64,000 bases of DNA. It comes from a bacterium. GTDB lineage: Bacteria; SZUA-182; DTGQ01; JAFGSM01. The notes beneath the pieces are model-generated. The model was given only the letters and a program-made list of their open reading frames with translations. It did not search any database and had not been told where the DNA came from. Positions within the stretch are counted from its first letter, which is position 1, and every line of letters begins with the position of its first letter. Below are positions 1 through 64,000 of this stretch, piece by piece. The stretch is taken from NCBI GenBank assembly GCA_049472335.1, contig JBLIRO010000001.1, positions 12,225 to 76,224 on the forward strand. The letters are read 5' to 3'. Made by a program: the position numbers and the translations under genes.

Positions 1-28
1 TTTAAAAAAAACAGGTATTTTTTTAATA

Positions 29-754
29 TTGTTTTCTATCCTTGGATTTCTTGTATTTGCGGCTATAGCGTACTGTGCGGCATGGAATTACCCCATTTCC
101 ACTACTTATCCTCTTACTCTGACTTCACAATTTAATATTCCATCCCAAGCAATGAATTCCCTTTTTACTTCTTCCCTTTTTTCTACTTCTTTCGATTATT
201 ACAGGGGTGCCAATTCTCCGGAGAGAACCGCCATGCCCAATAACAGCTTTCAGGATATGTACTTCCTTAATCCATTTACTAATTATTTTTCTAATCCTTT
301 CAGTTACGTTCCATTAGGTTTCTCTCAAGGTATAGGGATTTATCCATACGGCTCAATAGGTGCCTTTCAAGATTATCCGTTTAGTCTTGCTTCTCAATGG
401 ACTGGTAATATGCCTGTTTCATATCCAACTACATATTCACCATTTATTTTGGACCGAATGAATTCTATAATTGGTTATAATACTACTCCTTATCAAGGGC
501 TTACACCAAATACATATGTTCAATATACAGTTATGCTGACAGAATATAATGAGGATAATGAAAAAATTTATTATCTGATGCCTAAAGACGCCGATTGTCC
601 TTGTATTGAATATGCTGAAGATTATGGTATCCCATGTAGTCTTGTAGAAGGTACTAAATATATCTTTAAAGGTAAAACCTATGCCAAATTTTCTGTATTA
701 GCAAATCCACTTATTTATTTAATAGCTGAAATGCCGACAGAAGCTACAGAATAA
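29..754 (+). CDS. Secreted aromatic/proline-rich low-complexity protein (signal peptide; Y/P/F/N/S-rich), function unknown
   Basis: The N-terminus is hydrophobic (MFSILGFLVFAAIAYCAA). The composition is rich in YP/NPF/GY motifs and resembles the ORFs at 9231 and 9719 and the N-terminal part of the A2M-like protein. Confidence 0.45.
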   Translation: MFSILGFLVFAAIAYCAAWNYPISTTYPLTLTSQFNIPSQAMNSLFTSSLFSTSFDYYRGANSPERTAMPNNSFQDMYFLNPFTNYFSNPFSYVPLGFSQGIGIYPYGSIGAFQDYPFSLASQWTGNMPVSYPTTYSPFILDRMNSIIGYNTTPYQGLTPNTYVQYTVMLTEYNEDNEKIYYLMPKDADCPCIEYAEDYGIPCSLVEGTKYIFKGKTYAKFSVLANPLIYLIAEMPTEATE

Positions 755-1252
755 AATTCTTGGGGTCCTGGAGGGTGTATTGATTAACAGGTTGTCTCGC
801 AAAAGCCGGGATAGAGAAAAATAAAATTTGTCTCTCTATCCCGGCTTTTCTATATTCTAAACCTTTTTAAATTGGTATAACGATTACCCCCATCCAAGCG
901 ATTTGACGTTAGCTTCGACACATCCTCATGCCGCCCAATATCAAAAACATCGTGTCCTTGCACCGGAGAAGAGTTTTACACGACCAAACCTGCCTGTTAT
1001 TTTTCGAGAAATTGAGGAATTGATAAGCCAAAAGTCACTATTTTGACATTATCAATCCGTCGTGAACAAGGGTATGTATCCCATTGGCCTGTAAGAGAAA
1101 ATGAATGAACGATAAATATTTCATTGATACAAATATTTTCATATTATCCAAGAGTTCTTTAATGTTGCCACAAATAAATTTAAAGTTCCATTAACCATTA
1201 CAAGATAGCAAAACATATCTCACAAAAGTTCTAATCCCCTTTGTGAAGTTTA

Positions 1253-1996
1253 TTATTTTTCCCTTCTCCATTCATTTAATTCTTTTTTAAGCGGTTCCCA
1301 GTATTCCCGGTCAAGCATTCTTTCTCTATCCTCTTCATCACGGAGCAATTTCTGTATCCTTTCTTCTTTTCCTTCAAGGGCAGATTTCAAAAGGGGACGT
1401 TTATTTATTAACGCGGCAGCAATATCCGGATATCTTGTCGTCAGAGATATCAACACTTCCGGAGTTCTACATTCAATAAGCCAAAAGCATATCTTATCTT
1501 GAGAAGGATTCTCAGAGGATTTAAAAATATCCGCCTCAACCAAACGTCTTATCATGGGCCAATCTTTATCCCGTTGTGTCTTTTTTGCTTTGACCAGGTC
1601 GGAAAGGCCCATAACAGCGACTTTACCTATGTCAGGCAACTCGATCTCTTCTCGTCTCTCCCATAACTTTGAAAAGGAATCTAAACCACGCATTGCCCCT
1701 ATAACATCAATTCTCAGGCCCTTTACATCTTCTCTCATACATCGGAAATGACACGCATGCCCTCTCAATAGAACATCTTTGGAAAGGTCGGGGAAAAAGA
1801 TCCTTTCTGCTTTTAGTTCATTAAGGGCTAATTTCAGGGTTTCCAGATTTTCTGAGGAAATCAGGATAGTTATATCAATGTCGCGACTGAATTCTGCCGC
1901 TCCATAAAGAATGCAGGCCTGCCCTCCGATTAATAGAGCTTGAAGATTATGCTTTAAAAATACAGAAAGGACTTTGGGTATCGGGCTCCGGGTCAT
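1253..1996 (-). CDS. Nucleotidyltransferase-fold protein, AbiEii/DUF1814-like putative toxin
   Basis: The motif LIGGQACILYGAAEFSRDIDI matches the GG...RxSxDiD nucleotidyltransferase signature of AbiEii-type proteins. The gene is 247 aa. Confidence 0.4.
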   Translation of the reverse strand: MTRSPIPKVLSVFLKHNLQALLIGGQACILYGAAEFSRDIDITILISSENLETLKLALNELKAERIFFPDLSKDVLLRGHACHFRCMREDVKGLRIDVIGAMRGLDSFSKLWERREEIELPDIGKVAVMGLSDLVKAKKTQRDKDWPMIRRLVEADIFKSSENPSQDKICFWLIECRTPEVLISLTTRYPDIAAALINKRPLLKSALEGKEERIQKLLRDEEDRERMLDREYWEPLKKELNEWRREK

Positions 1997-2141
1997 AATC
2001 GCCTCCGAAAAGCATAAAGACTTCCCATAGTTTCAGTGATTCAATAAAACGTTCTGAAGGGGACAAAGAATACCAGTCTAATATTTCCTCTTCAATTATC
2101 TCTTTTTCTTTGTATTTTGTATTAATAAAAAGGCTTTTCAT
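1947..2141 (-). CDS. Small hypothetical protein overlapping the start of the nucleotidyltransferase gene (possible partner or antitoxin)
   Basis: An internal Met (MKSLFINTKYKEK...) is the likely start and the ORF overlaps the downstream gene by about 50 nt. No recognisable domain. Confidence 0.2.
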   Translation of the reverse strand: MKSLFINTKYKEKEIIEEEILDWYSLSPSERFIESLKLWEVFMLFGGDYDPEPDTQSPFCIFKA

Positions 2142-2396
2142 TATATAATTCTCTATTTTTAAACAACCATATGGGGCAACGATTCTTCTGACTTCCTTTG
2201 TTATAGCTCCCCCTACCATATCCTGCTCGACCTATTAATTGACCGAATAGGTCATTTTTATCAATTTTCCTTTGACGGAGTAATCCTTCGAGTGAAATAC
2301 TCTCTGGCAATAAACCGGCAAAAAACGATAGAATATAGTTACTATCATGACATAATATATTGCTATATTCTCATACGTAAATCAAGGGATGGTAGC

Positions 2397-2660
2397 GATG
2401 CACTTATTAAAATGGGTTCATTATGAACAGGATACTAAAGGCCGGGATCTTGAATTAAGATATTTCAGAGATATCGATGGTCGGGAGGTGGATTTTGTCA
2501 TAACAGAGAATCTCGATCTATCTTTTTTATGGAGGTTAAATGGAATGATGCTGAGATAGTTAATGGATTAAAATATCTTAAACAACGGTTTCCTCAATCC
2601 CGAGCTTTCCAGATATCCGCTGAGGGGAAAAAAGATTATGTTACCCCGGAGGGGAATTAG
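2397..2660 (+). pseudogene. Remnant of a DUF4143-type AAA ATPase (C-terminal fragment only, frameshifted)
   Basis: The translation MHLLKWVHYEQDTKGRDLELRYFRDIDGREVDFVITENLDL shifts frame into EVKWNDAEIVNGLKYLKQRFPQSRAFQISAEGKKDYVTPEG. This is the typical C-terminus of DUF4143 ATPases, but no N-terminal ATPase part is present. Confidence 0.5.
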
Positions 2661-2902
2661 GTTAAAATATGATTAAAATAAAATTAAAAATTTTTAATCT
2701 ATTTGCTGATCGAAAAAAGATAACGATATTGACACTGTATTCTACTATTGAATATACTCTCTAACGGGAACCAATAAAGGAAAAGCCTTAGAAATTGATG
2801 AATAAGATGAATAAAAACATTGAGCTTTTTAGATCTGATATTCTGGATGAATTATAAAAAAGGAGAAATCTTATCACTCAAGTTAAAACAAATAAAAAGG
2901 CA

Positions 2903-3847
2903 TTGTGGAAAAGCGCCCCATTTATCACTTCGGTCCTGCTTCTCTTCGGTGTGATATTTTTTGTTGTCGGATACGGTAAGGAGCATGAATTCATCAAACT
3001 CCTCAGGCACTCCAAACCTGCGTGGCTTCTGGCTGCCGTTGCCTTACAGGGGCTTACTTATGTGTGTGCTGCCGGGATTTGGCAACGCCCCCTTTCCCGT
3101 TACGGGGAGCACCGTTCCCTTAACTCCCTGATACCTCTGGGACTCGCCAAGCTTTTTACAGACCAGGCTGTACCTTCCGCAGGATTGAGCGGCACACTCC
3201 TGGTGGCCCGGGCCTTGAAAAGGCGTGGCATCTCCAGGGATCTGACAATGACCGCATTACTTGTGGGGCTTGTGGCCTACTATCTCGCCTATGCAATGGC
3301 AGTGGCTTCAGCACTTTTTGTGCTCTGGTTCTATGGAGACCTCAACAAAATGACCATTATAATGGCAACTGTATTTTCCCTATTGGTCGCAATCGTACCC
3401 TTGGGGGTGTTCTGGCTCCACAGGCATCCGGATTTCAAGATCCCCTCCTGGTTGAAAAAGGCGCCAGGGGTAAAGGACATTCAGGATGCCCTTGCCGGGG
3501 CATCCACAAACATGTTCTCTTCTCCCGGACTGATCGCCCAGACAGTTCTCCTCCATTTTGCTGTCTTTGTGTTAGATGCGGCGACCCTCAGCGTCATGCT
3601 CAGGGCTGTGGGCTCACCCGCCGGCTTTGCCCCTGTATTTGCCAGTTTTGTCATAGGATCGGTAGTTGCGACAATCATGGTAATGCCGGGAGGGATAGGC
3701 ACCTTTGAAGGCTCGGCCATTGCCATGCTCCACATGTTTGGTGTGCCGCTGGAGGCTTCGCTTGCATCCGTGCTCCTTCTTCGGGGCTTTACCTTTTGGC
3801 TTCCCATGATCCCAGGGCTATGGCTGGCAAGGCGGGAGATGCTTTAG
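2903..3847 (+). CDS. Flippase-like / UPF0104 family membrane protein (lysylphosphatidylglycerol-synthase TM-region-like)
   Basis: Polytopic membrane protein of 314 aa whose pattern of hydrophobic segments and basic loops fits the UPF0104 family. Confidence 0.5.
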   Translation: MWKSAPFITSVLLLFGVIFFVVGYGKEHEFIKLLRHSKPAWLLAAVALQGLTYVCAAGIWQRPLSRYGEHRSLNSLIPLGLAKLFTDQAVPSAGLSGTLLVARALKRRGISRDLTMTALLVGLVAYYLAYAMAVASALFVLWFYGDLNKMTIIMATVFSLLVAIVPLGVFWLHRHPDFKIPSWLKKAPGVKDIQDALAGASTNMFSSPGLIAQTVLLHFAVFVLDAATLSVMLRAVGSPAGFAPVFASFVIGSVVATIMVMPGGIGTFEGSAIAMLHMFGVPLEASLASVLLLRGFTFWLPMIPGLWLARREML

Positions 3848-3946
3848 GATGAAAGAATCATGAATCTTTGATTCACAAAGAAGGATTAAAACTCCCGGAT
3901 AAGAATTTAGAGATAAAAAAAATTTATATCCCTGTTAAAAAAGGAG

Positions 3947-6311
3947 ATGATAAGGGATATGAGAGATGATCTTTCTCATTTCTGGAGTCTTCCTGCAGAA
4001 GAGTTAATGAAAATCCTGAAGACCTCATACAGGGGTCTCACAGGGGATGAGGCCGCTCTGAGACTGGCCCGGAACGTATCGGGAAAACTTCAAGATAAAA
4101 GTCGTTCAGGCCTGCCAACCCTTTTTCTCTCCCAGTTTAAAAGCCCTATTATCCTTATCCTCCTTTTCGCCGCAGTCCTTTCCTTTTTTCTCCACGATCC
4201 GGTTGACGCCCTGATCATATGCTCCATTATCCTCGTCAGCGGCGTGCTCGGTTTTTTTCAGGAGAAAAGTGCTGCGAGTGCGGTTGAAAAACTCCTGTCT
4301 ATAGTGAGGATGTACACATTGGTGTGCTCCCGGAAGGCACTCCCCTATCTCGCCGCAGCAATGTCCTTTTTATGGGCTCCCACGTAGTGAGCGGTAGTGC
4401 CCGTGCCATGGTTGTAAAAACCGGTAACGATACAGAGTTGGGTAAAATCTCCGGAAGGCTCAGACTGAGGCCCCCTCAAACTGAATTCGAGCGAGGTGTG
4501 GCACGTTTTGGATATATGCTCATGGAGCTTACACTGATACTTGTTGTGGCCATCTTCGCTATAAACGTCTACCTTAAGCGGCCGGTGCTTGAGTCCTTTC
4601 TCTTTTCCCTTGCCCTGGCAGTCGGCCTCACCCCGCAACTTTTACCTGCCATTGTGAGCGTCAACCTGGCACATGGCGCACGCCGTATGGCAAAAGCCAA
4701 GGTCATCGTAAAACGCCTTTTTTCCATAGAAAACCTGGGGAGTATGAACGTTATGTGTTCGGATAAGACTGGAACACTGACCGAGGGTGCGGTGCGGGTA
4801 CAAGGATACTACAATGCATCAGGGGAGAAGGATGAACGCGTCCTTTTTTATGCCTATCTCAACTCCTTCTATGAAACAGGGTATCAGAATCCAGTGGATG
4901 AGGCAATCCGGGGTTTCCGGTCTCTCAATATCAATGGATTTATAAAAAAAGGTGAGGTCCCCTACGATTTTATCCGAAAAAGGATCAGCATTTTAGCGGC
5001 CAAAGAAGAGGATAGCTATCTGATCACAAAGGGGGCTTTACGAAACGTCCTGGAGATTTGTGATTTTGCTGATCAGGGCCGAGGAAAAATTGCAGATCTT
5101 GCAGAGGGACGCAAGGTTATAGAGGATCGTTACAGCGGCTTCAGCAGAGAGGGCATGCGTATCCTGGGATTGGCGCTTAAAAAACTGGACGGGGAGCCGG
5201 GGGTTCTCAGAGAATAGGAGGCAGGGATGACCTTCATTGGTTTTCTGGTCTTCTCTGATCCTCCCAAGCAGGTGATCGCCGAAACAATAAACCGTTTCAA
5301 AGAGATCGGTGTCTCTTTCAAAATGGTCACAGGTGACAATCCCCTGGTGGCAGCAGCCATAGGCAGGCAGGTTGGACTTTCCCCAGAAAAGATACTCACA
5401 GGGCCCGAAGTGAGAAAGATGGGGGATGACGCCCTGCGACAGCGGGTGGAGGAGGTGGATATATTCGCCGAGGTGGAGCCTAACCAGAAAGAGCGGATAA
5501 TCCTTGCCTTCAAAAAGGCTGGCAGTGTGGTAGGGTATCTTGGCGACGGTATCAACGATGCGACCGCCTTGCATGCTGCTGATGCAGGCATTTCTGTGGA
5601 CAGCGGTGTGGATGTGGCGAAGGAAGCAGCCGATATAATCCTGCTGGATAAAGATCTCGATGTGATGATAGAGGGGGTTCTAGAGGGACGGACTACCTTT
5701 GCAAATACACTCAAATATGTATTTATGGCATCCAGCGCCAACTTTGGCAACATGTTCAGCATGGCCGGCGCCTCCCTGTTTTTACCATTTCTTCCTTTAT
5801 TGCCCAAGCAGATCCTGCTCACTAATCTGCTTACGGATCTCCCTGAGATCGCCATAGCCGGTGACCAGGTGGATACTGAGTATGTGGAGCGTCCACGCCG
5901 ATGGGATAATCGTTTCATCAGGCGTTTTATGCTGATCTTCGGCCTGCTGAGCTCCTTCTTTGACTATCTCACTTTCGGCTTCCTGCTTCTATTTGGGGTG
6001 AACCGGAACCAGTTTCGCGCCGGATGGTTTGTGGAGTCAGTGGCTTCAGCGGTTTTCATAGTGCTGGTAGTGAGAACCCGCAGGGCCTTTTTAAAAGTAT
6101 GCCTGCTATCCCGCTCCTAATGACGACGATCCTGAGCGCCTGTGCTGCAGGTTTTTTACCCTTTAGCCCTCTGGCGGGTATACTCGGGTTCGAGCCTCCT
6201 CCGTTTTGGATCTTTGCGGCCCTATGCGGGATTATCCTCATATACATATTTTTTGCGGAAAGGGTAAAGGGATATTTTTATAGCAAGAACTCTATGATCT
6301 TCAGGGACTGA
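3947..6311 (+). pseudogene. mgtA: Mg2+-type P-type ATPase (MgtA-like), disrupted by two frameshifts, an apparent actuator-domain deletion and an in-frame TAG
   Basis: The P-type ATPase motifs CSDKTGTLT, MVTGDN and GDGINDA are present. The gene is split over ORFs 3947-4387, 4324-5217, 5227-6120 and 6024-6311. The ORFs 4324-5217 and 5227-6120 are in the same frame, separated by TAG at 5215-5217. The TGES/actuator region is largely missing. Confidence 0.75.
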
Positions 6312-6331
6312 AACAAGGAGACCAACTTAAT

Positions 6332-7387
6332 ATGGCTGAGATTATTGGACAAAGGCAAAAACCTGATTTTTTGAAAAATGTATTAACTGTTGTCGGGATC
6401 GTGCTTTTAATAATTATTGCTTATGCGCTTAGAAATATACTCACAGCGGTTACTCTTGCAGTTTTCCTTTTCTATATTCTCGATCCAATAACCTCATTCC
6501 TGGAGCGCATAAGATCAGGTAAAAAATTGACTATCACACGTCCATGGGCGGCAATAATTGCCTTTATTATCGCCACCATTTTCATCACATTATTATTATT
6601 GATCTTTATCCCGTATATGATAGAAGAGATAAAAAATTTCCCCGGCTATAGACGACAAATCAATGAGGTGATTAATTATACAATGGAAAAATTCCGTGGG
6701 CTGAATCTGCCGCAGGAAGTACAAGATAGCATAACAAATATTATTGAAAAAGGCCTCTCCGGGTCAAAGGCATTTATAAGGCATTTAGTCCAGGGTATGG
6801 CCATCACTATTTTTTTCTCGCAGATTATTTTATTATTTATGGTGCCATTTTTAACGTTTTATATGCTCATTGAAAAAGAAAGCATGAAGGAAAGAATTGT
6901 AAAAATTTTTCCCTGCCGGTACCAGGAAGAGATTGAACAGATTATTACCGAATCAAGCTTATCCCTGCATGGATATTTTACCGGTCAGTTACTGCTCGGT
7001 CTTATCACGTGGATTTTAACAACGATCACCTTATGGATATTAGGTGTAAAGGCGGCTCTTTTTTTGGGGCTCCTGGCAGGGATCAGTAAATTGATACCCG
7101 TTGTCGGCATTTTTTTTGGGGTGTATTCCGGCAGCAATTGCTGCCCTTGCAACCTCCAGAACACTTGCCTTGTGGATTTTGATAATCTTTACTTTGATTC
7201 AGGTATTAGAGAATAAGCTTAATACTGCCGGTAATGCTTTCCCATTATGTTGATCTAAGTCCGCTAAAAATATTGTGCGCATTGATTGTAGGGGAAGAAT
7301 TGGGTGGTGTTCTCGGTATTTTCATTGCCACTCCGATTATGGCGGTTATAAGAATAATTTATATTCATATACAGAAGAAATATGAAT
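6332..7387 (+). pseudogene. AI-2E family transporter (PerM/UPF0118) with two frameshifts near the C-terminus
   Basis: The N-terminal 294-aa ORF is a typical AI-2E transporter. The conserved C-terminus (...IIFTLIQVLENKLNTAG... then ...VGEELGGVLGIFIATPIMAVIRIIYIHIQKKYE*) lies in two other frames. One shift falls at a T8 homopolymer near 7125. Confidence 0.7.
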
Positions 7388-7504
7388 AAAAAAGTTGGTT
7401 TCACTAAGATAAAAAACGACAACGGTATAATAAATATGTCCAGGGATTTAAATCATTCTATTCGATCCATTTAATCAATCTAATTTTTCAAAGGAGCTAA
7501 GATC

Positions 7505-8194
7505 ATGTCAAATAAATCATTATGTCTTATTTTTCTATCATTAATCATCTCCACAATCCTAATCTGCAGAGTCCGGGCGGACAATGAAAAATCAGAATCA
7601 TCATCCGATATCATCTATTTTGAAGACTATGTCTCTGCTATTGAGGATGAAACGGAAAGCAGATTTCATAAGGCCAGGGAATATTTTTTCAAAAACGATT
7701 ATGAGGCAGCGGCAAAGGAAATCCATAAAGGAGCAGTATTTTTAAGACTCGAATCCGGTTGGGCAACAAAAGAAGGCAAAGGGCCTCTAATCGCCTCTGC
7801 CCGGGAATTGGATATATTGGCAGATGAGGTCGAAAAGGGAGAAGTGGCATCCGTCAAAGATCTCGACCAGGCCTTTTCGCGGGCCCATTTTGCCCTGGCG
7901 AGGCATTATCGGCTAAGGGCATCTGAATCCGAGGTCAAAAAGGCTTATGAAAAATTGGGAACGGAATTGAAGGCAGCAGCCAAACACCTCAATCATGCCC
8001 TTTTGTGGAGCGGAGATAAGATTGAATCAGGCTTAAGGGAAATCAGAAAAGATGTTCAGATTTTCGAGGAGAAATTAGTTGAAGGCGGGAAGTGGGTACA
8101 TGATGAAGCAAACAGGATCATTAAATACATAGATAAGGAGATAGAAAAATTCAACAAAAAGACCGAGCCAGAAAAAAAACAGACCGATCCTTGA
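7505..8194 (+). CDS. Secreted hypothetical protein (signal peptide, charged helical)
   Basis: Signal peptide MSNKSLCLIFLSLIISTILICRVRA; the mature protein is K/E-rich. Confidence 0.5.
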   Translation: MSNKSLCLIFLSLIISTILICRVRADNEKSESSSDIIYFEDYVSAIEDETESRFHKAREYFFKNDYEAAAKEIHKGAVFLRLESGWATKEGKGPLIASARELDILADEVEKGEVASVKDLDQAFSRAHFALARHYRLRASESEVKKAYEKLGTELKAAAKHLNHALLWSGDKIESGLREIRKDVQIFEEKLVEGGKWVHDEANRIIKYIDKEIEKFNKKTEPEKKQTDP

Positions 8195-8710
8195 CAGTAA
8201 AATATTCCCATTATTCGGGCAGTCCTCCGGTTTTATAAACCCAAATCGGACCAGTAAAATCAGGCCTGAATCCGGGTTGAAAATACCGACTCGTTTTATG
8301 GATAAGAGATAAATTGACATTGATCTACCCGATGGGTTATAATTTTATTATATTTTTAAAGGTATAATTTTAGGGAAGGAGATGAACTGGTAGTATCGAT
8401 AAGATTTATTGCCAATCATTAAAAAGCCGATTCCTAAATTACATGGGAATGGATTATATTTCTCCATTGAAACAAGAAGTTAGATAGTAGAAATAAAAGC
8501 TCCTCCTTTTAAATATTATATGATTTTCCAAACAGCGATATTCCTCTTGTTTTTCGCTACATCTCTTTTAGCAATTCCCATATATAAATCCCCTGGCTGA
8601 TATATTCTTAAGGATAATTACAGCTAAAAGTCTTTTATCCGAGGATATTTCTGATTGGCATTTAAGATAAAACAATTCAAGATAATGAATAACCTGGTAA
8701 TGGATTTGAT

Positions 8711-9091
8711 ATGCGACTGAAGATCATAGCCATATTTGTGGTCTGTATATTTTTTACTTTAAGTATATTAGATACACCGGAATATGTTCATTGTATCAAC
8801 CTGGATCTCCTGGACACGTCAGATCTACATGTTGTTGTATCTAATATATTAAAGGCGGAAATCTTAAGTAAATTCTGCGACAAGACATTTGAAAATTTTA
8901 TCTCGATCCTTGAAAATTCCATAGATAACAAAGAGTATTTTTTATCTCAAATAATGCTTTCCGATCATATAGCTACGATATATGGTAACAGCGAATCGGA
9001 ATATCCGAAACATAGATTTACTTTCTTATTCGAAGAGAATGCGGTTTCAGAGATCACAAAGCTTATCGGTATTTCTATAATACGTTCTTGA
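8711..9091 (+). CDS. Hypothetical protein with N-terminal hydrophobic segment
   Basis: A 126-aa ORF with no recognisable domain in an AT-rich region. Confidence 0.3.
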   Translation: MRLKIIAIFVVCIFFTLSILDTPEYVHCINLDLLDTSDLHVVVSNILKAEILSKFCDKTFENFISILENSIDNKEYFLSQIMLSDHIATIYGNSESEYPKHRFTFLFEENAVSEITKLIGISIIRS

Positions 9092-9230
9092 ATCACCTTC
9101 TCAAAGATCCCATTTAACAATAAATGACGCAATAAAACGTCACAAGTATACAATATATGAATAAAAAACAACTTTGATTCTCCAGCAATCCCTTAGGTGT
9201 TCTAAATAAAGGTCAATATTTTCAGGAGGT

Positions 9231-9632
9231 ATGAAAATGAAAAACTTCTCTTTATTTATCACGATTATATTTGTTCTGGCAATATCTTTTTTGTTTATTC
9301 CTCAACACTGTACTGCTCAGACCTTTTTCCCTTTCTATTCCCCCTTTACTCCCATAATGCCTTTTTTTTCATCGATTCCGGGCCCCCTGCTTCCCAATTA
9401 TTATCAGGCAAATCCATTTATACCGAGCTTATCGCCGATCTCATTTCTTTCTGCGCCTGTTTTGTCCCCCTCTCTTATGAGTTTACCTACTATCAATCGT
9501 TCCGCGGCCGCTACCATCATTGTTCTTCCTCCTCCTGCTCCGACAGTGACAGCATACGCTCCGTTAGGGACACTCAGCTTGACCCCGAGCACGTTGGTAT
9601 TTTTGATTCTATACTTGACGTTGGCAGAATAA
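9231..9632 (+). CDS. Secreted proline/phenylalanine-rich low-complexity protein
   Basis: Signal peptide followed by PF/SP-rich sequence, with the RBS AGGAGG upstream. Composition is similar to the ORFs at 29 and 9719. Confidence 0.45.
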   Translation: MKMKNFSLFITIIFVLAISFLFIPQHCTAQTFFPFYSPFTPIMPFFSSIPGPLLPNYYQANPFIPSLSPISFLSAPVLSPSLMSLPTINRSAAATIIVLPPPAPTVTAYAPLGTLSLTPSTLVFLILYLTLAE

Positions 9633-9718
9633 TTCAATGGGGATTATCATGGAGAATCAATATCATTCCCTGAAGCGCGCTTCAGGGAGCATTTAATCTC
9701 AATAAGGAGGATTTTGAC

Positions 9719-10252
9719 ATGTTCACGAAAAATATTTCTTTGAAATGTATAGCCATTGTTTTTGCCAGTGTGATAATTATGGCATTTTTGGGCATCAATT
9801 CAGTCCATGCTCAATACTGGGTGGCTATTCCTCCATACAACACACTATGGCCTTTATGGTCTCCTGTTCTCTCCCCCGTTGGTGGTAAAACCGGAGTTCC
9901 TACTCCCCTTGTAACGAGCCTTACACCTAAGACAATACTGCCTGTCCAGCCAGGATTGACATGGGACCCATCCATCGGTTATCCATGGCTGTTATACAAT
10001 AGCACAGTAGGGCTTGCTTACTGGGATATGATATTCGGATTCAATTCCTGGCCGCCTGCCAGCCTGATCGATCCAGTTACAAATTTGCCCCTCCCCATTA
10101 CTCTGACAGGCAACTGGGCATTCCTTCCGCCAACCCCGTTTGCATGGGGTGCGCAATGGGTGCCAGTGGCCAACACCGCTTATACAAACTATCCGTATGC
10201 AGTCACCCCGATCGGGACGTTGTTGACCGCTCTTGATATATGGGGGATATAA
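9719..10252 (+). CDS. Secreted tryptophan/proline-rich low-complexity protein
   Basis: Signal peptide ending ...SVHAQ, with many WP/YP/LP motifs. The RBS AGGAGG lies upstream and a terminator downstream. Confidence 0.5.
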   Translation: MFTKNISLKCIAIVFASVIIMAFLGINSVHAQYWVAIPPYNTLWPLWSPVLSPVGGKTGVPTPLVTSLTPKTILPVQPGLTWDPSIGYPWLLYNSTVGLAYWDMIFGFNSWPPASLIDPVTNLPLPITLTGNWAFLPPTPFAWGAQWVPVANTAYTNYPYAVTPIGTLLTALDIWGI

Positions 10253-10299
10253 AGAGGTGTTAATGTTTGATGATTATCTCTTATTGTTTATTTAACGCC

Positions 10300-10339
10300 A
10301 AAGGCGATCCGCAGATTTTCCTGCGGATCGCCTTTTAAA
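10300..10339 (+). terminator. Rho-independent terminator hairpin after the 9719 gene (15-bp perfect stem AAAGGCGATCCGCAG / CTGCGGATCGCCTTT, then T-tract)
   Basis: A perfect inverted repeat with a 6-nt loop and a trailing TTTT lies between convergent genes. Confidence 0.7.
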
Positions 10340-10454
10340 ATATAAAAAAGACAATAAGGGTGACAAACTATCCTTGATCCTATTAACCGCAAGTTATTTG
10401 ACAAAAATTAACTTCTGTTTAACCCGAATCTTGATTTAAATTAGCGCTTATGAT

Positions 10455-12329
10455 CTATAGTCCGCTATGCTCAATTAAAAATAACAATCCCAAAAGCAAA
10501 AAAGAAACAGGGAGAACGATTATCCATGGATTGACATGGAATAGCTGCGGAATTGTCAATTCCCCAAAATCACCTTTAATTAGGATTTTATTCTGTATCC
10601 TTCGATAAAGGGATGAAAATATCCCTACTCCCAAAAGTATGCCGGTGACCCCTCCCAAAAGCGCATCCAATGATCCCTGACCTACAGCCCCTGCAATCGT
10701 CCCCGGACAATAACCCAGCAGTCCGAAACCAATCCCAAAAAAAAGGCCCCCGATTACGGATGCCCCAAATGATCCTGGTTTTGGATGAAGTTCAGCCAGT
10801 CCTATACTTTTTAAAAAATGGATGCCTATCATATCGGTGATTATTGCTGTAAGCATAATTTTAACCACGGTGAAATCCACAAGCATCAGTTGCCTGATAA
10901 TTACATTATATTTTGTCCGGAAAATTTTGCCGAAATAAAGGGGCCTATTACAATGCCGGCTACAAGCATCCATTGCCAGTCTATCATAGGTACATACTTC
11001 TGGTAAATTGAGTACCTCTTTAAATCCATGTTGTTTGAGGATACTTGCACCTAACCTTGACCGATGTCCTGTACCGCAGACAACTATAGTAGGCGCCTCC
11101 GGATCCAGCTCGCTGGATCGTGTTCTAAGATCAGCTACAGGGATATTTACGGCCCCTTCTATATGAAAATTACTATATTCGCTGGGGGCCCTCACATCCA
11201 CAATTACGATCTTCTCATTACCCATTGATATTTGATGAAGCTCTTTGGCCGACAACTGAGGGATATGATTTGTCGACAAACCTGATTTGGCCCAGTTGAA
11301 CATCCCCCCATCCAGATAGCCTGCCGTTTTGTCCAGGCCTACCCTCCTTAACCAAAAAACAGCTTCATGTGCCTGTTCATTGGATTCAGCTACAAGAAGA
11401 ATAGTTGCCTCATTAGGTATGATCCATCCTGCAAACGTAGCAAAATTGCTTTCGAAATCAATATGATAAGAACCGGGGATATGTTGTCCGCCAAAGGAGT
11501 CATAATTGCGTATGTCAAGCACAACCACATTTTCCTGCTCCATTTTCACGTTAAAAGCGCTTGGGGATAATGCTTCAATAACCTCGAGATTACCCACCAG
11601 TTCAGGTCCATCCCGGTTTATCGCACTGCATCGGCTGAAATGATCAGGGGCCGCCGGCATATTCATGGTTAAGGACCTGATAAATTCCTCTTTGTTGTTG
11701 ATCAGGAGCGCCGAGTTGTATTTTTTCTCATATCCTATAGTACTTGTCCTCTTTGCTCCCATAGAGCACCCACATAAAGAACCGGCTCCATGGGCCGGGT
11801 ATACCTCACAAAAATCAGGGAGCTTAAGCAGTTTATTATGTAAGTTGTCATATAACTGTGAGGCAAGCTCCTGCGCTTTGCCCGGAAAAAGATCAGGTCT
11901 GCCCACATCTCCCACAAAGAGAGTATCTCCGCAAAATACTGCAACAGGTTCCTCTCCCCGCGCTTTATCGGCTACCACATATGAGATATGCTCAGGTGTA
12001 TGGCCCGAAGTTTCTAACACCTTAAAGGACATATCCTCGATTTGAAAGGTATCCCCTTCCGAAAGAGAAATATGATTGAATTTACACCCAGCCGATTTTG
12101 GGGCATATATCTGGGCCCCTGTCTGCTGAGCCAAGTCCAGATGACCGGAAATAAAATCCGCATGAAGGTGCGTTTCAAGGATATGCGTTATTTTTACACC
12201 CATGGATTTGGCTGTTTCCATATAAATGGAAATATCCCTGCGAGGATCGACAACAGCACAACTTTTATTTCCTCCGATCAGATAAGAGCTATGTGCAATT
12301 CCCTTAATAAAAAACTGATGGATAATCAT
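10455..12329 (-). CDS. Persulfide dioxygenase (MBL-fold, ETHE1-like) – rhodanese – rhodanese fusion (CstB-like) with a C-terminal YeeE/YedE-type half-domain
   Basis: The domains, in order: MBL fold (HxHxDH-type THLHADFISGH, PDO-like); rhodanese 1 (..GGMFNW); rhodanese 2 (active-site CGTGHRS); a C-terminal membrane segment with the DUF395 motif GLLGYCPGT. The likely start is the internal MIIHQFF. Confidence 0.75.
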   Translation of the reverse strand: MIIHQFFIKGIAHSSYLIGGNKSCAVVDPRRDISIYMETAKSMGVKITHILETHLHADFISGHLDLAQQTGAQIYAPKSAGCKFNHISLSEGDTFQIEDMSFKVLETSGHTPEHISYVVADKARGEEPVAVFCGDTLFVGDVGRPDLFPGKAQELASQLYDNLHNKLLKLPDFCEVYPAHGAGSLCGCSMGAKRTSTIGYEKKYNSALLINNKEEFIRSLTMNMPAAPDHFSRCSAINRDGPELVGNLEVIEALSPSAFNVKMEQENVVVLDIRNYDSFGGQHIPGSYHIDFESNFATFAGWIIPNEATILLVAESNEQAHEAVFWLRRVGLDKTAGYLDGGMFNWAKSGLSTNHIPQLSAKELHQISMGNEKIVIVDVRAPSEYSNFHIEGAVNIPVADLRTRSSELDPEAPTIVVCGTGHRSRLGASILKQHGFKEVLNLPEVCTYDRLAMDACSRHCNRPLYFGKIFRTKYNVIIRQLMLVDFTVVKIMLTAIITDMIGIHFLKSIGLAELHPKPGSFGASVIGGLFFGIGFGLLGYCPGTIAGAVGQGSLDALLGGVTGILLGVGIFSSLYRRIQNKILIKGDFGELTIPQLFHVNPWIIVLPVSFLLLGLLFLIEHSGL

Positions 12330-12614
12330 GATAGATACCTCCCAAAAAACTTTCCGAATAAATATGTATAAAATTTTTTTTATTTTTCTCATAATACATG
12401 AGTTAATTCAAAATGTTAATACCCCCCATTGCAATTTCTGAAAATCTCGGCGGGACCTTGATAAGAAATCCAAAATGCGAAATACAGATCTTAAAATGCA
12501 GGATTATATATTCTTTTTTAATTTCTCTACTTGATTTTTATGAATTTAGAGGTTAGGTTATAAGGATTAACAAAAGACATGGATTATTAATAAACCGAAA
12601 AAGGGGGGCTGTTC

Positions 12615-13019
12615 ATGAGACTGGCGGCATTGGACGCAGAAAAATGTGTTGGTTGCCAAAATTGTATGTTTGCTTGTTCCAGAAGGCATGATGAGGCAGG
12701 CCTTGCCAAAACCTGTATCGGCGTAAGATCTGCCGGAGGTATGGAAAGAGGATTTATGGTGATTGTTTGCAGGGCCTGTAATGATCCGCCCTGTGCGAAG
12801 GTTTGTCCTGTCGACGCCCTCCGTCTGAGAGTTGGCGGTGGAGTAAACCTGGATATAGAAAAATGTATTGGTTGCGGGAAATGCCGTGATGCCTGTATTA
12901 TTGGAGCAATCTTCTGGGACGATGAGGTAAATAAACCGATGATCTGTTTTCACTGCGGTTATTGTGTAAAATTTTGCCCTCATGGTGTTCTGGGATTAGA
13001 TAAAAAGGAAGGTGTATAG
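12615..13019 (+). CDS. 4Fe-4S ferredoxin-domain protein (polyferredoxin partner of AOR)
   Basis: Several CxxCxxC...CP clusters are present (CVGCQNCMFAC, CRACNDPPCAKVCP, CIGCGKCRDAC, CFHCGYCVKFCP). Confidence 0.8.
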   Translation: MRLAALDAEKCVGCQNCMFACSRRHDEAGLAKTCIGVRSAGGMERGFMVIVCRACNDPPCAKVCPVDALRLRVGGGVNLDIEKCIGCGKCRDACIIGAIFWDDEVNKPMICFHCGYCVKFCPHGVLGLDKKEGV

Positions 13020-13020
13020 A

Positions 13021-14781
13021 ATGCTTAAGAATGATTCCCTTTTGAATGTTCTTTATGTGGACCTTTCTAAAAAATCATTTTCGATAAAATCAAGGCCGGA
13101 CCTGTTTGATAAATATATAGGAGGCACCGGTGTGGCCATTCAGCTCCTTCATGAAGAATGTCCGGTAAATTGCGATCCCTTTAATCCGGACAATCCTATA
13201 ATACTGGCAGTGGGGCCAATGACCGGCCTTTTTCCTCTCGGTTCCAAAACTGTCGCGATTTTCAAATCCCCTCTTACTGGCAATCTGGGAGAGAGCCATT
13301 GCGGGGGAAGAAGCGCTGTAGCCATTCGGATGGCCGGATACGGAGCTATTGTCATAAAGGGCGCGAGTGAAATCCCTCTATATTTGGCTATTCACGGAAA
13401 CAAAATATTCTTCCGGGATGCCTCCACTTTGTGGGGTATGGGCAGCAGCTTCTCCGTTGGCAGAATCATAAGGGAAAACGAACCCGGCGCTGGTTTGCGA
13501 ACCATTATGAGAATCGGGAGGGCAGGTGAAAAACTTATTAAATATGCGTGTGTAACCAGTGAGACATACCGTCATTTCGGGAGATTGGGGCTGGGAGCGG
13601 TTTTTGGCAGCAAAAAATTAAAAGCCATCGCAATCTCCGGAAAATCCTCGATACCTGTAACCAATATGAAGGAGTATAAAAAAACATATAACGAAGTGTA
13701 TCAATCCGCGGTGGAATCTCCGTTAATGAAGAAATACCACGACCTTGGGACAGCGGAAAATATCCGCCCGTTAAATGAATTCGGAGGACTTCCCATCCAA
13801 AATCTTCAAAAAACCCGGTTTGACGAAACCCCTGGGATTTCCGGTGAAGCTTTTGCGGAGGACTATCTGGGCAGAAGGCTTGCCTGTTCTAACTGTCCTG
13901 TAGGATGCATCCATATTGCAGCCCTAAGGGAACCCTATGAAGATGAGGCGTATTTTTACAAGACATCAATGATTTCCTATGATTATGAGCCGATCTATTC
14001 CCTCGGTACCATGCTGGGCATAACAGATCCTGAAGGTTTCCTGAAACTCATGGATCGTATAGAAGCCTGGGCACTGGACGCAATGAGCGCGGGTGTGGTC
14101 TTGGCCTGGGCGACAGAGGCGCTGGAACGCGGAGTTATTACAGAAGGGGAGACAGAAGGGATAAAACTTAAATGGGGAGACTATGAATCTTATATAAAAG
14201 CTGTCGGGCTTATCATTGAGCAGCCAAACAAATTTTATAAAGACCTTGGGCAAGGCGTGGCTTACGCCGCTTCCCAATATGGTGGTGAAGACTTCGCCCT
14301 GGCCTTTGGTAAAAATGAAATGCCGGGATATCATACAGGACCGGCCGCACATATAGGCGTTTTGATAGGTACCAGACATAGTCATTTGGATAATGGGGGT
14401 TATAGTGTAGATCAAAAAAAACTTGCAAAAAATCCTATGGGTCCTGAAGATCTTATAGAGAATCTGGTCAAGGAAGAAAAGTGGCGACAGATCTTATCAA
14501 GTCTCGTTGTCTGCTTTTTTGCAAGGGCTCTCTACCAGCCTGATCTGGTAATACGGGCCCTTTCATTATCAGGTTTTGAGGTCAATGAAGATGATCTTAA
14601 CCGGATTGGTGAACAGATTTACAATGAAAAAAATCGATTTAAGATGCAAGAGGGTTTTTCTTTCGACAATATGCAGATTCCTTCAAGGATCTTAGAAACC
14701 CCTACTCCGATTCGGGAAATGAGCAGGGAATATATTCTTAAGGCATTGAAACATGCGAAAAGGTTTATCTCCAATACTTGA
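13021..14781 (+). CDS. aor: Tungsten-containing aldehyde:ferredoxin oxidoreductase (AOR family)
   Basis: The N-terminal AOR domain (GGTGVAIQLL, PLTG) plus the C-terminal domains give the typical ~590-aa size. The ATG at 13021 lies 2 nt after the ferredoxin stop and is preceded by an RBS. Confidence 0.85.
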   Translation: MLKNDSLLNVLYVDLSKKSFSIKSRPDLFDKYIGGTGVAIQLLHEECPVNCDPFNPDNPIILAVGPMTGLFPLGSKTVAIFKSPLTGNLGESHCGGRSAVAIRMAGYGAIVIKGASEIPLYLAIHGNKIFFRDASTLWGMGSSFSVGRIIRENEPGAGLRTIMRIGRAGEKLIKYACVTSETYRHFGRLGLGAVFGSKKLKAIAISGKSSIPVTNMKEYKKTYNEVYQSAVESPLMKKYHDLGTAENIRPLNEFGGLPIQNLQKTRFDETPGISGEAFAEDYLGRRLACSNCPVGCIHIAALREPYEDEAYFYKTSMISYDYEPIYSLGTMLGITDPEGFLKLMDRIEAWALDAMSAGVVLAWATEALERGVITEGETEGIKLKWGDYESYIKAVGLIIEQPNKFYKDLGQGVAYAASQYGGEDFALAFGKNEMPGYHTGPAAHIGVLIGTRHSHLDNGGYSVDQKKLAKNPMGPEDLIENLVKEEKWRQILSSLVVCFFARALYQPDLVIRALSLSGFEVNEDDLNRIGEQIYNEKNRFKMQEGFSFDNMQIPSRILETPTPIREMSREYILKALKHAKRFISNT

Positions 14782-14843
14782 AATCGCTTCTATATAGTTA
14801 ACTGAGGCTAAAACATATTAAAATTAAGTAAGGTTGGTATAGC

Positions 14844-15908
14844 ATGTCAAGATTTTTCAAAAAGGTTTCAAAAAAAGCCGGTCTCGCCCCGGGTTCACTT
14901 ATACATATAAGCGAAAAAAAGGTGGAAAAAGCCACGATAACGGTCATGGACTATGATGAAAAAGATCTATCCGAAAAAGAGGCAAAATCCGCTGAAGAAT
15001 GTTTCCCTTTTAAAGAGACTCCCGGTGTTACATGGATCAATGTGGACGGCCTTCATGATATTGAGCTGATCCTGAAAATAGGGGAACATTTCGATCTTCA
15101 CCCCCTTGTTCTGGAAGATATCGTGAATACTACCCAGCGTCCGAAATATGAAGATTATGGAGATTATGTCTATGTCGTTTTAAAAATGCTCTATTTCAAC
15201 GGAGTCAGGGATGAAATCAAAGCCGAGCAGGTAAGCGTAATTATCGGTAAAAATTTTATCATCTCCTTTCAGGAAGAAGAAGGGGACGTCTTTAATCCTG
15301 TCAGAGAGAGAATCAGAAATTCCAAGGGCAGGATAAGAAAAATGGGGGCGGATTATCTGGCATATGCACTGCTGGACTCGATTATTGACAATTATTTTAT
15401 CATATTGGAAAGACTTGGTGAAATGATCGAGGATATGGAAGAAGAACTGGTTCAGGAACCTTCTCCCGCAACCCTCCAGATTATCCATAAGTTAAAGACA
15501 GAGACCATATTCCTCAGAAAATCGGTATGGCCTTTGAGAGAAGTCGTCAATTCCCTGGAAAGAAAAGAATCTACATTGATTCGTGAAACCACGATCCCAT
15601 TCTTCAGGGATCTCTATGATCATACCATTCAAGTCATCGATAGCATTGAAACATTTCGGGATCTGATCTCCGGGATGCTAGACATCTATCTTTCGAGTAT
15701 CAGTAACAAAATGAACAACGTAATGAAGGTATTGACAATAATAGCTACGATTTTTATTCCCTTGACCTTTATTGCCGGGATTTATGGAATGAATTTCAAA
15801 TTTATGCCCGAGCTTGAATGGCCCTGGAGCTACCCCTTTCTCTGGGCGGTTATGATCATTATTTTTGTTGGCATGCTATTTTATTTTAAAAGGAAGAATT
15901 GGATATAA
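14844..15908 (+). CDS. corA: CorA magnesium/cobalt transporter
   Basis: The YGMNF signature precedes two C-terminal transmembrane helices; 354 aa. Confidence 0.85.
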   Translation: MSRFFKKVSKKAGLAPGSLIHISEKKVEKATITVMDYDEKDLSEKEAKSAEECFPFKETPGVTWINVDGLHDIELILKIGEHFDLHPLVLEDIVNTTQRPKYEDYGDYVYVVLKMLYFNGVRDEIKAEQVSVIIGKNFIISFQEEEGDVFNPVRERIRNSKGRIRKMGADYLAYALLDSIIDNYFIILERLGEMIEDMEEELVQEPSPATLQIIHKLKTETIFLRKSVWPLREVVNSLERKESTLIRETTIPFFRDLYDHTIQVIDSIETFRDLISGMLDIYLSSISNKMNNVMKVLTIIATIFIPLTFIAGIYGMNFKFMPELEWPWSYPFLWAVMIIIFVGMLFYFKRKNWI

Positions 15909-15934
15909 GTTTCTTTAGATAAAGATTGGATTAA

Positions 15935-17761
15935 ATGAAGATCGGAGCATGGTATCAGTGTGACGGGAGATGCGGATTTTCAGTTTGGGCGCCTTTCTTA
16001 AAACATGTAAGCTGTGAAATTGTAGCTCCAGAAAAGTTATCGATACCTCTTCAAAAGTATGAACTGGGTTACTGGAAAGGTTCGGTCAGCGGAATCTCTC
16101 CTGGCTCCCGATACTATTTTAAGCTTGAAGAAAACCTTTTAAGGCCCGACCCGGCATCCCATTTTCAGCCTGAGGGTGTCCACGGCCCTTCAATGGTCAT
16201 TGATCATGAAAAATTCCAATGGGGCGACAGTTCATGGCAGGGCATTCCCCTTGAAAAGATGATTATCTACGAGATTCATACCGGAACGTTTACGCATGAG
16301 GGGACCTTTGAAGCCTGTATCGGAAGGCTCGATAATCTTCTTGACCTGGGGGTGAACACTATAGAGATAATGCCTGTTGCCCAATTCCCCGGAGAAAGAA
16401 ACTGGGGCTATGACGGTGTCCATCCCTTCGCCGTACAAAATTCCTATGGAGGACCTCGAGGTCTTAAGGGATTGGTTAATGCCTGTCATATCCGGGGGAT
16501 ATCCGTTATCCTCGATGTTGTGTATAATCACCTGGGACCTGAAGGGAATTATCTGGCTGATTTCGGGCCTTACTTTACTGATAAATACAAAACACCCTGG
16601 GGTAAGGCGGTTAACTTTGACGGCGCATATTCAGACAGCGTCAGGGATTTTATGATTCAAAATGCCCTGTACTGGTTCGAATACTATCATATAGACGCCC
16701 TAAGGCTGGATGCCGTTCATGGCATTTATGACACAGGGGCTAAACATATTTTGGAGGAACTGGCTGAAAAGGCCGGAGAATTTTCGAATACCCATAAGAG
16801 GGAATTCTATCTTATCGCCGAAAGTGACCTGAACGATGTCAGGGTCATCCGAAACAGGGAATCCGGGGGTTACGGCATCGACGCCCAGTGGTGCGACGAC
16901 TTTCATCACTCGGTCCATACTATTCTTACCCAGGAAAAGAGCGGTTATTATATGGATTTTGGGAAGGTTGAAAACCTGGTAAAATCCCTTCAGGAAGGTT
17001 TCGTTTATTCATGGGAATATTCTCCCTATCGTAAAAGGCATCATGGAAGCCCTTCAAGGGATTTGCCGGCCGATCGGTTCGTGACCTTTATCCAGAATCA
17101 CGATCAGGTCGGCAACAGGATGCTCGGAGAAAGACTGGCACAACGGGTTTCCTTCGAGGCGTTAAAGCTCGCAGCGGGCGTCCTGATGGTTTCACCTTAT
17201 ATTCCTTTATTATTCATGGGGGAGGAATATGCGGAGGATGCGCCTTTTCTTTATTTTATCAGCCACCTGGATGATAACCTTATCAGGGCTGTCAGGGAGG
17301 GACGAAAAAGGGAATTTTCGGCCTTCCAATGGAAAGGAGAGCCCCCTGATCCCCAAAGCCACGAAACTTTTTTGAAGACAAAGCTGCAATGGGATAAACA
17401 GAAGGGGGGGAAACATAAAGTTATCCGGGGCTTTTATCAGCAAGTTATTCGATTCCGAAAGGAAATCCCTGCGCTTTCCAATTTGAATAAGGATAATCTT
17501 AAGGCCTGGCATCTGCCTGATAAGTCTGTCATCTTTCTCACAAGACGGCACAGAGTAAGCAAGATCCTCTCCATAATGAATTTCAGCGATCAACAACAAT
17601 CCCTCCTGGTGGATTTTATCGAAGGCAAAGGGGTAAAACGCCTTGATTCCAGTGAAACCAAATGGATGGGACCGGGCGGCTTTATGCCTGAATCCATAGA
17701 AAAAGGACAACAGGTAACTATAGGGCCCTCAGGCTTTATATTATACGAGATGGAAACCTGA
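15935..17761 (+). CDS. treZ: Malto-oligosyltrehalose trehalohydrolase (TreZ, GH13)
   Basis: GH13 catalytic regions (GVNTIEIMPV, VILDVVYNHLG, GFRLDA-like LRLDAVH, IAESD, NHDQ) and an N-terminal E-set domain are present. Confidence 0.8.
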   Translation: MKIGAWYQCDGRCGFSVWAPFLKHVSCEIVAPEKLSIPLQKYELGYWKGSVSGISPGSRYYFKLEENLLRPDPASHFQPEGVHGPSMVIDHEKFQWGDSSWQGIPLEKMIIYEIHTGTFTHEGTFEACIGRLDNLLDLGVNTIEIMPVAQFPGERNWGYDGVHPFAVQNSYGGPRGLKGLVNACHIRGISVILDVVYNHLGPEGNYLADFGPYFTDKYKTPWGKAVNFDGAYSDSVRDFMIQNALYWFEYYHIDALRLDAVHGIYDTGAKHILEELAEKAGEFSNTHKREFYLIAESDLNDVRVIRNRESGGYGIDAQWCDDFHHSVHTILTQEKSGYYMDFGKVENLVKSLQEGFVYSWEYSPYRKRHHGSPSRDLPADRFVTFIQNHDQVGNRMLGERLAQRVSFEALKLAAGVLMVSPYIPLLFMGEEYAEDAPFLYFISHLDDNLIRAVREGRKREFSAFQWKGEPPDPQSHETFLKTKLQWDKQKGGKHKVIRGFYQQVIRFRKEIPALSNLNKDNLKAWHLPDKSVIFLTRRHRVSKILSIMNFSDQQQSLLVDFIEGKGVKRLDSSETKWMGPGGFMPESIEKGQQVTIGPSGFILYEMET

Positions 17762-17762
17762 A

Positions 17763-20186
17763 ATGAACCGCCATATTTGTATTCATGGTCATTTCTATCA
17801 ACTGCCGAGAGAAAATCCCTGGCTGGAAGAGGTGGAGCTTCAGGACTCGGCCTATCCTTACCATGACTGGAACAAAAAGATCGTTGAGGAATGTTACGCA
17901 CCCAATACCGCTTCCAGGATACTGGACTCGGAGCGAAAAATCATTGATATCGTAAATAATTATTCCAAAATGAGTTTTAATTTCGGCCCTGCCCTACTCA
18001 AATGGCTGAAAAAGAATGAGCCTGATATCTATAAAGCGATTCTGGAAGCGGACAAGATCAGCCAGGATCGGTTTTCCAACCATGGCTCGGCCATTGCGCA
18101 ATGCTACAATCATATGATCATGCCCCTTGCCAACCCCCGTGACAAAAGGACTCAGATCCTCTGGGGGATAAGGGATTTTAAGGCAAGATTCGGCAGAAAT
18201 CCCGAAGGGATGTGGCTTCCAGAGACGGCTGTCGATCTCGAGTCTCTGGATCTCATGGCAGAACAAGGGATAAGGTTCACCATCCTTGCACCTTGTCAGG
18301 CAAGGCAAGTAAGAAGGATAGGCGATAATCAATGGAATGATGTTACCGGGGCAAAGATTGACCCGAAAATGCCTTACCTGTGCCGGCTCCCTTCAGGGAG
18401 AACGATTGCCCTGTTTTTTTATGACGGCCCCATATCCCGTGATATTGCCTTCACGGATGTACTAAATAACGGAGAAAATTTTGCAGGGCGGTTGTTGAGC
18501 GGCTTTTCAGAGCATCATGATCATCAACTTCTTCATGTGGCAACAGACGGAGAGACCTATGGTCATCATCATAAACATGGTGATATGGCCCTGGCCTATT
18601 GCCTTTACTATCTGGAAACAAATAATCTGGCCAAAATCACTATTTATGGTGAATATCTGGAGGCGCATCCCCCTGATCACGAGGTGGAGATATTTGAAAA
18701 TTCCTCATGGAGCTGTACCCACGGAATTGAAAGGTGGAAAAAAAATTGTGGATGCAATACAAGTACACATCCCAGCTGGAACCAAAATTGGCGATCAGTC
18801 TTAAAGGGGGCAATGGATTGGCTGAGGGACAACCTCATACAGATCTATGAAAGGCAAATGTCATCTTATATTAAAGATCCCTGGTTAGCCAGGGATGATT
18901 ATATTATGGTCATAGCAAACAGATCGCCTGACAACGTGGAACAATTTTTTATAAAACATGCAATCCGGGATTTATCAAAAGAAGACAAGGTCCATGTGCT
19001 GAAGCTTTTAGAGATGCAGAGACATGCCATGCTTATGTACACAAGTTGCGGATGGTTTTTCGATGATATATCCGGTCTGGAAACCATTCAGGTCATGCAG
19101 TTTGCCGCGAGGGCCATGCAACTGGCGCAGGAAGTGAGCAACCTGTCTTTAGAGGAAACCTATATCACACTACTTGAGCGGGCATCAAGCAATGTTCCCA
19201 AATATCAAAACGGAGGAAAAATCTACATAGAATTCGTAAAACCTGCAGTCCTGGACTTGCTGAGGGTAGGCATCCATTATGCTGTTTCCTCCCTGTTCGA
19301 GGATTATACGAACCCTAAAATCATCTATAGCTATACCATCGAAAGTCAAATCCATGAAAAAGAGGAGGCCGGAAAACAGAAGCTGGCTCTAGGAAAAGCC
19401 TTAGTACATTCCGATATTACATGGGACGAAAACATTATCAGTTTTGCCATTTTGCATCTGGGTGATCATAATTTGATCGGAGGTGTCCGTGAGTTCATGG
19501 GCAAAGTCAAGTTTTCGGAAATGCAAGCGAAAATAAAAGATGCCTTTGTGAAAGGTGATATTTCAAGGGCCATCGAATCAATAGAAAAATACTTCGATAC
19601 AGGTAATTGTTCCCTCTGGCATTTATTTAAGGATGTGCAGAGAAAGGTCTTAAATCAGATCATTCATGACACCTTAAATGAGGTGGAGGGATCTTTAAGA
19701 CAGATAAATGAACACCACTATTCCATCATCCAGGTAATGAGGCAGTTGAATGTGCCTCTGCCGAGGGTCCTTGCGCTCACGGAAGAATTCATTCATAACA
19801 CGGACCTGCTTAACCTTATGGAATGCGAAGAAATCGATATTCAGCGCCTTCAGAAACTGATAGAGAAGATAGAGGAAGGGTCGTTCAATGTGGATAAAAC
19901 CACACTCAATTTTTTAATAAATAATAAAATCAATACAATGATGAGGGAATTTTCCCAAAATCCTTATAATCCCTCTTTATTGGGATCAGCCGAATCCCTG
20001 CTCCGGGCTCTGGATCCATTGTCCCTGAGTCTGGATCTATGGGAGGCACAGAATATCTATTTTTCCGTAGGAAAACAATTTCTGACGGAAATGGAAGACA
20101 TGGCCGGCAGGGGTGATGAAAAAGCCGACAACTGGTTGAAATGTTTCCAAAAAATGGGTGATTATTTACAGGTAAAGATTGTGTAA
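17763..20186 (+). CDS. Glycoside hydrolase family 57 protein with C-terminal DUF3536-like extension
   Basis: The N-terminus ICIHGHFYQLPRENPW is characteristic of GH57/DUF3536 proteins. The gene sits between treZ and treY. Confidence 0.7.
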   Translation: MNRHICIHGHFYQLPRENPWLEEVELQDSAYPYHDWNKKIVEECYAPNTASRILDSERKIIDIVNNYSKMSFNFGPALLKWLKKNEPDIYKAILEADKISQDRFSNHGSAIAQCYNHMIMPLANPRDKRTQILWGIRDFKARFGRNPEGMWLPETAVDLESLDLMAEQGIRFTILAPCQARQVRRIGDNQWNDVTGAKIDPKMPYLCRLPSGRTIALFFYDGPISRDIAFTDVLNNGENFAGRLLSGFSEHHDHQLLHVATDGETYGHHHKHGDMALAYCLYYLETNNLAKITIYGEYLEAHPPDHEVEIFENSSWSCTHGIERWKKNCGCNTSTHPSWNQNWRSVLKGAMDWLRDNLIQIYERQMSSYIKDPWLARDDYIMVIANRSPDNVEQFFIKHAIRDLSKEDKVHVLKLLEMQRHAMLMYTSCGWFFDDISGLETIQVMQFAARAMQLAQEVSNLSLEETYITLLERASSNVPKYQNGGKIYIEFVKPAVLDLLRVGIHYAVSSLFEDYTNPKIIYSYTIESQIHEKEEAGKQKLALGKALVHSDITWDENIISFAILHLGDHNLIGGVREFMGKVKFSEMQAKIKDAFVKGDISRAIESIEKYFDTGNCSLWHLFKDVQRKVLNQIIHDTLNEVEGSLRQINEHHYSIIQVMRQLNVPLPRVLALTEEFIHNTDLLNLMECEEIDIQRLQKLIEKIEEGSFNVDKTTLNFLINNKINTMMREFSQNPYNPSLLGSAESLLRALDPLSLSLDLWEAQNIYFSVGKQFLTEMEDMAGRGDEKADNWLKCFQKMGDYLQVKIV

Positions 20187-22975
20187 TGCATATTCCGGTT
20201 TCCACTTACAGGATTCAGTTTAGCCCCTCATTTGATTTTAATTCAGCACGCGAGATAATACATTATCTCTTGGAGTTGGGGATTTCCGATCTCTATGCCT
20301 CGCCCATTTTTAAGGTGAGAAGAGGGAGTATGCACGGCTATGACGTGGTAGATCCCAATCAGTTGAATCCAGAGCTTGGAGACACAGAGAATTTTGAAAG
20401 GCTTATCGCTGAATTAAGAAGCATGGACATGTTCTGGCTCCAGGATATCGTTCCCAATCACATGGCATATGACAGCCAGAATGAGATGATCATGGATCTC
20501 CTTGAAAACACGGAAAATTCTAAATTTTATCATTTTTTTGACATTGACTGGGACCATTTCTATGACAGCCTTAAAAAAAAGCTGCTGACTCCTTTTCTGG
20601 GGAAATTCTACTCCGAATCCCTGGAAGATGCAGAGATTCAGTTAAGATATGATCAGAATGGTCTGAGCGTAAATTATTATTCACTCCGGCTCCCTTTAAG
20701 ATTAGAATCGTATGTCCGGGTGTTCAAGCATAACATCAAAGTACTGGAAGGCACACTCGGGCAAAATAATCCCGAGCTCATAAAATTCCTGGGCACCCTT
20801 CACCTGATTGATGATTTGGCCAATATCAAGGAGTTCAAACCTGAATACGATCAGGTTAAACATGCCAAAGGGATGCTGTGGAAACTTTACATGCAAAATC
20901 CCACCATCAAGGCCTTTATGGATGCAAATATCCTGTTTTTTAATGGGGAAAAGGGACAACCAGACAGTTTCACTCATCTTGACGATCTTCTCGCAGAACA
21001 ACCTTTCAGATTATCCTTCTGGAAAGTAGCTGCAGAAGAGATAAACTACCGCAGGTTTTTCAGCATAAATGATCTTATCTCCCTGAGGGTGGAAGATGAA
21101 GAAGTCTTCACTTTCACACACGAACTTATCTTTAAGCTGGTTGATGACAAAAAATTCGACGGGCTACGGATCGATCATATCGATGGTTTGTGGGACCCCA
21201 CCACCTATCTCGAAAGGTTAAGGGAAAAAACAGACCAGACCTATATAGTGGCTGAAAAAATCCTTGATTTCGATGAAAAGTTCCCTCCTTTTTGGCCCAT
21301 TCAGGGGACAACCGGTTATGATTTTATGAATCATATCAACGGGGTCTTTTGCAGAAAGGGAAATAAAAAGGCATTTTCCAAGATATATGATGGATTTACT
21401 GATTTTCATCTTTCATTCGAAGATCTTGTACCAGAGAAAAAAAGGCTGATCATAGAAAAACACATGGCCGGAAACATCGACAACCTGGCCCACATCATGA
21501 AAAAGATCGCCGTAAAGGACCGTTATGGAAAAGACATTACCCTTTATGCCCTCAAGCGGGCGCTCGTTGAAGTGATGAGCTTTTTCCCTGTATATCGCTC
21601 CTATATCAATGAAAACAAATTCAGCGACACTGATAAGTTATATATTAGCCGGGCCATCAGGGATGCACTGCGCATAAATCCCGATCTCGTTTATGAGATG
21701 AGCTTTATCGAAAAATTCTTTTCCCCTGATTTTTCAAAACAGCTCAATGATGAAGAAAACGAACAACTAACGTATTTTATAATGCAATTTCAACAATTTA
21801 CAAGTTCCATTATGGCAAAGGGCTTTGAGGATACAGTACTTTATATCTATAACAAGCTTATCTCCCTGAATGAAGTGGGAGGCAACCCAGACCGGTTTGG
21901 CGTGTCAGAAGAGGAATTTCATACATTCAGCCAATACAGAGCTGTGCATCTGCCTCATACATTAAATGCCACATCCACCCATGACACAAAAAGGGGCGAG
22001 GATGTCAGGGCAAGGATCAATGTCCTTTCCGAAATACCCGGAGAATGGGAATCTCATTTGAAGAATTGGCACAGGATCAACAGGAGGTTTAAAAAAAGGG
22101 TCAATAGCGCCTATATGCCTGATGGAAACGATGAATATTTTCTTTACCAGACCCTTATCGGCGCCTTCCCTTTTGATGCCGGTGAACTACCTCAGCTTAC
22201 AGACAGGATAAAAAACTATATAATAAAGGCAGTCAGGGAAGCCAAGCGGCATACTGCCTGGATCAAACCTGATACGGAATATGAGGATGCATGCCTCCAT
22301 TTTGTAGAAGAGATCCTAAGACCCGGGGATGAGAATATATTCCTGAAGGAGTTTATGTCATTTCAGAAAAAAATAGTTTTTTACGGGATATTCAACTCCC
22401 TTTCCCAGACCCTGGCGAAGATAACAAGCCCCGGTGTCCCCGATTTTTATCAGGGGACCGAGCTGTGGGACCTGAATCTCGTTGACCCTGACAACCGCCG
22501 GCCTGTTGATTATCAAAAAAGGGAGTATTTTCTGAAAGACATCAGGAAAAAGTCCCAACATGATATACTGGGTCTTATCAATGAACTGCTTGAAAACAAA
22601 GAGGACGGCAGGATAAAACTCTTTCTGATCTATAAGGCGCTCAAAACCAGGCGGGAAAGGCAGGATATCTTCCAAAACGGCATCTATATTCCCATTAAGA
22701 CGGAGGGAAGATTCAGGGACTGCATTATTGCCTATGCGAAAAACTATCAGGATAGGCTGGCCATTACCGTAATACCCCGTTTTCTGACAAACCTTATAAA
22801 AGAAGGGGTATTCCCTTTAGGTGAACAGGTATGGGAAGACACACGCCTTGTATTACCCGACGAATTATCCTCATTTAGCTGGACAAACGCAATCACGGAT
22901 CAACCCGTGAGTGGTGAAGGGCCACTACTGGCAGGAAAGATCTTTGAACACTTTCCGGTAGGATTATTAATATAG
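20186..22975 (+). CDS. treY: Malto-oligosyltrehalose synthase (TreY, GH13)
   Basis: The N-terminus YRIQF...LGISDLYASPIFK...HGYDVVDPN...VPNHMA, together with the 929-aa length, is typical of TreY. Confidence 0.85.
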   Translation: MHIPVSTYRIQFSPSFDFNSAREIIHYLLELGISDLYASPIFKVRRGSMHGYDVVDPNQLNPELGDTENFERLIAELRSMDMFWLQDIVPNHMAYDSQNEMIMDLLENTENSKFYHFFDIDWDHFYDSLKKKLLTPFLGKFYSESLEDAEIQLRYDQNGLSVNYYSLRLPLRLESYVRVFKHNIKVLEGTLGQNNPELIKFLGTLHLIDDLANIKEFKPEYDQVKHAKGMLWKLYMQNPTIKAFMDANILFFNGEKGQPDSFTHLDDLLAEQPFRLSFWKVAAEEINYRRFFSINDLISLRVEDEEVFTFTHELIFKLVDDKKFDGLRIDHIDGLWDPTTYLERLREKTDQTYIVAEKILDFDEKFPPFWPIQGTTGYDFMNHINGVFCRKGNKKAFSKIYDGFTDFHLSFEDLVPEKKRLIIEKHMAGNIDNLAHIMKKIAVKDRYGKDITLYALKRALVEVMSFFPVYRSYINENKFSDTDKLYISRAIRDALRINPDLVYEMSFIEKFFSPDFSKQLNDEENEQLTYFIMQFQQFTSSIMAKGFEDTVLYIYNKLISLNEVGGNPDRFGVSEEEFHTFSQYRAVHLPHTLNATSTHDTKRGEDVRARINVLSEIPGEWESHLKNWHRINRRFKKRVNSAYMPDGNDEYFLYQTLIGAFPFDAGELPQLTDRIKNYIIKAVREAKRHTAWIKPDTEYEDACLHFVEEILRPGDENIFLKEFMSFQKKIVFYGIFNSLSQTLAKITSPGVPDFYQGTELWDLNLVDPDNRRPVDYQKREYFLKDIRKKSQHDILGLINELLENKEDGRIKLFLIYKALKTRRERQDIFQNGIYIPIKTEGRFRDCIIAYAKNYQDRLAITVIPRFLTNLIKEGVFPLGEQVWEDTRLVLPDELSSFSWTNAITDQPVSGEGPLLAGKIFEHFPVGLLI

Positions 22976-23139
22976 TCTGAGTGGAGAATTAAAACACTGA
23001 AATCATTATTACACAATCTCCTGCTAGTAATTCCTGCAGTATTAATGGGCCTCTACTCCAATCATATCAAATTGTATTTTATGACAATGTTAATCTTGAA
23101 GAATCGGAGATTTTAGTGAACGGCTTCATTAAATTGTCC

Positions 23140-23535
23140 TTATAGATCTATCTTCTCATGTTTTAAGCCAACAATAGAGCTGATGATTTCAAAATCGTTG
23201 TCTACATGTAATATAACTGCTTTCCCCTCGGCTGCTGCAGCAATGATAAGATCAGTTGTTGGAATTGTTTTCCCTTTTCTATCCAGCATGAATCCATATT
23301 TAGCTGCCGTTTCTATAACGGAATTATCTATAGGGATCTGAGGGAGTGAGAGAAACGTATCCTTAAGCATTTGAAATGATTTGTTGTCTTTAGCACCCCT
23401 CAGTATTTCTACAACCACAATACCGCAGGAGACCGCGTTTTCTTTTTCGAGAATTTCCCTCACCCGGGCTTTTACTCTTTTTGATCCTTTAGGTCTTAAG
23501 TATTCAATCCATGCTGAACTATCTATGAGGAACAT
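23140..23535 (-). CDS. vapC: PIN-domain toxin VapC
   Basis: The protein begins MFLIDSSAWIEYL..., contains acidic PIN residues and is 131 aa. It overlaps the upstream antitoxin. Confidence 0.8.
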   Translation of the reverse strand: MFLIDSSAWIEYLRPKGSKRVKARVREILEKENAVSCGIVVVEILRGAKDNKSFQMLKDTFLSLPQIPIDNSVIETAAKYGFMLDRKGKTIPTTDLIIAAAAEGKAVILHVDNDFEIISSIVGLKHEKIDL

Positions 23536-23746
23536 CCCTTTTCCTGTTTCTCAAAAAATTATCTAAAGTGAAGGATAGCTCTATTTTTCCTTCAAGCTCT
23601 AACAATTTTTTCGCTTTTCTGCGCCTTATAAACTCCTCAAGGGCTACTTCAACGGCTTCCTTCTTTGTCCTGGCACCTGACAATTCCTTTGCCTCGTTCA
23701 GCAATTCTTCATTTATGGCTAATGTTGTTCTCATTGATGCCTCCAT
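23519..23746 (-). CDS. vapB: VapB-type antitoxin (ribbon-helix-helix-like)
   Basis: A 75-aa protein overlapping the vapC start by 17 nt. The N-terminus TTLAINEELLNEAKELSG is typical of VapB. Confidence 0.6.
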   Translation of the reverse strand: MEASMRTTLAINEELLNEAKELSGARTKKEAVEVALEEFIRRRKAKKLLELEGKIELSFTLDNFLRNRKRDVPHR

Positions 23747-23926
23747 AAAGCATATTATATTAGCATAATATCAGATGCATTTATTCATGTCAAATTTATT
23801 GTTTCTGTGATATACATTTACCCTACAAGAAAGGGGACGGAGTTAGTTTATTATTTTAAGATGCTCAGGATTAAAAAGTGAACCAATTTTCCCCTATCTT
23901 CCATGCTGCAATCAAAAAAACTCGCT

Positions 23927-24496
23927 TCAATTTAATGTAAAAGATTTAACAATATTTTCAAAAACCTCGATGTCACGAGGGAAGTAATGGAGACTGGGTG
24001 CTCTATAGTACAGGGTATAAAAGCCGATTTTATTTGTAAAACCATAAAGAATCAGTTCATATCTTAATCCCCTTTCATTTTTGAACTGGGCATGTATCCT
24101 GAAACCCGGTCTGCCCCCGATTGTGGTGGGTTTATTTTCAAGGACAACAATATTTGACATGTCACTCGTAGCTTTCATCTCAGAAATGGTCAACTCGGCT
24201 AACTCTGAAGGCAGCATATCTTCGGAAGATCTTTTCCCTATGGCAGGAAATGCATTTTGATGGGAGTATTTTTCGATTAAAATGATCTGAATACCAGGTC
24301 CGTCCCGGGTAATGAGGAGCTTATCCTTAACGAACTCAGCGTGCACCCATCCAAAAGGTAAATTTACGCTATAAGTATTATCCGGGCCATTCATATAAAT
24401 CTGATCAAGCCGGACCCATGTCCTTGGTGCGCAACCGATGATTAGAGCTATTAATAAAAACGATATGATATATAAAAACCTATTTATTTTAATCAT
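23927..24496 (-). CDS. Lipoprotein, function unknown
   Basis: Signal peptide with a lipobox (LIIGC). It is the last gene of an envelope-protein operon. Confidence 0.5.
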   Translation of the reverse strand: MIKINRFLYIISFLLIALIIGCAPRTWVRLDQIYMNGPDNTYSVNLPFGWVHAEFVKDKLLITRDGPGIQIILIEKYSHQNAFPAIGKRSSEDMLPSELAELTISEMKATSDMSNIVVLENKPTTIGGRPGFRIHAQFKNERGLRYELILYGFTNKIGFYTLYYRAPSLHYFPRDIEVFENIVKSFTLN

Positions 24497-25656
24497 TGTT
24501 CTTTTTGTATTTGTCTAATGTATTGTCGAATATAATCCTTATCCTCAGCATCAGGTTCTATCTGCAAATATTTAGACAGATAATAAAGTGCCTGTTGAGA
24601 ATCATCCTTCTTCATATAATGCAAACCAAGCGCCCTATAGGGAGGCGCGAAATATGGCAATTTTTCAATGCATTTAATATAAGCATGCACGGAAAGATCC
24701 TGATCCCCTTTTTCATCCCGCAAACGATAGGCTTCACCTTGATAGAAATATGCATCAGGAGGATAATGTTTTAACCTTTCAGTGTCGCTCAATACAAAAA
24801 TAAGGTTTTTATAACGACCTATTGAAAGATCTTCCCTCAGGCATGCCAGTCGTAGCTGACTCGTTTTTTCCAAATACTCTTGCTCTCCGATTCGGCCACG
24901 GCGGTATGTTTGATCGCGGTTGAATTTTGTGAAGTTTTCGATTCTCTCCTGAAGCTTTGGATGTGAAGAAAAAAAGAAAGGTTCCTCAATTTCCAGGGCT
25001 TCGACCTCTGCCTTCAGATGCATAAAAGCCTTTACTGACTCTCTTGTATCATATCCTGCTTGTTTGAGTCTCTGATAGCCTATCTCATCCGCTTCCCTTT
25101 CCAGATCACGGGAATATCCATAAATTGAAGAAAAAGCCAGAACATCTACTAAAGGGATGCCTGCCATTTTCATAAACGTGGCAAATGCAGCAGTGGATTT
25201 CAGTTTTAATCTTTGTTTAAGCGCATGTTTCTGGACGAAATGAGCTCCTTCATGAGCCAAAACTGAGGCTACCTGAGCTTCGTTATCAAAACGTCCAAGA
25301 ATTCCCAGGTGAATATATATACTTCCATGAGGAAGGGCAAAGGCATTCAAGATCGGCGATTTGAGCACCAGAACGTGAATATTCCCTTTGAATTCGGGAT
25401 AGAGCAGGTCCATAATTTCCTGCAGGTAGGATTGAAGTACGGCGTCCTTATACAGTTGATCCATATTGAGAATCGTTTCATCAAATTTATTCCCCTGCAT
25501 CCACAATCGAGATTCATCATCTGTAAGGGGCTTGACTTCGGAGCCTGCACTGAAAGGCCTGACAGCTCGGGTGGTCTGACACCCTGCAAACATAGAGAAG
25601 CCAAAAAACAGCATGAAATATATCTGAAGTAATTTATTTTGCCTAAGACTTATCAT
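24493..25656 (-). CDS. M48-family zinc metalloprotease with C-terminal TPR region (BepA/YfgC-like)
   Basis: Contains the HExxH motif (AHEGAHFVQKH) and an N-terminal lipoprotein-type signal. The C-terminus (YYLSKYLQIEPD...) is TPR-like. Confidence 0.75.
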   Translation of the reverse strand: MISLRQNKLLQIYFMLFFGFSMFAGCQTTRAVRPFSAGSEVKPLTDDESRLWMQGNKFDETILNMDQLYKDAVLQSYLQEIMDLLYPEFKGNIHVLVLKSPILNAFALPHGSIYIHLGILGRFDNEAQVASVLAHEGAHFVQKHALKQRLKLKSTAAFATFMKMAGIPLVDVLAFSSIYGYSRDLEREADEIGYQRLKQAGYDTRESVKAFMHLKAEVEALEIEEPFFFSSHPKLQERIENFTKFNRDQTYRRGRIGEQEYLEKTSQLRLACLREDLSIGRYKNLIFVLSDTERLKHYPPDAYFYQGEAYRLRDEKGDQDLSVHAYIKCIEKLPYFAPPYRALGLHYMKKDDSQQALYYLSKYLQIEPDAEDKDYIRQYIRQIQKEQ

Positions 25657-26444
25657 TACTTTAATTTTGCCTCCGGATAATTCTCGAGATAAATATTGAG
25701 TCCCGGATAGTCTTTTAAGATATCCCGGAGCGTGAAATAGGCGTCTTCCGGCTTTCGCATGTCCATGATTTCACGACCGGATCTATGATTAAACCAGACA
25801 ATGTCCCCTGTTGCCAGGTCCACAACGCTAATCGCCAGAAAAGAGCTGCCCAACGAAACAGGAACACCAAAAATGACACCCGCCACTCCCATAGCTTTGC
25901 GGCCTGAAGTCGGGATAACATCTGATCCTGTTATAAACAAACAAGTATCTGCCCCTGTTTTTTCTTTAAGAAAGTTCAAGCCTTTGCCCAGGGTATAATC
26001 AAAATGATGCTCTTTATGTCTCCAGGCCGGATAACTTGAATAGGAAAACACATATGCATTATTACATATTAAATCATAAAGGGCGAGATGCTCGTCAAAT
26101 ATCATCTGTTCTTCCGGAGTCAACTCTACCATATCAATGATGTCAACAGCCGGTATGGATGCAAAATATTTGAAGATTGCTTCATGACTATTCTCTGATG
26201 CTTGTTCTGACCATTGAGAAACCTCTTCTATCACCCCACCTGATGACATTTCGCTCATCTTAAGTTTCACAGGTAAAAATAAGATCTTTTGAGGATTATC
26301 TTTTGAAAACGATTGAAGGACAGCAAAATAATTGCCGTTTATTCTATGGCCCGGAGCAGCTTGTATTTGAACTGCATATCCTATGATCAGAGAAAGGGCT
26401 ACGGACACAATAAAGGTTAGATGAAACTTTTTAATAAACTTATC
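25656..26444 (-). CDS. Exported hypothetical protein
   Basis: Signal peptide (…FIVSVALSLIIGYAVQIQA) but no recognisable domain. Confidence 0.4.
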   Translation of the reverse strand, partial: DKFIKKFHLTFIVSVALSLIIGYAVQIQAAPGHRINGNYFAVLQSFSKDNPQKILFLPVKLKMSEMSSGGVIEEVSQWSEQASENSHEAIFKYFASIPAVDIIDMVELTPEEQMIFDEHLALYDLICNNAYVFSYSSYPAWRHKEHHFDYTLGKGLNFLKEKTGADTCLFITGSDVIPTSGRKAMGVAGVIFGVPVSLGSSFLAISVVDLATGDIVWFNHRSGREIMDMRKPEDAYFTLRDILKDYPGLNIYLENYPEAKLK

Positions 26445-26584
26445 CATTCTTAGTATCCACTTTGTTTTTTTAACATGGGATTTTTTCCACATTGTATCTT
26501 TTATCCGATTTGGTTGTAAGTCTAAAACAAAATATATTGGATAAAATAATGGTCATTACAAACAAATCCATTGATACTTTTCCT

Positions 26585-27307
26585 CTATCGTCTGAAACCC
26601 TGTGAGTTTTCTATTAAGTCAAGTTTTTTCTGTATCTTGGCCTTCAGACTATCATTGTCAGCCTTTTGAAGTGCCTCTTTATAAGACTCTTTCGCCTTTT
26701 CTATGTTCACTAAATTACTTATGTGATTTCCTCGCATTTCAGTATATGCGTCCCCTTTTAATTCATAATATCTGCAAGGCGCTTCACCCGCCAAAATTAT
26801 TGCCTTTTCTATATATCTTGTCGCGCTATCCGGCCGGTTATTAATAAGATAGCTTTTTGCTAATATATACAATACATCTGGTTGATGTTTATATTTCTTC
26901 GACATCGCTTTCCCCATATAATACGGTGTATAAATCAATTGCTTGTAAGCTTTGTCACCATTTGCCTTCATAATATCACATTTTTCTAAATAGGCCCTGG
27001 CAAGAAGTATCCTTGGTCTTATAACATCAGGATTTTCATTACAATAAGGGCTCAATTCCGATATTACATCATCATATCTGCCCTGATCAAACAGCTCGAC
27101 AGCTTTGCTGTATGGATCTTCTGTGTCTTCATCGTAATAATTTTGATACAATTCCGCCTTCTTGCATATTAATTGAATCTGCTGATCATTTAATCCCTCT
27201 TCTTTCATTGCTCTTATAAGTCCCTGGGTACATGATTCTGAAAGACATGGTAAGCTTATAAAGATGACAACAAAAAGTGGGCACAGCAGAAAAAATAATT
27301 TTTTCAT
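26585..27307 (-). CDS. Secreted TPR-like repeat protein
   Basis: Signal peptide with helical repeat-like, K/E/Y-rich sequence. Confidence 0.45.
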   Translation of the reverse strand: MKKLFFLLCPLFVVIFISLPCLSESCTQGLIRAMKEEGLNDQQIQLICKKAELYQNYYDEDTEDPYSKAVELFDQGRYDDVISELSPYCNENPDVIRPRILLARAYLEKCDIMKANGDKAYKQLIYTPYYMGKAMSKKYKHQPDVLYILAKSYLINNRPDSATRYIEKAIILAGEAPCRYYELKGDAYTEMRGNHISNLVNIEKAKESYKEALQKADNDSLKAKIQKKLDLIENSQGFRR

Positions 27308-27838
27308 TTGCTCTTTCTCCATGTTTGTTATTATGCCAGGGATTTGCTTTTACGTTTTAAATTATAGGGAAGAACCCTGATTTTATCAAGAGAAATATTG
27401 AAAATTATTTTCTATAAAATATCGAATGTGAATTTTTAAGTATGAAAATAAGTAAGGACTATATATCAATCTGTTTTACCATTTGGAGTGAGAAGATGAA
27501 GAAGTTTTTTGATGACAAATAACATATTAAGATAACATTTGTTACCTTATGGTGTCCAGGGAACGTTGTTTACTAATCTTGCTTATTTATTTCTTCTCCT
27601 GTCTCATGAGTTTTATTATAAGATATTAAAGACTTTAACTGCTTTTACCATTTCATATTTTGTTCTTGGCTGTATGGAAGAAATCAGCCCCTACAAGAAT
27701 TTGAAAGGCTTTTATAAATCATCGTTTCTTATTTTCTTCGGTTAACCTTATCTTAGCCTCTTCATAAAAAGCTTGGTTGAATAGGGCTTCAAATCATTTT
27801 CCGGTAGATTTTTATTAAATTTTGTTTTGAAGAAGCGG

Positions 27839-30800
27839 TTAGTGCGTTTCAGTTGATTTGATTATGCTGCAATGCCTTCCATGGCATTCCGAGCATTTAT
27901 AAGGGGAAGCGGAGTTCACATAATCCTCATGATCTCTCAATTCATCCTTATGACATGTGCAGCAGCTATTTTTACCACAGTCGTTCGGATCTTTCTCCCA
28001 TTTCTCAACCACATTGAGCGGTCCTTTATTGAGATAGTGTTTGCCTGAAGAGAAGACCCCGGGATGGCAGATCTGACAATCTGCAAGCTCCCTCGGATGT
28101 TCGCCGTGTTTCTCAACCCCATTACAGATGATATTGATTGACGGAGGGTCTCCATGGCAGTATCTGCATTTCCGGGAATCCAGGAGATACCCGCGCAATG
28201 ACGCGGTGCTGCCGTGGTCATGATGACATTCCGTGCAGGAAACCCAGGATGGGACCCTTGCATGAAGCAACTGCCCGTCCGGCAATTTGACGTCTCCATT
28301 GGCATGGCATACAACGCAATTTCTTGAACCCATTATCATTGAGCAATGTTCTTCATGACACGTATTACATGGAGAATTGATTGTGTCGTGAACCTTCATG
28401 GAAGGATTGAGCGGGTTCTTCCGGTCCTCGCCGTGACAGACCCCGCAATCATTATAATTATCTTCATCCTCGCTTTCAGAATAATAATCTTTATTGGTCC
28501 AGCTTTGCTCCATATTTCCTATCTTTGCGGAAAGCATATAATGCCCCTTTTCGATTACAAGCTTATTTTCTTTAGCTTTGAACATATCATGACAATTAAG
28601 GCAATTGGCCCGTACCGCGTGATTAAACCTGCCTGACTTACAGGAGACTGTGATCCGGCTGAGGTTTTCAGAGGTATGACACGACTTGCATTTTTTTTCA
28701 AGCTCGTCCTGTGTGGCTCCTTCAGCGTACAGGATCGACCCTGCTTCATGGGATGATGAGTGACAGTCTATACAGGCCAGACCTTCACTAAGAACAAACT
28801 TGTTGTGAAGATAACCGCCTGATACAACCTTTTTATCCGTCTCAGGGGTATGACATCCAAGGCAGGTGATTCCACTTATATGAGTAAGCCTGCGATGCCT
28901 TAAATGGCAGTCTGAACACCGGGAAGAGGGGTGGGATCTCTCATAGTTCTCATGGATGGTCTTGGATCTGCTGAACCTGTCCTTTTCTTTCGGATCGCTG
29001 AGATATTTTTCATGATGACACGCACCGCAGCCTGTAACCTCATTCCAGTCCTGTGTATAATGGAGATGAAGATGGACGTTGCTCTTTTTTTTGTAAGTGG
29101 TATGGCATATTGTACATGTTTTTCCGGTGACATCGGTAAAATCACAATGCCATTTAGGGACTGTAGATGGATGGCAGTCGCCACACTGGGCGGTGGGATT
29201 GGTTTTATCATAATTCTCATGGATAGTCTTTGATCTCCTGAATATCTCTTTTTCTTTCTGGGTGGTTAGATATTGTTCCTGATGACATACACCGCACCCT
29301 GTAACCTCATCCCAGTCCTGTGTATAGTTAAGATGGATCCGGACATTACGCCTTTTGAAAAAGTTGATATGGTGTCCGTAATTGGGATTTTTTGACAAAA
29401 GCTCGATCACATTGGGATCTGTGATTTTGATTTTCTTGACCATATTGGGATCATTGCTGTTTATAATATCACACACCTTATCATGACAGAACGTACAATT
29501 CTTGTCCGCGGTATGCACCCAATGTTTATTCGCATCATGTACCCCGCCAAGAGGTTTCCCGATAATGGTTTGATTATGGCATTTGAGACAGCAGGCATCC
29601 ACGGCGCCTTGATTATTAGCTTGTAACGCGTCACATATGACAAATTTTCTATGCTCATTACCATGACATTCCGGGCAGCTTCCGGCAGGGAATTGATGAG
29701 CGAGTGACGATAATTGTGAAAGCTTGTGAAAACTCAATTTTTGTTCGTCAGAATGACAGCATCCGCATCCTGCCGGCTCGAAGGTATTGACGATTTTATC
29801 CCTTGCGAGAACTTCCACCTGACCGTTTACGTGCTTATAAAAGCCCGGTTTCTGCTCATACAGGCCATTATGAGGATGACATGTATCACATGAAGCTGTG
29901 CATTGTGAATGATTTGTCCCGGTCATATCAGGCGGGGTATGATGGCAATTACTGCAATAGTTGAATCGACCGTTTTCATCCTTACACTGGGGATTATTGG
30001 GGTCACGGCAATAGACAACCGATTCGTCCCATGTGTGGTTCCATGTGACAGTGGTATAAACCCCCTTTCCGTTACTGTGGCAGTAAAGATTTGTACAGGC
30101 CTTTGTCGTTTTGTTATATTTTCCGTAAGGATTACGATACGGATCGAATCTTACAGGAATATTGCCGTCGAGAGGGAATATGTATTCCTGATCCGGATCG
30201 TAAGAGGAATCTGATATATCCCTTGGGTCAATATGACATTCCCTGCAGGGGAAATTATACAATGCGTGCGTCCTGTGGGGATCCTTTACCCTTTTGCCAT
30301 CGGAAAAGGGAGGAGGTGGCGTTCCATGCCCCTTTCCCGCGATGTCGGGTTTGTTTCCCCTGCTCCGGTACTCCTCATAGTCGAAGGTCCCGATATGGAT
30401 TCTGCCGATTCCGTGGCACCTGCATGTGGGGGCAAAGGCCTTTGAATTGAAGGGATACAGGCCAACAGTATCATCGAGTTTCCTCTGTTCCTCAAGGGTA
30501 TAAGGCGGCAGGGGAAGAGGAGGATCAGGGTCGTGCACATGACATCCTGTGCAATCGGTGTCGCGATAGTCGATTACATATACATCTGAGGGCGCACCGG
30601 GATTTTTATCCGGATCGAAATAGTGTCGGGCACCGTTTCGGTGGGGCTCACTTTTTATATCAGGGTCCTTGTCCGCCCCCGGTTTGGTCCATCTCGCCTT
30701 ATCTTTTCCCTGATGGCATACCTCGCAGATATCCGAACTATTTTCGGGTATTACAGGGGAATTGACAGGGGAGATTCTTTCTCGTATATCCAGCCTTAAT

Positions 30801-32368
30801 GGGTCACTAAAATCCACCGCCCATGACTTCGAGTGATCAACCGTGGGGGGCCTGGGATTGTCGGAGGATATTTCGGGGCTGCAGGATGCCTGTGTGAATT
30901 GGCTGAAATGGCAGTTGCTGCACTTCTCTTTTTCTTTATCTATCCTCCCGTTTATCATAAAAAGATTGGTTTTTCCATTTTCACTCCCTGATCCATGGGG
31001 ATTATGGCATACGATGCAATGAGAATCCCTTGCCTCGTGCTGATATTTACTACTGTGACTCGATTCGCATACAAGGTGCGCATATTTAGCAGGATGACAC
31101 TCCCTGCATTTTTTCCAGACAGAATTAGGAGTAAGGATTTTTTTATTCAGCTCGATCCACCGTTCGTCTTTGTATTTTTGTGTGTCCAGATGTCCATTAT
31201 ATTTTCCTATTGGCAGCCCTGTGGGATAATCACGAGACTCAACACACATAAGTTTCTTGACCGTTGTGTTTGACCAGTGACATTCCCAGCAAAAGTTTTT
31301 ATTTCCATCATTCGGATCCAGATCGAGGTCGTATGACTGGCCGTGTTTTTTATCGGTAACAGGCATGTTTGGGCTGTCCGCAGAGTTTCTATCGGAGAGC
31401 TTTGAGGATCTTTCAGGGGCAGGGTATCCTGTATCAAGCGTAGCGCTTGTGTAAGATGAATTAAACATCGCTCCATGCCCGTTGACAGACCAGTAATTCT
31501 GACCCGGAACCTTATCAGGATCCGGCGCCGTTATGGTGCATTCCTCATATTTCCAGTCGTGATAGAACGTATAATCCTTTTCAATCAACGTTGAATACCT
31601 GCTTACGTATGAGGCATATATCCCTCCGTTCTCCTCAGAGTCATCATGACATTGCAGGCAGGTGACCGTGGCAGGATCGCCCCATTGCAGAATTGACACG
31701 GAATCGGGATCTATATCCGAGGGGCTGCCTATATTCAGATCCCATGCGCGGGAATGTTTCGGATAGAATCCTCCATGACACCTGGTGCATACGAGCGTAT
31801 TTTCCAGTGTCTTTCCGTCTTGAAAGAAGATATTTTCCCCTGTATTATGACCATCCCGGGTTGCTTTATTTGATTGATATTTCGATTTATCATGGCAATC
31901 CAGACACCTTCTCCCCAATCCAAAAGGCTGATACACAAGGTGGGTCAAATGTCCTTTTTTTCTCATTGAATACTGTTTTCTATAACCTAAAGAGGGATTT
32001 GGTCCCGGTTTCCTGACCGGATCATAGGTTAACGAAGAGTAGTCAACAGGAAACCGTCTGCCGTTTTTTAAGGAGGTAAAACAGGAACAGTTTGGTGAAT
32101 CAGGATCATCAGGATCATATGCCAAATCAGGATAGAGATCGGAGTGGCAGGCAAAACACCCTTCATCCTTAAGTGGCTGAAGCAAGAGAGGCCACAATTC
32201 GTCTGTTGTATCGCCCGGTGTATTGCCTGTTGTATAACGTATCCAGCGCTTCCCGTTTCTCTGAACACGGTCAAAGGCAAAGAGAGGGATAGCAGAGTGA
32301 AAAGAAAAAAACAGCAGAAAAAGAATTAAAGAGAGAGTTTTAAAAACCAACTGCTTATAATCACTCAT
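27839..32368 (-). CDS. Giant multiheme c-type cytochrome (about 33 CxxCH motifs), secreted
   Basis: Signal peptide. By my count there are about 33 canonical CxxCH motifs, plus candidate CX4CH (CTNLYCH) and CXCH (CRCH) sites. There is also an internal ~60-aa tandem duplication (…NYTQDW(D/N)EVTGCG(V/A)CH…KTIHENY…). Confidence 0.9.
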   Translation of the reverse strand: MSDYKQLVFKTLSLILFLLFFSFHSAIPLFAFDRVQRNGKRWIRYTTGNTPGDTTDELWPLLLQPLKDEGCFACHSDLYPDLAYDPDDPDSPNCSCFTSLKNGRRFPVDYSSLTYDPVRKPGPNPSLGYRKQYSMRKKGHLTHLVYQPFGLGRRCLDCHDKSKYQSNKATRDGHNTGENIFFQDGKTLENTLVCTRCHGGFYPKHSRAWDLNIGSPSDIDPDSVSILQWGDPATVTCLQCHDDSEENGGIYASYVSRYSTLIEKDYTFYHDWKYEECTITAPDPDKVPGQNYWSVNGHGAMFNSSYTSATLDTGYPAPERSSKLSDRNSADSPNMPVTDKKHGQSYDLDLDPNDGNKNFCWECHWSNTTVKKLMCVESRDYPTGLPIGKYNGHLDTQKYKDERWIELNKKILTPNSVWKKCRECHPAKYAHLVCESSHSSKYQHEARDSHCIVCHNPHGSGSENGKTNLFMINGRIDKEKEKCSNCHFSQFTQASCSPEISSDNPRPPTVDHSKSWAVDFSDPLRLDIRERISPVNSPVIPENSSDICEVCHQGKDKARWTKPGADKDPDIKSEPHRNGARHYFDPDKNPGAPSDVYVIDYRDTDCTGCHVHDPDPPLPLPPYTLEEQRKLDDTVGLYPFNSKAFAPTCRCHGIGRIHIGTFDYEEYRSRGNKPDIAGKGHGTPPPPFSDGKRVKDPHRTHALYNFPCRECHIDPRDISDSSYDPDQEYIFPLDGNIPVRFDPYRNPYGKYNKTTKACTNLYCHSNGKGVYTTVTWNHTWDESVVYCRDPNNPQCKDENGRFNYCSNCHHTPPDMTGTNHSQCTASCDTCHPHNGLYEQKPGFYKHVNGQVEVLARDKIVNTFEPAGCGCCHSDEQKLSFHKLSQLSSLAHQFPAGSCPECHGNEHRKFVICDALQANNQGAVDACCLKCHNQTIIGKPLGGVHDANKHWVHTADKNCTFCHDKVCDIINSNDPNMVKKIKITDPNVIELLSKNPNYGHHINFFKRRNVRIHLNYTQDWDEVTGCGVCHQEQYLTTQKEKEIFRRSKTIHENYDKTNPTAQCGDCHPSTVPKWHCDFTDVTGKTCTICHTTYKKKSNVHLHLHYTQDWNEVTGCGACHHEKYLSDPKEKDRFSRSKTIHENYERSHPSSRCSDCHLRHRRLTHISGITCLGCHTPETDKKVVSGGYLHNKFVLSEGLACIDCHSSSHEAGSILYAEGATQDELEKKCKSCHTSENLSRITVSCKSGRFNHAVRANCLNCHDMFKAKENKLVIEKGHYMLSAKIGNMEQSWTNKDYYSESEDEDNYNDCGVCHGEDRKNPLNPSMKVHDTINSPCNTCHEEHCSMIMGSRNCVVCHANGDVKLPDGQLLHARVPSWVSCTECHHDHGSTASLRGYLLDSRKCRYCHGDPPSINIICNGVEKHGEHPRELADCQICHPGVFSSGKHYLNKGPLNVVEKWEKDPNDCGKNSCCTCHKDELRDHEDYVNSASPYKCSECHGRHCSIIKSTETH

Positions 32369-32470
32369 CTCTCTAACCTACTATAAATCATAATGTTAAG
32401 AATTTACCTTTTAGAAAAATTATAGAGAAGGCCCCTGCCTTTGTCAATATAAATTAAATAAATAAAATAA

Positions 32471-32492
32471 TTGTCAATATAAATATTGACAA
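32471..32492. promoter_or_regulatory. 22-bp perfect palindrome TTGTCAATAT-AA-ATATTGACAA, with an extra half-site copy at 32441-32454, upstream of the multiheme cytochrome gene; candidate operator
   Basis: A perfect inverted repeat lies about 100 nt upstream of the 32368 start. The half-site TTGTCAATATAAAT is repeated 30 nt away. Confidence 0.4.
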
Positions 32493-32695
32493 TTATTTTC
32501 TAAAAACCTTACAAGGAAAAGTATTGACCCGGATAGTTCATTTAAAAAGAAAGTTATAACGCTAAAGGATCAAAATCAGATTGCTTTTAAGCAATATTTA
32601 TCGTAAGATAAAAATATAATAATATGATATTAGAATAAATGAGTATAGTCAAACATATTGTCATCTGATTTATAAAAAATTTAGCCATAAATAAC

Positions 32696-33121
32696 ATGAA
32701 AAAAAATAATACCATAAAACGAATCGTTGATTATTTTAACCACAGGGATGAGGTCTCTGTTTTATATATCTTTGGAAGTTTTGGAAGTCGCAAGGAAACA
32801 AAGGAAAGTGATATTGACATAGCTGTGCTCGTCGATGAAACAAGATTAAAGAAAAAAAATTTCGCTGATCTAAAAAAAGATTATTATTCGGCATCACCAA
32901 CCTTCTCTATGCGACCTGTAGACATTGTAATACTCAATACAGCCCCATCTTTTCTCAAACACCATATTCTTAAAACAGGCAGAATATTATATGAAAAAAA
33001 TAGAAATCTAAGGATAAGCTTTACAACAAAGGCAATAATCGAATATCTCGATTATAAGCCAGTAGAGGACATATGCCTAAAGGCCATAGCCAATCGCTTC
33101 AGGAGATCAGCTATTGGTTGA
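32696..33121 (+). CDS. mntA: MntA-type nucleotidyltransferase antitoxin
   Basis: Contains the GSFGS...ESDIDIAV minimal nucleotidyltransferase motif and overlaps the hepT start. Confidence 0.8.
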   Translation: MKKNNTIKRIVDYFNHRDEVSVLYIFGSFGSRKETKESDIDIAVLVDETRLKKKNFADLKKDYYSASPTFSMRPVDIVILNTAPSFLKHHILKTGRILYEKNRNLRISFTTKAIIEYLDYKPVEDICLKAIANRFRRSAIG

Positions 33122-33533
33122 TAAATCCCTTATTAATAGAAAACTTGAAAGGGTAGAAAGCTATCTTAAACAGATTCGTCTTAAAAAAGACCCCGGGTTC
33201 GATTTGTTTGCAAAGGATGCAGATCTTCAAAGCATAATCCTTTTTAATCTCATCCAGGCAATCCAGACATGCATCGATATCGGGGCACATATAATAAGCG
33301 ACTCGGAATGGGAAACGCCCGGAACATTAGCAGACATATTTGAAATACTCTTCCAGCATAATGTTATTTCAAGAGAACTCACAGAAAAAATGATACAGAT
33401 GGCGGGCTTTAGGAATAGGATAGTTCATGAATATGAAAAAATAGATCTTGAGATAGTGCATACGGTATGGAGAAAAAACCTAGGTGATATCGAAGGATTT
33501 TGCAGGGCTGTGGTGTTAAAATACAATCTGTAG
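33114..33533 (+). CDS. hepT: HepT (DUF86) toxin
   Basis: Contains the Rx4HxY motif (FRNRIVHEY). It has a TTG start that overlaps the mntA stop. Confidence 0.8.
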   Translation: MVDKSLINRKLERVESYLKQIRLKKDPGFDLFAKDADLQSIILFNLIQAIQTCIDIGAHIISDSEWETPGTLADIFEILFQHNVISRELTEKMIQMAGFRNRIVHEYEKIDLEIVHTVWRKNLGDIEGFCRAVVLKYNL

Positions 33534-33581
33534 AGTTAATAAACTGATAATCTGCAATATAAGGGCCTGATGCACCCAGTT

Positions 33582-33839
33582 TTATCCCTCCCCCATTTCT
33601 TTAATAAACTGATGGTATAAACTATCTTTAACCCATAAGCCTGAATCCTTCATCTCTTCAACTATAGTCTTAACCTCTGTAATCAATTCCATAGCTTTTG
33701 CCTCTTTAATGATTCTAATGATTTCTCTATAAACCGCCTCTGGGATTAAAAGCTCATTGATTACCTGCTGCAATAAATCCAGATATCCCGCCCTGGAGAA
33801 GGAAATAATCGGCCCTGAGTCTGAGATAAAGATTTTCAT
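33582..33839 (-). CDS. DUF3368-like PIN-related nucleic-acid-binding protein (toxin-like)
   Basis: The N-terminus MKIFISDSGPIISFSRAGYLDLL... fits DUF3368, and the gene overlaps a UPF0175 partner by 4 nt. Confidence 0.5.
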   Translation of the reverse strand: MKIFISDSGPIISFSRAGYLDLLQQVINELLIPEAVYREIIRIIKEAKAMELITEVKTIVEEMKDSGLWVKDSLYHQFIKEMGEG

Positions 33840-34099
33840 TTTTTAAAAATCTGTTTTGAGAGTTCTTTTTTCAATTCTTTTTCGGTCATCTCAACTACTG
33901 GGATGTCATATTTAGCCATGAGATCAAATAGGTCATGACGGTTTATATCCAGAATTTCAGCAGCCTTGCCTTGGGATATCTTCCCTTTATGGAGAAGCTC
34001 CATCACAGCTCCTTCTTTAGCTTTCATTAATACTTCTTTGTCCCGGAGATCTTTTTCTGAAACCTCTTCAGGAAATTCTAAAACTATTTTCCTGGACAT
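33836..34099 (-). CDS. UPF0175-family protein (antitoxin-like partner of DUF3368)
   Basis: A family-typical segment ...GKISQGKAAEILDINRHDLFDLMAKYDIPVVEMTEKELKKEL. The internal Met (MSRKIV) is the likely start. Confidence 0.5.
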   Translation of the reverse strand: MSRKIVLEFPEEVSEKDLRDKEVLMKAKEGAVMELLHKGKISQGKAAEILDINRHDLFDLMAKYDIPVVEMTEKELKKELSKQIFKK

Positions 34100-34674
34100 A
34101 ATTATTATCCTCCTTCTATTTATCTTTTTTGATAGGGATGACAAATTTTTAGGGTTTATTACTATAATTCCCAATCTCTTAATTTACCCCTTTTATCTTC
34201 CAGTTTAGAAGAGCCAAGAAAAACTGTCAAGATCAAGAGGATTTTATTATCAATGCCTTGTACTTAACAGGATAGGTGATTAGAATTACAGGCCTTTTTT
34301 ATATATTCCCATAAACAGCTAAAATGATCAAAATATCCAAGGTTATCAGGATGATGTTGAATAAATTGTTTTTTTGATCATAATAATAGGGAAATTTATA
34401 AATGAATTTTGTATTATATAACACAATTCTAAAATAGACTTAATTCATGAACAAAGAATAGAGATTCTGAAAAGGATGCATAGGATTCTAAATTAGACTT
34501 TCATAGCTGCAACAGCCTTAGAGAATAATTTGATACTTATTACAAGCAATATCAAACACTTTAAGATAGCAGACGGATTAATTGTTCAAAAACCTTATTA
34601 AAACTTACCTTTTCCCATCCGGATTCCAGCCCCGGGCAGGCCTCGTCAGGGAGGCCGGCCCGGAGCACCTTAAG

Positions 34675-36699
34675 TCAAAAGTGGAGAGCTGTAGATAGCT
34701 GGACTACGCTTACGCTGTCAATCACCGGCCCATAATAGCTGTTAGATCCAATGGCCGTAAACTCGATTGTAGTTGTCGGTCCGGTCGCTGTGAACTGGAA
34801 CGTGAACGGCGTGAACGTCCGGTCCGCCGACCGTCCAACCCGTGATTGTCGTACTGTCTCCCGGAGCAACCCCCATATATCCAGGACCCCGAGCAAAAGT
34901 AATACCACCACCGTTTACAAACACCCCGAGCTCAAAGCTGCCCGCTCCTATACCGTAGGTTGCATCTATAATGTTGGTCGTATGGACAATCTCGGTTATT
35001 GTTGCCGCAAGTCCGGTGGCATCGGAATAAATATTACCGTTCGATCCAACCACAAAATTGACGAATTCTCCATGATTGAGGGTCTGACTAATGCTAAAAC
35101 CCTTCAGGTCGGCGCGTCCGTTGATATAATCCGAGAATATATCCTGCTGCATATTTGCAGTGATATGCACATCAGTAGTGGCATTATCCAGGCCGATAAA
35201 GTAGCCTGTGATGCTGTATGTACCAGTGCGTGATGCAGTGAACCTCAATACAGTCGGAATAGCGCTGTAGCTTGGATCGAAGCGAAGGACATTGGCAGGC
35301 CAGTAATAGTTATCCGAGATGGGCACACCGGTCCAGTCAATAAATGGCCCTCCGGAAGGACTATACCAGCAACCAAAGTTTTGGCTGCTGTCAGAATATG
35401 GAAGCAGGCTGAATGTACTTCCGGTGTAATACCCGTAGGAGAAGGGGGGATTTGGGTTAGAAACACTGGAAAAACCGGTTGTTACGTCAATAGCTGCCCC
35501 TTCAACCACGGCATTCCCCTTTCCCGAATTGTAAAGATATACAAGCTCGGCATCCGTAAGGGCTCTGTTCCAAAAGGCAACCTCATCTATCATGCCATTC
35601 ATTGCAAAGCCCCGAGCGTCACCGTCTTCCCGTTTGCCGAGGAGAAGGGAATTGGCGGAGGGAGTTCCGGCTATGGCGCCTATTGAATTGTTATAGGCAA
35701 CCAGGGTCCCGTCCGAGAACATCTGCAGGTAGCTTCCGGTTCACTGGACAATATATTGGTGACACTGGTTGGTGGCAATATTGAGAACACTGGAATCGAT
35801 ATACGGCCATGCATCGAGGTGAAAGCGAAGTGCATTAGTATGGAGCTTGGTGAGTGTCCATCCAGGGCCGCCAGCACCAGTCAATTTCTCGATGGCCACC
35901 TATTCATTGGCGGTGGTGTTGTAATTCACCCATATCTGGATCGTGAAATCTCCTGATCCAACATCAAAGGCAGTGTCGTTTGCGCTTCTGACTGCATATG
36001 ACCCGGTGCTGCCTGAAAGGGTCAAGCCTGGCCCATGAGCCCGGTTGAGGCAAGCCCTGTTCCGTTAAGGGTGAGGTCTCGCCCATGACCGCTGGAATCA
36101 AGACCGCTTCCATCAAATTGCCAGTAGCCCTGAAGTCCATTGGTCAAGGGAGGGCCAAGGTCTAAAATAGATTGATAAAGCTGACCGATCTCAGCCTGAG
36201 TCATGGCCTTGTCGTGGACACGGACATCATCGATATCTCCTATAAATCCACATATAAAGACACCTGTGTGTAAGAAAACACCGCCCATTATCAAGTCCAC
36301 ACCATTATAGTAAGGTGTTCCGGGCTCTGAGCTGATAAACTGTCCATCGACATACAGACTACCAATAGATCCGTCATTTGTGCCTACTACAAAATGCCAT
36401 TGGTTGTCATCATATGTATAAGGAGTCACTATTCGTGTGCCATCCCGGTTGAAATAGAAATCAAGCCTGTTTGTATTGACTGCCGGGTCCCAGTTACGTC
36501 CAACATCAATAAAATAGCCATTTGTAAAACCAGCGGAATGCTTGCTAATGATCATATATTCGCCGGTGCCAAGAGTGCTGTATCGGACCCATGCCGCCAG
36601 AATGAATCCGCTCGCACCAAAATTGAGGCTCACAGTATTCGCGAGATCCACATAGCCTGATCCATCAAATCTCAGTGCACTTACTATCATTACGCACAT
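34675..36699 (-). pseudogene. Fragmented LamG/concanavalin-A-like domain secreted protein (at least three frames)
   Basis: The ORFs 36699-36022, 35722-34742 and 34911-34675 are consecutive pieces on the minus strand. LamG-like motifs include ALRFDGSGYVDL and ...DEVAFWNRALTDAEL. Confidence 0.45.
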
Positions 36700-37186
36700 T
36701 TAATTTCGAGAAACTATAGGACCAACGCTTGTTTTAGCAGTTGGTCAGGAGCAAAGCAGAAGGCCAATCCGACTCCAAGCAGTTGTACGCTGGGGACTCT
36801 TGGGGGCATCACTCCAGCAGCAGGCGGATGAAGCAACCACCTCCGCCTCCTCCATCGCCTCCGCCTACTCCATTGCCTCCGCCTATTCCATGGCTCCCGC
36901 TGTCGTCGACATCAAAAGAAAATGGCAAATAGGTGCCAAAACCAGCAATATATTGAACAGGAACGAAATCCTCCGGGATTTGAACAGGATACCATTTTAA
37001 ATAATTATATCAGCTTAAGATTAAAGAAAGATTAAAATAAGATTAAAAATTTTTAATCTTATCTTAAATAGAAGTCGTTAGGGGTTTGAGGGTATTTCAG
37101 GGACGTTGTTGAGCAAATTGACAAGCTATTATTTGTCAACTTTGTCAACAACGTCCCCTTTATTTTCTATTTGAAACCCTTGAATC

Positions 37187-40100
37187 CTACTGCACAGTTA
37201 TAAATTCACTGGCTGAATGGCTGTTGAACTCAGGCGCGTACATACACTGAATCGAGGCCATCCCCATCTGATACTCCCCTTTATGCTGTATCCTCAGAGC
37301 ATACTCAAATACATATGTTCCCTTGGGAAGATAATCAATGAAGAAATGGGTGGCCGTGTCCCTTGTGGACTCATAATATGCAAGCCCATCCTGATATTTA
37401 TATTGAGAGAGTACATTGACCGGCTCGGTTCCGGACCCTCTGTAATCCTTCATGTGAACGTACTCCATATCCCTGTCCGACCGCAATATTATCCTGACGA
37501 TAATCTTATCCCCCACGGCAAGATTGCCCTGAACCGGCTCTATCACAGGGCCTTGTGTGGTCTGTCTTTCCACATAGAGGGATTTTTCCAGTTGAAGCGG
37601 CGTATCTTCATGCGGGGTAACCTTGCTCATATCTTCAAGATACTGCCAATGGAGGCTGCCCCAGGCAATCCCATCATCGAGCTTCTCTACGGTGACCTGG
37701 CCGTAATCGGACAGGACCTCTTCCCTGATAAACTTCTTCTCATAGAACCCTGTGCCCGCTTCGGTGGTCTCAGGGACTATCAACATATCTCCCAGGGTCA
37801 CATTAACCAGTTGATCAGAGGCGAGTAGGTTTTCACCCCTCAGCAGGAGTGCATAGACTGCATCGGCAGTAGCTTTGGAGGTCTTCCAGTTCTGGGTTTG
37901 CTTCTGCTTTAGCAGCCATACCTTTAGATCCTCTACTGCTGTCTGGTCATCAGCCACTTCATCAAATGCCTCTATCATCACTGCCTGGGTTTCTATGGGG
38001 GCATGGAACCACCACCAGGAAAGCTCCAGGTCCCTCCAGAACATGCCCAACTCCTCATCGCTGACTGAGCGTTCCTTCAGGGAGGCCATTATTTTGTTGG
38101 CTGTCACCGGATCATTAAACCTGTTACAGGCCAGAGCCAGGTGTCCCTGGGATAGTCTCGAGTTTAGATCAAGCCAGTATACTGCTGCCTGACCCAGGAA
38201 ATAATAGACCGCTTCCTGACAGTCATCAGGAATAGGCTGGATATCCTTGTAAAAGGATCTTCCGTAAAGATACATGGCAATGATGCTGGTGAGGTTGTTC
38301 AGCTCAGGGTGCCCATACTGTTTGATTTTCTCATATCTATCTTTGATGGAATTATCCAGATAATCAAGGCTTCTTATGGCCAAATCCTGTTGAATATCGA
38401 TATTCATATGCCGTAAGCGGCCGAAACCTGTCATGATATATAATGTCATATAGAAATTAGCCGGTCCGCCGGGGAACCAGGACCATGCCCCGTCCGAACG
38501 CTGCATCTGGGAAAGTTTGTAATAGGCGCTGGAAAGGGACGTCTCCATCTGATCTTCATCAAAGAGCAGGCCCACACGTCTTTTGGCCTCCGATTCACTT
38601 TCTGCGGCCCTGACCCAGGGGGTCTCCTCCAGGAGAACAGACTTTAGTTCCTCATTCTTTTCCAGATTGGAATCCAATGCATCGGTTTCCCGCCATTGAT
38701 CAAAGACACTTTTAATTTCAGGGTCCGAATTGGCAATATGCCTGGCTAGGGCATTGGCGTAAAGCCGGTTGAAGGCACTTGTTGAACATTCATGCTGATA
38801 TTCTATCAAGTATGGCAGGCTCTGCACCGCATACCAGGCCGGATTGCTTACCATCTGCAGTGTAAGGGCTTGATGCTCCAATGTGTCTGATGCATCCGAT
38901 TCAAGAAGCTTGTCAAAACTGAATATCTTGGTCTGGGCCCCACGAATGGGTAACGGGAGCGATTCGGTCACAAAAATTCTGTTTGAAAGCACCGGCAGGC
39001 AGGCTTCCTCACCGTCAGAGAGCGTTCCTGTGGAGGCTACAACCCTGTGGGTTAGAGCGCCTGTAAAGTCGTCCGGGACCTCGATCTCCCAGTAATAGGA
39101 CCGGGAGCTGTTTGCCGGCACGGAAAAAGACTGATCTGGCTGGCCAATTTGAAATTCATTATCCAGAGATTGCCCGGTAGAGGCATCCGACAGGGTCAAC
39201 CTGATAGTCCCGTTTAGTCCCTGATCAGATATATTAGTCACCTTGGCTGAGAATAAAAGGATATCCCCTTCTCTAAAAAAACGGGGAGGATTGGGCTGCA
39301 CCATCAAATCCTTTTTAGTCACGGTCTCTTCGGAAAGCATTCCCCAGAGCAGGTCTCTGGCATGGGCAAAACCCATAAATTTCCAGGTTGTCAATGCCTC
39401 GGGTATGGTGAATGTAATGGAGACCCGGCCCTCTTCATCTGTAAGCAGGTGAGGGAAAAAGAAGGCTGTCTCATCCAGGTTTGTTCTGGCTGAAACCTGA
39501 GAAAGGTCTATCTCCTCCTCAGGCTCTTCAACAGAACCTGCTGTTTCACCTCCATATGCGGGGGGGGCTGGTGTCTTATCTGCACCATCAGCGTCTTGTG
39601 CACTGTTATATGAGTACGATGAGTACGATTCTGAATACCCGTACATTCCTCCACCATAACCATAATAATAGCCCGGATATCCATAATTGCCATAGTTCTG
39701 AATAACGTCATCAGGAAATCGGGTATAGGTCCTGCTAATATAACCTGAGACATATTCGTTCCACTCATATGTCCGGCTCCTGGGATAACTGACATTATTA
39801 GCAAACCAGATTGAGAGGCTGCTGTAATCCTGTCTGAAGATAGACCCAAGTCCGGACCAGTTGTGGATTTGAAATAGATCGAGGGAGGAATCATACAGGG
39901 TAGCCACCATTTCTGCGGCCACATGTTCCGCCTCAGATCCCTTGATCTGGATTGTCCAGGTTTCTTCAGCCCCGGGGTCAAGCTTCGACCTGAAGGAAGA
40001 AAAGCTTACTTCAAGGTCCTTATTTGTCCAGGGGACATCTATGCGTTCTTCCGAAATATAGGCGCGGTTGTCATGCACCTGAGTTATATGCAGGAAGAAT

Positions 40101-43100
40101 CCCCCTCTGTATCCCTCAAGAACAGGCCACGTTACTTTTTGCTGGGTATTCTGAGCTTCTGTCCAGTAGCTTTCTACAATCTGCCCTCTATGTTCAATCT
40201 CGATAAAGGCATGGCCCTCCTGATAGCCGGTGCCCCAAATGGCTTCAAGTGTATCACCGACCTCCAGGGTCGTGGATTTCAACTTTACCATATCCGGGAT
40301 AGGGACATTATAATCAGACGCGCCGGGATCAATCACCATTATCGGAAGCACAGCACTTACTTCCTCACCATGACTATCATAAGCCGTGGCTATTGCTTTG
40401 TATACACCTGGCTGGAGGACAAAGGAGACCTTATGTTCCCCTTCAGAGGTATTGAACTGGGAGGAGGCCACTGCTTCATTTTCCGGCCAGTTTTCCCATT
40501 TGGATTCATCTACGCTATCTTCAGACTCTCCCATAGGCTGACCCAGGAGGGATGATCTTACAGGCCTTTGAGGCTGCTTTAAATCAAATACCGTTATGGT
40601 TCCAACGGCATTGAGAGGTTGTTGATCCAGCGTCATGGCAGAGACGCTCAATTCTACAGGCTCGTCACTGGTTAACCAGTCGGAGGCGGAGATATTCAGT
40701 TCCATAGATACGTATCCGATATTTACCCTCCTGCTGGCCGAGCGTGTCTCGCCTGCGCCGTCTGTAACATCGGCCGAAACCTTGAAGATAAATGTCGGCT
40801 TATCCGATTCAGGTATGGAACGGTCAGGCCTGGCTGTGAAACGAATGTGAAATCTGCCTTCCGAGTCGGTCTGGAGCCGGCCGTGTGCTATCTCCCTGGC
40901 GCTCGAAGATTGGTATCTGCGCCACCAGCACCAATAGGGATAGCGCACCTCTCTAACCACCCGGTAAGAGACATTGGCGTAATCAATCGGCGCCCCGGTA
41001 TAGGCCATGGCAAGGCCTGAAAGCTCGACCTCTTCATCCAGACGGCTCTCCGCTGTAGGCGGATCAAGGGTTACTCTAAACTTGGGCCTCTTGTATTCTT
41101 CCACTCTGATACTTGTACTCCCGCTCGGCTGGCTGCAGCTTATGGTCATATTCCCGGCAAGTATTCCGGCAGGAGCGGTAAATGTGCCGGAAGCAGAGCC
41201 GAATGCGTTTGTAATCAGATCCAGATGTTCGACCTCCTGGTAATTGTGATCCCTAAACATAATAGTCAGGCTGGTATTTGGAAGGAAATCGTAGGTATCG
41301 TTATCCTGGTTGCTCTTTATGGCCAGAACCTTGAAATGAATCATCTGGCCGGGTCTGTAAATGGCCCGGTCGGTAAAAAATATCGTCCTTTTATATTCGC
41401 CATTTTCTTCTCTTTCATAGGTATAACCTGACCAGCCCAGCAATTCATATCCTTGATATTTAGCGTGCAACACTCTGGTTCTATTAGAAGGGTTAGGGAC
41501 AGTAAAGGAACCCTTTTCATCTGTATAGGTTACAGCCGCCTGGTAATAATTTCCCTCTGAGTTTTGTATAAAGATGGTTATCACAGCCCCTTCAAGAGGT
41601 GCCCCGCTATGGGCATCCAGTATAAAACCACCGGCTGTGCCATCAATTGACTTCGTCACCATGGCTATCTCTGTCACCCAGAATGTAACAATCCTTATGG
41701 CGTTTTTATCCTCCGCGAAATCCTCTCGCCACGAGGCTATCAACCTATAATAACCCGGTTCTAAAGAAGGCAGATCAATGGCATGAGAGTGAGTTTTGTA
41801 ATCTATGGTCGGTTCCAGATCGAGTGACCATGATTTTGCAGGTATTGCTTGAATAAGCTCCTGAAACTTATCATTATCTATATAATACGGTGAGCTGTAA
41901 GTTTCTTCTAAAAATTCATCCCATTGATCCTTTACTACACGAAAATGCACCTTGTCAATATTTCTATAATCGATCCTGACTTCGCTATATGAAGGAGTAA
42001 CTGAATATTCACTCTGCAGGGTCATCTCCTTTGCCTCTATCTGGCTCAGGAGAGATCGACACATATTCGACCCGTATGAGCCTGTATGCTGAGCTTCACC
42101 TATTTTGGCAATCCTGTGCGCTTCAACATAGTTGTCCTGACCATAGAGTTCCTGGGCCCAGTAATAGTACGCCAGACTCGATAGGGACATATATGAGTAA
42201 GTCTCGGCAATCTCGGACAGCCTCGTCATATAATGACTGGATTTTTCCTCTCCAAATGAATATCCCTTAATGAATGCCAGCCTGTTGATATCCGCGTCAA
42301 CAAAGGCCTCTTTTGAGGAGTCATTGATGTGAAAACCCAGAACCTTCTGGTAAAGCTTCATGGCCTTTAACACAGGAGATGAGGTGTCTGTTGTTTCAGG
42401 TGTATATAGTATAAAATCCGCTGCCGGTGCAAAGGCGTCCGAATCCGCATCCAGCTCGAAGGCATCCTCCGGCTCATTTCTGAGCTGATCGCCATCCTGG
42501 TAAAAGGAAATGGCGGAAAAAGCGGCAAAATCAAACAGTGTTGGCCTGTAGGACACCGGAACAGTGCCTTGTTCAAAAAAATCACTAAACGTTTCCATTG
42601 ACATGGATTTCAACTGCTCCTCCTTGGAAAGCACCTCGGTGTATAGCTCATCTATTTTGTCAAAAAGCCGGGGCAGGTCCCAGGTAGTAAAATCCGACTC
42701 ATCTATAACAGCAGTGGCATCACGCTCTGAAAAGCGCCACCGGTTTTCCTGATAGTACTGCCAATACCATTGAGCCAAGACAAGCTTTAACAGAGGCTTA
42801 AGTAAATCAGGGGCATTCTCTATCTCTTCAGTCAGCCTTATTATCTTTTCCTCAGGTTTATCTCCCTGAATATTGGCTTCAAGCACAAGCTGTTTGCAGA
42901 TCCCCTTCATGGCCAGGCCGTATTTTTCCTTTTCAAGGGCAATAGGTATGAATTCCTCCAGACGATCTATAGCCGTCACGGGGAGACCGTTTTCAATGGC
43001 CTCACCGATTTTTCCCCATAACCGTTCAAGGTCCTCATCAGTAGGAGGAGTAGCCGGCCATGCCCACAGACCGGTTCTCAAATAAAGGGTATCAAAAGGC

Positions 43101-43591
43101 CAACCAAGCCCGCTGAACGGCAAATATGGAGACCCATACAATGATAGTGATGAATAAAATGGAGCCGCTATCAGCCGGGGGCTTACAGATGGGCTTTCAT
43201 TTGATGAAGCTGCGGATTCCAGACCCAACGAAGATGTATTTAACAATGGCAGAGAATCTGAGTGCGAAGAGGCCCAAAGAGGGCTTAGGAGGCTTGGAGT
43301 CTCCTCGTAAGAGGTCCAATATGGGCCCAAAAAACTCGGATAAACGGATGATGCCCGGGGGGTCAGAAAAAAGTTTGGAACTATGGATGGTTGAGAAAAA
43401 AAGTAATTCCCATATAAATTGCCAGGTAATATATTACCAAATATCGATGCTACAAAATTTGAAGATATATAATAAGGGTATGAAAATGGCTGTAATGTCT
43501 GAGCCTGAGCACTTACCGCCGCTATACAGCATATTATTGAAATCAGTATTATTGCTGTATAAATCTTTTGTCTTATGTTAAGACTTTTCAT
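37187..43591 (-). CDS. Alpha-2-macroglobulin family protein (MG domains + alpha/alpha-toroid TED-like domain + receptor-binding-like C-terminus); no canonical thioester
   Basis: The 2134-aa product has a signal peptide and a TED-like region (DGAWSWFPGGPANFYMTLYIMTGF). The thioester position reads YQHECSTSAF rather than CGEQ. The ATG at 43591 is preceded by a GGAGGA RBS. Confidence 0.7.
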   Translation of the reverse strand: MKSLNIRQKIYTAIILISIICCIAAVSAQAQTLQPFSYPYYISSNFVASIFGNILPGNLYGNYFFSQPSIVPNFFLTPRASSVYPSFLGPYWTSYEETPSLLSPLWASSHSDSLPLLNTSSLGLESAASSNESPSVSPRLIAAPFYSSLSLYGSPYLPFSGLGWPFDTLYLRTGLWAWPATPPTDEDLERLWGKIGEAIENGLPVTAIDRLEEFIPIALEKEKYGLAMKGICKQLVLEANIQGDKPEEKIIRLTEEIENAPDLLKPLLKLVLAQWYWQYYQENRWRFSERDATAVIDESDFTTWDLPRLFDKIDELYTEVLSKEEQLKSMSMETFSDFFEQGTVPVSYRPTLFDFAAFSAISFYQDGDQLRNEPEDAFELDADSDAFAPAADFILYTPETTDTSSPVLKAMKLYQKVLGFHINDSSKEAFVDADINRLAFIKGYSFGEEKSSHYMTRLSEIAETYSYMSLSSLAYYYWAQELYGQDNYVEAHRIAKIGEAQHTGSYGSNMCRSLLSQIEAKEMTLQSEYSVTPSYSEVRIDYRNIDKVHFRVVKDQWDEFLEETYSSPYYIDNDKFQELIQAIPAKSWSLDLEPTIDYKTHSHAIDLPSLEPGYYRLIASWREDFAEDKNAIRIVTFWVTEIAMVTKSIDGTAGGFILDAHSGAPLEGAVITIFIQNSEGNYYQAAVTYTDEKGSFTVPNPSNRTRVLHAKYQGYELLGWSGYTYEREENGEYKRTIFFTDRAIYRPGQMIHFKVLAIKSNQDNDTYDFLPNTSLTIMFRDHNYQEVEHLDLITNAFGSASGTFTAPAGILAGNMTISCSQPSGSTSIRVEEYKRPKFRVTLDPPTAESRLDEEVELSGLAMAYTGAPIDYANVSYRVVREVRYPYWCWWRRYQSSSAREIAHGRLQTDSEGRFHIRFTARPDRSIPESDKPTFIFKVSADVTDGAGETRSASRRVNIGYVSMELNISASDWLTSDEPVELSVSAMTLDQQPLNAVGTITVFDLKQPQRPVRSSLLGQPMGESEDSVDESKWENWPENEAVASSQFNTSEGEHKVSFVLQPGVYKAIATAYDSHGEEVSAVLPIMVIDPGASDYNVPIPDMVKLKSTTLEVGDTLEAIWGTGYQEGHAFIEIEHRGQIVESYWTEAQNTQQKVTWPVLEGYRGGFFLHITQVHDNRAYISEERIDVPWTNKDLEVSFSSFRSKLDPGAEETWTIQIKGSEAEHVAAEMVATLYDSSLDLFQIHNWSGLGSIFRQDYSSLSIWFANNVSYPRSRTYEWNEYVSGYISRTYTRFPDDVIQNYGNYGYPGYYYGYGGGMYGYSESYSSYSYNSAQDADGADKTPAPPAYGGETAGSVEEPEEEIDLSQVSARTNLDETAFFFPHLLTDEEGRVSITFTIPEALTTWKFMGFAHARDLLWGMLSEETVTKKDLMVQPNPPRFFREGDILLFSAKVTNISDQGLNGTIRLTLSDASTGQSLDNEFQIGQPDQSFSVPANSSRSYYWEIEVPDDFTGALTHRVVASTGTLSDGEEACLPVLSNRIFVTESLPLPIRGAQTKIFSFDKLLESDASDTLEHQALTLQMVSNPAWYAVQSLPYLIEYQHECSTSAFNRLYANALARHIANSDPEIKSVFDQWRETDALDSNLEKNEELKSVLLEETPWVRAAESESEAKRRVGLLFDEDQMETSLSSAYYKLSQMQRSDGAWSWFPGGPANFYMTLYIMTGFGRLRHMNIDIQQDLAIRSLDYLDNSIKDRYEKIKQYGHPELNNLTSIIAMYLYGRSFYKDIQPIPDDCQEAVYYFLGQAAVYWLDLNSRLSQGHLALACNRFNDPVTANKIMASLKERSVSDEELGMFWRDLELSWWWFHAPIETQAVMIEAFDEVADDQTAVEDLKVWLLKQKQTQNWKTSKATADAVYALLLRGENLLASDQLVNVTLGDMLIVPETTEAGTGFYEKKFIREEVLSDYGQVTVEKLDDGIAWGSLHWQYLEDMSKVTPHEDTPLQLEKSLYVERQTTQGPVIEPVQGNLAVGDKIIVRIILRSDRDMEYVHMKDYRGSGTEPVNVLSQYKYQDGLAYYESTRDTATHFFIDYLPKGTYVFEYALRIQHKGEYQMGMASIQCMYAPEFNSHSASEFITVQ

Positions 43592-44029
43592 TTGTTTTTT
43601 CCTCCTTCTATCTATCGGTATTGCTGATCCGAAGGAGCCCCCCCTCTTCATGACAGCATTTTTAAATAAGGATACGAACGGATAGGCCGAACGTACAGGT
43701 CATATTTAATGCATATAACGTGCCTGTGTTTTATCCCCTTTCCTTCTCATTAGAAGTATTGGATGCATTTTTTTGTCTCTATATAATAGACGTAAAAACT
43801 TCTACAGTTTCCTACGAAAAAATCAAATGTTATTGATTTTTTATTGACAGGACTATCTATTCTCACATATACTTTCCCGTATTAAAATAGATACAAATTT
43901 TGCATTGTATTAATTTTCAAAGACAGGCTTGAGTCCATAATTGTCATTATATTTTTAATATAAGAGAAAAAAGTCTAAAAATCTAATGGACATCCCGGAG
44001 CGCCAAGGGGTGAAAAAGGAGGGGGAAAA

Positions 44030-44584
44030 ATGTTAGCAATGGATATACCCATAGCTTTAATGGCAGGTTTGGTTCTGGCTGAAGCAGGGAAAGATTTAAT
44101 CAGGAGTGAAGATGCATACAAAAAGGGATTTTTAAGGGCGGTTACTCTGGCATACGCAGCTATTTTTATTGCACCCACACCCGTTTATTACTTTTTGGGA
44201 TGGCCTGCCTGGGAGGTGAATTTCATATGGAAATGGGTGGATCACATTATTGATTCTCCTCTTAGGGCATCCTTTTCCTATGCCTTGCTGGCGTGTGCCG
44301 TTTTACCCACATACCTGGGTTTGAAACTGGGAGAATTCCTCATCAAAAAGAGACAGGATAAGTGGGTCCGTATCCTCTATATTTCAATGCTGGTCCTGGT
44401 GGGCATCATAATACTTCTTCTTAAAGATATTACCTTTAATGTTTCGAGTACTTATGCCAAATTTAAAGCAGGTGAATCTTATTCCTTCTGGTCCCATCCA
44501 TTTGTTACAGGTTGGGCCATTACATCTCTTTACTTCTGGGTATCTCTGGTGACTTTCTATCTCTGGCTCAGAAAAAAGAAGTAG
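44030..44584 (+). CDS. Small integral membrane protein, unknown function
   Basis: Strong RBS (AAGGAGGGGG) and four or five hydrophobic helices. Confidence 0.5.
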   Translation: MLAMDIPIALMAGLVLAEAGKDLIRSEDAYKKGFLRAVTLAYAAIFIAPTPVYYFLGWPAWEVNFIWKWVDHIIDSPLRASFSYALLACAVLPTYLGLKLGEFLIKKRQDKWVRILYISMLVLVGIIILLLKDITFNVSSTYAKFKAGESYSFWSHPFVTGWAITSLYFWVSLVTFYLWLRKKK

Positions 44585-44703
44585 CCATTCCCTCTGAACT
44601 CTCTCTGACTTAAAAATATTATCATATAGAACACAGAGATCATAGAGTATTTTAAAAATTAAAAATTTAATAAAAGACCCCATTTTTTTGACCACTAATT
44701 TTT

Positions 44704-44934
44704 CTATGCAGCAATTCTTTCATAATTAATTACTTCAATCTCCGGCAATTCTGTATTGTCTAAAAATTTTTCGATTTCAAGAATTGTTTCATTAGCCAGA
44801 TAAATCTCTCCACAGTTCTCACATACTAAACAAGGGATTTTTTTGATAATGAGTATTTGATCCTTTTCATAAAAAAGTTTATTAGTATTTCCAGAATTAA
44901 ATTTAGTATGTTTACAAACAAAGCATTTTTTCAT
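44704..44934 (-). CDS. YgiT-type zinc-finger protein (antitoxin-like)
   Basis: Two CxxC pairs are present: CFVCKH...CLVCENC. It overlaps a DUF4258 partner by 4 nt. Confidence 0.55.
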   Translation of the reverse strand: MKKCFVCKHTKFNSGNTNKLFYEKDQILIIKKIPCLVCENCGEIYLANETILEIEKFLDNTELPEIEVINYERIAA

Positions 44935-45251
44935 CTCTTTTTTCTCCTTTCAAAGCCCTCTTCCCAAATCTCTAGCCTTGGTTGATATGTTGTTATAAAA
45001 TAAATTTCAAAATCTTCAGCATTTATCCCAATAACCATATGCGAGGGCATCTTATCCCCTTTATAACCAAGAATTAAAAAAGACGAGAAAGGCTTGTCTT
45101 CATAATCGCTTTCTATTATTTTAAAATACTGAAGAGCAAAAAATATCTCTTTTGTCTTGATTTTTCTGCTTCTCATCTGTTCTAAGATGTGCTCTTTCCA
45201 AACAATGGAACCTTTTTTAATGCTCTCTTTTATAATTTTTTCAATATTCAT
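44931..45251 (-). CDS. DUF4258-like protein (toxin-like partner of YgiT zinc-finger protein)
   Basis: A 106-aa protein; this pairing with a YgiT-type gene is a recurrent toxin–antitoxin-like arrangement. Confidence 0.45.
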   Translation of the reverse strand: MNIEKIIKESIKKGSIVWKEHILEQMRSRKIKTKEIFFALQYFKIIESDYEDKPFSSFLILGYKGDKMPSHMVIGINAEDFEIYFITTYQPRLEIWEEGFERRKKR

Positions 45252-45409
45252 ATCTTATTGTTCACTCTAAAATTTTTTCATAATTATTGAGTTGACGGTT
45301 CCTAAGTCAAATTTCTTTTGCCATAATATGCTAAACATTAAACTTAAATGTCAAGGCAAGGGCTCTCCCCTTCTTCTAAATGTCAAAGGAACTGCCCCCG
45401 TGACATTGA

Positions 45410-45740
45410 CATACTCATCTTCATCTTCCCATTTAGGTCTGATAATTGGGATTATGGGATTATGTAATCATTAACGTCCCTAGCTTTTAAGTCAAAAATT
45501 AATTGTTAGAGTAACCAACCCTTTGACAAATAAGTAAGATTAGTAAACAACGTCCCTCATCTTCCCTCATCTTCCTCACATACTCATCTTCATCTTTCCA
45601 TTTAGGTCTGATAATTGGGATTATGGATTATGGGATTATATAATCATTAACGTCCCTAGCTTTTAAGTCAAAAATTAATTGTTAGAGTAACCAATCCTTT
45701 GACAAATAAGTAAGATTAGTAAACAACGTACCTCATCTCC
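45410..45740. repeat. Tandem direct repeat, 2 copies of ~165 bp at ~95% identity, with an internal GGATTAT heptamer copy-number difference
   Basis: Copy 1 spans 45410-45578 and copy 2 spans 45579-45738. Each contains TTGACAAATAAGTAAGATTAGTAAACAACGT. Confidence 0.85.
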
Positions 45741-45947
45741 CCTCTCATAAAAAGAAAAAAGAAGAAATCCATTTAAACTGGAAATATGTGCCCACCCACA
45801 ATTTAAAATTTTTCAATTTTTCAAATTATAATAAGATTACTAAAAAATAGAACCATCCCTTTTTCTCTAGTTTCCTCTAGTAATCTGTCCCCGTTTTTCT
45901 TAAATGGGTAACCTTATCTCCTTTAAAAACATGGGCTCAATTTTGCC

Positions 45948-48900
45948 TCAATAGAATCTGGGATCAGGAGAATGTGGAGCTGAAATTACCCCCCCTGATT
46001 GTGGTCTTCGAAAAGATGGGGAAGGTAAATGTATATGGTCAGGTGCTGTTTTGTCTATAATAGACCCTCCGGCTATAGTTACCGTCCTTATAGTAATTCC
46101 TCTAACTATTTTGTGAGAAATAGAAGTTGCAATTCCTGTTGCCGCTCCCCATATTAATCCTGCACCCATTGTACTAATCATAGGGATTGGATCTACCATT
46201 GGATTACGATTAATACCAATTTCATCTATTATGTTTCCACTTGGATCACGTGTAATCCATTCATTATCAGATGGAAGTTGATTTTTGGGTGAAGGATCTA
46301 GCCAATACGCTGGATTATTAAGAATTTCTTTTGGTGATGTGATATTCCCCCTTTCAGTAGTCTCATCCTTTGGTGAAAGTAAAGGACGTCCGTCATCTTT
46401 ACATGGCTTTTTACATAATCCTAGTGCATCGACAAAGTTAACCGGATTATTCCCCACATACCGATACAAATTAATATCCCCACCAGCAAACCCAATCGGA
46501 TCGGGGGTCAAGAATCTTCCAATTTTCGGATCATAGTACCTTGCTCGATAATAGTATAGTCCACTTTCTGGATCGTATTCTCTGCCAGTATAGGTGTATG
46601 GATTATTCAAAGCACTGGTTTGATCTACTATATTTCCAAAGGAATCGTAGGTGTATTCCTGTTGGGTATTTCCATAAATATCAAGAACTTGCACTATGCT
46701 TCCTAAAGCATCAAATAGGTAATAATATGAAATATCTCCTTGCTCCATTTGGATTGGTTCATCAATACCAAGGCCATGAGTGTAACGGGATGAGATATTG
46801 AAGCTGCCATTCAGGATAAATATAATATCTTCGTCATCATAGATATAATAGGTTTTAACACCATTCACTTCTTTGCAAATTCTTCTACCCAATCCATCGT
46901 AGTAGTAAAAAATGTTATTATTAGAAGTGTTAATTCCTATCAACCGATTTTCAGAATTATAGGTATAGTTTGTAGCTTGGCCTGTGGACTTATTGGTCTT
47001 TCGGGTAAGGCAACCATTAGTATATTGATATGTAAAATCCCCATCATCAAGAAGCCTGTTCCCTGTATCATAGCTCCAACCGGATGTGAGAGCAGAAGAG
47101 AGACGATTTCCCGCTGTATCGTAAGTAAAGGTTTCTGTATCAATGGATGGATGAGCCGCCTGGAGCAACTGATTGAGTTTATCATAGATATAATCATGAT
47201 CACCATCCAGATCTGTCATCTTTGTGCGATTCCCTACTGCATCATATTCATAGCTATAACCGGATATAGTAAATGAATCGAGATTATGATTCAGAGAAGA
47301 AAGATCACCATTGGAATTATAGCTGTAAAGAGAGGAGAGATTATTGGGTAATGTTTTTGAAGTTCTTCGGTTATTTTGATCATATGTAAAGCTTGTAGTC
47401 TGGCCATTTGGATCTGTAATTGTAGTAGGACTATCGAGTTCATTATAGGTGTAATTGGTTACCGAGCCATAGGGATCGGTAATACTCAACCGATTACCAT
47501 TGGAATCATAGGTGTAAGTGATTGTTGTTTGTGGTTGATAGGCGCTGGCTGCCGTCCGGGCAGTAATGGGCCGATTATTATTGTCATAGCTGAAGGAGAG
47601 AGAAGAAAAGGGATTGGTAATGCCGATGATATTGTCCACCTGATCGTAGCTATAAGTAGTCATGCTTCCATCAGCCAAAATCTTTTTTGTCATGCGGTCA
47701 AGACTGTCATACTCATAGTTTATTTTGTCGCTGTTATAGAGTGTTTTTTGAATCAGGTTTCCATTCTTATCATAAGTATAAAATTCTTGCTCTCCTAAAG
47801 GATTAGTCATAGACACCTTACGATTTAGATTATCATAGCTAAAGGTGGTGGTCTGCCCTTTGGCATCGGTAATGGCAAGAAGATTGCCATTTCCATCATA
47901 AACAAATGTGGTTTGACCATTGAGTGGATCGATAGTTTTTATCATCCGATTCTCTAAGTCGTATTCATAGTAAAAAGTATTCCCTTTTGCATTGGTCATA
48001 GAGATGCGATTTCCCATAGCGTCATAGGTATAAGTTGTCTGATTGCCAAGCGGATCGGTCTCTTTGATTAAACGGTTAAGGGCATCGTATTCATAAGCAG
48101 TAGTGGCGCCTTTTGCGTCCATGCTGGTCAAGATATTATCATTGTTGTCATATGTGTAAGTGATTTCATTCCCTAAAGGATCTATGATCTTGACAAGCCT
48201 GTCTTTGCTGTCATATTGGTATTGAGTTGTATTCCCATTTGCATTTGTCATAGAGATACGATTTCCCATAGCGTCATAAGTAAAACTTATTTGCCCTCCT
48301 TCGGGATCAATAAGATTTGTTAAATTATTCATAGCATCATAGGCATAAGTGGTAATATGTCCTAATGAATCAGTAACTGAGATTATATTTCCCGCAGCAT
48401 CATAGGTGTAAGAGGTTACATTTCCCAGGGCATCGGTTTTTTTAATCATATTGCCAAATGAATCATATTCATAAGTGGTAGTGGCACCATTGGCATTTGT
48501 AATAGTATGAACAAGCCCGTTGCTGTAATAGGTCATGGTTGTTGTATGACCAATCGGGTTTGTGACTTTGACTGGATTTCCCTTGGTATCGTAATTAAAG
48601 GTAGTGACCCTGCCTAAGGGATCGGTTATGGTTTTAACTTTATTGAAGGTGCTCTCATACGTATAGATAGTGGTATTCCCTTCTCTATCTGTATAAAAAA
48701 GAAGATTGCCTTTATCATCATATCCTTTTTGGACGGTGGCACCATCAGGGGTATGGATTTTAGTGACATTACCTGATTCCGTATCACGTTCATATGTTGT
48801 GACATTATTTAAAGCATCTGTTTTACTCAATAAGCGTCCATATTTATCTGTTTTCATATGTGTCATATTCCCCTCAGGATCTGTGTACAGATCATCATGA

Positions 48901-51900
48901 GGTAATTGAACTGAGACAGGATTTCTGTATGTCCCGATATTTTCGGGAAGATCGTTTATTAAACCTGACCCGTCAGAAGGAGCGTATTGGTCAATCCCTT
49001 CATCAGGCCAAACAACACTATTAACCATGCCATGAATGTTATAGTTGAACTGGGTAGTCCTGCCAAGAGGATCGGTTTTAGATGTCATAAGATGTTGGTT
49101 ATCATAAGTGAAATTTGTGTTTGATCCATCCGGAGCAATGATTTTAATAAGGTTATTGTCAGCGTCATGGCTAAATTGTGTAGTCCTTCCGGCAGGATCG
49201 CTGATTGAAGCAAGGTTATGGCCGTTGTAAGTAAAAGCAGTAACAAGATCTGCCGGATCGGTAATACTTGCCAATCTGTCATTTGCATCATAGGCATAAG
49301 TTGTGGTCCGGCCATTGGTGTCTGTCTTGGAGGTCTGGAGTCCCTTAGCATTGAATTGATACGTTGTACCATCTTTCATAATGCGGGTGTAGGTGCCATC
49401 ATCATGGCGGGTGAGTTTGGAATAATCTCCTTCAGGTGAAGAAAGTTCCGAAGTTCTAATTCCAAATCCGATATCCTTTATTATCCTGATGCAGTGATTT
49501 ATCAAGTCAGCAATATATAAGTTTCCTGCTCCATCAATTTTTACCATCCTCGGCCAATCCAAGTCTGCCTCAGTCGGGGGGCCTCCATCTCCTGAATAAC
49601 CCCTAGTTCCTGTTCCTGCTATAGTGGTAATTATACCATTGGGATCTACACGCCGTATTCGATTATTACTAAAGTCAGCAATATAGATATATGATCCGTC
49701 AACTTCTACTCCACAGGGATTTCTGAGACACGCCTGTGTAGCAGGGCCCCCATCTCCTGAATAACCCCTGATTCCAGTTCCTGCTATGGTGGTGATTATA
49801 CCGGTAGAGGTGTCCACTCTTCGTATACAACTATTATCCCTGTCAGAAATATACAGATTTCCTGCGGCATCGGTTTCTGCATTAAAGGGACGATTTAAGC
49901 TTGCCTGTGTAGCAGGACCTCCGTCTCCTGAATAGCCCCTGATTCCATTGCCTGCATAAGTAGTGATGATACCGGCAGGATCTATTCGCCGCACACGGTC
50001 ATTTTCTCTGTCAGCAATATATACATTTCCTGCTGCATCAACTGATATCCCTGTCGGAGAGTTAAAGCTTGCCTGTGTAGCAAGGCCTCCGTCTCCTGAA
50101 TATCCTGCTGTTCCGGTACCTGCTATAGTGGTGATGATACCGGCGGGATTTATTCGCCGTATGCTATGATTACCATAGTCAGAAAAATAGATATTTCCAG
50201 CTCTATCAACCGCAATTCCCCAGGGATAAAATATACTTGCCTGTGTAGCAGGCCCGCCGTCTCCTGAATAGCCTATCGTTCCTGTCCCTGCTATAATGCT
50301 GACTACACCAGTGGGGTCGACTCGCACTATGCGTTGGTTATTAGAGTCTGCAATATAGAGATTTCCTTCTGCATCGGCTGCTATCCCATTAGGAGTGTTA
50401 AAGGTTTCCTGTGTAATCGGACCTTGAAAATCTTTTACATAAGTTTTAATGGTGCCTCCAGTATCAAAATACAATTTTTCTCCTGAACCTGAGACAAGCG
50501 TGACATAGTTATCATAAGAATTGCCATAGATCCTTTGCAGTTCGGCAATACTCCAACCTGCACCAATCGGACTGTTAATCCGGTTATCAATGCTGATTTT
50601 GCCCTTAAATTCCCTTTTTAAAGGAAAATCTCGTGGTGCCCGTATAGGATTACCCAGACTATCTAAGACTAATCCCCCCGACTGGGAGGCAAACCATGGA
50701 GCAGCATTGTAATAAGCGGGACACCAATTAATTAGCTCGATAAGATAAGGAAAGCCGCCGGAGGGCAGCTTTTCTCCTCTAAAATTTGTTCCATCAAATA
50801 AATACCTGAAGCTTATATTGTCATTTTTGGGTAAAAAGACACGGCTTGTGTTTATCCCGCCTATATTTACTTTGAATTCTACCTTTTCAATTAAGGCCAC
50901 CTGATTTGAGTCCATTTCATATTCCAGAGAAATCATCGCCTTGGGATCGGCAGAATTGCTTCTATAGAAAAGTGATACGGTATGAGAGGCCCCTATTGAA
51001 TTGTATGCCGGCAGATGATAATCCTCAATCAATTCCCCGTCTTTATAGATGACTTTGCATCCTCCCTTTCCATCCTTATCACTGGATGCAGGGTTATTTT
51101 TTTTTCGACTGGTGTTTTTTACCGGTATTTTTTTTAGTGCTTCGGAGCTTGATGAAGGCCTTGAACCATAGTTTAAATCATACGAACTGAAGTGGACTAC
51201 AAAATACTCCATATATTTTCCATCTTCTGTGATCACACCCATGCCATCGGGAACCCATCTTCCCAGATCCTTACGATAATAGCCCACCGGTACAGGGGTG
51301 CCGGGAGCAAAACCAAGGGAATTTTCTACCAGTATTCGCGTGGGTTTCTCCAAGGTCAAGCCGTCAGGTGTTAGTTTAACAGCAGTGGTAAAATGAGAAG
51401 TAGGGGGCAAATCACCAGGAAGCTCTCGATTGTCGTAGAGCCGCGTAGCTGAAACATTAACTGCTTCTGTCACGGAATTAACCTCAAAATGGAGCTCAAC
51501 ATCACCGGTAGAATTAATCAGTGTTCCTCCATCCTCGGGCGTAATTGTAACAGTTACCGGATCAATGGGAACAAGGTAAATAGGTTCAACTGCAAAATCA
51601 TACCCTGATTGGACATGAATTCGCCTTTGGGCATAAGTGTATCCTTCTTTTTCAATCAGGATTAGATAAAACCCTTCTTTTGGAGTAGGGAAAGAAAATT
51701 TCCCATTTGCATCTGTCATCATCTGGCCCACATTGGCCATTTTAATGGTTGCACTCTCTAAAGGTGCTTCAGTTCTGGCATCAAAGACCTCACCATCGAT
51801 AAAGCCTGATTTTTCAACGATAGTTGGAGTAAGATAGCATAGATCAGATCCATTACAATCCTCATCAATGCCATTACATTGAATTTCAGTTGCGCCAGGA

Positions 51901-53120
51901 TATGCCCCGGGATTTTGATCATGACAGTCTCCGCTCTCTGCCGTATAGCCATCGAAGTCCAGATCTGCCAGGTGAGGAGATGGTGCATCCTTGCCATCAC
52001 AATTTTCATCAATGCCATTCTCGGGAAAATCTGTGGCACCAGGGAAGACAGCAGGATTATTATCATCACAATCCCCTTGCCCAACTGACCAAAGATCTCC
52101 ATCGGCATCATTCAAAACACACGGAAGGTCCTCTCCGCTGCAATCCTGATCTGTATTGTCCTCACATATTTCCGCAATTCCGGGATTAATATTTGGATCG
52201 TTGTCATCACAATCTTGTGGTCCACAAGTACTTCCTTCAATAGAGAAGCCGTCACCATCGGTATCAGTACAACATATCGAATCCTTTCCATTGCAGTCCT
52301 GATCAATACCGTCTTCACAGATCTCAGAAGCGCCAGGGAAAATACTGGCATTGTTGTCATCACAGTCGCCTCCGCAGGTAGTAATATTATCTCCATCTGA
52401 ATCAAAGCCCTCATCTGTTAATGCATTGCAATTATCATCAATATTATTGCAGATTTCGTTGGCATCCGGATTTATATTTGGATCGGTATCATTGCAATCC
52501 CGAGGACCACATAAACCACTTTCAATGGCAAAACCGTCTTCATCAAAATCAGTACAAACAATAGGTCCTCCACTCCCATCAACAATTAACAGGGTTTTGT
52601 TATCTGTATTACTTAGGAGAATCCAATATCCTTTGGAAGGTTCAAGATATTCGGATTCAAGGATTCGTTTATATCCAATCCCTCTTACATAGCCATATAT
52701 CACTTCAATATTGCCATTTTGCACTGAAGCCTTAGCAGGACATGTACAACCACCAATCATAAGCCATCCATCCTCAGATATTGTTTGGTTATACGATTGA
52801 AAGATTGTACCGTTTACACTATATGCTTGGTTTTGATCTAATAGTATCCAATAGCCCTTACCACTCTCGAGTTCTTCATTGTCGGCAACTCGAACATACC
52901 CTATCCCCTTTTTATAACCATAAATAACAACTGCACCAGGGAACAATGATGAAACATAGGCGTTTACAGGTATAACTGGAAGTGAAATCATACTCCAACC
53001 TGCAGGGAAATCCAGATTATTACTTATATTTTCTGCTCCGGCATAAGGAAGATAAACTATTAATAAAGCTATCAATACAAAACAAAAAGACATATAAAAG
53101 ACATTAGTGTTATTTTTCAT
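45948..53120 (-). CDS. Giant secreted teneurin-like polymorphic-toxin protein: Cys-rich MopE-type repeats + carboxypeptidase-regulatory (TTR-like) domain + NHL beta-propeller + YD-repeat shell + RHS core + C-terminal variable domain
   Basis: The 2390-aa product has a signal peptide from the ATG at 53120 (RBS GGGGA). It carries five DxDGDG...DCDD...CDGxDxDC repeats. The NHL repeats read …NLYIADxxNxRIRRVD…IAGTG…GYSGDGGPAT. There are many YD repeats (YTYDxxGN). The RHS core ends …YYDPKIGRFLTPDPIGFAGGDINLYRYVGNNPVNFVDALGL, followed by about 170 aa of unrelated C-terminus. Confidence 0.85.
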   Translation of the reverse strand: MKNNTNVFYMSFCFVLIALLIVYLPYAGAENISNNLDFPAGWSMISLPVIPVNAYVSSLFPGAVVIYGYKKGIGYVRVADNEELESGKGYWILLDQNQAYSVNGTIFQSYNQTISEDGWLMIGGCTCPAKASVQNGNIEVIYGYVRGIGYKRILESEYLEPSKGYWILLSNTDNKTLLIVDGSGGPIVCTDFDEDGFAIESGLCGPRDCNDTDPNINPDANEICNNIDDNCNALTDEGFDSDGDNITTCGGDCDDNNASIFPGASEICEDGIDQDCNGKDSICCTDTDGDGFSIEGSTCGPQDCDDNDPNINPGIAEICEDNTDQDCSGEDLPCVLNDADGDLWSVGQGDCDDNNPAVFPGATDFPENGIDENCDGKDAPSPHLADLDFDGYTAESGDCHDQNPGAYPGATEIQCNGIDEDCNGSDLCYLTPTIVEKSGFIDGEVFDARTEAPLESATIKMANVGQMMTDANGKFSFPTPKEGFYLILIEKEGYTYAQRRIHVQSGYDFAVEPIYLVPIDPVTVTITPEDGGTLINSTGDVELHFEVNSVTEAVNVSATRLYDNRELPGDLPPTSHFTTAVKLTPDGLTLEKPTRILVENSLGFAPGTPVPVGYYRKDLGRWVPDGMGVITEDGKYMEYFVVHFSSYDLNYGSRPSSSSEALKKIPVKNTSRKKNNPASSDKDGKGGCKVIYKDGELIEDYHLPAYNSIGASHTVSLFYRSNSADPKAMISLEYEMDSNQVALIEKVEFKVNIGGINTSRVFLPKNDNISFRYLFDGTNFRGEKLPSGGFPYLIELINWCPAYYNAAPWFASQSGGLVLDSLGNPIRAPRDFPLKREFKGKISIDNRINSPIGAGWSIAELQRIYGNSYDNYVTLVSGSGEKLYFDTGGTIKTYVKDFQGPITQETFNTPNGIAADAEGNLYIADSNNQRIVRVDPTGVVSIIAGTGTIGYSGDGGPATQASIFYPWGIAVDRAGNIYFSDYGNHSIRRINPAGIITTIAGTGTAGYSGDGGLATQASFNSPTGISVDAAGNVYIADRENDRVRRIDPAGIITTYAGNGIRGYSGDGGPATQASLNRPFNAETDAAGNLYISDRDNSCIRRVDTSTGIITTIAGTGIRGYSGDGGPATQACLRNPCGVEVDGSYIYIADFSNNRIRRVDPNGIITTIAGTGTRGYSGDGGPPTEADLDWPRMVKIDGAGNLYIADLINHCIRIIKDIGFGIRTSELSSPEGDYSKLTRHDDGTYTRIMKDGTTYQFNAKGLQTSKTDTNGRTTTYAYDANDRLASITDPADLVTAFTYNGHNLASISDPAGRTTQFSHDADNNLIKIIAPDGSNTNFTYDNQHLMTSKTDPLGRTTQFNYNIHGMVNSVVWPDEGIDQYAPSDGSGLINDLPENIGTYRNPVSVQLPHDDLYTDPEGNMTHMKTDKYGRLLSKTDALNNVTTYERDTESGNVTKIHTPDGATVQKGYDDKGNLLFYTDREGNTTIYTYESTFNKVKTITDPLGRVTTFNYDTKGNPVKVTNPIGHTTTMTYYSNGLVHTITNANGATTTYEYDSFGNMIKKTDALGNVTSYTYDAAGNIISVTDSLGHITTYAYDAMNNLTNLIDPEGGQISFTYDAMGNRISMTNANGNTTQYQYDSKDRLVKIIDPLGNEITYTYDNNDNILTSMDAKGATTAYEYDALNRLIKETDPLGNQTTYTYDAMGNRISMTNAKGNTFYYEYDLENRMIKTIDPLNGQTTFVYDGNGNLLAITDAKGQTTTFSYDNLNRKVSMTNPLGEQEFYTYDKNGNLIQKTLYNSDKINYEYDSLDRMTKKILADGSMTTYSYDQVDNIIGITNPFSSLSFSYDNNNRPITARTAASAYQPQTTITYTYDSNGNRLSITDPYGSVTNYTYNELDSPTTITDPNGQTTSFTYDQNNRRTSKTLPNNLSSLYSYNSNGDLSSLNHNLDSFTISGYSYEYDAVGNRTKMTDLDGDHDYIYDKLNQLLQAAHPSIDTETFTYDTAGNRLSSALTSGWSYDTGNRLLDDGDFTYQYTNGCLTRKTNKSTGQATNYTYNSENRLIGINTSNNNIFYYYDGLGRRICKEVNGVKTYYIYDDEDIIFILNGSFNISSRYTHGLGIDEPIQMEQGDISYYYLFDALGSIVQVLDIYGNTQQEYTYDSFGNIVDQTSALNNPYTYTGREYDPESGLYYYRARYYDPKIGRFLTPDPIGFAGGDINLYRYVGNNPVNFVDALGLCKKPCKDDGRPLLSPKDETTERGNITSPKEILNNPAYWLDPSPKNQLPSDNEWITRDPSGNIIDEIGINRNPMVDPIPMISTMGAGLIWGAATGIATSISHKIVRGITIRTVTIAGGSIIDKTAPDHIHLPSPSFRRPQSGGVISAPHSPDPRFY

Positions 53121-53480
53121 AGCATTCCCCTTAAATAAATTTATTTCATTGCCATTAAATTTCATAAGGAATTGCTTTAAAATAAATAATGAATAGGATT
53201 TGCTTTCCTGTATAAAAGTATAAGCAGAGCTTTCGACTTTTGTTTAAAAAGCTCCTATCTGCATCGTATAGCTCATTTACTAAAATATGGAAGATTTTTA
53301 ATGTCTCACAAACATATCAAATCGCTTGCAAAAAAACAACTGTAGAAGCAGTTTCCAACTAATTATTTTTTTTATAAACTTTTATCCTTCGGTGTGATCC
53401 ATAGATCATGAGTGTTTAGCAAAAGATGAATCTGGTAAATTTCAATCTCTGGCTAAGAAAAAAGAGATAGATGAAATCAT

Positions 53481-53567
53481 CTATCTCTTTTTTGCAATGA
53501 ATAAGGCATTGATATCATTATCAGTAAAATAATGGATTGCCAGCCTTAATATTAGTCTTGGTCTTCA
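53481..53567 (-). CDS. Tiny ORF (28 aa, GTG start) VKTKTNIKAGNPLFYCNDINALFIAKKR, a paralogue of the neighbouring 19-aa ORF
   Basis: The SD GGGGGTG lies 9 nt upstream. The N-terminus matches the 53655-53714 ORF with mainly synonymous differences. The 3' end overlaps an A/T-rich palindrome (53458-53493). Confidence 0.35.
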
Positions 53568-53654
53568 CTTTTAATTCACCCCCTTTTTATTGGAAGAAGA
53601 ACGTGTCACAAGGTCTTTTTCAATATATAATCTTGAGTTTTAAAAGATTAGTGT

Positions 53655-53714
53655 TTAGTATGACCACCAGGGTTTGACATCCACTCCGGCTTTAATGTAG
53701 GTTTTGGTCTTCAT
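53655..53714 (-). CDS. Tiny ORF (19 aa) MKTKTYIKAGVDVKPWWSY with a strong Shine–Dalgarno site
   Basis: The SD AGGAGGTG lies 7 nt upstream of the ATG. The paralogue 90 nt downstream conserves the first 10 aa. Confidence 0.45.
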   Translation of the reverse strand: MKTKTYIKAGVDVKPWWSY

Positions 53715-53885
53715 TCCAATTCACCTCCTTTTTTGCTTTCTGATTTAATAGACGAACAAAAATTATTTTTTCCTTTTTAGATTTTTTATTTTGGGACAAG
53801 CTGATTTTTTTCTACTGCAGAATGACCTTTTACGATCCTATCATTACTGAGAAATCATGGGAATTTGCCTATTGGGAAAAAAACA

Positions 53886-53915
53886 CTTGCATACGTCTAT
53901 TAGAATGAGATATAA
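53886..53915 (+). promoter_or_regulatory. Candidate sigma70-type promoter (TTGCAT-N18-TATAAA) for the HlyD–ABC cassette
   Basis: Hexamers spaced 18 nt apart lie about 30 nt upstream of the ATG at 53946. Confidence 0.25.
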
Positions 53916-53945
53916 AAATCATAGTTGACAAAACAGGGAGATTTT

Positions 53946-55496
53946 ATGTCCTTTACCCGGTCCCTCAGATTTATATATACTGAAAGATCTCGTCTTCCTT
54001 TATGGGGAATCTTTATTCTTATCATTCTCCTTACCTGCTGGATGGTATGGTTTTCTTCCGTAAAGATTCCCATTTATACAATGACGGATTCAGCCCGCCT
54101 AGAAGTGGATCAGGCTTCACACCCCATACAAACATCCATTGATGGAAAGATCACAGAGATTTCCATGAAGCTCGGACAGGAGGTCCAGGTTGGAACAATC
54201 CTGGTCAGATTGGATGATCAGTCCCTTCAGTTGAGAAGAAAAGAAGCGCTGGACCGGTTCAACTCTCTCTCCGCCGAAGCATCGGCCCTGGAAAAACAGA
54301 TATCCCAGGAAGAAATGCTCCTTGAAGAGGAAGGAAAAATCGTCCTTATAAAACTTCAGGAGGCGCGATCCCGTTATCAAGAAGGAGAGATAGCGGCAGT
54401 ATTCGCGGAGGATGAAGTCAAACGTTTAAACAAGCTTTTCACCCAGGGGGCACTATCTGAGTCAAAACTTTTACACGCTAAATCCGAAGCCGAAAAGAAA
54501 AGGGCGTCTGCAGAAGCGCTTCGTATCGCCCTTGACAGGCTAAGAGGGGAATGTCAGGTCCAGGAGAAGAGACGCCAAACGCGCTTGAGTCAACTCAGGC
54601 AGCAACTGCTTCACATTCAGGGAGAGATTCAGAACAGCGCCACGGTAATGGAGCAGCTCGACTGGGAGATTGAGAAGCACCTTATCAGGACTCTGGTGGC
54701 CGGCGAAATTGCCGAGATTGCCGACCTTCATCTCGGGATGTTTATTGAAGAAGGATATAGGCTAGGCGCCATTCTGCCCCAGGGCAAGCTCCGTGTGGTG
54801 GCATATTTTGAGCCGGCAGTCGCCCTTGGCAAGGTTCACCCCGGCCAGAAGGCTCATCTGAGGATGAAGGGCTTTTCCTGGCTGGAATACGGCCGGGTGG
54901 CGGCAAGGGTCCAGAAGGTAAGCCAGGAGATCCGCCACGGACAGTTGCGGGTCGATCTGGAGGTCGACGATAAGGACAGCCCCATCCCTCTGCAGCATGG
55001 TCAGCCGGTAAGGGTCGAGATTGAAACCGAAAGGATTACCCCAGCAACACTGGTTCTGCGAAAAGCGGGAAATGTCTTTTCCCCCGGGTCTCCTTCCGTT
55101 TCCATCAATAATCATTCCCTGACCGTGGAAGTTGTTGCCACCAGAGCAGCAAGACAGCGGGGCCTGATGTACCGGGAAATGCTTCCGGCCGATCATGGGA
55201 TGTTGTTTGTTTTCCCAAGGGAAGGCCCTCTTTCATTCTTGATGAAAGATACGTTTATCCCGCTCAGTATAGCCTTTCTTAATTCCGAAGGGATCATCCT
55301 GAAGATTATGAAAATGTATGTTGAACCTACGAATAATGAAGCGTTGTCTAGAACATATGCCACGGACCCTCATGCGCCTGCTATGTATGCCCTGGAAGTG
55401 AATCAGGGCTGGTTTGAAAGCCATGGGGTTAGACGTGGAAACCGGGTAAAAGGTCTCAAACGATTGAATATCGGCTTTGTAGAATCCCAGGCCTGA
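53946..55496 (+). CDS. HlyD-family periplasmic adaptor (type I / bacteriocin secretion) fused to a C-terminal DUF192/UPF0127 domain
   Basis: The N-terminal TM helix, lipoyl-like domain, long coiled coil and beta-barrel are typical of HlyD. The C-terminal ~110 aa (…RGLMYREMLPADHGMLFVFPREGPLSFLMKDTFIPLSIAFLNSEGII…YALEVNQGWF…GNRV) match the UPF0127/DUF192 consensus. Confidence 0.75.
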   Translation: MSFTRSLRFIYTERSRLPLWGIFILIILLTCWMVWFSSVKIPIYTMTDSARLEVDQASHPIQTSIDGKITEISMKLGQEVQVGTILVRLDDQSLQLRRKEALDRFNSLSAEASALEKQISQEEMLLEEEGKIVLIKLQEARSRYQEGEIAAVFAEDEVKRLNKLFTQGALSESKLLHAKSEAEKKRASAEALRIALDRLRGECQVQEKRRQTRLSQLRQQLLHIQGEIQNSATVMEQLDWEIEKHLIRTLVAGEIAEIADLHLGMFIEEGYRLGAILPQGKLRVVAYFEPAVALGKVHPGQKAHLRMKGFSWLEYGRVAARVQKVSQEIRHGQLRVDLEVDDKDSPIPLQHGQPVRVEIETERITPATLVLRKAGNVFSPGSPSVSINNHSLTVEVVATRAARQRGLMYREMLPADHGMLFVFPREGPLSFLMKDTFIPLSIAFLNSEGIILKIMKMYVEPTNNEALSRTYATDPHAPAMYALEVNQGWFESHGVRRGNRVKGLKRLNIGFVESQA

Positions 55497-55520
55497 CCTG
55501 ACACACACAGGATTTTTTAA

Positions 55521-58262
55521 ATGCTTGTTTCTCTTATCAAAAAACAGAAAAAATCTTTTATCCCGGAGGTCATTCAAAGCTCGGCCATGGATTGCGGTCC
55601 GGCTTCGCTCAAGGCCCTTCTGGAAGGATTCGGCATCCCGGTAAGTTATGGGCGGCTCCGCGAAGCATGTCAGACCAGTGTGGATGGAACGTCCATTGAC
55701 ACACTGGAGGAAGTTTCCAATCAGCTCGGCCTTGAAGCAGAGGAGATCATGCTCCCCCCGGATCACTTCTTTCTCCCGGAAGCGAAGGCCCTGCCCGCTA
55801 TAGTCGTGGTCCGGCTCCCAAGCGGTGTGACCCATTTTGTAGTGGTCTGGGAACGCCATGGCCCTTTTGTACAGGTCATGGACCCGGGCAGCGGAAGACG
55901 CTGGGTCACCTATAAACAGTTCATGAAGGAGGTTTATATCCACCGCATGCCCGTTTCTGCCTCTCTTTGGAGGGAATGGGCAGGATCTGAGGCCTTTCTC
56001 TCTCCCTTCAAAAGGCGCCTGACTCAGCTTGGGATTTCTCAAAGGGAGCAAAAGGAGCTCATTCATCATTCCCTTTCAGACCCTGGCTGGTATCATCTTG
56101 GTGTCCTGGATGCCGCCACCCGAATGGTGGATGCCCTCATGAAAGCCGGTGGACTGCAAAGAGGTCGGGAAGCGGCAAAGGTGCTTCAAACATTTGTCCC
56201 GGAATCCCTTTCAAAGGGTCCTTTTCAGGAATCTCCCATCCCTCCCGTTTACTGGTCCATCCAGCCCATGCCTTCAGCCAGTGACGGGGAGGAGGAACAA
56301 CTGATCCTCAAGGGAATGGTCCTTGTAAGGGTATCAGGCCGCCGTTCGATCCCCTCTGATCAAAAGAAGCAGGATTTTACAGAAAAGGCTCCCCTCCCCC
56401 TGGAGCTTGAGGCAGCCCTTAAAGAACCTCCGGTCAAGCCGGGAAGGGAAATCTTAAGATTCCTCCGGGCCGATGGCATCCTGACTCCCTTAGCCCTGGG
56501 TTTTGCCTTTATTCTTGTATCCTTTGGCTTTATTCTGGAGGCCATATTATTGCGGAGCCTTTTTGAGATCGGAAGGGACCTGAACCTGATAGAACAAAGA
56601 TTAGGCGCAATGGGGGCCCTTATCATCTTTTCCCTTGCCCTGCTGTTGTTAGAGCTCCCTATTGGCTCATGCATCTTAAAACTGGGGCGGCATCTGGAAT
56701 CCCGGCTCAGGATAGCGTTTTTGCAAAAGCTCCCCCGGCTTCAGGACCGCTATTTCCAGAGCCGGCTCAATTCGGACATGGCGGAACGATCTCACAGTGT
56801 TAACAAGATAAGGCTTTTACCCGGATTGGGCAGCCGGTTTGTACGCTCTATAATAGAGTTCTTCATCACTGCCGCGGCCATTGTGTGGCTCTTTCCGGAA
56901 AGTCTTTTAATAGTCCTGGCAGGCGTTTTCCTCACCATCATTATACCGCTTGCCAGCCTGTCATTCCTCACGGAAAGGGACCTTCGGGTACGAAGCCATC
57001 TGGGGGCCTTAAGCCGTTTTTACCTGGATACACTTCTGGGGCTTGTCCCCACGAGGGCACATAGCGCTCAAAAACCTATATGCAGGGAACATGAAAGCAT
57101 GCTCGTGGAATGGAGCAGGGCAAGCCTTCGTAATGTGATCGCTGTACTGACTGTGGAGGCAGTTCAGGACCTGATCGGGTTCGGTATCGCCTTCTGGCTG
57201 CTCCTGCACTATTATAAACGGGGAGGGCCTGAAAGCGGCGTACTTCTCCTGGTTTACTGGGGTCTACATCTATCCGCGCTGGGCCAGGAAATTATAAAAA
57301 CAGCCCGCCAGTATCCTACCCATCGCAATATCGCCCTGCGTCTCATGGAGCCTTTAGGGGCTCCTGAAGAAAACTCCTCCCGGGGAGGGGATTTGTCCCA
57401 AACGAAGGACTCATCTCCTTCAAAAAACAATCTTTCTCATGGGATCTCCATATCCATGGAAGGGGTGGGTATAAAGATCTCCGGTCACAACATATTAGAA
57501 GGCGTGGACCTTGCCATTCCGCCCGGTGCCCATTTCGCAATCATCGGACCATCCGGAGCTGGAAAATCAAGCCTGGTCGGCCTTCTCCTGGACTGGTACC
57601 GTCCGTCCGCGGGAAAGATCCTGATCAATGGAAGGCCTCTTACACCTGAAGTATTGGAAAATATGCGCAAGTCCACCGCCTGGATCGATCCGGCTATACA
57701 GCTTTGGAACCGCTCCCTTATAAAGAACATTTACTACGGCATCGATCCTGAATCAGCCTCTCCTGCCGGAATGGTCATGGAAGAGGCCCAGCTTATGGAA
57801 CTTCTGGAGAAATTACCTCAAGGCCTGGGAACAATCCTGGGAGAAGGCGGAGCACTGGTTTCCGGAGGGGAAGGCCAAAGGGTGCGCCTGGCACGGGCCA
57901 TGGCAAAGGGCGATGTCCGTCTTGTAATCCTGGATGAGCCATTTCGGGGGCTCGACCATCAAAAAAGGGATGAGCTTCTCAATAAGGCCCGCTGCCTCTG
58001 GAAGGATGCCACCCTGATCTGCATTACGCACGATATCAGCGCCACAAAGAGCTTTGACAGGGTCATTGTCATAGAGCATGGGAAGATTGTCGAGCAGGGG
58101 GCCCCGAAAGACCTCGCGGAAAAGGCGGATTCCTTTTACCGGAAATATCTGGATTTTGAAAAAGCGGTCACAGAAGAGATTTGGCGTAAATCATTGTGGA
58201 GGAGGATCTCCATCAAAAAGGGAAGGATTATAGAGGAGGGAGTCCCTGATGGAAAGGTTTGA
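55521..58262 (+). CDS. Peptidase-C39-domain ABC transporter (bacteriocin/peptide processing-export, permease + ATPase)
   Basis: The C39 catalytic Cys (SAMDCGPASL) and His (THFVVVW) are present, followed by six TM helices. The ATPase carries Walker A GPSGAGKSS, signature LSGGEGQR and Walker B LVILDE. Confidence 0.85.
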   Translation: MLVSLIKKQKKSFIPEVIQSSAMDCGPASLKALLEGFGIPVSYGRLREACQTSVDGTSIDTLEEVSNQLGLEAEEIMLPPDHFFLPEAKALPAIVVVRLPSGVTHFVVVWERHGPFVQVMDPGSGRRWVTYKQFMKEVYIHRMPVSASLWREWAGSEAFLSPFKRRLTQLGISQREQKELIHHSLSDPGWYHLGVLDAATRMVDALMKAGGLQRGREAAKVLQTFVPESLSKGPFQESPIPPVYWSIQPMPSASDGEEEQLILKGMVLVRVSGRRSIPSDQKKQDFTEKAPLPLELEAALKEPPVKPGREILRFLRADGILTPLALGFAFILVSFGFILEAILLRSLFEIGRDLNLIEQRLGAMGALIIFSLALLLLELPIGSCILKLGRHLESRLRIAFLQKLPRLQDRYFQSRLNSDMAERSHSVNKIRLLPGLGSRFVRSIIEFFITAAAIVWLFPESLLIVLAGVFLTIIIPLASLSFLTERDLRVRSHLGALSRFYLDTLLGLVPTRAHSAQKPICREHESMLVEWSRASLRNVIAVLTVEAVQDLIGFGIAFWLLLHYYKRGGPESGVLLLVYWGLHLSALGQEIIKTARQYPTHRNIALRLMEPLGAPEENSSRGGDLSQTKDSSPSKNNLSHGISISMEGVGIKISGHNILEGVDLAIPPGAHFAIIGPSGAGKSSLVGLLLDWYRPSAGKILINGRPLTPEVLENMRKSTAWIDPAIQLWNRSLIKNIYYGIDPESASPAGMVMEEAQLMELLEKLPQGLGTILGEGGALVSGGEGQRVRLARAMAKGDVRLVILDEPFRGLDHQKRDELLNKARCLWKDATLICITHDISATKSFDRVIVIEHGKIVEQGAPKDLAEKADSFYRKYLDFEKAVTEEIWRKSLWRRISIKKGRIIEEGVPDGKV

Positions 58263-60369
58263 TATCCTCTACTGGCCTGTCTCCAGACTGGGAGAGGCAC
58301 TAAAGCTTATGGGTGAAATAAGCGGCCTTTCTCCGAAGCCTGAGGAAATCCCTTTGGCCCCTAAAGGGACTAGTGAGAACGAGGACTCCATCTCGGAATG
58401 GATCGAAGCCCTGGCGCAATGGATAGGCATTGAAGCCGAGCCGATGGAGGTCAGCTACGGGGATGTGGAAACATTTATCCTGCGGTCGGCCCCGGCCCTC
58501 ATCCGTCTGCCGGGGGATGGCTCTCCATCCTTTTTTGCACTTCTTGGACAGAAAAAGAAAAAGGCCCTTGTTTTAGGAAAAGACGGGGGCATTCACCCCA
58601 TGGAGGTATCTCACATTGCAAAGATGCTTTGCGGGCCCATGGAGGAAATGCTGGGGCCGCAGATCGAAGATCTGTTAAACAGGGCAGAGATCCCGGAAAA
58701 AAAGAGGGCCGGAATCAAACAGGAGCTTCTTTCCACCCATCTTTCACCTGTTTTGTTAAAGGGATTCTGGCTGCTCCGCCTTGCACCATACCGGGGCTTT
58801 TTTAAGACCCTGTTCCAGGCAAAGGTGATCTTCCCTTTTTTTACCTTTCTCCTTGTCCACACCTTCCAATATCTCTTATGGATACTCTCCTGGTGGGTTA
58901 TAGGAAAAGGGGCGCTTGAGGGCCACCTGCATCTGGAATGGATCATGGGATGGGGGCTTCTCCTTTTGAGCCTTGTTCCCTTAAAGGCCCTTGTGACATG
59001 GGCCGAAGGGCGCCTGGCCATAGGAGTGGGCGGGGTGTTTAAACAGAGGTTACTCTATGGCGCCATGCGTATAGAACCGGATGACATCCGGCACCTTGGA
59101 TCAGGTGCCCTCCTGGGGCGTGTTTTCGAATCAGAAGCCCTGGAATCCCTGGCCCTGAGCGGGGGATTTACAGCGATCCTCGCCCTGGTGGAGCTTATCA
59201 TCTCTCTCGCTGTCCTCATGATAGGTGCAGCCGCGTGGCTTCATACACTGTTTTTTATCCTATGGATGGCCATATTTTCGGTTATACTTTTAAAGTACTT
59301 GAAAGCCCATAAGCTCTGGGTAGAAGGCCGTATCCGGATGACGAACGACCTGGTGGAAAAGATGGCAGGGCATCGGACAAGGCTCACCCAGGAAGCAAAA
59401 GAGCGTTGGCATCAGGGAGAGGATGAAGCCTTGGAGGAGTATCTAAAACAATCAAAGAGGTTAGACCGGTCTTCCCTCCTGATCATGTCCCTTATCTCAA
59501 GGGGATGGATGGTCCTGGGCCTGACCGGACTTGCCCCTGCCTTTGTCCGGGGCGTTTCTCCCGCCTATCTGGCGATCAGCCTGGGAGGAGTGCTGCTGGT
59601 ATATAAGGCACTTAAAAGCCTCTCTGTCAGCCTTGTGCAGCTCATCGGGGCATTCGTAGCATGGAAATACGTATCTCCCTTTTTATATGCAGCCGGCAAA
59701 CCCGAAGAGACAGGGGTCCCCACGTGGACAAAAGCCCGGGAAGACCTTTCGGAAAAGGACCCCCTTCTGGTATCAAGGCACCTGTTTTTTCATTACCCTA
59801 ACCGAAGGGATCCCGTCATTCAGGATAGTGACCTTTCCATCTATTGGGGTGACAAGATACTGCTTGAAGGCCCCTCCGGATGCGGGAAGTCCACCTTGAG
59901 CGCCATCTTATCCAACCTGCGCGATCCCAAGGGAGGCATAATTCTCCTGCACGGACTGGACCGGAACATCCTGGGAAGGAAAAACTGGCACAAATCCGTG
60001 TGCGTTGCACCTCAATTTCATGAAAACCATGTGTTTACAGAAACCTTTGCCTTCAATCTGCTGATGGGGCATCGATGGCCTCCCCGGCCGGAAGATATGC
60101 AGGAGGCAGAAACCATCTGCCATGAGCTCGGACTCAGCGAGGTCCTTTTAAGGATGCCAGCGGGACTGCTCCAGATGGTTGGAGATACCGGATGGCAGCT
60201 CTCCCATGGGGAAAAAAGCCGCCTTTACATGGCAAGGGCCCTTCTCCAAAAGGCGGACCTTATCATCCTGGATGAAACCTTTGCCGCTCTGGACCCCCAG
60301 ACCCTTGAACAATGTCTGCAATGTGTGCTTCGCCGGGCCAAAACCCTTCTGGTGATCACCCATCGTTAA
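58249..60369 (+). CDS. Second ABC transporter (permease + ATPase) with a degenerate, Cys-less N-terminal C39-like domain
   Basis: Carries Walker A GPSGCGKST, signature LSHGEKSR and Walker B LIILDE. It is translationally coupled to the upstream ABC gene and has a strong RBS AGAGGAGGG. Confidence 0.8.
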   Translation: MERFDILYWPVSRLGEALKLMGEISGLSPKPEEIPLAPKGTSENEDSISEWIEALAQWIGIEAEPMEVSYGDVETFILRSAPALIRLPGDGSPSFFALLGQKKKKALVLGKDGGIHPMEVSHIAKMLCGPMEEMLGPQIEDLLNRAEIPEKKRAGIKQELLSTHLSPVLLKGFWLLRLAPYRGFFKTLFQAKVIFPFFTFLLVHTFQYLLWILSWWVIGKGALEGHLHLEWIMGWGLLLLSLVPLKALVTWAEGRLAIGVGGVFKQRLLYGAMRIEPDDIRHLGSGALLGRVFESEALESLALSGGFTAILALVELIISLAVLMIGAAAWLHTLFFILWMAIFSVILLKYLKAHKLWVEGRIRMTNDLVEKMAGHRTRLTQEAKERWHQGEDEALEEYLKQSKRLDRSSLLIMSLISRGWMVLGLTGLAPAFVRGVSPAYLAISLGGVLLVYKALKSLSVSLVQLIGAFVAWKYVSPFLYAAGKPEETGVPTWTKAREDLSEKDPLLVSRHLFFHYPNRRDPVIQDSDLSIYWGDKILLEGPSGCGKSTLSAILSNLRDPKGGIILLHGLDRNILGRKNWHKSVCVAPQFHENHVFTETFAFNLLMGHRWPPRPEDMQEAETICHELGLSEVLLRMPAGLLQMVGDTGWQLSHGEKSRLYMARALLQKADLIILDETFAALDPQTLEQCLQCVLRRAKTLLVITHR

Positions 60370-60504
60370 CCAAAAAATGACCATAAGGATTTACTAAAAA
60401 ATCCTTCTTGACAAAAGGCATCTTCCAGGGATGAAAGTCATCGGTACCAAAATTTCAATCCTAAAGCACCCATTTCATATTCTGTTTTAATACGCATTTT
60501 GTAA

Positions 60505-60714
60505 TCAGCCATAAAGGGGAATTCCTTTTTGTTGAATGAGTTGGATAAATTTAGAAGTTTCTGAAAGATCAACTATGTCAAGAGGTTTTGCCAGTGCAAA
60601 TAAAAGATCACCATTAAATTTATAAAAATCCTTTGGACTTATTCCTTCAATAGCCAAATCAATATCTGTGCTTTCTTTGGCAGGCAATAGACAAGAGCTA
60701 AAAAAGCAATACAC
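60505..60714 (-). pseudogene. Truncated nucleotidyltransferase-domain (MntA-like) fragment
   Basis: The segment ...STDIDLAIEGISPKDFYKFNGDLLFALAKPLDIVDL... is a nucleotidyltransferase C-terminal part. The GS motif is missing and an in-frame stop lies immediately upstream. Confidence 0.3.
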
Positions 60715-60953
60715 GTTTTATATATATTTTCTGGATATGTCTTCTATTATTTTTTTTCTGCCTCAGTAATCAAGGGGAAATTGGGCATGAATTATTTTGA
60801 TAATGAGAAATTAGTGCGACAACTTTGACGTTACCGTGGTTACCGGGTTGAGATCTTGACAAAAATTAAAAATTATGCATATATTTTATATTTTGGAAAG
60901 TAAATTTATATTTATTATCAATATCAATAAATACAATAAAAAAGGAGAATATA

Positions 60954-62393
60954 ATGGCTATGCAAAGGATTCGGGAATATAGCGTTTCCCCCCTTATTAC
61001 TGGCGTCTGGATTCTCGTTTCTATTGGTTTGATAAGAATGTGGCCTTTAAAGACAGTGGAAGCTAAAACTATTCGGCCCAATATTATGATCATCTTTGAC
61101 ACCTCAGGAAGTATGCAGTGGGATGTAAATGGATTAACACTAGACATACCAGATTCACAAGGGCGAAAATATGGCTCCCATGAAGACAGCCGTCTTTCCA
61201 TCACAAAAAGCGTTATTACTGATGTGCTTAATGAGACCAGAACCCTTGCGAACTTCGGTCTTATGACGTTTCTTCAGACCCATTATAACTTAACATCATC
61301 ATCAAATGGATATTTCCCATACTATAAGGCATATAACGGATCTACGGTCACAAAAACCATGTACTTCTCGAAGGAGGTTTTAAACATAAATCAATATACA
61401 GTTGATGGCGTATCCGATCAAAAGGCAAGCAGTGGCAGTCCATGCTATAAGCCGGTCAATTCCTTTGAGTATAATGGGATCAATTATACACTTAGGGCTG
61501 TCAATAACAGCAAGTATCAGAGAGATGTGGGAGACTCGGGGAAAAAAGAGGTGGATCACGACTACTGCTCTCCCTGTGGTAATAAGTGCATGTTTGCCGA
61601 CCCTGATGATGGAATTACCTACAAATGGCTATATCAGGGTAGTTACTACGAATATGAAGAGATGCCGGTCGCAAGTTATACAATTTATCATTTCAAAAAA
61701 TACTATGGCCGGCAGTTCAAGGCATTGGGCACAGAAGACCTAAATGGAGGCTGTAATCTTCCGGTAGATCCCGATGATGTATTTGTATATTATAGCGGAG
61801 TAAACAATATCGACTTTTTATATCCCAATACTGCGCCCTGGGCGTGGCCCATTTATCCGGTTGGAGCAACATACGCAGATGACACAAACCGGGGCGGGGT
61901 TGTGCTTGTACCCTTTTCATTTTCCAGCGACCAGGATGATCAGGAAATGAAAGTCAATGATATCCTTCAGTGGATGGGGCCTCAGACTGCAGGGGGATTG
62001 ATCGCAACCGGATATACACCGACCGGTTCCACTCTCAGCAACGACACAACAGCAAAAGGCTACTATAATGATTTTAAGGAATACTTTCTTGCAGAGGTCA
62101 ATCCGAATGATCCCATTGAGAATAGAATGAACTGTATCCTTTTTATTACCGATGGAGAACCCACCCCTTTATCCGAGGGAAATATGGCAATCACTAATGC
62201 AATGCATCTCTATCAGGATTATGAAATAAGAGTCTATATGGTGGGATTTGGATCAGATGCTGCAGGGAGTGCTACGATAGATGACATTGCGGAAGCCGGA
62301 GGATGCCCCCTAAAACCGGATGGACATTATGCTTACTATGCAAATAATGCTGAGGAACTGAGAGCATCTCTTAGAGATATTATCAATCAATAA
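60954..62393 (+). CDS. von Willebrand factor A (VWA) domain protein with a large insertion in the domain (PilY1-N-terminal-like)
   Basis: The MIDAS motif IIFDTSGSM is separated from ...CILFITDGEPT by about 300 aa. An N-terminal TM/signal sequence is present, with an RBS AAAGGAGA. Confidence 0.55.
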   Translation: MAMQRIREYSVSPLITGVWILVSIGLIRMWPLKTVEAKTIRPNIMIIFDTSGSMQWDVNGLTLDIPDSQGRKYGSHEDSRLSITKSVITDVLNETRTLANFGLMTFLQTHYNLTSSSNGYFPYYKAYNGSTVTKTMYFSKEVLNINQYTVDGVSDQKASSGSPCYKPVNSFEYNGINYTLRAVNNSKYQRDVGDSGKKEVDHDYCSPCGNKCMFADPDDGITYKWLYQGSYYEYEEMPVASYTIYHFKKYYGRQFKALGTEDLNGGCNLPVDPDDVFVYYSGVNNIDFLYPNTAPWAWPIYPVGATYADDTNRGGVVLVPFSFSSDQDDQEMKVNDILQWMGPQTAGGLIATGYTPTGSTLSNDTTAKGYYNDFKEYFLAEVNPNDPIENRMNCILFITDGEPTPLSEGNMAITNAMHLYQDYEIRVYMVGFGSDAAGSATIDDIAEAGGCPLKPDGHYAYYANNAEELRASLRDIINQ

Positions 62394-62520
62394 GGCATTA
62401 GAAGGTGAACCCTTGTAAGGGTGATTTCCAAGTAGCCTGATACAGTTTCTTTTATTTGATAAGAGTTTCAAACAAACGGTCCGCCGGCCACATCGGAAGA
62501 GCCCATTTCAATATTGATTA

Positions 62521-62965
62521 ATAAGATTGGAAATACATATTTCCCTTTTTATATGCAGCCGGCTAGTCCGAAGAGACAGGTGTTCCTGTATGGACGAAAG
62601 ACCGGGAAACCTTTGCCTTCAACCTGCTGATGGGACACCGATGGCCACCCCGGCCGGAAGATATGCAGGAGGCCGAAACCATCTGCCATGAGCTCGGACT
62701 CAGTGAGGTCCTTTTAAGGATGCCCGCTGGACTGTTACAGATGGTGGGAGATACCGGGTGGCAGCTCTCCCATGGGGAAAAAAGCCGCCTTTATATGGCA
62801 AGGGCGCTTCTTCAAAGGGCGGACCTTATCATCCTGGATGAAACCTTTGCAGCACTTGCCCCCCAGACCCTCGAACAATGCCGGCAATGTGTCTTAGCCG
62901 GGCCAAAACCCTTCTGGTTATCAACCACCGTTAATTAAAACCATAACCATAAGGATTTACCCACA
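62521..62965 (+). pseudogene. Decayed partial duplicate of the 3' end of the ABC gene at 58249-60369
   Basis: Nucleotide identity to 59664-60395 is high but interrupted by an internal ~287-bp deletion at an AACCTTTG microhomology and a 1-bp frameshift near the end. The identity extends 25 nt past the stop codon. Confidence 0.75.
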
Positions 62966-63306
62966 GGTGCCTTGGGGATACATTGAGCCAGGGCCTGAGA
63001 ATTTGGATATCATTCAGTTCGGCACCCGCCGGATCCCGTATTTCCTTCATCGAGCTGTCTGCAAACCTACCCGGAAAAATTTAAGGATAGAAGAATTAAT
63101 AGTAAGAAATATCCGATAGCATAAAGAAAAAGTAAAATTTTAAATGTTTATTTTTAAGTCTGACTTCTGAGTTTCAGAATACATTCAGAATATCTTTTTG
63201 TTTAATAAAAATTAGAGCCTGACAAATTATAAATTCTTTAACTAAAAAGGAATGTCCTTAACCATTAAATATATGGGCTAATTACTTTAAATCTTAAAAA
63301 ATTTTT

Positions 63307-64000
63307 AATGAAAAAAATTCGCCTTTTTACAATATTCTTTTTTATACTCTTACTGTTCGGAATCATTTTTAGCAATACATTTGCAGATCAAAGCATTCCT
63401 GAAATTATTGGAAGGATTAATGATTTTGCGGACATGCTCACTTCTTATGAGGAAATTCAACTGGAAAGTTTACTGGAAGAATATGAAAAGACCACATCCA
63501 ATCAAATAGTTGTGGTAACCATCGATACATTACGGGGTAATGTTTTAGAAAATTACTCCATGCGTCTAGCTGAGAAATGGAAGATTGGTCAAAAGGGGAA
63601 AAATAATGGTGTAATTTTATTAATTGTTAAGCAAGAGAAAAAGCTTCGTATAGAGGTAGGTTATGGTTTAGAAGGTGCTTTGCCGGATGGACTCTGTGGA
63701 TCTATTATACGAGAAAAGATAGCCCCCTTTTTTAAAGGGGGCTATTATCTTCAGGGAATAAAAAATGGGCTTAATGCAATTATAAAGGCAACAAAAGATG
63801 AATATATATCTCAAAAAACTATAAATGATATTACGGACACTTTTATCACATGGCTAATTATTCTGTCCATCTTATCCGGTTTTTTTGTTTTATGGATGGC
63901 TGCGGGGATTTTTAAAAGTCTGCACTTTATTTTTATATCTCTGTTTAAAAACAAAGAAAAAAAACCAAAATTTTTATTATTTCCTAATGTTATACTTCCT
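63307..64000 (+). CDS. TPM-domain (TLP18.3/Psb32/YgcG-like) protein, truncated by the window end
   Basis: Signal/TM helix followed by …INDFADMLTSYEEIQLESLLEEYEKTTSNQIVVVTIDTL…GVILLIVKQEKKLRIEVGYGLEG…, which matches the TPM-domain consensus. Not in the ORF track because no stop codon falls within the window. Confidence 0.65.

Follow-up and report, generated by a model that had tools for sequence, protein, structure and literature searches.

A PCAT export cassette outside the NHLM families and its probable cargo, ultrashort peptides with a conserved 10-residue leader

Peptides with NHLP or Nif11 leaders are served by an export triad that comprises a HlyD-like protein (TIGR03794), an ABC transporter with a peptidase (TIGR03796) and an ABC transporter without one (TIGR03797) (PMC2887384). 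Characterised double-glycine signals are 15-18 aa or longer and have hydrophobic residues at -7 and -12 (PMC12219008). In Nostoc PCC 7120, the PCAT HetC is needed for heterocyst differentiation, and its substrate is unknown (PMC10986499). Here we analysed an export cassette in a 64,000-nt stretch of bacterial DNA (the window), together with two tiny genes beside it.

The export cassette and its family

The cassette consists of an adaptor, an ABC transporter with an active C39 domain and an ABC transporter with a dead C39-like domain, and is a real three-gene export pump. An earlier sequence-only reading had described a triad of HlyD, C39-ABC and degenerate C39-ABC, and all of the features it listed were present as ORFs, Pfam matches and motifs; the span it gave, 55521-60369, holds the two ABC genes only, with the adaptor gene just upstream. 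The adaptor gene (53925-55496, plus strand; ORF with Pfam and NCBIfam matches) encodes a HlyD-family periplasmic adaptor with a C-terminal DUF192 fusion (aa 400-509). Its true start is likely to be the ATG at 53946, which has AGGGAG ahead of it. The DUF192 domain, of unknown function, was found in the window only and was missing from the other 82 of the 83 loci compared. Because a simple ORF search overlooked hlyD or ABC2 in many loci of high GC content, counts of full triads are unreliable and were left aside.

The first ABC gene (ABC1, 55521-58262, plus strand) encodes a 913-aa PCAT subunit, in which ORF analysis, Pfam, alignment and modelling delimited a C39 domain (aa 17-137), an insert (aa about 140-320), a six-helix TMD, an NBD and a C-terminal tail. 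Pfam assigned Peptidase_C39 (PF03412, 74 bits against a cut-off of 22), ABC_membrane and ABC_tran. The motifs MDCGPASL and THFVVV were present, and Gln19, Cys25, His105 and Asp121 were invariant or nearly so among 11-48 aligned family members and aligned with the catalytic residues of PCAT1. The peptidase is thus intact, as had been read from the Cys in DCGPASL and the His in THFVVV. Within ABC1, the C39 domain was the most conserved (mean pairwise identity 76.6%, compared with 66.8% for the NBD), a degree of conservation that would match the near-invariant leader described below. The AlphaFold model of ABC1 (pLDDT 74.7) showed a type IV ABC exporter fold with a docked peptidase domain, and its best Foldseek matches were the chains of PCAT1 (TM 0.69-0.71, about 880 columns), which was also the top structural match of the second ABC protein. 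The insert is 180 aa long and family-specific, lies after the peptidase domain and was always at the same position among 611 clusters (50% identity); it has no Pfam match.

The second ABC gene (ABC2, 58249-60369, plus strand) starts with an ATG at 58249 behind GAGGAGGGAG and overlaps ABC1, whose TGA is at 58260-58262, by 14 nt, which confirmed the translational coupling proposed for the two genes. Its 706-aa product was resolved by ORF analysis, profile alignment and modelling into a C39-like domain, a TMD and an NBD with the non-canonical signature LSHGE. A Pfam search gave no match for the N-terminal region, but hhalign aligned its profile with the C39 domain of ABC1 (probability 90%, E 1.4e-6). 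No Cys was found at the helix N-terminus, and the position of the catalytic His is occupied by Phe, as in 41 of 46 homologues. The AlphaFold model of ABC2 (pLDDT 84.7), compared as a whole rather than by its N-terminal domain alone, aligned over 730-745 columns with PCAT1 and HlyB (8dck_A), against about 550 for exporters without an N-terminal domain. Profile and model together argue for a C39-like domain (CLD), that is, a predicted C39 fold without the catalytic Cys, and the Cys-less remnant suggested earlier is backed by hhalign and AlphaFold rather than by Pfam. The architecture, the coupling and the asymmetric motifs also agree with the heterodimeric exporter suggested before; from the coupling and the motifs we infer that ABC1 and ABC2 probably form the dimer itself. 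Downstream, at 62528-62960 (plus strand), a second copy of ABC2 has left a decayed relic of its 3' end, which is 84-90% identical and has an internal 297-nt deletion and a frameshift. A similar relic was observed downstream of ABC2 in the relative L001.

The label "NHLM-type", given to the cassette from the sequence alone, did not survive assignment with NCBIfam models. ABC1 scored 185.1 bits with TIGR03796 (cut-off 853.3), its best-scoring model, ABC2 scored 96.8 bits with TIGR03797 (cut-off 709.4; CydC models were higher, at 141.8), and the adaptor scored 36.1 bits with TIGR03794 (cut-off 156.2; generic EmrA and HlyD models were higher). With all three proteins four- to seven-fold under the curated cut-offs, membership in the NHLM families (TIGR03794/96/97) was ruled out. 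ABC1 also stayed below the cut-off of TIGR01193 bacteriocin_ABC (146 against 523.85 bits); its domain content and fold make it a PCAT, but one outside that curated subfamily. With 64 kb of the genome in view, neither the NHLP (TIGR03793) nor the Nif11-type (TIGR03798) precursor model matched any of the tiny peptides or of the ORFs tested around the cassette, in agreement with the first reading of the region. The cassette belongs to a separate, widespread PCAT family of about 900 aa that is marked by the 180-aa insert and comprises more than 573 genome loci and thousands of matches.

Tiny genes beside the cassette and their leader

The sequence-only reading had placed no classical precursor gene within reach of the cassette. 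We found two tiny minus-strand genes 210 nt upstream of hlyD and divergent from it, each with a strong Shine-Dalgarno (SD) site. Tiny gene 1 (53655-53714; ATG start) encodes 19 aa, MKTKTYIKAG followed by VDVKPWWSY, has the SD site AAGGAGGTGA, scored 27.1 bits with the leader PSSM and shows DNA homology to the tiny genes of L001. Tiny gene 2 (53521-53568; GTG start at 53568) encodes 15 aa, MKTKTNIKAG followed by NPLFY, has the SD site GGGGGTGA and scored 30.7 bits; its core has a counterpart, SPLFY, in L001. These were the only leader-matching ORFs in the whole window, where the next best, unrelated ORF reached 2.1 bits. Two short ORFs of 19 and 28 aa had been pointed out before. The former is tiny gene 1 (53714..53655, minus strand) and a true candidate, whereas the identity of the latter is uncertain: the ORF meant may be 53822-53908 (plus strand), which has no SD site and no leader and is not conserved in the closest relative, or a longer reading of tiny gene 2, whose real start by homology is the GTG. 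One of the two true candidates had therefore been seen, with no basis for ranking it. A supposed third, decayed tiny gene at 60438-60512 (MADYKMRIKTEYEMGALGLKFWYR) had no leader PSSM score and was ruled out.

The two tiny genes form a micro-operon closed by an intrinsic terminator (53452-53493, minus strand) with a 16-bp perfect hairpin and a U-tract (dG -21.8 kcal/mol, z -4.5). It was located by folding, in which none of 200 shuffles was as stable; a sigma70/terminator consensus scan of the window was uninformative. A promoter-like bipartite motif, GGAAA-N14-CGTCTA, was identified by motif scan and upstream alignment about 35 nt upstream of tiny gene 1 (53749-53773, minus strand), and the scan revealed a second copy (53875-53899, plus strand), about 47 nt ahead of the ATG at which hlyD probably starts. 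The motif occurs 3 times in the 64 kb against 0.11 expected, and 4 times in L001 against 0.01 expected, where it stands ahead of the tiny genes and of hlyD (hlyD site 8630-8654). We take the element to be similar to ECF-sigma promoters, and through it the tiny genes and the transporter operon appear to be co-regulated. No sigma54 site scoring at least 9/11 was detected upstream of the tiny genes in the window, and a scan of window ORFs at roughly 0-15 kb and 24-64 kb found no ECF sigma factor, kinase or LytTR regulator.

Tiny ORFs headed by the consensus 10-residue leader MK[VT]K[TS]N[VI]KAG (the KAG leader) were found beside cassettes in 43 of 83 sources. At a PSSM threshold of 16 bits or more, 116 ORFs in 43 sources matched and none did in the reversed-sequence control; at 8 bits or more, the 83 sources gave 124 matches against 1 in reversed sequences. 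Most of these ORFs lie within a few hundred nt of the hlyD start or the ABC2 end, nearly all have an SD site, and they occur in arrays of up to 14, some of them 5-9 kb from the cassette. All 3 of 3 further relatives also had leader ORFs, and the cassette of L001 (ABC1 77% identical) is flanked by six and probably seven of these tiny ORFs. The linkage is not obligatory, since about 40 of the 83 sources had no leader-type ORF within 10 kb; relaxed PSSM thresholds gave no alternative leader in the loci without matches. Carriers of the leader belong to the Acidobacteriota, the Chloroflexota, the lineage of the window and others, and many soil and sediment bacteria are among them.

In leader codons 2-10, third positions varied (1.1-1.9 bits) and first and second positions hardly did, the three positions of the Gly10 codon having 0, 0 and 1.75 bits. 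Past codon 10 every position varied, and amino-acid entropy rose from 0 to 3.7 bits, so that conservation ends exactly after Gly10. The third-position variation and the entropy jump suggest that the tiny ORFs are translated and have a sharp boundary between leader and core. A reverse search of metagenomes, with no query other than the leader DNA pattern, brought up at least 120 contigs, and 15 of the 37 contigs of at least 4 kb carried HlyD/ABC1/ABC2 homologues next to tiny ORFs. Whichever side the search started from, the tiny genes were physically linked to this PCAT family. Matches from the same loci had served to train the PSSM, a circularity eased by the reversed control, the third-position analysis and the independent metagenome scan.

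Many of the cores, which are 4-20 residues long (median 8-11, minimum 4), have Cys or Trp-Gly motifs. The reverse metagenome test also turned up multi-unit precursors in which leader-like units are repeated, and a KAG-type leader also heads proteins of about 60 aa and one LysM-domain protein. The tiny peptides matched nothing in Pfam and NCBIfam at E values up to 10, collections in which models of 10-residue motifs may not exist. An exact-sequence look-up returned few database copies, named only "hypothetical protein", and a keyword and leader-string search of the literature, with subscription journals outside its scope, found no description of the leader or the arrays.

A proposed mechanism and its alternatives

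It is quite probable that the cassette is a tripartite machine for leader-dependent processing and secretion, with cargo encoded by the divergent two-gene micro-operon. The machine would unite the adaptor with a heterodimeric PCAT that has a live C39 protease in one subunit only. The C39 domain of ABC1 would cut the pre-peptides MKTKTYIKAGVDVKPWWSY and MKTKTNIKAGNPLFY after Ala9-Gly10. A pair of small residues at the cleavage site is a requirement of C39 peptidases. The 9-mer VDVKPWWSY and the 5-mer NPLFY would then be pumped out via the adaptor and presumably exit through a TolC-like channel encoded elsewhere. Two options for the substrate had been offered before: a gene located elsewhere, which is not needed, and an unconventional, very short peptide, which is strongly supported by the conservation of the leader in many phyla.

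Four other explanations were weighed. If the cassette were a genuine NHLM/NHLP triad with NHLP or Nif11 precursors elsewhere in the genome, the tiny ORFs would be incidental; the three-gene layout is that described for TIGR03794/96/97 (PMC2887384), and TIGR03796 tops the NCBIfam models for ABC1. We consider this very unlikely, given the sub-cut-off scores of all three proteins, the absence of an NHLP/Nif11 match among the tested ORFs (64 kb of the genome in view) and the way in which the tiny ORFs accompany these transporters in different phyla. The cassette has large neighbours that look secreted, the RHS/teneurin-like toxin (2405 aa) and the VWA-like protein (479 aa), and might be an HlyB-like type I system for one of them; HlyB-type exporters too have a C39-like domain. 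However, ABC1 differs from HlyB in that its peptidase is catalytically intact, the RHS protein begins with a Sec-type hydrophobic signal and its gene is not a conserved neighbour, and the gene of the 479-aa protein is part of a low-GC insert that separates ABC2 from the ABC2 relic; of the explanations weighed, this is the least credible.

The remaining two explanations concern the tiny ORFs themselves. It is highly improbable that they are regulatory uORFs, attenuator leader peptides or repeated non-coding DNA rather than cargo. They are indeed very short and intergenic, adjoin an operon and have a conserved upstream motif, and in the window they lie upstream of the giant RHS gene on the same strand, but a strong terminator separates them from that gene. 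Variation at third codon positions points to selection on the peptide and not on the DNA, and the constant N-terminus with a variable C-terminus is the reverse of attenuator peptides. The tiny ORFs form tandem arrays of up to 14, stand on either strand and are frequently located downstream of ABC2 or, with sigma54 promoters of their own, at a distance of 5-9 kb; the leader is also shared with the longer proteins mentioned above. The tiny peptides could instead be RiPP precursors whose modifying enzymes are unlinked or are represented by the fused DUF192 domain, in which case the exported product would not be the plain 9-mer and 5-mer. A conserved leader with a hypervariable core, multi-copy arrays and multi-unit precursors are typical of RiPPs, Cys or Trp-Gly motifs in many cores would suit modification, and the adaptor of the window alone carries DUF192. 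Yet this domain is missing from all other loci, no modifying-enzyme family recurs beside the cassette (83 loci), and a 10-residue leader is short for recognition by an enzyme, as it is for export. We regard modification as unlikely, and plain 9-mer and 5-mer peptides as the preferred reading.

Possible role and comparison with known exporters

The reading we favour for the released peptides is that they act as extracellular signals, and we give it somewhat less than an even chance. It rests on Acidobacteriota neighbours, none of which lies inside the window. Many loci from Acidobacteriota have a receptor-type Ser/Thr kinase gene behind the cassette and one for an FHA-GAF-sigma54 activator nearby, and the peptide arrays carry consensus sigma54 promoters. 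Recurrent neighbours of the cassette in the 83 loci were kinases, regulators, pentapeptide-repeat, SPFH and ParA proteins, and LytTR regulators occurred in 14 of 83; in the window, the neighbours are the RHS toxin and the VWA-like protein. More tentatively, the KAG leader may define a class of ultrashort ribosomal peptides that spans phyla and has gone unrecognised, with cores of 4-20 residues and a dedicated heterodimeric PCAT, in which at least those of Acidobacteriota would be autoinducers read by receptor Ser/Thr kinases and FHA-sigma54 activators. If so, peptide quorum sensing would exist in abundant Gram-negative soil phyla, with the 5-mer and the 9-mer of the window as members. Should the peptides be signals, leader-dependent communication would extend far beyond Firmicutes, and many orphan Acidobacteriota receptor Ser/Thr kinases would gain a ligand class.

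Gene callers skip ORFs of 14-30 codons, and this abundant transporter family is annotated "ABC transporter", with no known cargo. With a simple 10-residue leader to search for, hundreds of candidate secreted peptides become testable in soil and sediment phyla that are poorly cultured; they are short enough for synthesis, and a cleavage assay needs one enzyme. As an export tag for a highly conserved C39 domain, the leader could also be of use in secretion engineering.

With PCAT1, ComA, LahT and the class II microcin exporters (CvaAB-TolC), the system shares the Gln-Cys-His-Asp set of C39 and the PCAT fold, and as in known PCAT systems a pair of small residues closes the leader and position -4 is hydrophobic, and an MFP/HlyD partner is present, as in diderms. 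Known PCATs are homodimers with two active peptidases, whereas here one live and one dead domain are encoded by separate, coupled genes. Known cargo has 17-100 residues, against a median of 8-11 and a minimum of 4 for the KAG cores. The double-glycine leader, defined by at least 15-18 aa, hydrophobic residues at -4, -7 and -12 and a G[GAS] end, does not describe the KAG leader, which has 10 aa, ends in A-G and carries Val/Ile at -4 and Lys at -7 and -9. The KAG leader is shorter than any characterised double-glycine signal (PMC12219008). Its residues alternate in a way that points to a strand and not to an amphipathic helix; with this pattern, the short length and the Lys at -7, recognition may differ from that in known PCATs.

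Across the family, Gram-positive pheromone circuits (ComC/ComAB/ComDE, Blp, Agr) offer a parallel in the combination of leader peptide, C39-ABC exporter, sensor kinase and activator of the peptide genes. Unlike in those circuits, the part of the sensor would fall to a eukaryote-like Ser/Thr kinase whose PD40 propeller is extracytoplasmic, and that of the activator to an FHA-GAF-sigma54 enhancer-binding protein, both absent from the window and putatively linked to the peptides. The NHLP/Nif11 export triad (Haft et al. 2010, PMC2887384) has the same gene order of adaptor, C39-bearing ABC and ABC without active peptidase, and its substrates too are paralogous families of leader-bearing peptides, often adjacent. 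It differs in its own leader domains of about 70-80 residues against 10 in the KAG peptides, and the family in the window is set apart by the ABC1 insert, the sub-cut-off scores, the short cores and the lack of linked TOMM or lanthipeptide enzymes. HetC carries a cyclic-nucleotide-binding domain before its peptidase, whereas the insert of ABC1 sits after the peptidase and has no Pfam match; the sole sequence-level comparison toward HetC is a match of NCBIfam HepA_fam_ABC to the NBD only. HetC and ABC1 resemble each other as long PCATs of Gram-negative phyla that have an additional N-terminal region, and HetC has been proposed to export a small regulatory peptide (PMC10986499).

Cassette genes and family membership

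Three co-oriented genes on the forward strand fill 53925-60369. The first, hlyD, encodes an HlyD/EmrA-type membrane-fusion protein (NCBIfam and Pfam) of 523 aa when read from TTG 53925; the ATG at 53946, which is preceded by an SD site, is the likelier start. Its C-terminus carries a DUF192 domain in an in-frame fusion (Pfam; 55122-55451, aa 400-509) that was absent in all 82 other fetched loci and in the two closest relatives, whose adaptors stop ~120 residues earlier. The next gene, ABC1 (55521-58262, +), encodes 913 aa with Peptidase_C39 at aa 17-137, followed by the transmembrane and ATPase regions of an ABC transporter (Pfam), and the last, ABC2 (58249-60369, +), encodes 706 aa with a Pfam match to ABC ATPase only. 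Because the ABC2 ATG sits 14 nt inside ABC1, behind GAGGAGGGAG, the two genes are coupled, as the sequence-only reading had proposed. The triad anatomy of that reading also held, down to its DCGPASL and THFVVV motifs, but its coordinates (55521-60369) left out the adaptor gene. With a GC content of 0.52, the cassette forms an island within the window (0.43) and next to the tiny-gene spacer (0.32). The same contrast in L001 (0.575 vs 0.39-0.48), the closest relative with flanks (GCA_049472295.1; ABC1 77% identical), suggests that the transporter genes were acquired horizontally.

The same reading had labelled the cassette NHLM-type, naming HMM assignment as the way to refute this. The label was not supported: all three NCBIfam scores were below the cut-offs, at 185 vs 853 bits for ABC1 (TIGR03796), 97 vs 709 bits for ABC2 (TIGR03797) and 36 vs 156 bits for the adaptor (TIGR03794). 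A search with ABC1 gave 5605 matches, with at least 573 confirmed among 600 genome stretches inspected. Members of this family are ~870-1000 aa long, share 47-57% identity along their full length, and occur in Acidobacteriota, Chloroflexota, Myxococcota (Sorangium), Planctomycetota, Verrucomicrobiota, Entotheonella, Thiomargarita, Desulfonema and others. An insert at aa ~140-320 of ABC1, well predicted by AlphaFold as a helical bundle plus strands, had no match in Pfam and was found at a constant position in all 611 representatives of 50%-identity clusters that carry it.

In two alignments, one of 11 and one of 48 family members, the ABC1 residues Cys25, His105 and Asp121 do not vary and Gln19 hardly does; these four line up with the catalytic residues in PCAT1, ComA and LahT. 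PCAT1 chains were also the best PDB matches of the ABC1 model (pLDDT 74.7; TM 0.69-0.71). In ABC2, a profile made from 40 homologues aligned residues 51-128 to the ABC1 C39 profile (hhalign probability 90%, E 1.4e-6); the catalytic His position is Phe in 41 of 46 homologues, and the Cys position in the N-terminal helix is Ser, Glu or Ala. The ABC2 model (pLDDT 84.7) aligned to PCAT1 and HlyB across 730-745 columns, and to exporters without an N-terminal domain across ~550. The Cys-less C39 remnant suspected in ABC2 was thus borne out, and the peptidase is predicted to be live in ABC1 and dead in ABC2. The ABC2 signature motif is a non-canonical LSHGE, near-invariant in the family, and its ABC1 counterpart is SGGEGQR. 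We infer an ABC1-ABC2 heterodimer from the gene overlap, the asymmetric ATP-site motifs and the pairing of a live with a dead peptidase. Within ABC1, conservation is highest in C39 (mean pairwise identity of 76.6% vs 66.8% for the NBD), and its dead counterpart is the least conserved part of ABC2 (41%); the conservation of the predicted live domain matches the near-invariant leader described below.

Tiny genes and their ten-residue leader

The 760-nt spacer between an RHS gene and hlyD contains two minus-strand ORFs. Tiny gene 1 (53714..53655) starts with ATG behind the SD AAGGAGGTGA and encodes MKTKTYIKAGVDVKPWWSY; tiny gene 2 (53568..53521) starts with GTG behind GGGGGTGA, encodes MKTKTNIKAGNPLFY, and is followed by a 16-bp hairpin with a U-tract (dG -21.8 kcal/mol, z -4.5). 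L001 has six such ORFs flanking its cassette on both sides; a seventh starts with GTA. The leaders of the six have the form (M/V)K[TQ]K[TS][NG][IV]K[ASC]G, and the cores, 5-19 residues long, are unrelated; one of them, SPLFY, corresponds to the window core NPLFY. In the L001 ORF at 8191-8280, the leader VKTKTNIKAG is joined directly to MNKADLVEKMAGEAGISKV, which presumably resembles the start of an HU/IHF-type DNA-binding protein, after which the HU-like frame breaks off. This may be an example of core origin, by a leader module landing before unrelated sequence.

A position-specific score (PSSM) was built from the first regex matches and used to scan the window and 82 fetched loci. The two tiny ORFs scored 30.7 and 27.1 bits, against 2.1 for the runner-up among all small ORFs of the 64 kb. 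Across the 83 sources, 124 ORFs reached 8 bits (1 in reversed sequences) and 116 reached 16 bits (0 in reversed sequences). Leader-type ORFs were present in 43 of 83 sources, mostly no more than a few hundred nt from the hlyD start or ABC2 stop, nearly all behind AGGAG-type SD sites and often in tandem arrays, with 14 copies in one locus (L007) and 9 in another (L032). Three of three further, independently fetched relatives also had them. In the reverse test, metagenome contigs scanned with the back-translated leader alone yielded at least 120 contigs and 248 distinct leader-type peptides; 15 of the 37 contigs of at least 4 kb had HlyD/ABC1/ABC2 homologues adjoining the tiny ORFs (ABC1 45-52% identical to that of the window), the rest being mostly too short to judge. 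Pooled cores (n = 336) had a median length of 11 and a minimum of 4, and 164 had 10 residues or fewer.

Codon analysis of 113 distinct nucleotide versions showed variable third positions in leader codons 2-10 (1.06-1.91 bits), with first and second positions nearly fixed (by position, 0.29, 0.20 and 1.91 bits for Ala9; 0, 0 and 1.75 bits for Gly10). Beyond codon 10 variation was equal at the three positions, and amino-acid entropy rose from 0 to 3.7 bits. This pattern therefore points to selection on a 10-residue peptide that ends there; on this codon variation, the tiny ORFs are predicted to be translated, with the leader ending at Gly10. C39 peptidases require two small residues with a hydrophobic one before them, and the boundary residues (Ala at -2, Gly at -1, Val/Ile/Leu at -4) fit this requirement.

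The same leader also heads a 66-aa LysM protein and, in nine Anaerolineae loci (L009, L028, L035, L037, L050, L052, L071, L075, L078), a conserved 60-aa protein (MKVRTxIKAG-GLGD...TGKxCGC...), and it is therefore a putative general export tag. The 60-aa genes lie near an ABC1 homologue and pentapeptide-repeat, ParA and SPFH genes; HlyD and ABC2 were undetected by the ORF heuristic in these nine loci. Some ORFs of six metagenome loci (L113, L117, L125, L135, L164, L188) have two or three internal leader-like repeats; they resemble precursors of several cores, separated by a conserved NHNQT spacer.

Regulation and neighbouring genes

GGAAA-N14-CGTCTA lies upstream of both the tiny genes and hlyD in the window and in L001 (3 sites vs 0.11 expected, and 4 vs 0.01, respectively); we take the CGTCTA element to resemble ECF-sigma -10 boxes. 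The third window site, GGAAAC-N14-ACGTCTA (43787-43812, -), is ~136 nt upstream of a 2154-aa alpha-2-macroglobulin gene (37187-43651), which hints that this gene is under the same regulator or sigma factor as the tiny genes and transporter. Elsewhere in the family, we found LytTR regulators in 14 loci. The wiring differs in Acidobacteriota, where a kinase-TM-PD40 receptor Ser/Thr kinase follows ABC2, FHA-GAF-sigma54 activators occur in 13 loci, and consensus TGGCAC-N5-TTGCA promoters precede the first tiny ORF of arrays by 40-100 nt (background 0.014 per 200 nt). Seven of these loci (L008, L015, L021, L023, L032, L038, L045) share the layout ABC2, receptor kinase, divergent activator, sigma54 promoter and array, the last with 3-6 near-identical tiny genes (cores such as SALWGS); this wiring suggests a complete, if putative, autoinduction circuit. 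No such kinase, FHA-GAF-sigma54 activator or LytTR regulator was found among the window ORFs scanned.

Beyond the tiny-gene terminator, directly downstream, lies the RHS gene (45948-53165, -), encoding a teneurin-like protein of 2405 aa that has RHS/YD and NHL repeats, MopE-type metal-binding motifs and a Sec-type signal. Within 60370-62960, 2.2 kb downstream of ABC2, is a decayed copy of its last ~700 nt (84-90% identity) that has a frameshift and has lost 297 nt internally, and the low-GC (0.39) segment between them holds a 479-aa VWA/CglB-like gene (60954-62393). L001 carries a similar relic with tiny genes on either side, and together the relics suggest that insertion or recombination has recurred at the ABC2 3' end. 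Two adjacent 297-aa ORFs at 4324-6120, one matching E1-E2_ATPase (N-terminal) and the other Hydrolase and Cation_ATPase_C (C-terminal part), look like a split or truncated P-type ATPase gene.

Predicted cargo and known systems

The sequence-only reading had left two options: a substrate encoded elsewhere, or an unconventional, very short peptide. Comparative evidence strongly supports the latter as the predicted cargo of the cassette, whose sequence can now be given residue by residue. Cleavage, export and the heterodimer are predictions, as is any biological role. The tiny peptides had no match in Pfam or NCBIfam, their database copies are labelled 'hypothetical protein', and no description of the leader strings or leader-type peptides was found in the searchable literature, with subscription journals outside its coverage. 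In architecture the cassette parallels the export triad that Haft et al. 2010 described (PMC2887384). Known double-glycine signals have 15-18 residues and cargo of several kDa (PMC12219008), and for another PCAT, HetC, the small peptide that serves as substrate is as yet unknown (PMC10986499). Leader-dependent PCAT export is a known mechanism, and we rate ultrashort cargo behind a 10-residue leader as a new variation on it, within the literature searchable.

What the first reader, a model, noticed from the sequence alone, without database searches (positions are those of the whole stretch)
59664..62965. VWA gene and nucleotidyltransferase fragment flanked by a decayed direct duplication of the ABC gene's 3' end: footprint of a Campbell-type insertion?
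The sequence 62521-62965 copies 59664-60395 (the last ~235 codons of the second ABC gene plus 25 nt past its stop). The copy has an internal ~287-bp deletion between AACCTTTG microhomologies and a 1-bp indel that changes the last 13 codons. Between the two copies lie ~2.1 kb holding a truncated MntA-like nucleotidyltransferase fragment and a complete VWA-domain gene with its own RBS. Flanking direct repeats of several hundred bp are expected when a circular element carrying a homologous segment integrates by single crossover, or after tandem duplication and replacement. Either way this marks recent rearrangement, and the VWA gene is likely acquired cargo.
Basis: seen in the sequence. Interest (0 to 1): 0.55.

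Follow-up and report, generated by a model that had tools for sequence, protein, structure and literature searches.

The report
Displaced 3' end of exporter gene
A decaying copy of the last third of an ABC peptide-exporter gene sits 2.1 kb downstream of the intact gene, and similar leftovers in related genomes suggest that this gene's 3' end is repeatedly used as a homology anchor when foreign DNA recombines in.

Summary
Window 62528-62960 copies 59662-60394, the last 235 codons of the second ABC gene plus 25 nt (BLAST E 3e-138). The copy has a 300-bp internal deletion, a 1-nt deletion and an in-frame TAG. An independent Logan contig spans both inner junctions.

It is neither recent nor a simple in-place duplicate. 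The copies differ by 8-17%, mostly at synonymous sites (dN/dS about 0.26 on the remnant branch), so the remnant was probably part of a working gene for much of its history.

The pattern recurs:
- A more decayed fragment is annotated seven proteins further along the same contig.
- The relative L002 has an 84-nt remnant behind a peptide-gene cassette.
- L169 carries three such fragments in series, separated by HigBA and AbiE toxin-antitoxin modules. Two of them differ almost only synonymously (dN/dS 0.10, p 3e-10).

In L168, ABC2 and the VWA gene are already linked, so VWA is not demonstrably fresh cargo.

Best reading: diverged alleles recombined in using ABC2 homology as an anchor (Campbell-type or one-sided illegitimate joining), each time pushing the old 3' end downstream. 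This resembles the orphan arrays of Rhs and T6SS loci. No recombinase is present. The exact mechanism stays unresolved. Interest is moderate.

The parts
53521..53568 (-). Short precursor-peptide gene, MKTKTNIKAG-NPLFY. It is the likely substrate of the exporter.
   Evidence: Strong RBS. The same 10-aa leader appears next to this operon type in several other fetched loci, including L002, L015, L035, L059, L098, L130 and L150.
53655..53714 (-). Short precursor-peptide gene, MKTKTYIKAG-VDVKPWWSY.
   Evidence: The CGTCTATTA motif lies upstream of it.
53925..55496 (+). HlyD-type adaptor fused to DUF192; first gene of the exporter operon.
   Evidence: Pfam HlyD_3 and DUF192.
55521..58262 (+). ABC transporter containing a C39 peptidase domain (ABC1).
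   Evidence: Pfam Peptidase_C39, ABC_membrane and ABC_tran. The best NCBIfam hit is NHLM_micro_ABC1, far below its cut-off.
58249..60369 (+). Intact second ABC gene (ABC2, 706 aa).
   Evidence: Pfam ABC_tran. It is 100% identical to NCBI protein MGA1839036.1.
59662..60394 (+). Repeat copy 1: ABC2 codons 472-706 plus 25 nt of 3' flank.
59740..60039 (+). 300-bp segment, including Walker A, that is missing from the remnant.
   Evidence: Offsets of 2866 and 2566 between the aligned blocks. Microhomology at the breakpoints.
60385..60406 (+). Hairpin AAGGATTT-ACTAAA-AAATCCTT just past the ABC2 stop. The repeat ends inside its loop, at 60394.
   Evidence: Read directly from the sequence. Window 60382-60414 reappears directly after the VWA gene in L168, with borderline significance.
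60505..60714 (-). N-terminally truncated minimal nucleotidyltransferase (MntA-like) fragment. It is followed by a 24-codon ORF that overlaps it (60512-60438).
   Evidence: Pfam Polbeta E 0.0018 and NCBIfam MntA E 0.0013, both below cut-off. In L168 only 97 nt of it remain.
60856..60885 (+). Promoter-like site upstream of the VWA gene (TTGACA-18-TATATT, 11 of 12 matches).
   Evidence: It is conserved in L168.
60954..62393 (+). Complete 479-aa secreted or membrane-anchored VWA-like protein with the MIDAS motifs DTSGS, TPTGST and ITDGE.
   Evidence: Pfam VWA 19.4 bits against a cut-off of 23.8. NCBIfam CglB N-terminal region, E 1e-8. Only 6 homologues found. Homology to L162 and L164 is confined to 60916-62420, and to L168 to 60786-62446.
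62447..62527 (.). 81 nt of unknown origin between the end of VWA-locus homology and the start of the remnant.
   Evidence: No match in the window or in any of the fetched loci.
62528..62960 (+). Remnant R: a pseudogene fragment of an ABC2 allele. It has a TAG at 62564-62566, the 300-bp deletion junction at 62605/62606 and a 1-nt deletion at 62892/62893. NCBI annotates it as the 91-aa protein MGA1839039.1.
62961..63110 (.). Moderately GC-rich (46%) stretch of unknown origin after the remnant. It is presumably the old allele's own downstream flank. The TPM-domain gene starts at 63308.
   Evidence: GC values. No similarity to L002, L169 or L168 flanks. TPM Pfam hit.

Best explanation
R (62528-62960) is the displaced, now decaying 3' end of an earlier functional allele of the ABC2 exporter gene.

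Proposed sequence of events:
1. DNA carrying a homologous but roughly 8-10% diverged copy of the exporter gene recombined into the locus. It brought different downstream DNA with it: a toxin-antitoxin-type remnant and the VWA gene.
2. ABC2 homology served as the anchor. The event was either a single crossover of a circular molecule or integrated replicon (Campbell type), or a homologous crossover on one side with an illegitimate join on the other.
3. The incoming copy now supplies the intact 3' end. The old 3' end, with its own flank, was pushed 2.1 kb downstream.
4. The old copy then lost 300 bp between GAAACCTTT repeats and acquired a stop codon and a frameshift.

The process has happened repeatedly in this clade, leaving series of remnants that grow older with distance.

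Shown:
- the repeat and its lesions
- the excess of synonymous differences
- further remnants in the same contig and in two relatives
- toxin-antitoxin or peptide-gene cargo between remnants

Inferred:
- that foreign DNA was the source
- which recombination route was used
- which copy was the resident one
For: 1. Anatomy: one complete gene plus one 5'-truncated copy in direct orientation. Homology runs through the stop codon to +25 nt and is then lost.

2. Functional past of R. With outgroups L002 and L166, the R branch has 13 synonymous and 11 non-synonymous changes over 92.7 and 300.3 sites. That gives dN/dS 0.26, Fisher p 0.0008. The ABC2 branch has 10 and 0. Rejection of 'neutral from birth' holds across mutation models, with p from 0.0005 to 0.014. 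Substitutions on the R branch are denser in the variable linker (9 of 78) than in the conserved nucleotide-binding core (10 of 287), p 0.009.

3. R is not a copy of the present ABC2. W, R and the L168 orthologue are about equidistant (90.2%, 92.1% and 89.7% identity). R shares linker states with L168 and P0008.

4. Recurrence:
- P0131 (MGA1839046.1), seven protein accessions after R on the same 153.8-kb contig, is another ABC2 C-terminal fragment. It has 13-14 changes in 125 aa, against 5 in 109 for R.
- L002 has an 84-nt remnant 510 nt after its ABC2, with two peptide genes and a terminator in between.
- L169 has three fragments on one strand, separated by HigBA and AbiE modules. Similarity to ABC2 falls along the series (84.7%, 77.5% and 54% aa; F3 is only about 54 residues). 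F1 and F2 differ at 22 third-position sites against 8 first- and second-position sites, dN/dS 0.10, p 3e-10.

5. The remnants start at different codons (472, about 557-569, about 672, 682), so there is no single att site.

6. Published precedents for the same logic are rhs C-terminal displacement (PMC2935791) and sequential displacement of T6SS effector-immunity modules by homology-facilitated illegitimate recombination (PMC5361080).
Against: - No donor, empty site or intact R-type allele was found. The metagenome and genome scans gave only one close genome.
- With the most conservative polarisation, which uses L168, the selection signal on R alone weakens to p 0.03-0.14.
- The position and orientation of the second fragment (P0131) are known only from protein accession order. 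Its DNA could not be fetched.
- Divergence between W and L168 along ABC2 shows no breakpoint that would mark a chimeric gene.
- In L168 a 33-nt piece of the window's ABC2 3' flank sits right after the VWA gene. If real, this hints that a second ABC2 end already lay behind VWA before the two lineages split, which fits less easily with R's low dN.
- Documented homology-facilitated illegitimate recombination usually deletes recipient DNA rather than duplicating the anchor. This statement rests on my own knowledge.
Confidence: 0.6

Rival explanations
1. Purely intragenomic segmental duplication. The whole exporter operon, or at least all of ABC2, was duplicated in tandem by unequal crossing-over, perhaps between the repeated peptide-gene units. 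The extra copy stayed functional for a time and was then deleted from its 5' side, leaving R. No foreign DNA is involved.
For: This explains the direct orientation and the functional past of R. Peptide-gene units with a conserved promoter motif, RBS and leader flank the operon in direct orientation in L002 and could drive unequal exchange. The possible trace of an ABC2 3' flank after VWA in L168 would fit a two-copy ancestor.
Against: It requires redundant copies to be kept under purifying selection for a synonymous divergence of about 0.25 (window) and about 0.24 (L169 F1 against F2). In L169 it requires three or more copies. The segments between remnants are all different (VWA, TPM genes, HigBA, AbiE, peptide genes), so many extra deletions and insertions are needed. 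The sequence after R is unrelated to the sequence after ABC2 beyond +25 nt.
Confidence: 0.22
2. In-place tandem duplication of only the fragment 59662-62527, or Campbell re-insertion of a circle excised from the same genome, followed by deletion of the second copy's downstream part. On this view R was never functional and all of its differences reflect neutral decay.
For: It needs the fewest types of event. The 300-bp deletion, the stop codon, the frameshift and hits to conserved residues (D682A, L690R) show real neutral decay.
Against: Synonymous differences are about three times more frequent than expected. Of the 34 resolved W-R differences, 23 are synonymous, against an expected fraction of 0.38-0.47 (p 0.0005-0.014). 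At third codon positions R is as far from ABC2 as the L168 orthologue is. In L169 the analogous fragments show dN/dS 0.10.
Confidence: 0.1
3. Site-specific integration of a mobile element into the 3' end of ABC2. The element carries a surrogate 3' end, so the two repeats would be attL and attR.
For: The target gene stays intact and the displaced 3' end lies at the far side of the insert, as happens with islands in tRNA genes and in the 3' ends of protein genes (own knowledge). Toxin-antitoxin modules are typical island cargo.
Against: No integrase, transposase or excisionase lies in the insert or next to it. There is no tRNA or other RNA gene. The remnants begin at different codons in every case. 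The repeats are hundreds of bp long and diverged, without a discrete identical core.
Confidence: 0.05
4. Assembly artefact: a chimeric join or a strain variant inserted in tandem.
For: The source is a metagenome-assembled genome.
Against: The copies differ by 8-17% and carry distinct lesions. An independent Logan contig covers both inner junctions and the deletion junction. Comparable structures occur in other assemblies: L002 (NCBI) and L169 (JGI).
Confidence: 0.02

Closest known systems
C-terminal displacement and orphan 3' fragments at rhs and cdiA loci (Jackson et al. 2009, PMC2935791)
   Same: An intact gene is followed, on the same strand, by one or more 5'-truncated copies of its 3' end. 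Decay increases with distance. New DNA is thought to enter by recombination anchored in the conserved part of the gene.
   Different: Here the displaced piece is the conserved nucleotide-binding domain of an ABC exporter, not a polymorphic toxin tip. No immunity genes are attached. The variable material lies downstream: short peptide genes, toxin-antitoxin modules and a VWA gene.
Sequential displacement of T6SS effector-immunity modules in Vibrio cholerae, proposed to occur by homology-facilitated illegitimate recombination (Kirchberger et al. 2017, PMC5361080)
   Same: There is a one-sided homology anchor, successive insertions push older pieces downstream (including 3' ends of older genes), and no integrase is involved.
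   Different: The locus type is different. In V. cholerae the retained pieces are useful immunity genes. Here the retained ABC fragments appear useless, although in L169 and L002 they drag peptide genes along with them.
Campbell-type integration of a circular DNA or plasmid carrying a homologous segment
   Same: Direct repeats of the homologous segment flank the inserted DNA. One copy is complete and the other is truncated at the edge of the cloned homology.
   Different: No replicon or selection functions remain in the insert. The repeats are old and diverged. A circular intermediate is inferred, not observed.
Tandem genomic islands at tRNA or tmRNA genes bounded by partial 3' gene repeats (own knowledge)
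   Same: There are serial partial 3' copies of the target gene, with island-type cargo such as toxin-antitoxin modules in between.
   Different: Those islands use a tyrosine integrase and a fixed crossover site. Here there is no integrase and the remnant start points vary.

Membership tests
Campbell-type (single-crossover homologous) integration footprint | Direct repeats of the homologous segment flank the insert; one copy is complete and the other is 5'-truncated. | tested here: met
   59662-60394 against 62528-62960, same strand, with intact ABC2 upstream.
Campbell-type (single-crossover homologous) integration footprint | The insert carries functions of a circular element (replication, mobilisation, recombinase). 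| tested here: not met
   The insert holds only a nucleotidyltransferase fragment and the VWA gene. There are no Pfam, NCBIfam or PADLOC hits to such functions.
Campbell-type (single-crossover homologous) integration footprint | Relatives show an empty site, that is, ABC2 joined directly to the sequence that follows the remnant. | tested here: inconclusive
   No locus with the window's post-remnant flank was found. L168 lacks R but has a different downstream sequence.
Sequential displacement / orphan 3'-fragment array (rhs, cdiA, T6SS effector-immunity type) | An intact gene is followed by two or more 5'-truncated 3' fragments on the same strand. | tested here: inconclusive
   R is on the same strand. 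The second fragment, P0131, is known only as a protein seven accessions downstream, so its strand is unknown. L169 shows three fragments on one strand, but its intact gene is not on the contig.
Sequential displacement / orphan 3'-fragment array (rhs, cdiA, T6SS effector-immunity type) | The fragments derive from once-functional, diverged alleles (synonymous excess), and decay increases with distance. | tested here: met
   R branch dN/dS 0.26. L169 F1 against F2 dN/dS 0.10, p 3e-10. Amino-acid changes: R 5 of 109, P0131 13 of 125. Similarity to ABC2 falls along the L169 series: F1 84.7%, F2 77.5%, F3 54% aa.
Sequential displacement / orphan 3'-fragment array (rhs, cdiA, T6SS effector-immunity type) | The displaced fragments encode polymorphic toxin tips with cognate immunity genes. 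| tested here: not met
   The fragments are the conserved ABC nucleotide-binding domain. The neighbours are toxin-antitoxin modules, peptide genes and VWA.
Site-specific integrative island (attL/attR) | A tyrosine or serine recombinase lies next to the repeats, and the crossover core is fixed. | tested here: not met
   No recombinase is present. Remnants start at codons 472, about 557-569, about 672 and 682. There is no tRNA gene.
Tandem segmental duplication of a gene fragment | The second copy is followed by the same sequence as the first, and it diverges neutrally from birth. | tested here: not met
   Homology stops 25 nt after the stop codon. The synonymous excess gives p 0.0005-0.014.
VWA (von Willebrand factor A) domain proteins | The Pfam VWA score reaches the gathering threshold. 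| tested here: not met
   19.4 bits against a cut-off of 23.8.
VWA (von Willebrand factor A) domain proteins | MIDAS motif DxSxS...T...D embedded in an alternating beta-alpha fold. | tested here: inconclusive
   DTSGS (49-53), TPTGST (353-358) and ITDGE (398-402) are present and conserved in the homologues. The AlphaFold model has mean pLDDT of only 40, although its secondary structure alternates strand and helix with a beta-rich insert.
MntA (type VII TA adenylyltransferase antitoxin) | The NCBIfam or Pfam score reaches the cut-off and the GSxxxD...DxD core is complete. | tested here: not met
   18.6 bits against 60, and 18.9 against 26.9. The N-terminal 30 or so residues are missing. It is 'MntA-like' only as a lead.
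NHLP/Nif11-type bacteriocin export system (TIGR03794, TIGR03796, TIGR03797) | The equivalog scores reach the curated cut-offs. | tested here: not met
   36, 185 and 97 bits against 156, 853 and 709. The architecture is the same (adaptor, C39-ABC, ABC), but this is a different family. The substrates appear to be 15-20-aa peptides.

The most novel reading that the evidence does not exclude
The conserved 3' end of ABC2 serves as an integrase-free, RecA-dependent capture site. Diverged alleles arrive with new downstream cassettes: hypervariable short exported peptides of the MKTKTxVKAG / MKQKTGVKCG family, toxin-antitoxin modules and accessory genes. Each arrival displaces the previous 3' end and builds an orphan array. 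The toxin-antitoxin modules between the direct repeats stabilise each insert against loss by repeat recombination. This would be a peptide-export counterpart of polymorphic-toxin orphan arrays.
Probability: 0.3. Interest if true: 0.6.

Novelty: new variant of a known kind. Interest (0 to 1): 0.42.

Why it matters
If the serial-displacement reading holds, loci for exported short peptides diversify by the same anchor-and-displace logic known for Rhs, CDI and T6SS toxin loci. Here the anchor would be a conserved transporter gene and no dedicated recombinase would be needed. The remnants would then act as a dated record of past allele replacements and of the cargo that arrived with them. That would give a way to measure gene flow at such loci in uncultured bacteria. 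For annotation, it shows that the two short 'ATP-binding cassette domain-containing proteins' in the deposited genome (MGA1839039.1 and MGA1839046.1) are pseudogene fragments.

Tried and rejected
- Global MAFFT alignment of the two copies misplaced the first block. A gapped local alignment replaced it.
- Scans of metagenome contigs and genome contigs with ABC2 found no relative closer than L002 (80% aa). All other hits were at 50% aa or below.
- Exact-protein look-ups for the source contig (P0007, P0131) failed, and the DNA of P0008 (92% aa) was not available. The second remnant and the nearest allele could therefore be studied only as proteins.
- A tblastn scan of 160 operon loci for extra 3' fragments found only L002.
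- I first read the raw 25 synonymous to 11 non-synonymous codon ratio as decisive. Polarising with outgroups showed that part of it belongs to the functional copy's branch, so I re-tested with site counts and mutation models.
- A sliding-window search for a chimeric breakpoint in ABC2 against L168 found none.
- I tested whether the stretch after the remnant (62961-63140) hides a decayed convergent peptide gene like those in L169 and L002. There was no significant similarity.
- The 33-nt match between the window's ABC2 3' flank and L168's post-VWA sequence is borderline (score 21.5 against a shuffle maximum of 21). It is left unexplained.
- The many 101- and 123-aa ABC ORFs in the protein database looked like widespread remnants. 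The one example I looked up (L170) was only a split ABC2 gene.
- Searches for tRNA genes, Rfam families and PADLOC models gave nothing.
- The VWA structure prediction was too poor (pLDDT 40) to justify a fold search.
- Literature searches for the peptide leader strings returned nothing.

Full report

Yes. Window 62528-62960 is a direct copy of 59662-60394. This is the last 235 codons of the second ABC gene (ABC2, 58249-60369) plus 25 nt past its stop.

A gapped local alignment gives four collinear blocks of 83%, 92%, 88% and 89% identity. The repeat finder reports the same pieces. BLAST of the main block gives E 2.7e-138, and no other repeat of this kind exists between 53-64 kb and the whole window.

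The copy carries several lesions:
- It lacks exactly 300 bp (59740-60039, including Walker A).
- It lacks one base after 60326, which shifts the last 14 codons.
- It has an in-frame TAG at 62564-62566.

The deletion endpoints show only imperfect microhomology in today's ABC2. They would be a perfect 9-nt GAAACCTTT repeat if the parental allele had the RETF linker found in relative L168.

A Logan contig from run DRR851362 matches window 60295-62635 with two mismatches. A separate assembly therefore supports both inner junctions and the deletion junction.

**2. What surrounds it?**

ABC2 is the third gene of an exporter operon:
- a HlyD-type adaptor fused to DUF192 (53925-55496)
- a C39-peptidase ABC transporter (55521-58262)
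- ABC2 itself

The operon resembles the NHLP-type export systems but falls far below their curated cut-offs. It has 52% GC against 42% for the window. The remnant is also 52%, while the VWA gene is 43%.

The 2133-nt spacer holds three things:
- a hairpin just past the ABC2 stop, with the repeat ending in its loop
- an N-terminally truncated, weakly MntA-like nucleotidyltransferase fragment on the minus strand
- a complete 479-aa gene with its own promoter-like site and RBS

That protein has the MIDAS motifs of VWA domains and a weak N-terminal match to the CglB adhesin. It scores below Pfam's VWA cut-off, and its predicted structure was too poor to use. The region contains no tRNA gene, no Rfam family, no defence-system hit and no recombinase.

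**3. Was the remnant ever functional?**

The 40 differences between the copies fall 6, 7 and 27 on codon positions 1, 2 and 3.

I polarised the changes with two outgroups, L002 and L166.
- The ABC2 branch has 10 synonymous and 0 non-synonymous changes.
- The remnant branch has 13 and 11, over 92.7 and 300.3 sites. That is dN/dS 0.26, p 0.0008.

I then tested the hypothesis that the fragment has been neutral since it split from ABC2. It is rejected at p 0.0005-0.014 across transition and GC-to-AT bias models. With the most conservative polarisation, which uses L168, the signal on the remnant branch alone weakens to p 0.03-0.14.

Remnant-branch changes are also denser in the variable linker than in the conserved nucleotide-binding core, p 0.009.

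At third codon positions the remnant, the adjacent ABC2 and the L168 orthologue are about equally distant. In the linker the remnant shares states with L168 and P0008 rather than with its neighbour.

Its own non-synonymous hits strike residues that are invariant in all working homologues (D682A in the D-loop, L690R, K668R). This is ordinary decay after inactivation.

I conclude, with moderate confidence, that the remnant was part of an intact gene for much of its divergence. I also conclude that the event is not recent.

**4. Relatives**

*L002* (80% aa) is the closest genome. It carries the operon in a different context. It has its own 84-nt copy of the ABC2 end, 510 nt downstream, with two short peptide genes and a terminator in between. 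That remnant groups with L002's own ABC2, so it arose independently.

*L168* is a Logan contig with about 92-94% nucleotide identity. ABC2 and the VWA gene lie on it in the same order, separated by 7.7 kb of two-component regulator genes. Only 97 nt of the nucleotidyltransferase fragment remain. No remnant follows the VWA gene. The linkage of ABC2 and VWA is therefore older than the window lineage, and the VWA gene is not shown to be fresh cargo.

More distant VWA homologues (L162-L164) share only the gene itself. One of them sits next to a DDE transposase.

**5. The pattern repeats**

Searching with the remnant's ORF found a second ABC2 C-terminal fragment on the same 153.8-kb NCBI contig. 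It is MGA1839046.1, seven protein accessions after the remnant (MGA1839039.1). It has a frameshifted start and 13-14 changes in 125 residues, against 5 in 109 for the remnant. It is older and lies further away.

A JGI contig, L169, has three ABC2 3' fragments on one strand. They are separated by a HigBA module and an AbiEii/AbiEi module, and their similarity to ABC2 falls along the series.
- The first two units extend about 700 nt past the stop codon.
- They carry convergent short peptide genes with different cores.
- Those two truncated fragments differ at 22 third-position sites against 8 first- and second-position sites (dN/dS 0.10, p 3e-10).

Neither fragment can function, so both must derive from diverged working alleles.

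The remnants begin at different codons in every case (472, about 557-569, about 672, 682).

Among 160 more distant operon loci, only L002 showed an extra fragment. The one short ABC ORF from a distant lineage that I looked up was only a split gene. The phenomenon therefore seems confined to this clade.

**6. Explanation**

The most economical account runs as follows:
- Diverged alleles of the exporter gene repeatedly recombine into the locus, using ABC2 homology as the anchor.
- They bring their own downstream DNA with them.
- Each arrival pushes the previous 3' end downstream, where it decays.

The physical route could be Campbell-type single crossover of a circular molecule or of a replicon carrying the operon, followed by deletion. 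It could also be a homologous crossover on one side with an illegitimate join on the other. My data cannot separate these routes.

The same logic has been proposed for rhs C-terminal displacement (PMC2935791) and for T6SS effector-immunity arrays (PMC5361080).

The main rival is intragenomic tandem duplication of whole copies followed by 5' deletion. It must keep redundant copies under selection for a synonymous divergence of about 0.25, and it needs many extra steps to explain why every inter-remnant segment is different. In-place duplication of a fragment is disfavoured by the synonymous excess. Site-specific integration is disfavoured by the lack of a recombinase and of a fixed site. An assembly artefact is disfavoured by independent contigs.

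**7. Open points**

- No empty site or donor was found.
- The second fragment's strand is unknown.
- A 33-nt piece of the window's ABC2 3' flank reappears directly after the VWA gene in L168, at borderline significance. I cannot fit it cleanly into any model.

**8. Verdict**

It is wrong on recency, and unproven on the VWA gene being cargo.

The remnant itself is a non-functional pseudogene fragment. Its value lies in what it records. Interest is moderate, and it rises if the serial-displacement reading and its link to the hypervariable short peptide genes hold up.

Noticed in passing
window 53521-53568 (-) and 53655-53714 (-); L002 5888, 6214, 13082, 13198 (+) and 13612, 13726 (-); L169 10103, 10230, 11891 (-); arrays in L015, L035, L059, L130: This is a family of very short (15-29 aa) precursor-like peptide genes. 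Each has a strong RBS, a conserved 10-aa leader (MKTKTx[VI]KAG or MKQKTGVKCG) that ends in a double-glycine-like AG, SG or CG, and a hypervariable 5-11-aa core. They lie next to this HlyD / C39-ABC / ABC operon in several phyla. There is no NCBIfam hit and no literature hit for the leader strings.
   Followed up: partly
window 53746-53754 (-), 53894-53902 (+), 43784-43792 (-); also upstream of each peptide gene in L002 and L169: The motif CGTCTATTA precedes the peptide genes, the HlyD gene and the 2154-aa gene at 37187-43651. There are 3 matches in the window against 0.49 expected. It may be a shared operator or promoter element.
   Followed up: partly
outside the window, same 153.8-kb contig (protein MGA1839046.1 = P0131): A second, more decayed ABC2 C-terminal fragment is annotated as a 145-aa 'ATP-binding cassette domain-containing protein', seven protein accessions after the remnant. 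Its DNA could not be fetched.
   Followed up: partly
L169 9350-14101: Three ABC2 3' fragments lie in series, separated by complete HigB/HigA and AbiEii/AbiEi toxin-antitoxin modules. A DUF433/DUF5615 pair also lies directly after ABC2 in L170. Toxin-antitoxin modules seem to accumulate just downstream of this gene.
   Followed up: partly
L168 11016-11050 against window 60382-60414: A 33-nt piece of the window's ABC2 3' flank (part of the hairpin plus ATCCTTCTTGACAA) sits in L168 exactly where homology with the window's post-VWA sequence ends. The 14-mer is unique among the fetched loci, but the alignment score only equals the shuffle maximum.
   Followed up: partly
window 3947-6120 (+): A P-type ATPase appears split into three consecutive ORFs (3947-4387, 4324-5217 with the E1-E2 domain, 5227-6120 with the hydrolase and C-terminal domains). 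It lies in a GC-rich (about 51%) patch and is probably another pseudogene.
   Followed up: no
L162 2373-3779 and 174-290: In a metagenome relative, the VWA gene is followed by an IS4-type DDE transposase and preceded by a 38-aa fragment of a DUF3343-type (Se_S_carrier) gene. The VWA gene has a different context in the window and in each of L162, L164 and L168.
   Followed up: partly
window 53925-55496; L166 536-1684: In the window the HlyD adaptor carries a C-terminal DUF192 domain. In the 81%-identical relative L166 it does not (382 aa), and there the operon sits directly after a class II aminoacyl-tRNA synthetase gene. The operon occupies a different genomic context in each of its close relatives.
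   Followed up: no
window 45948-53165 (-) and 27839-32368 (-): There is a 2405-aa RHS-repeat protein with MopE, NHL and teneurin-like YD-shell domains immediately upstream of the peptide genes. There is also a 1509-aa multihaem cytochrome (MtrC/c7-like).
   Followed up: no
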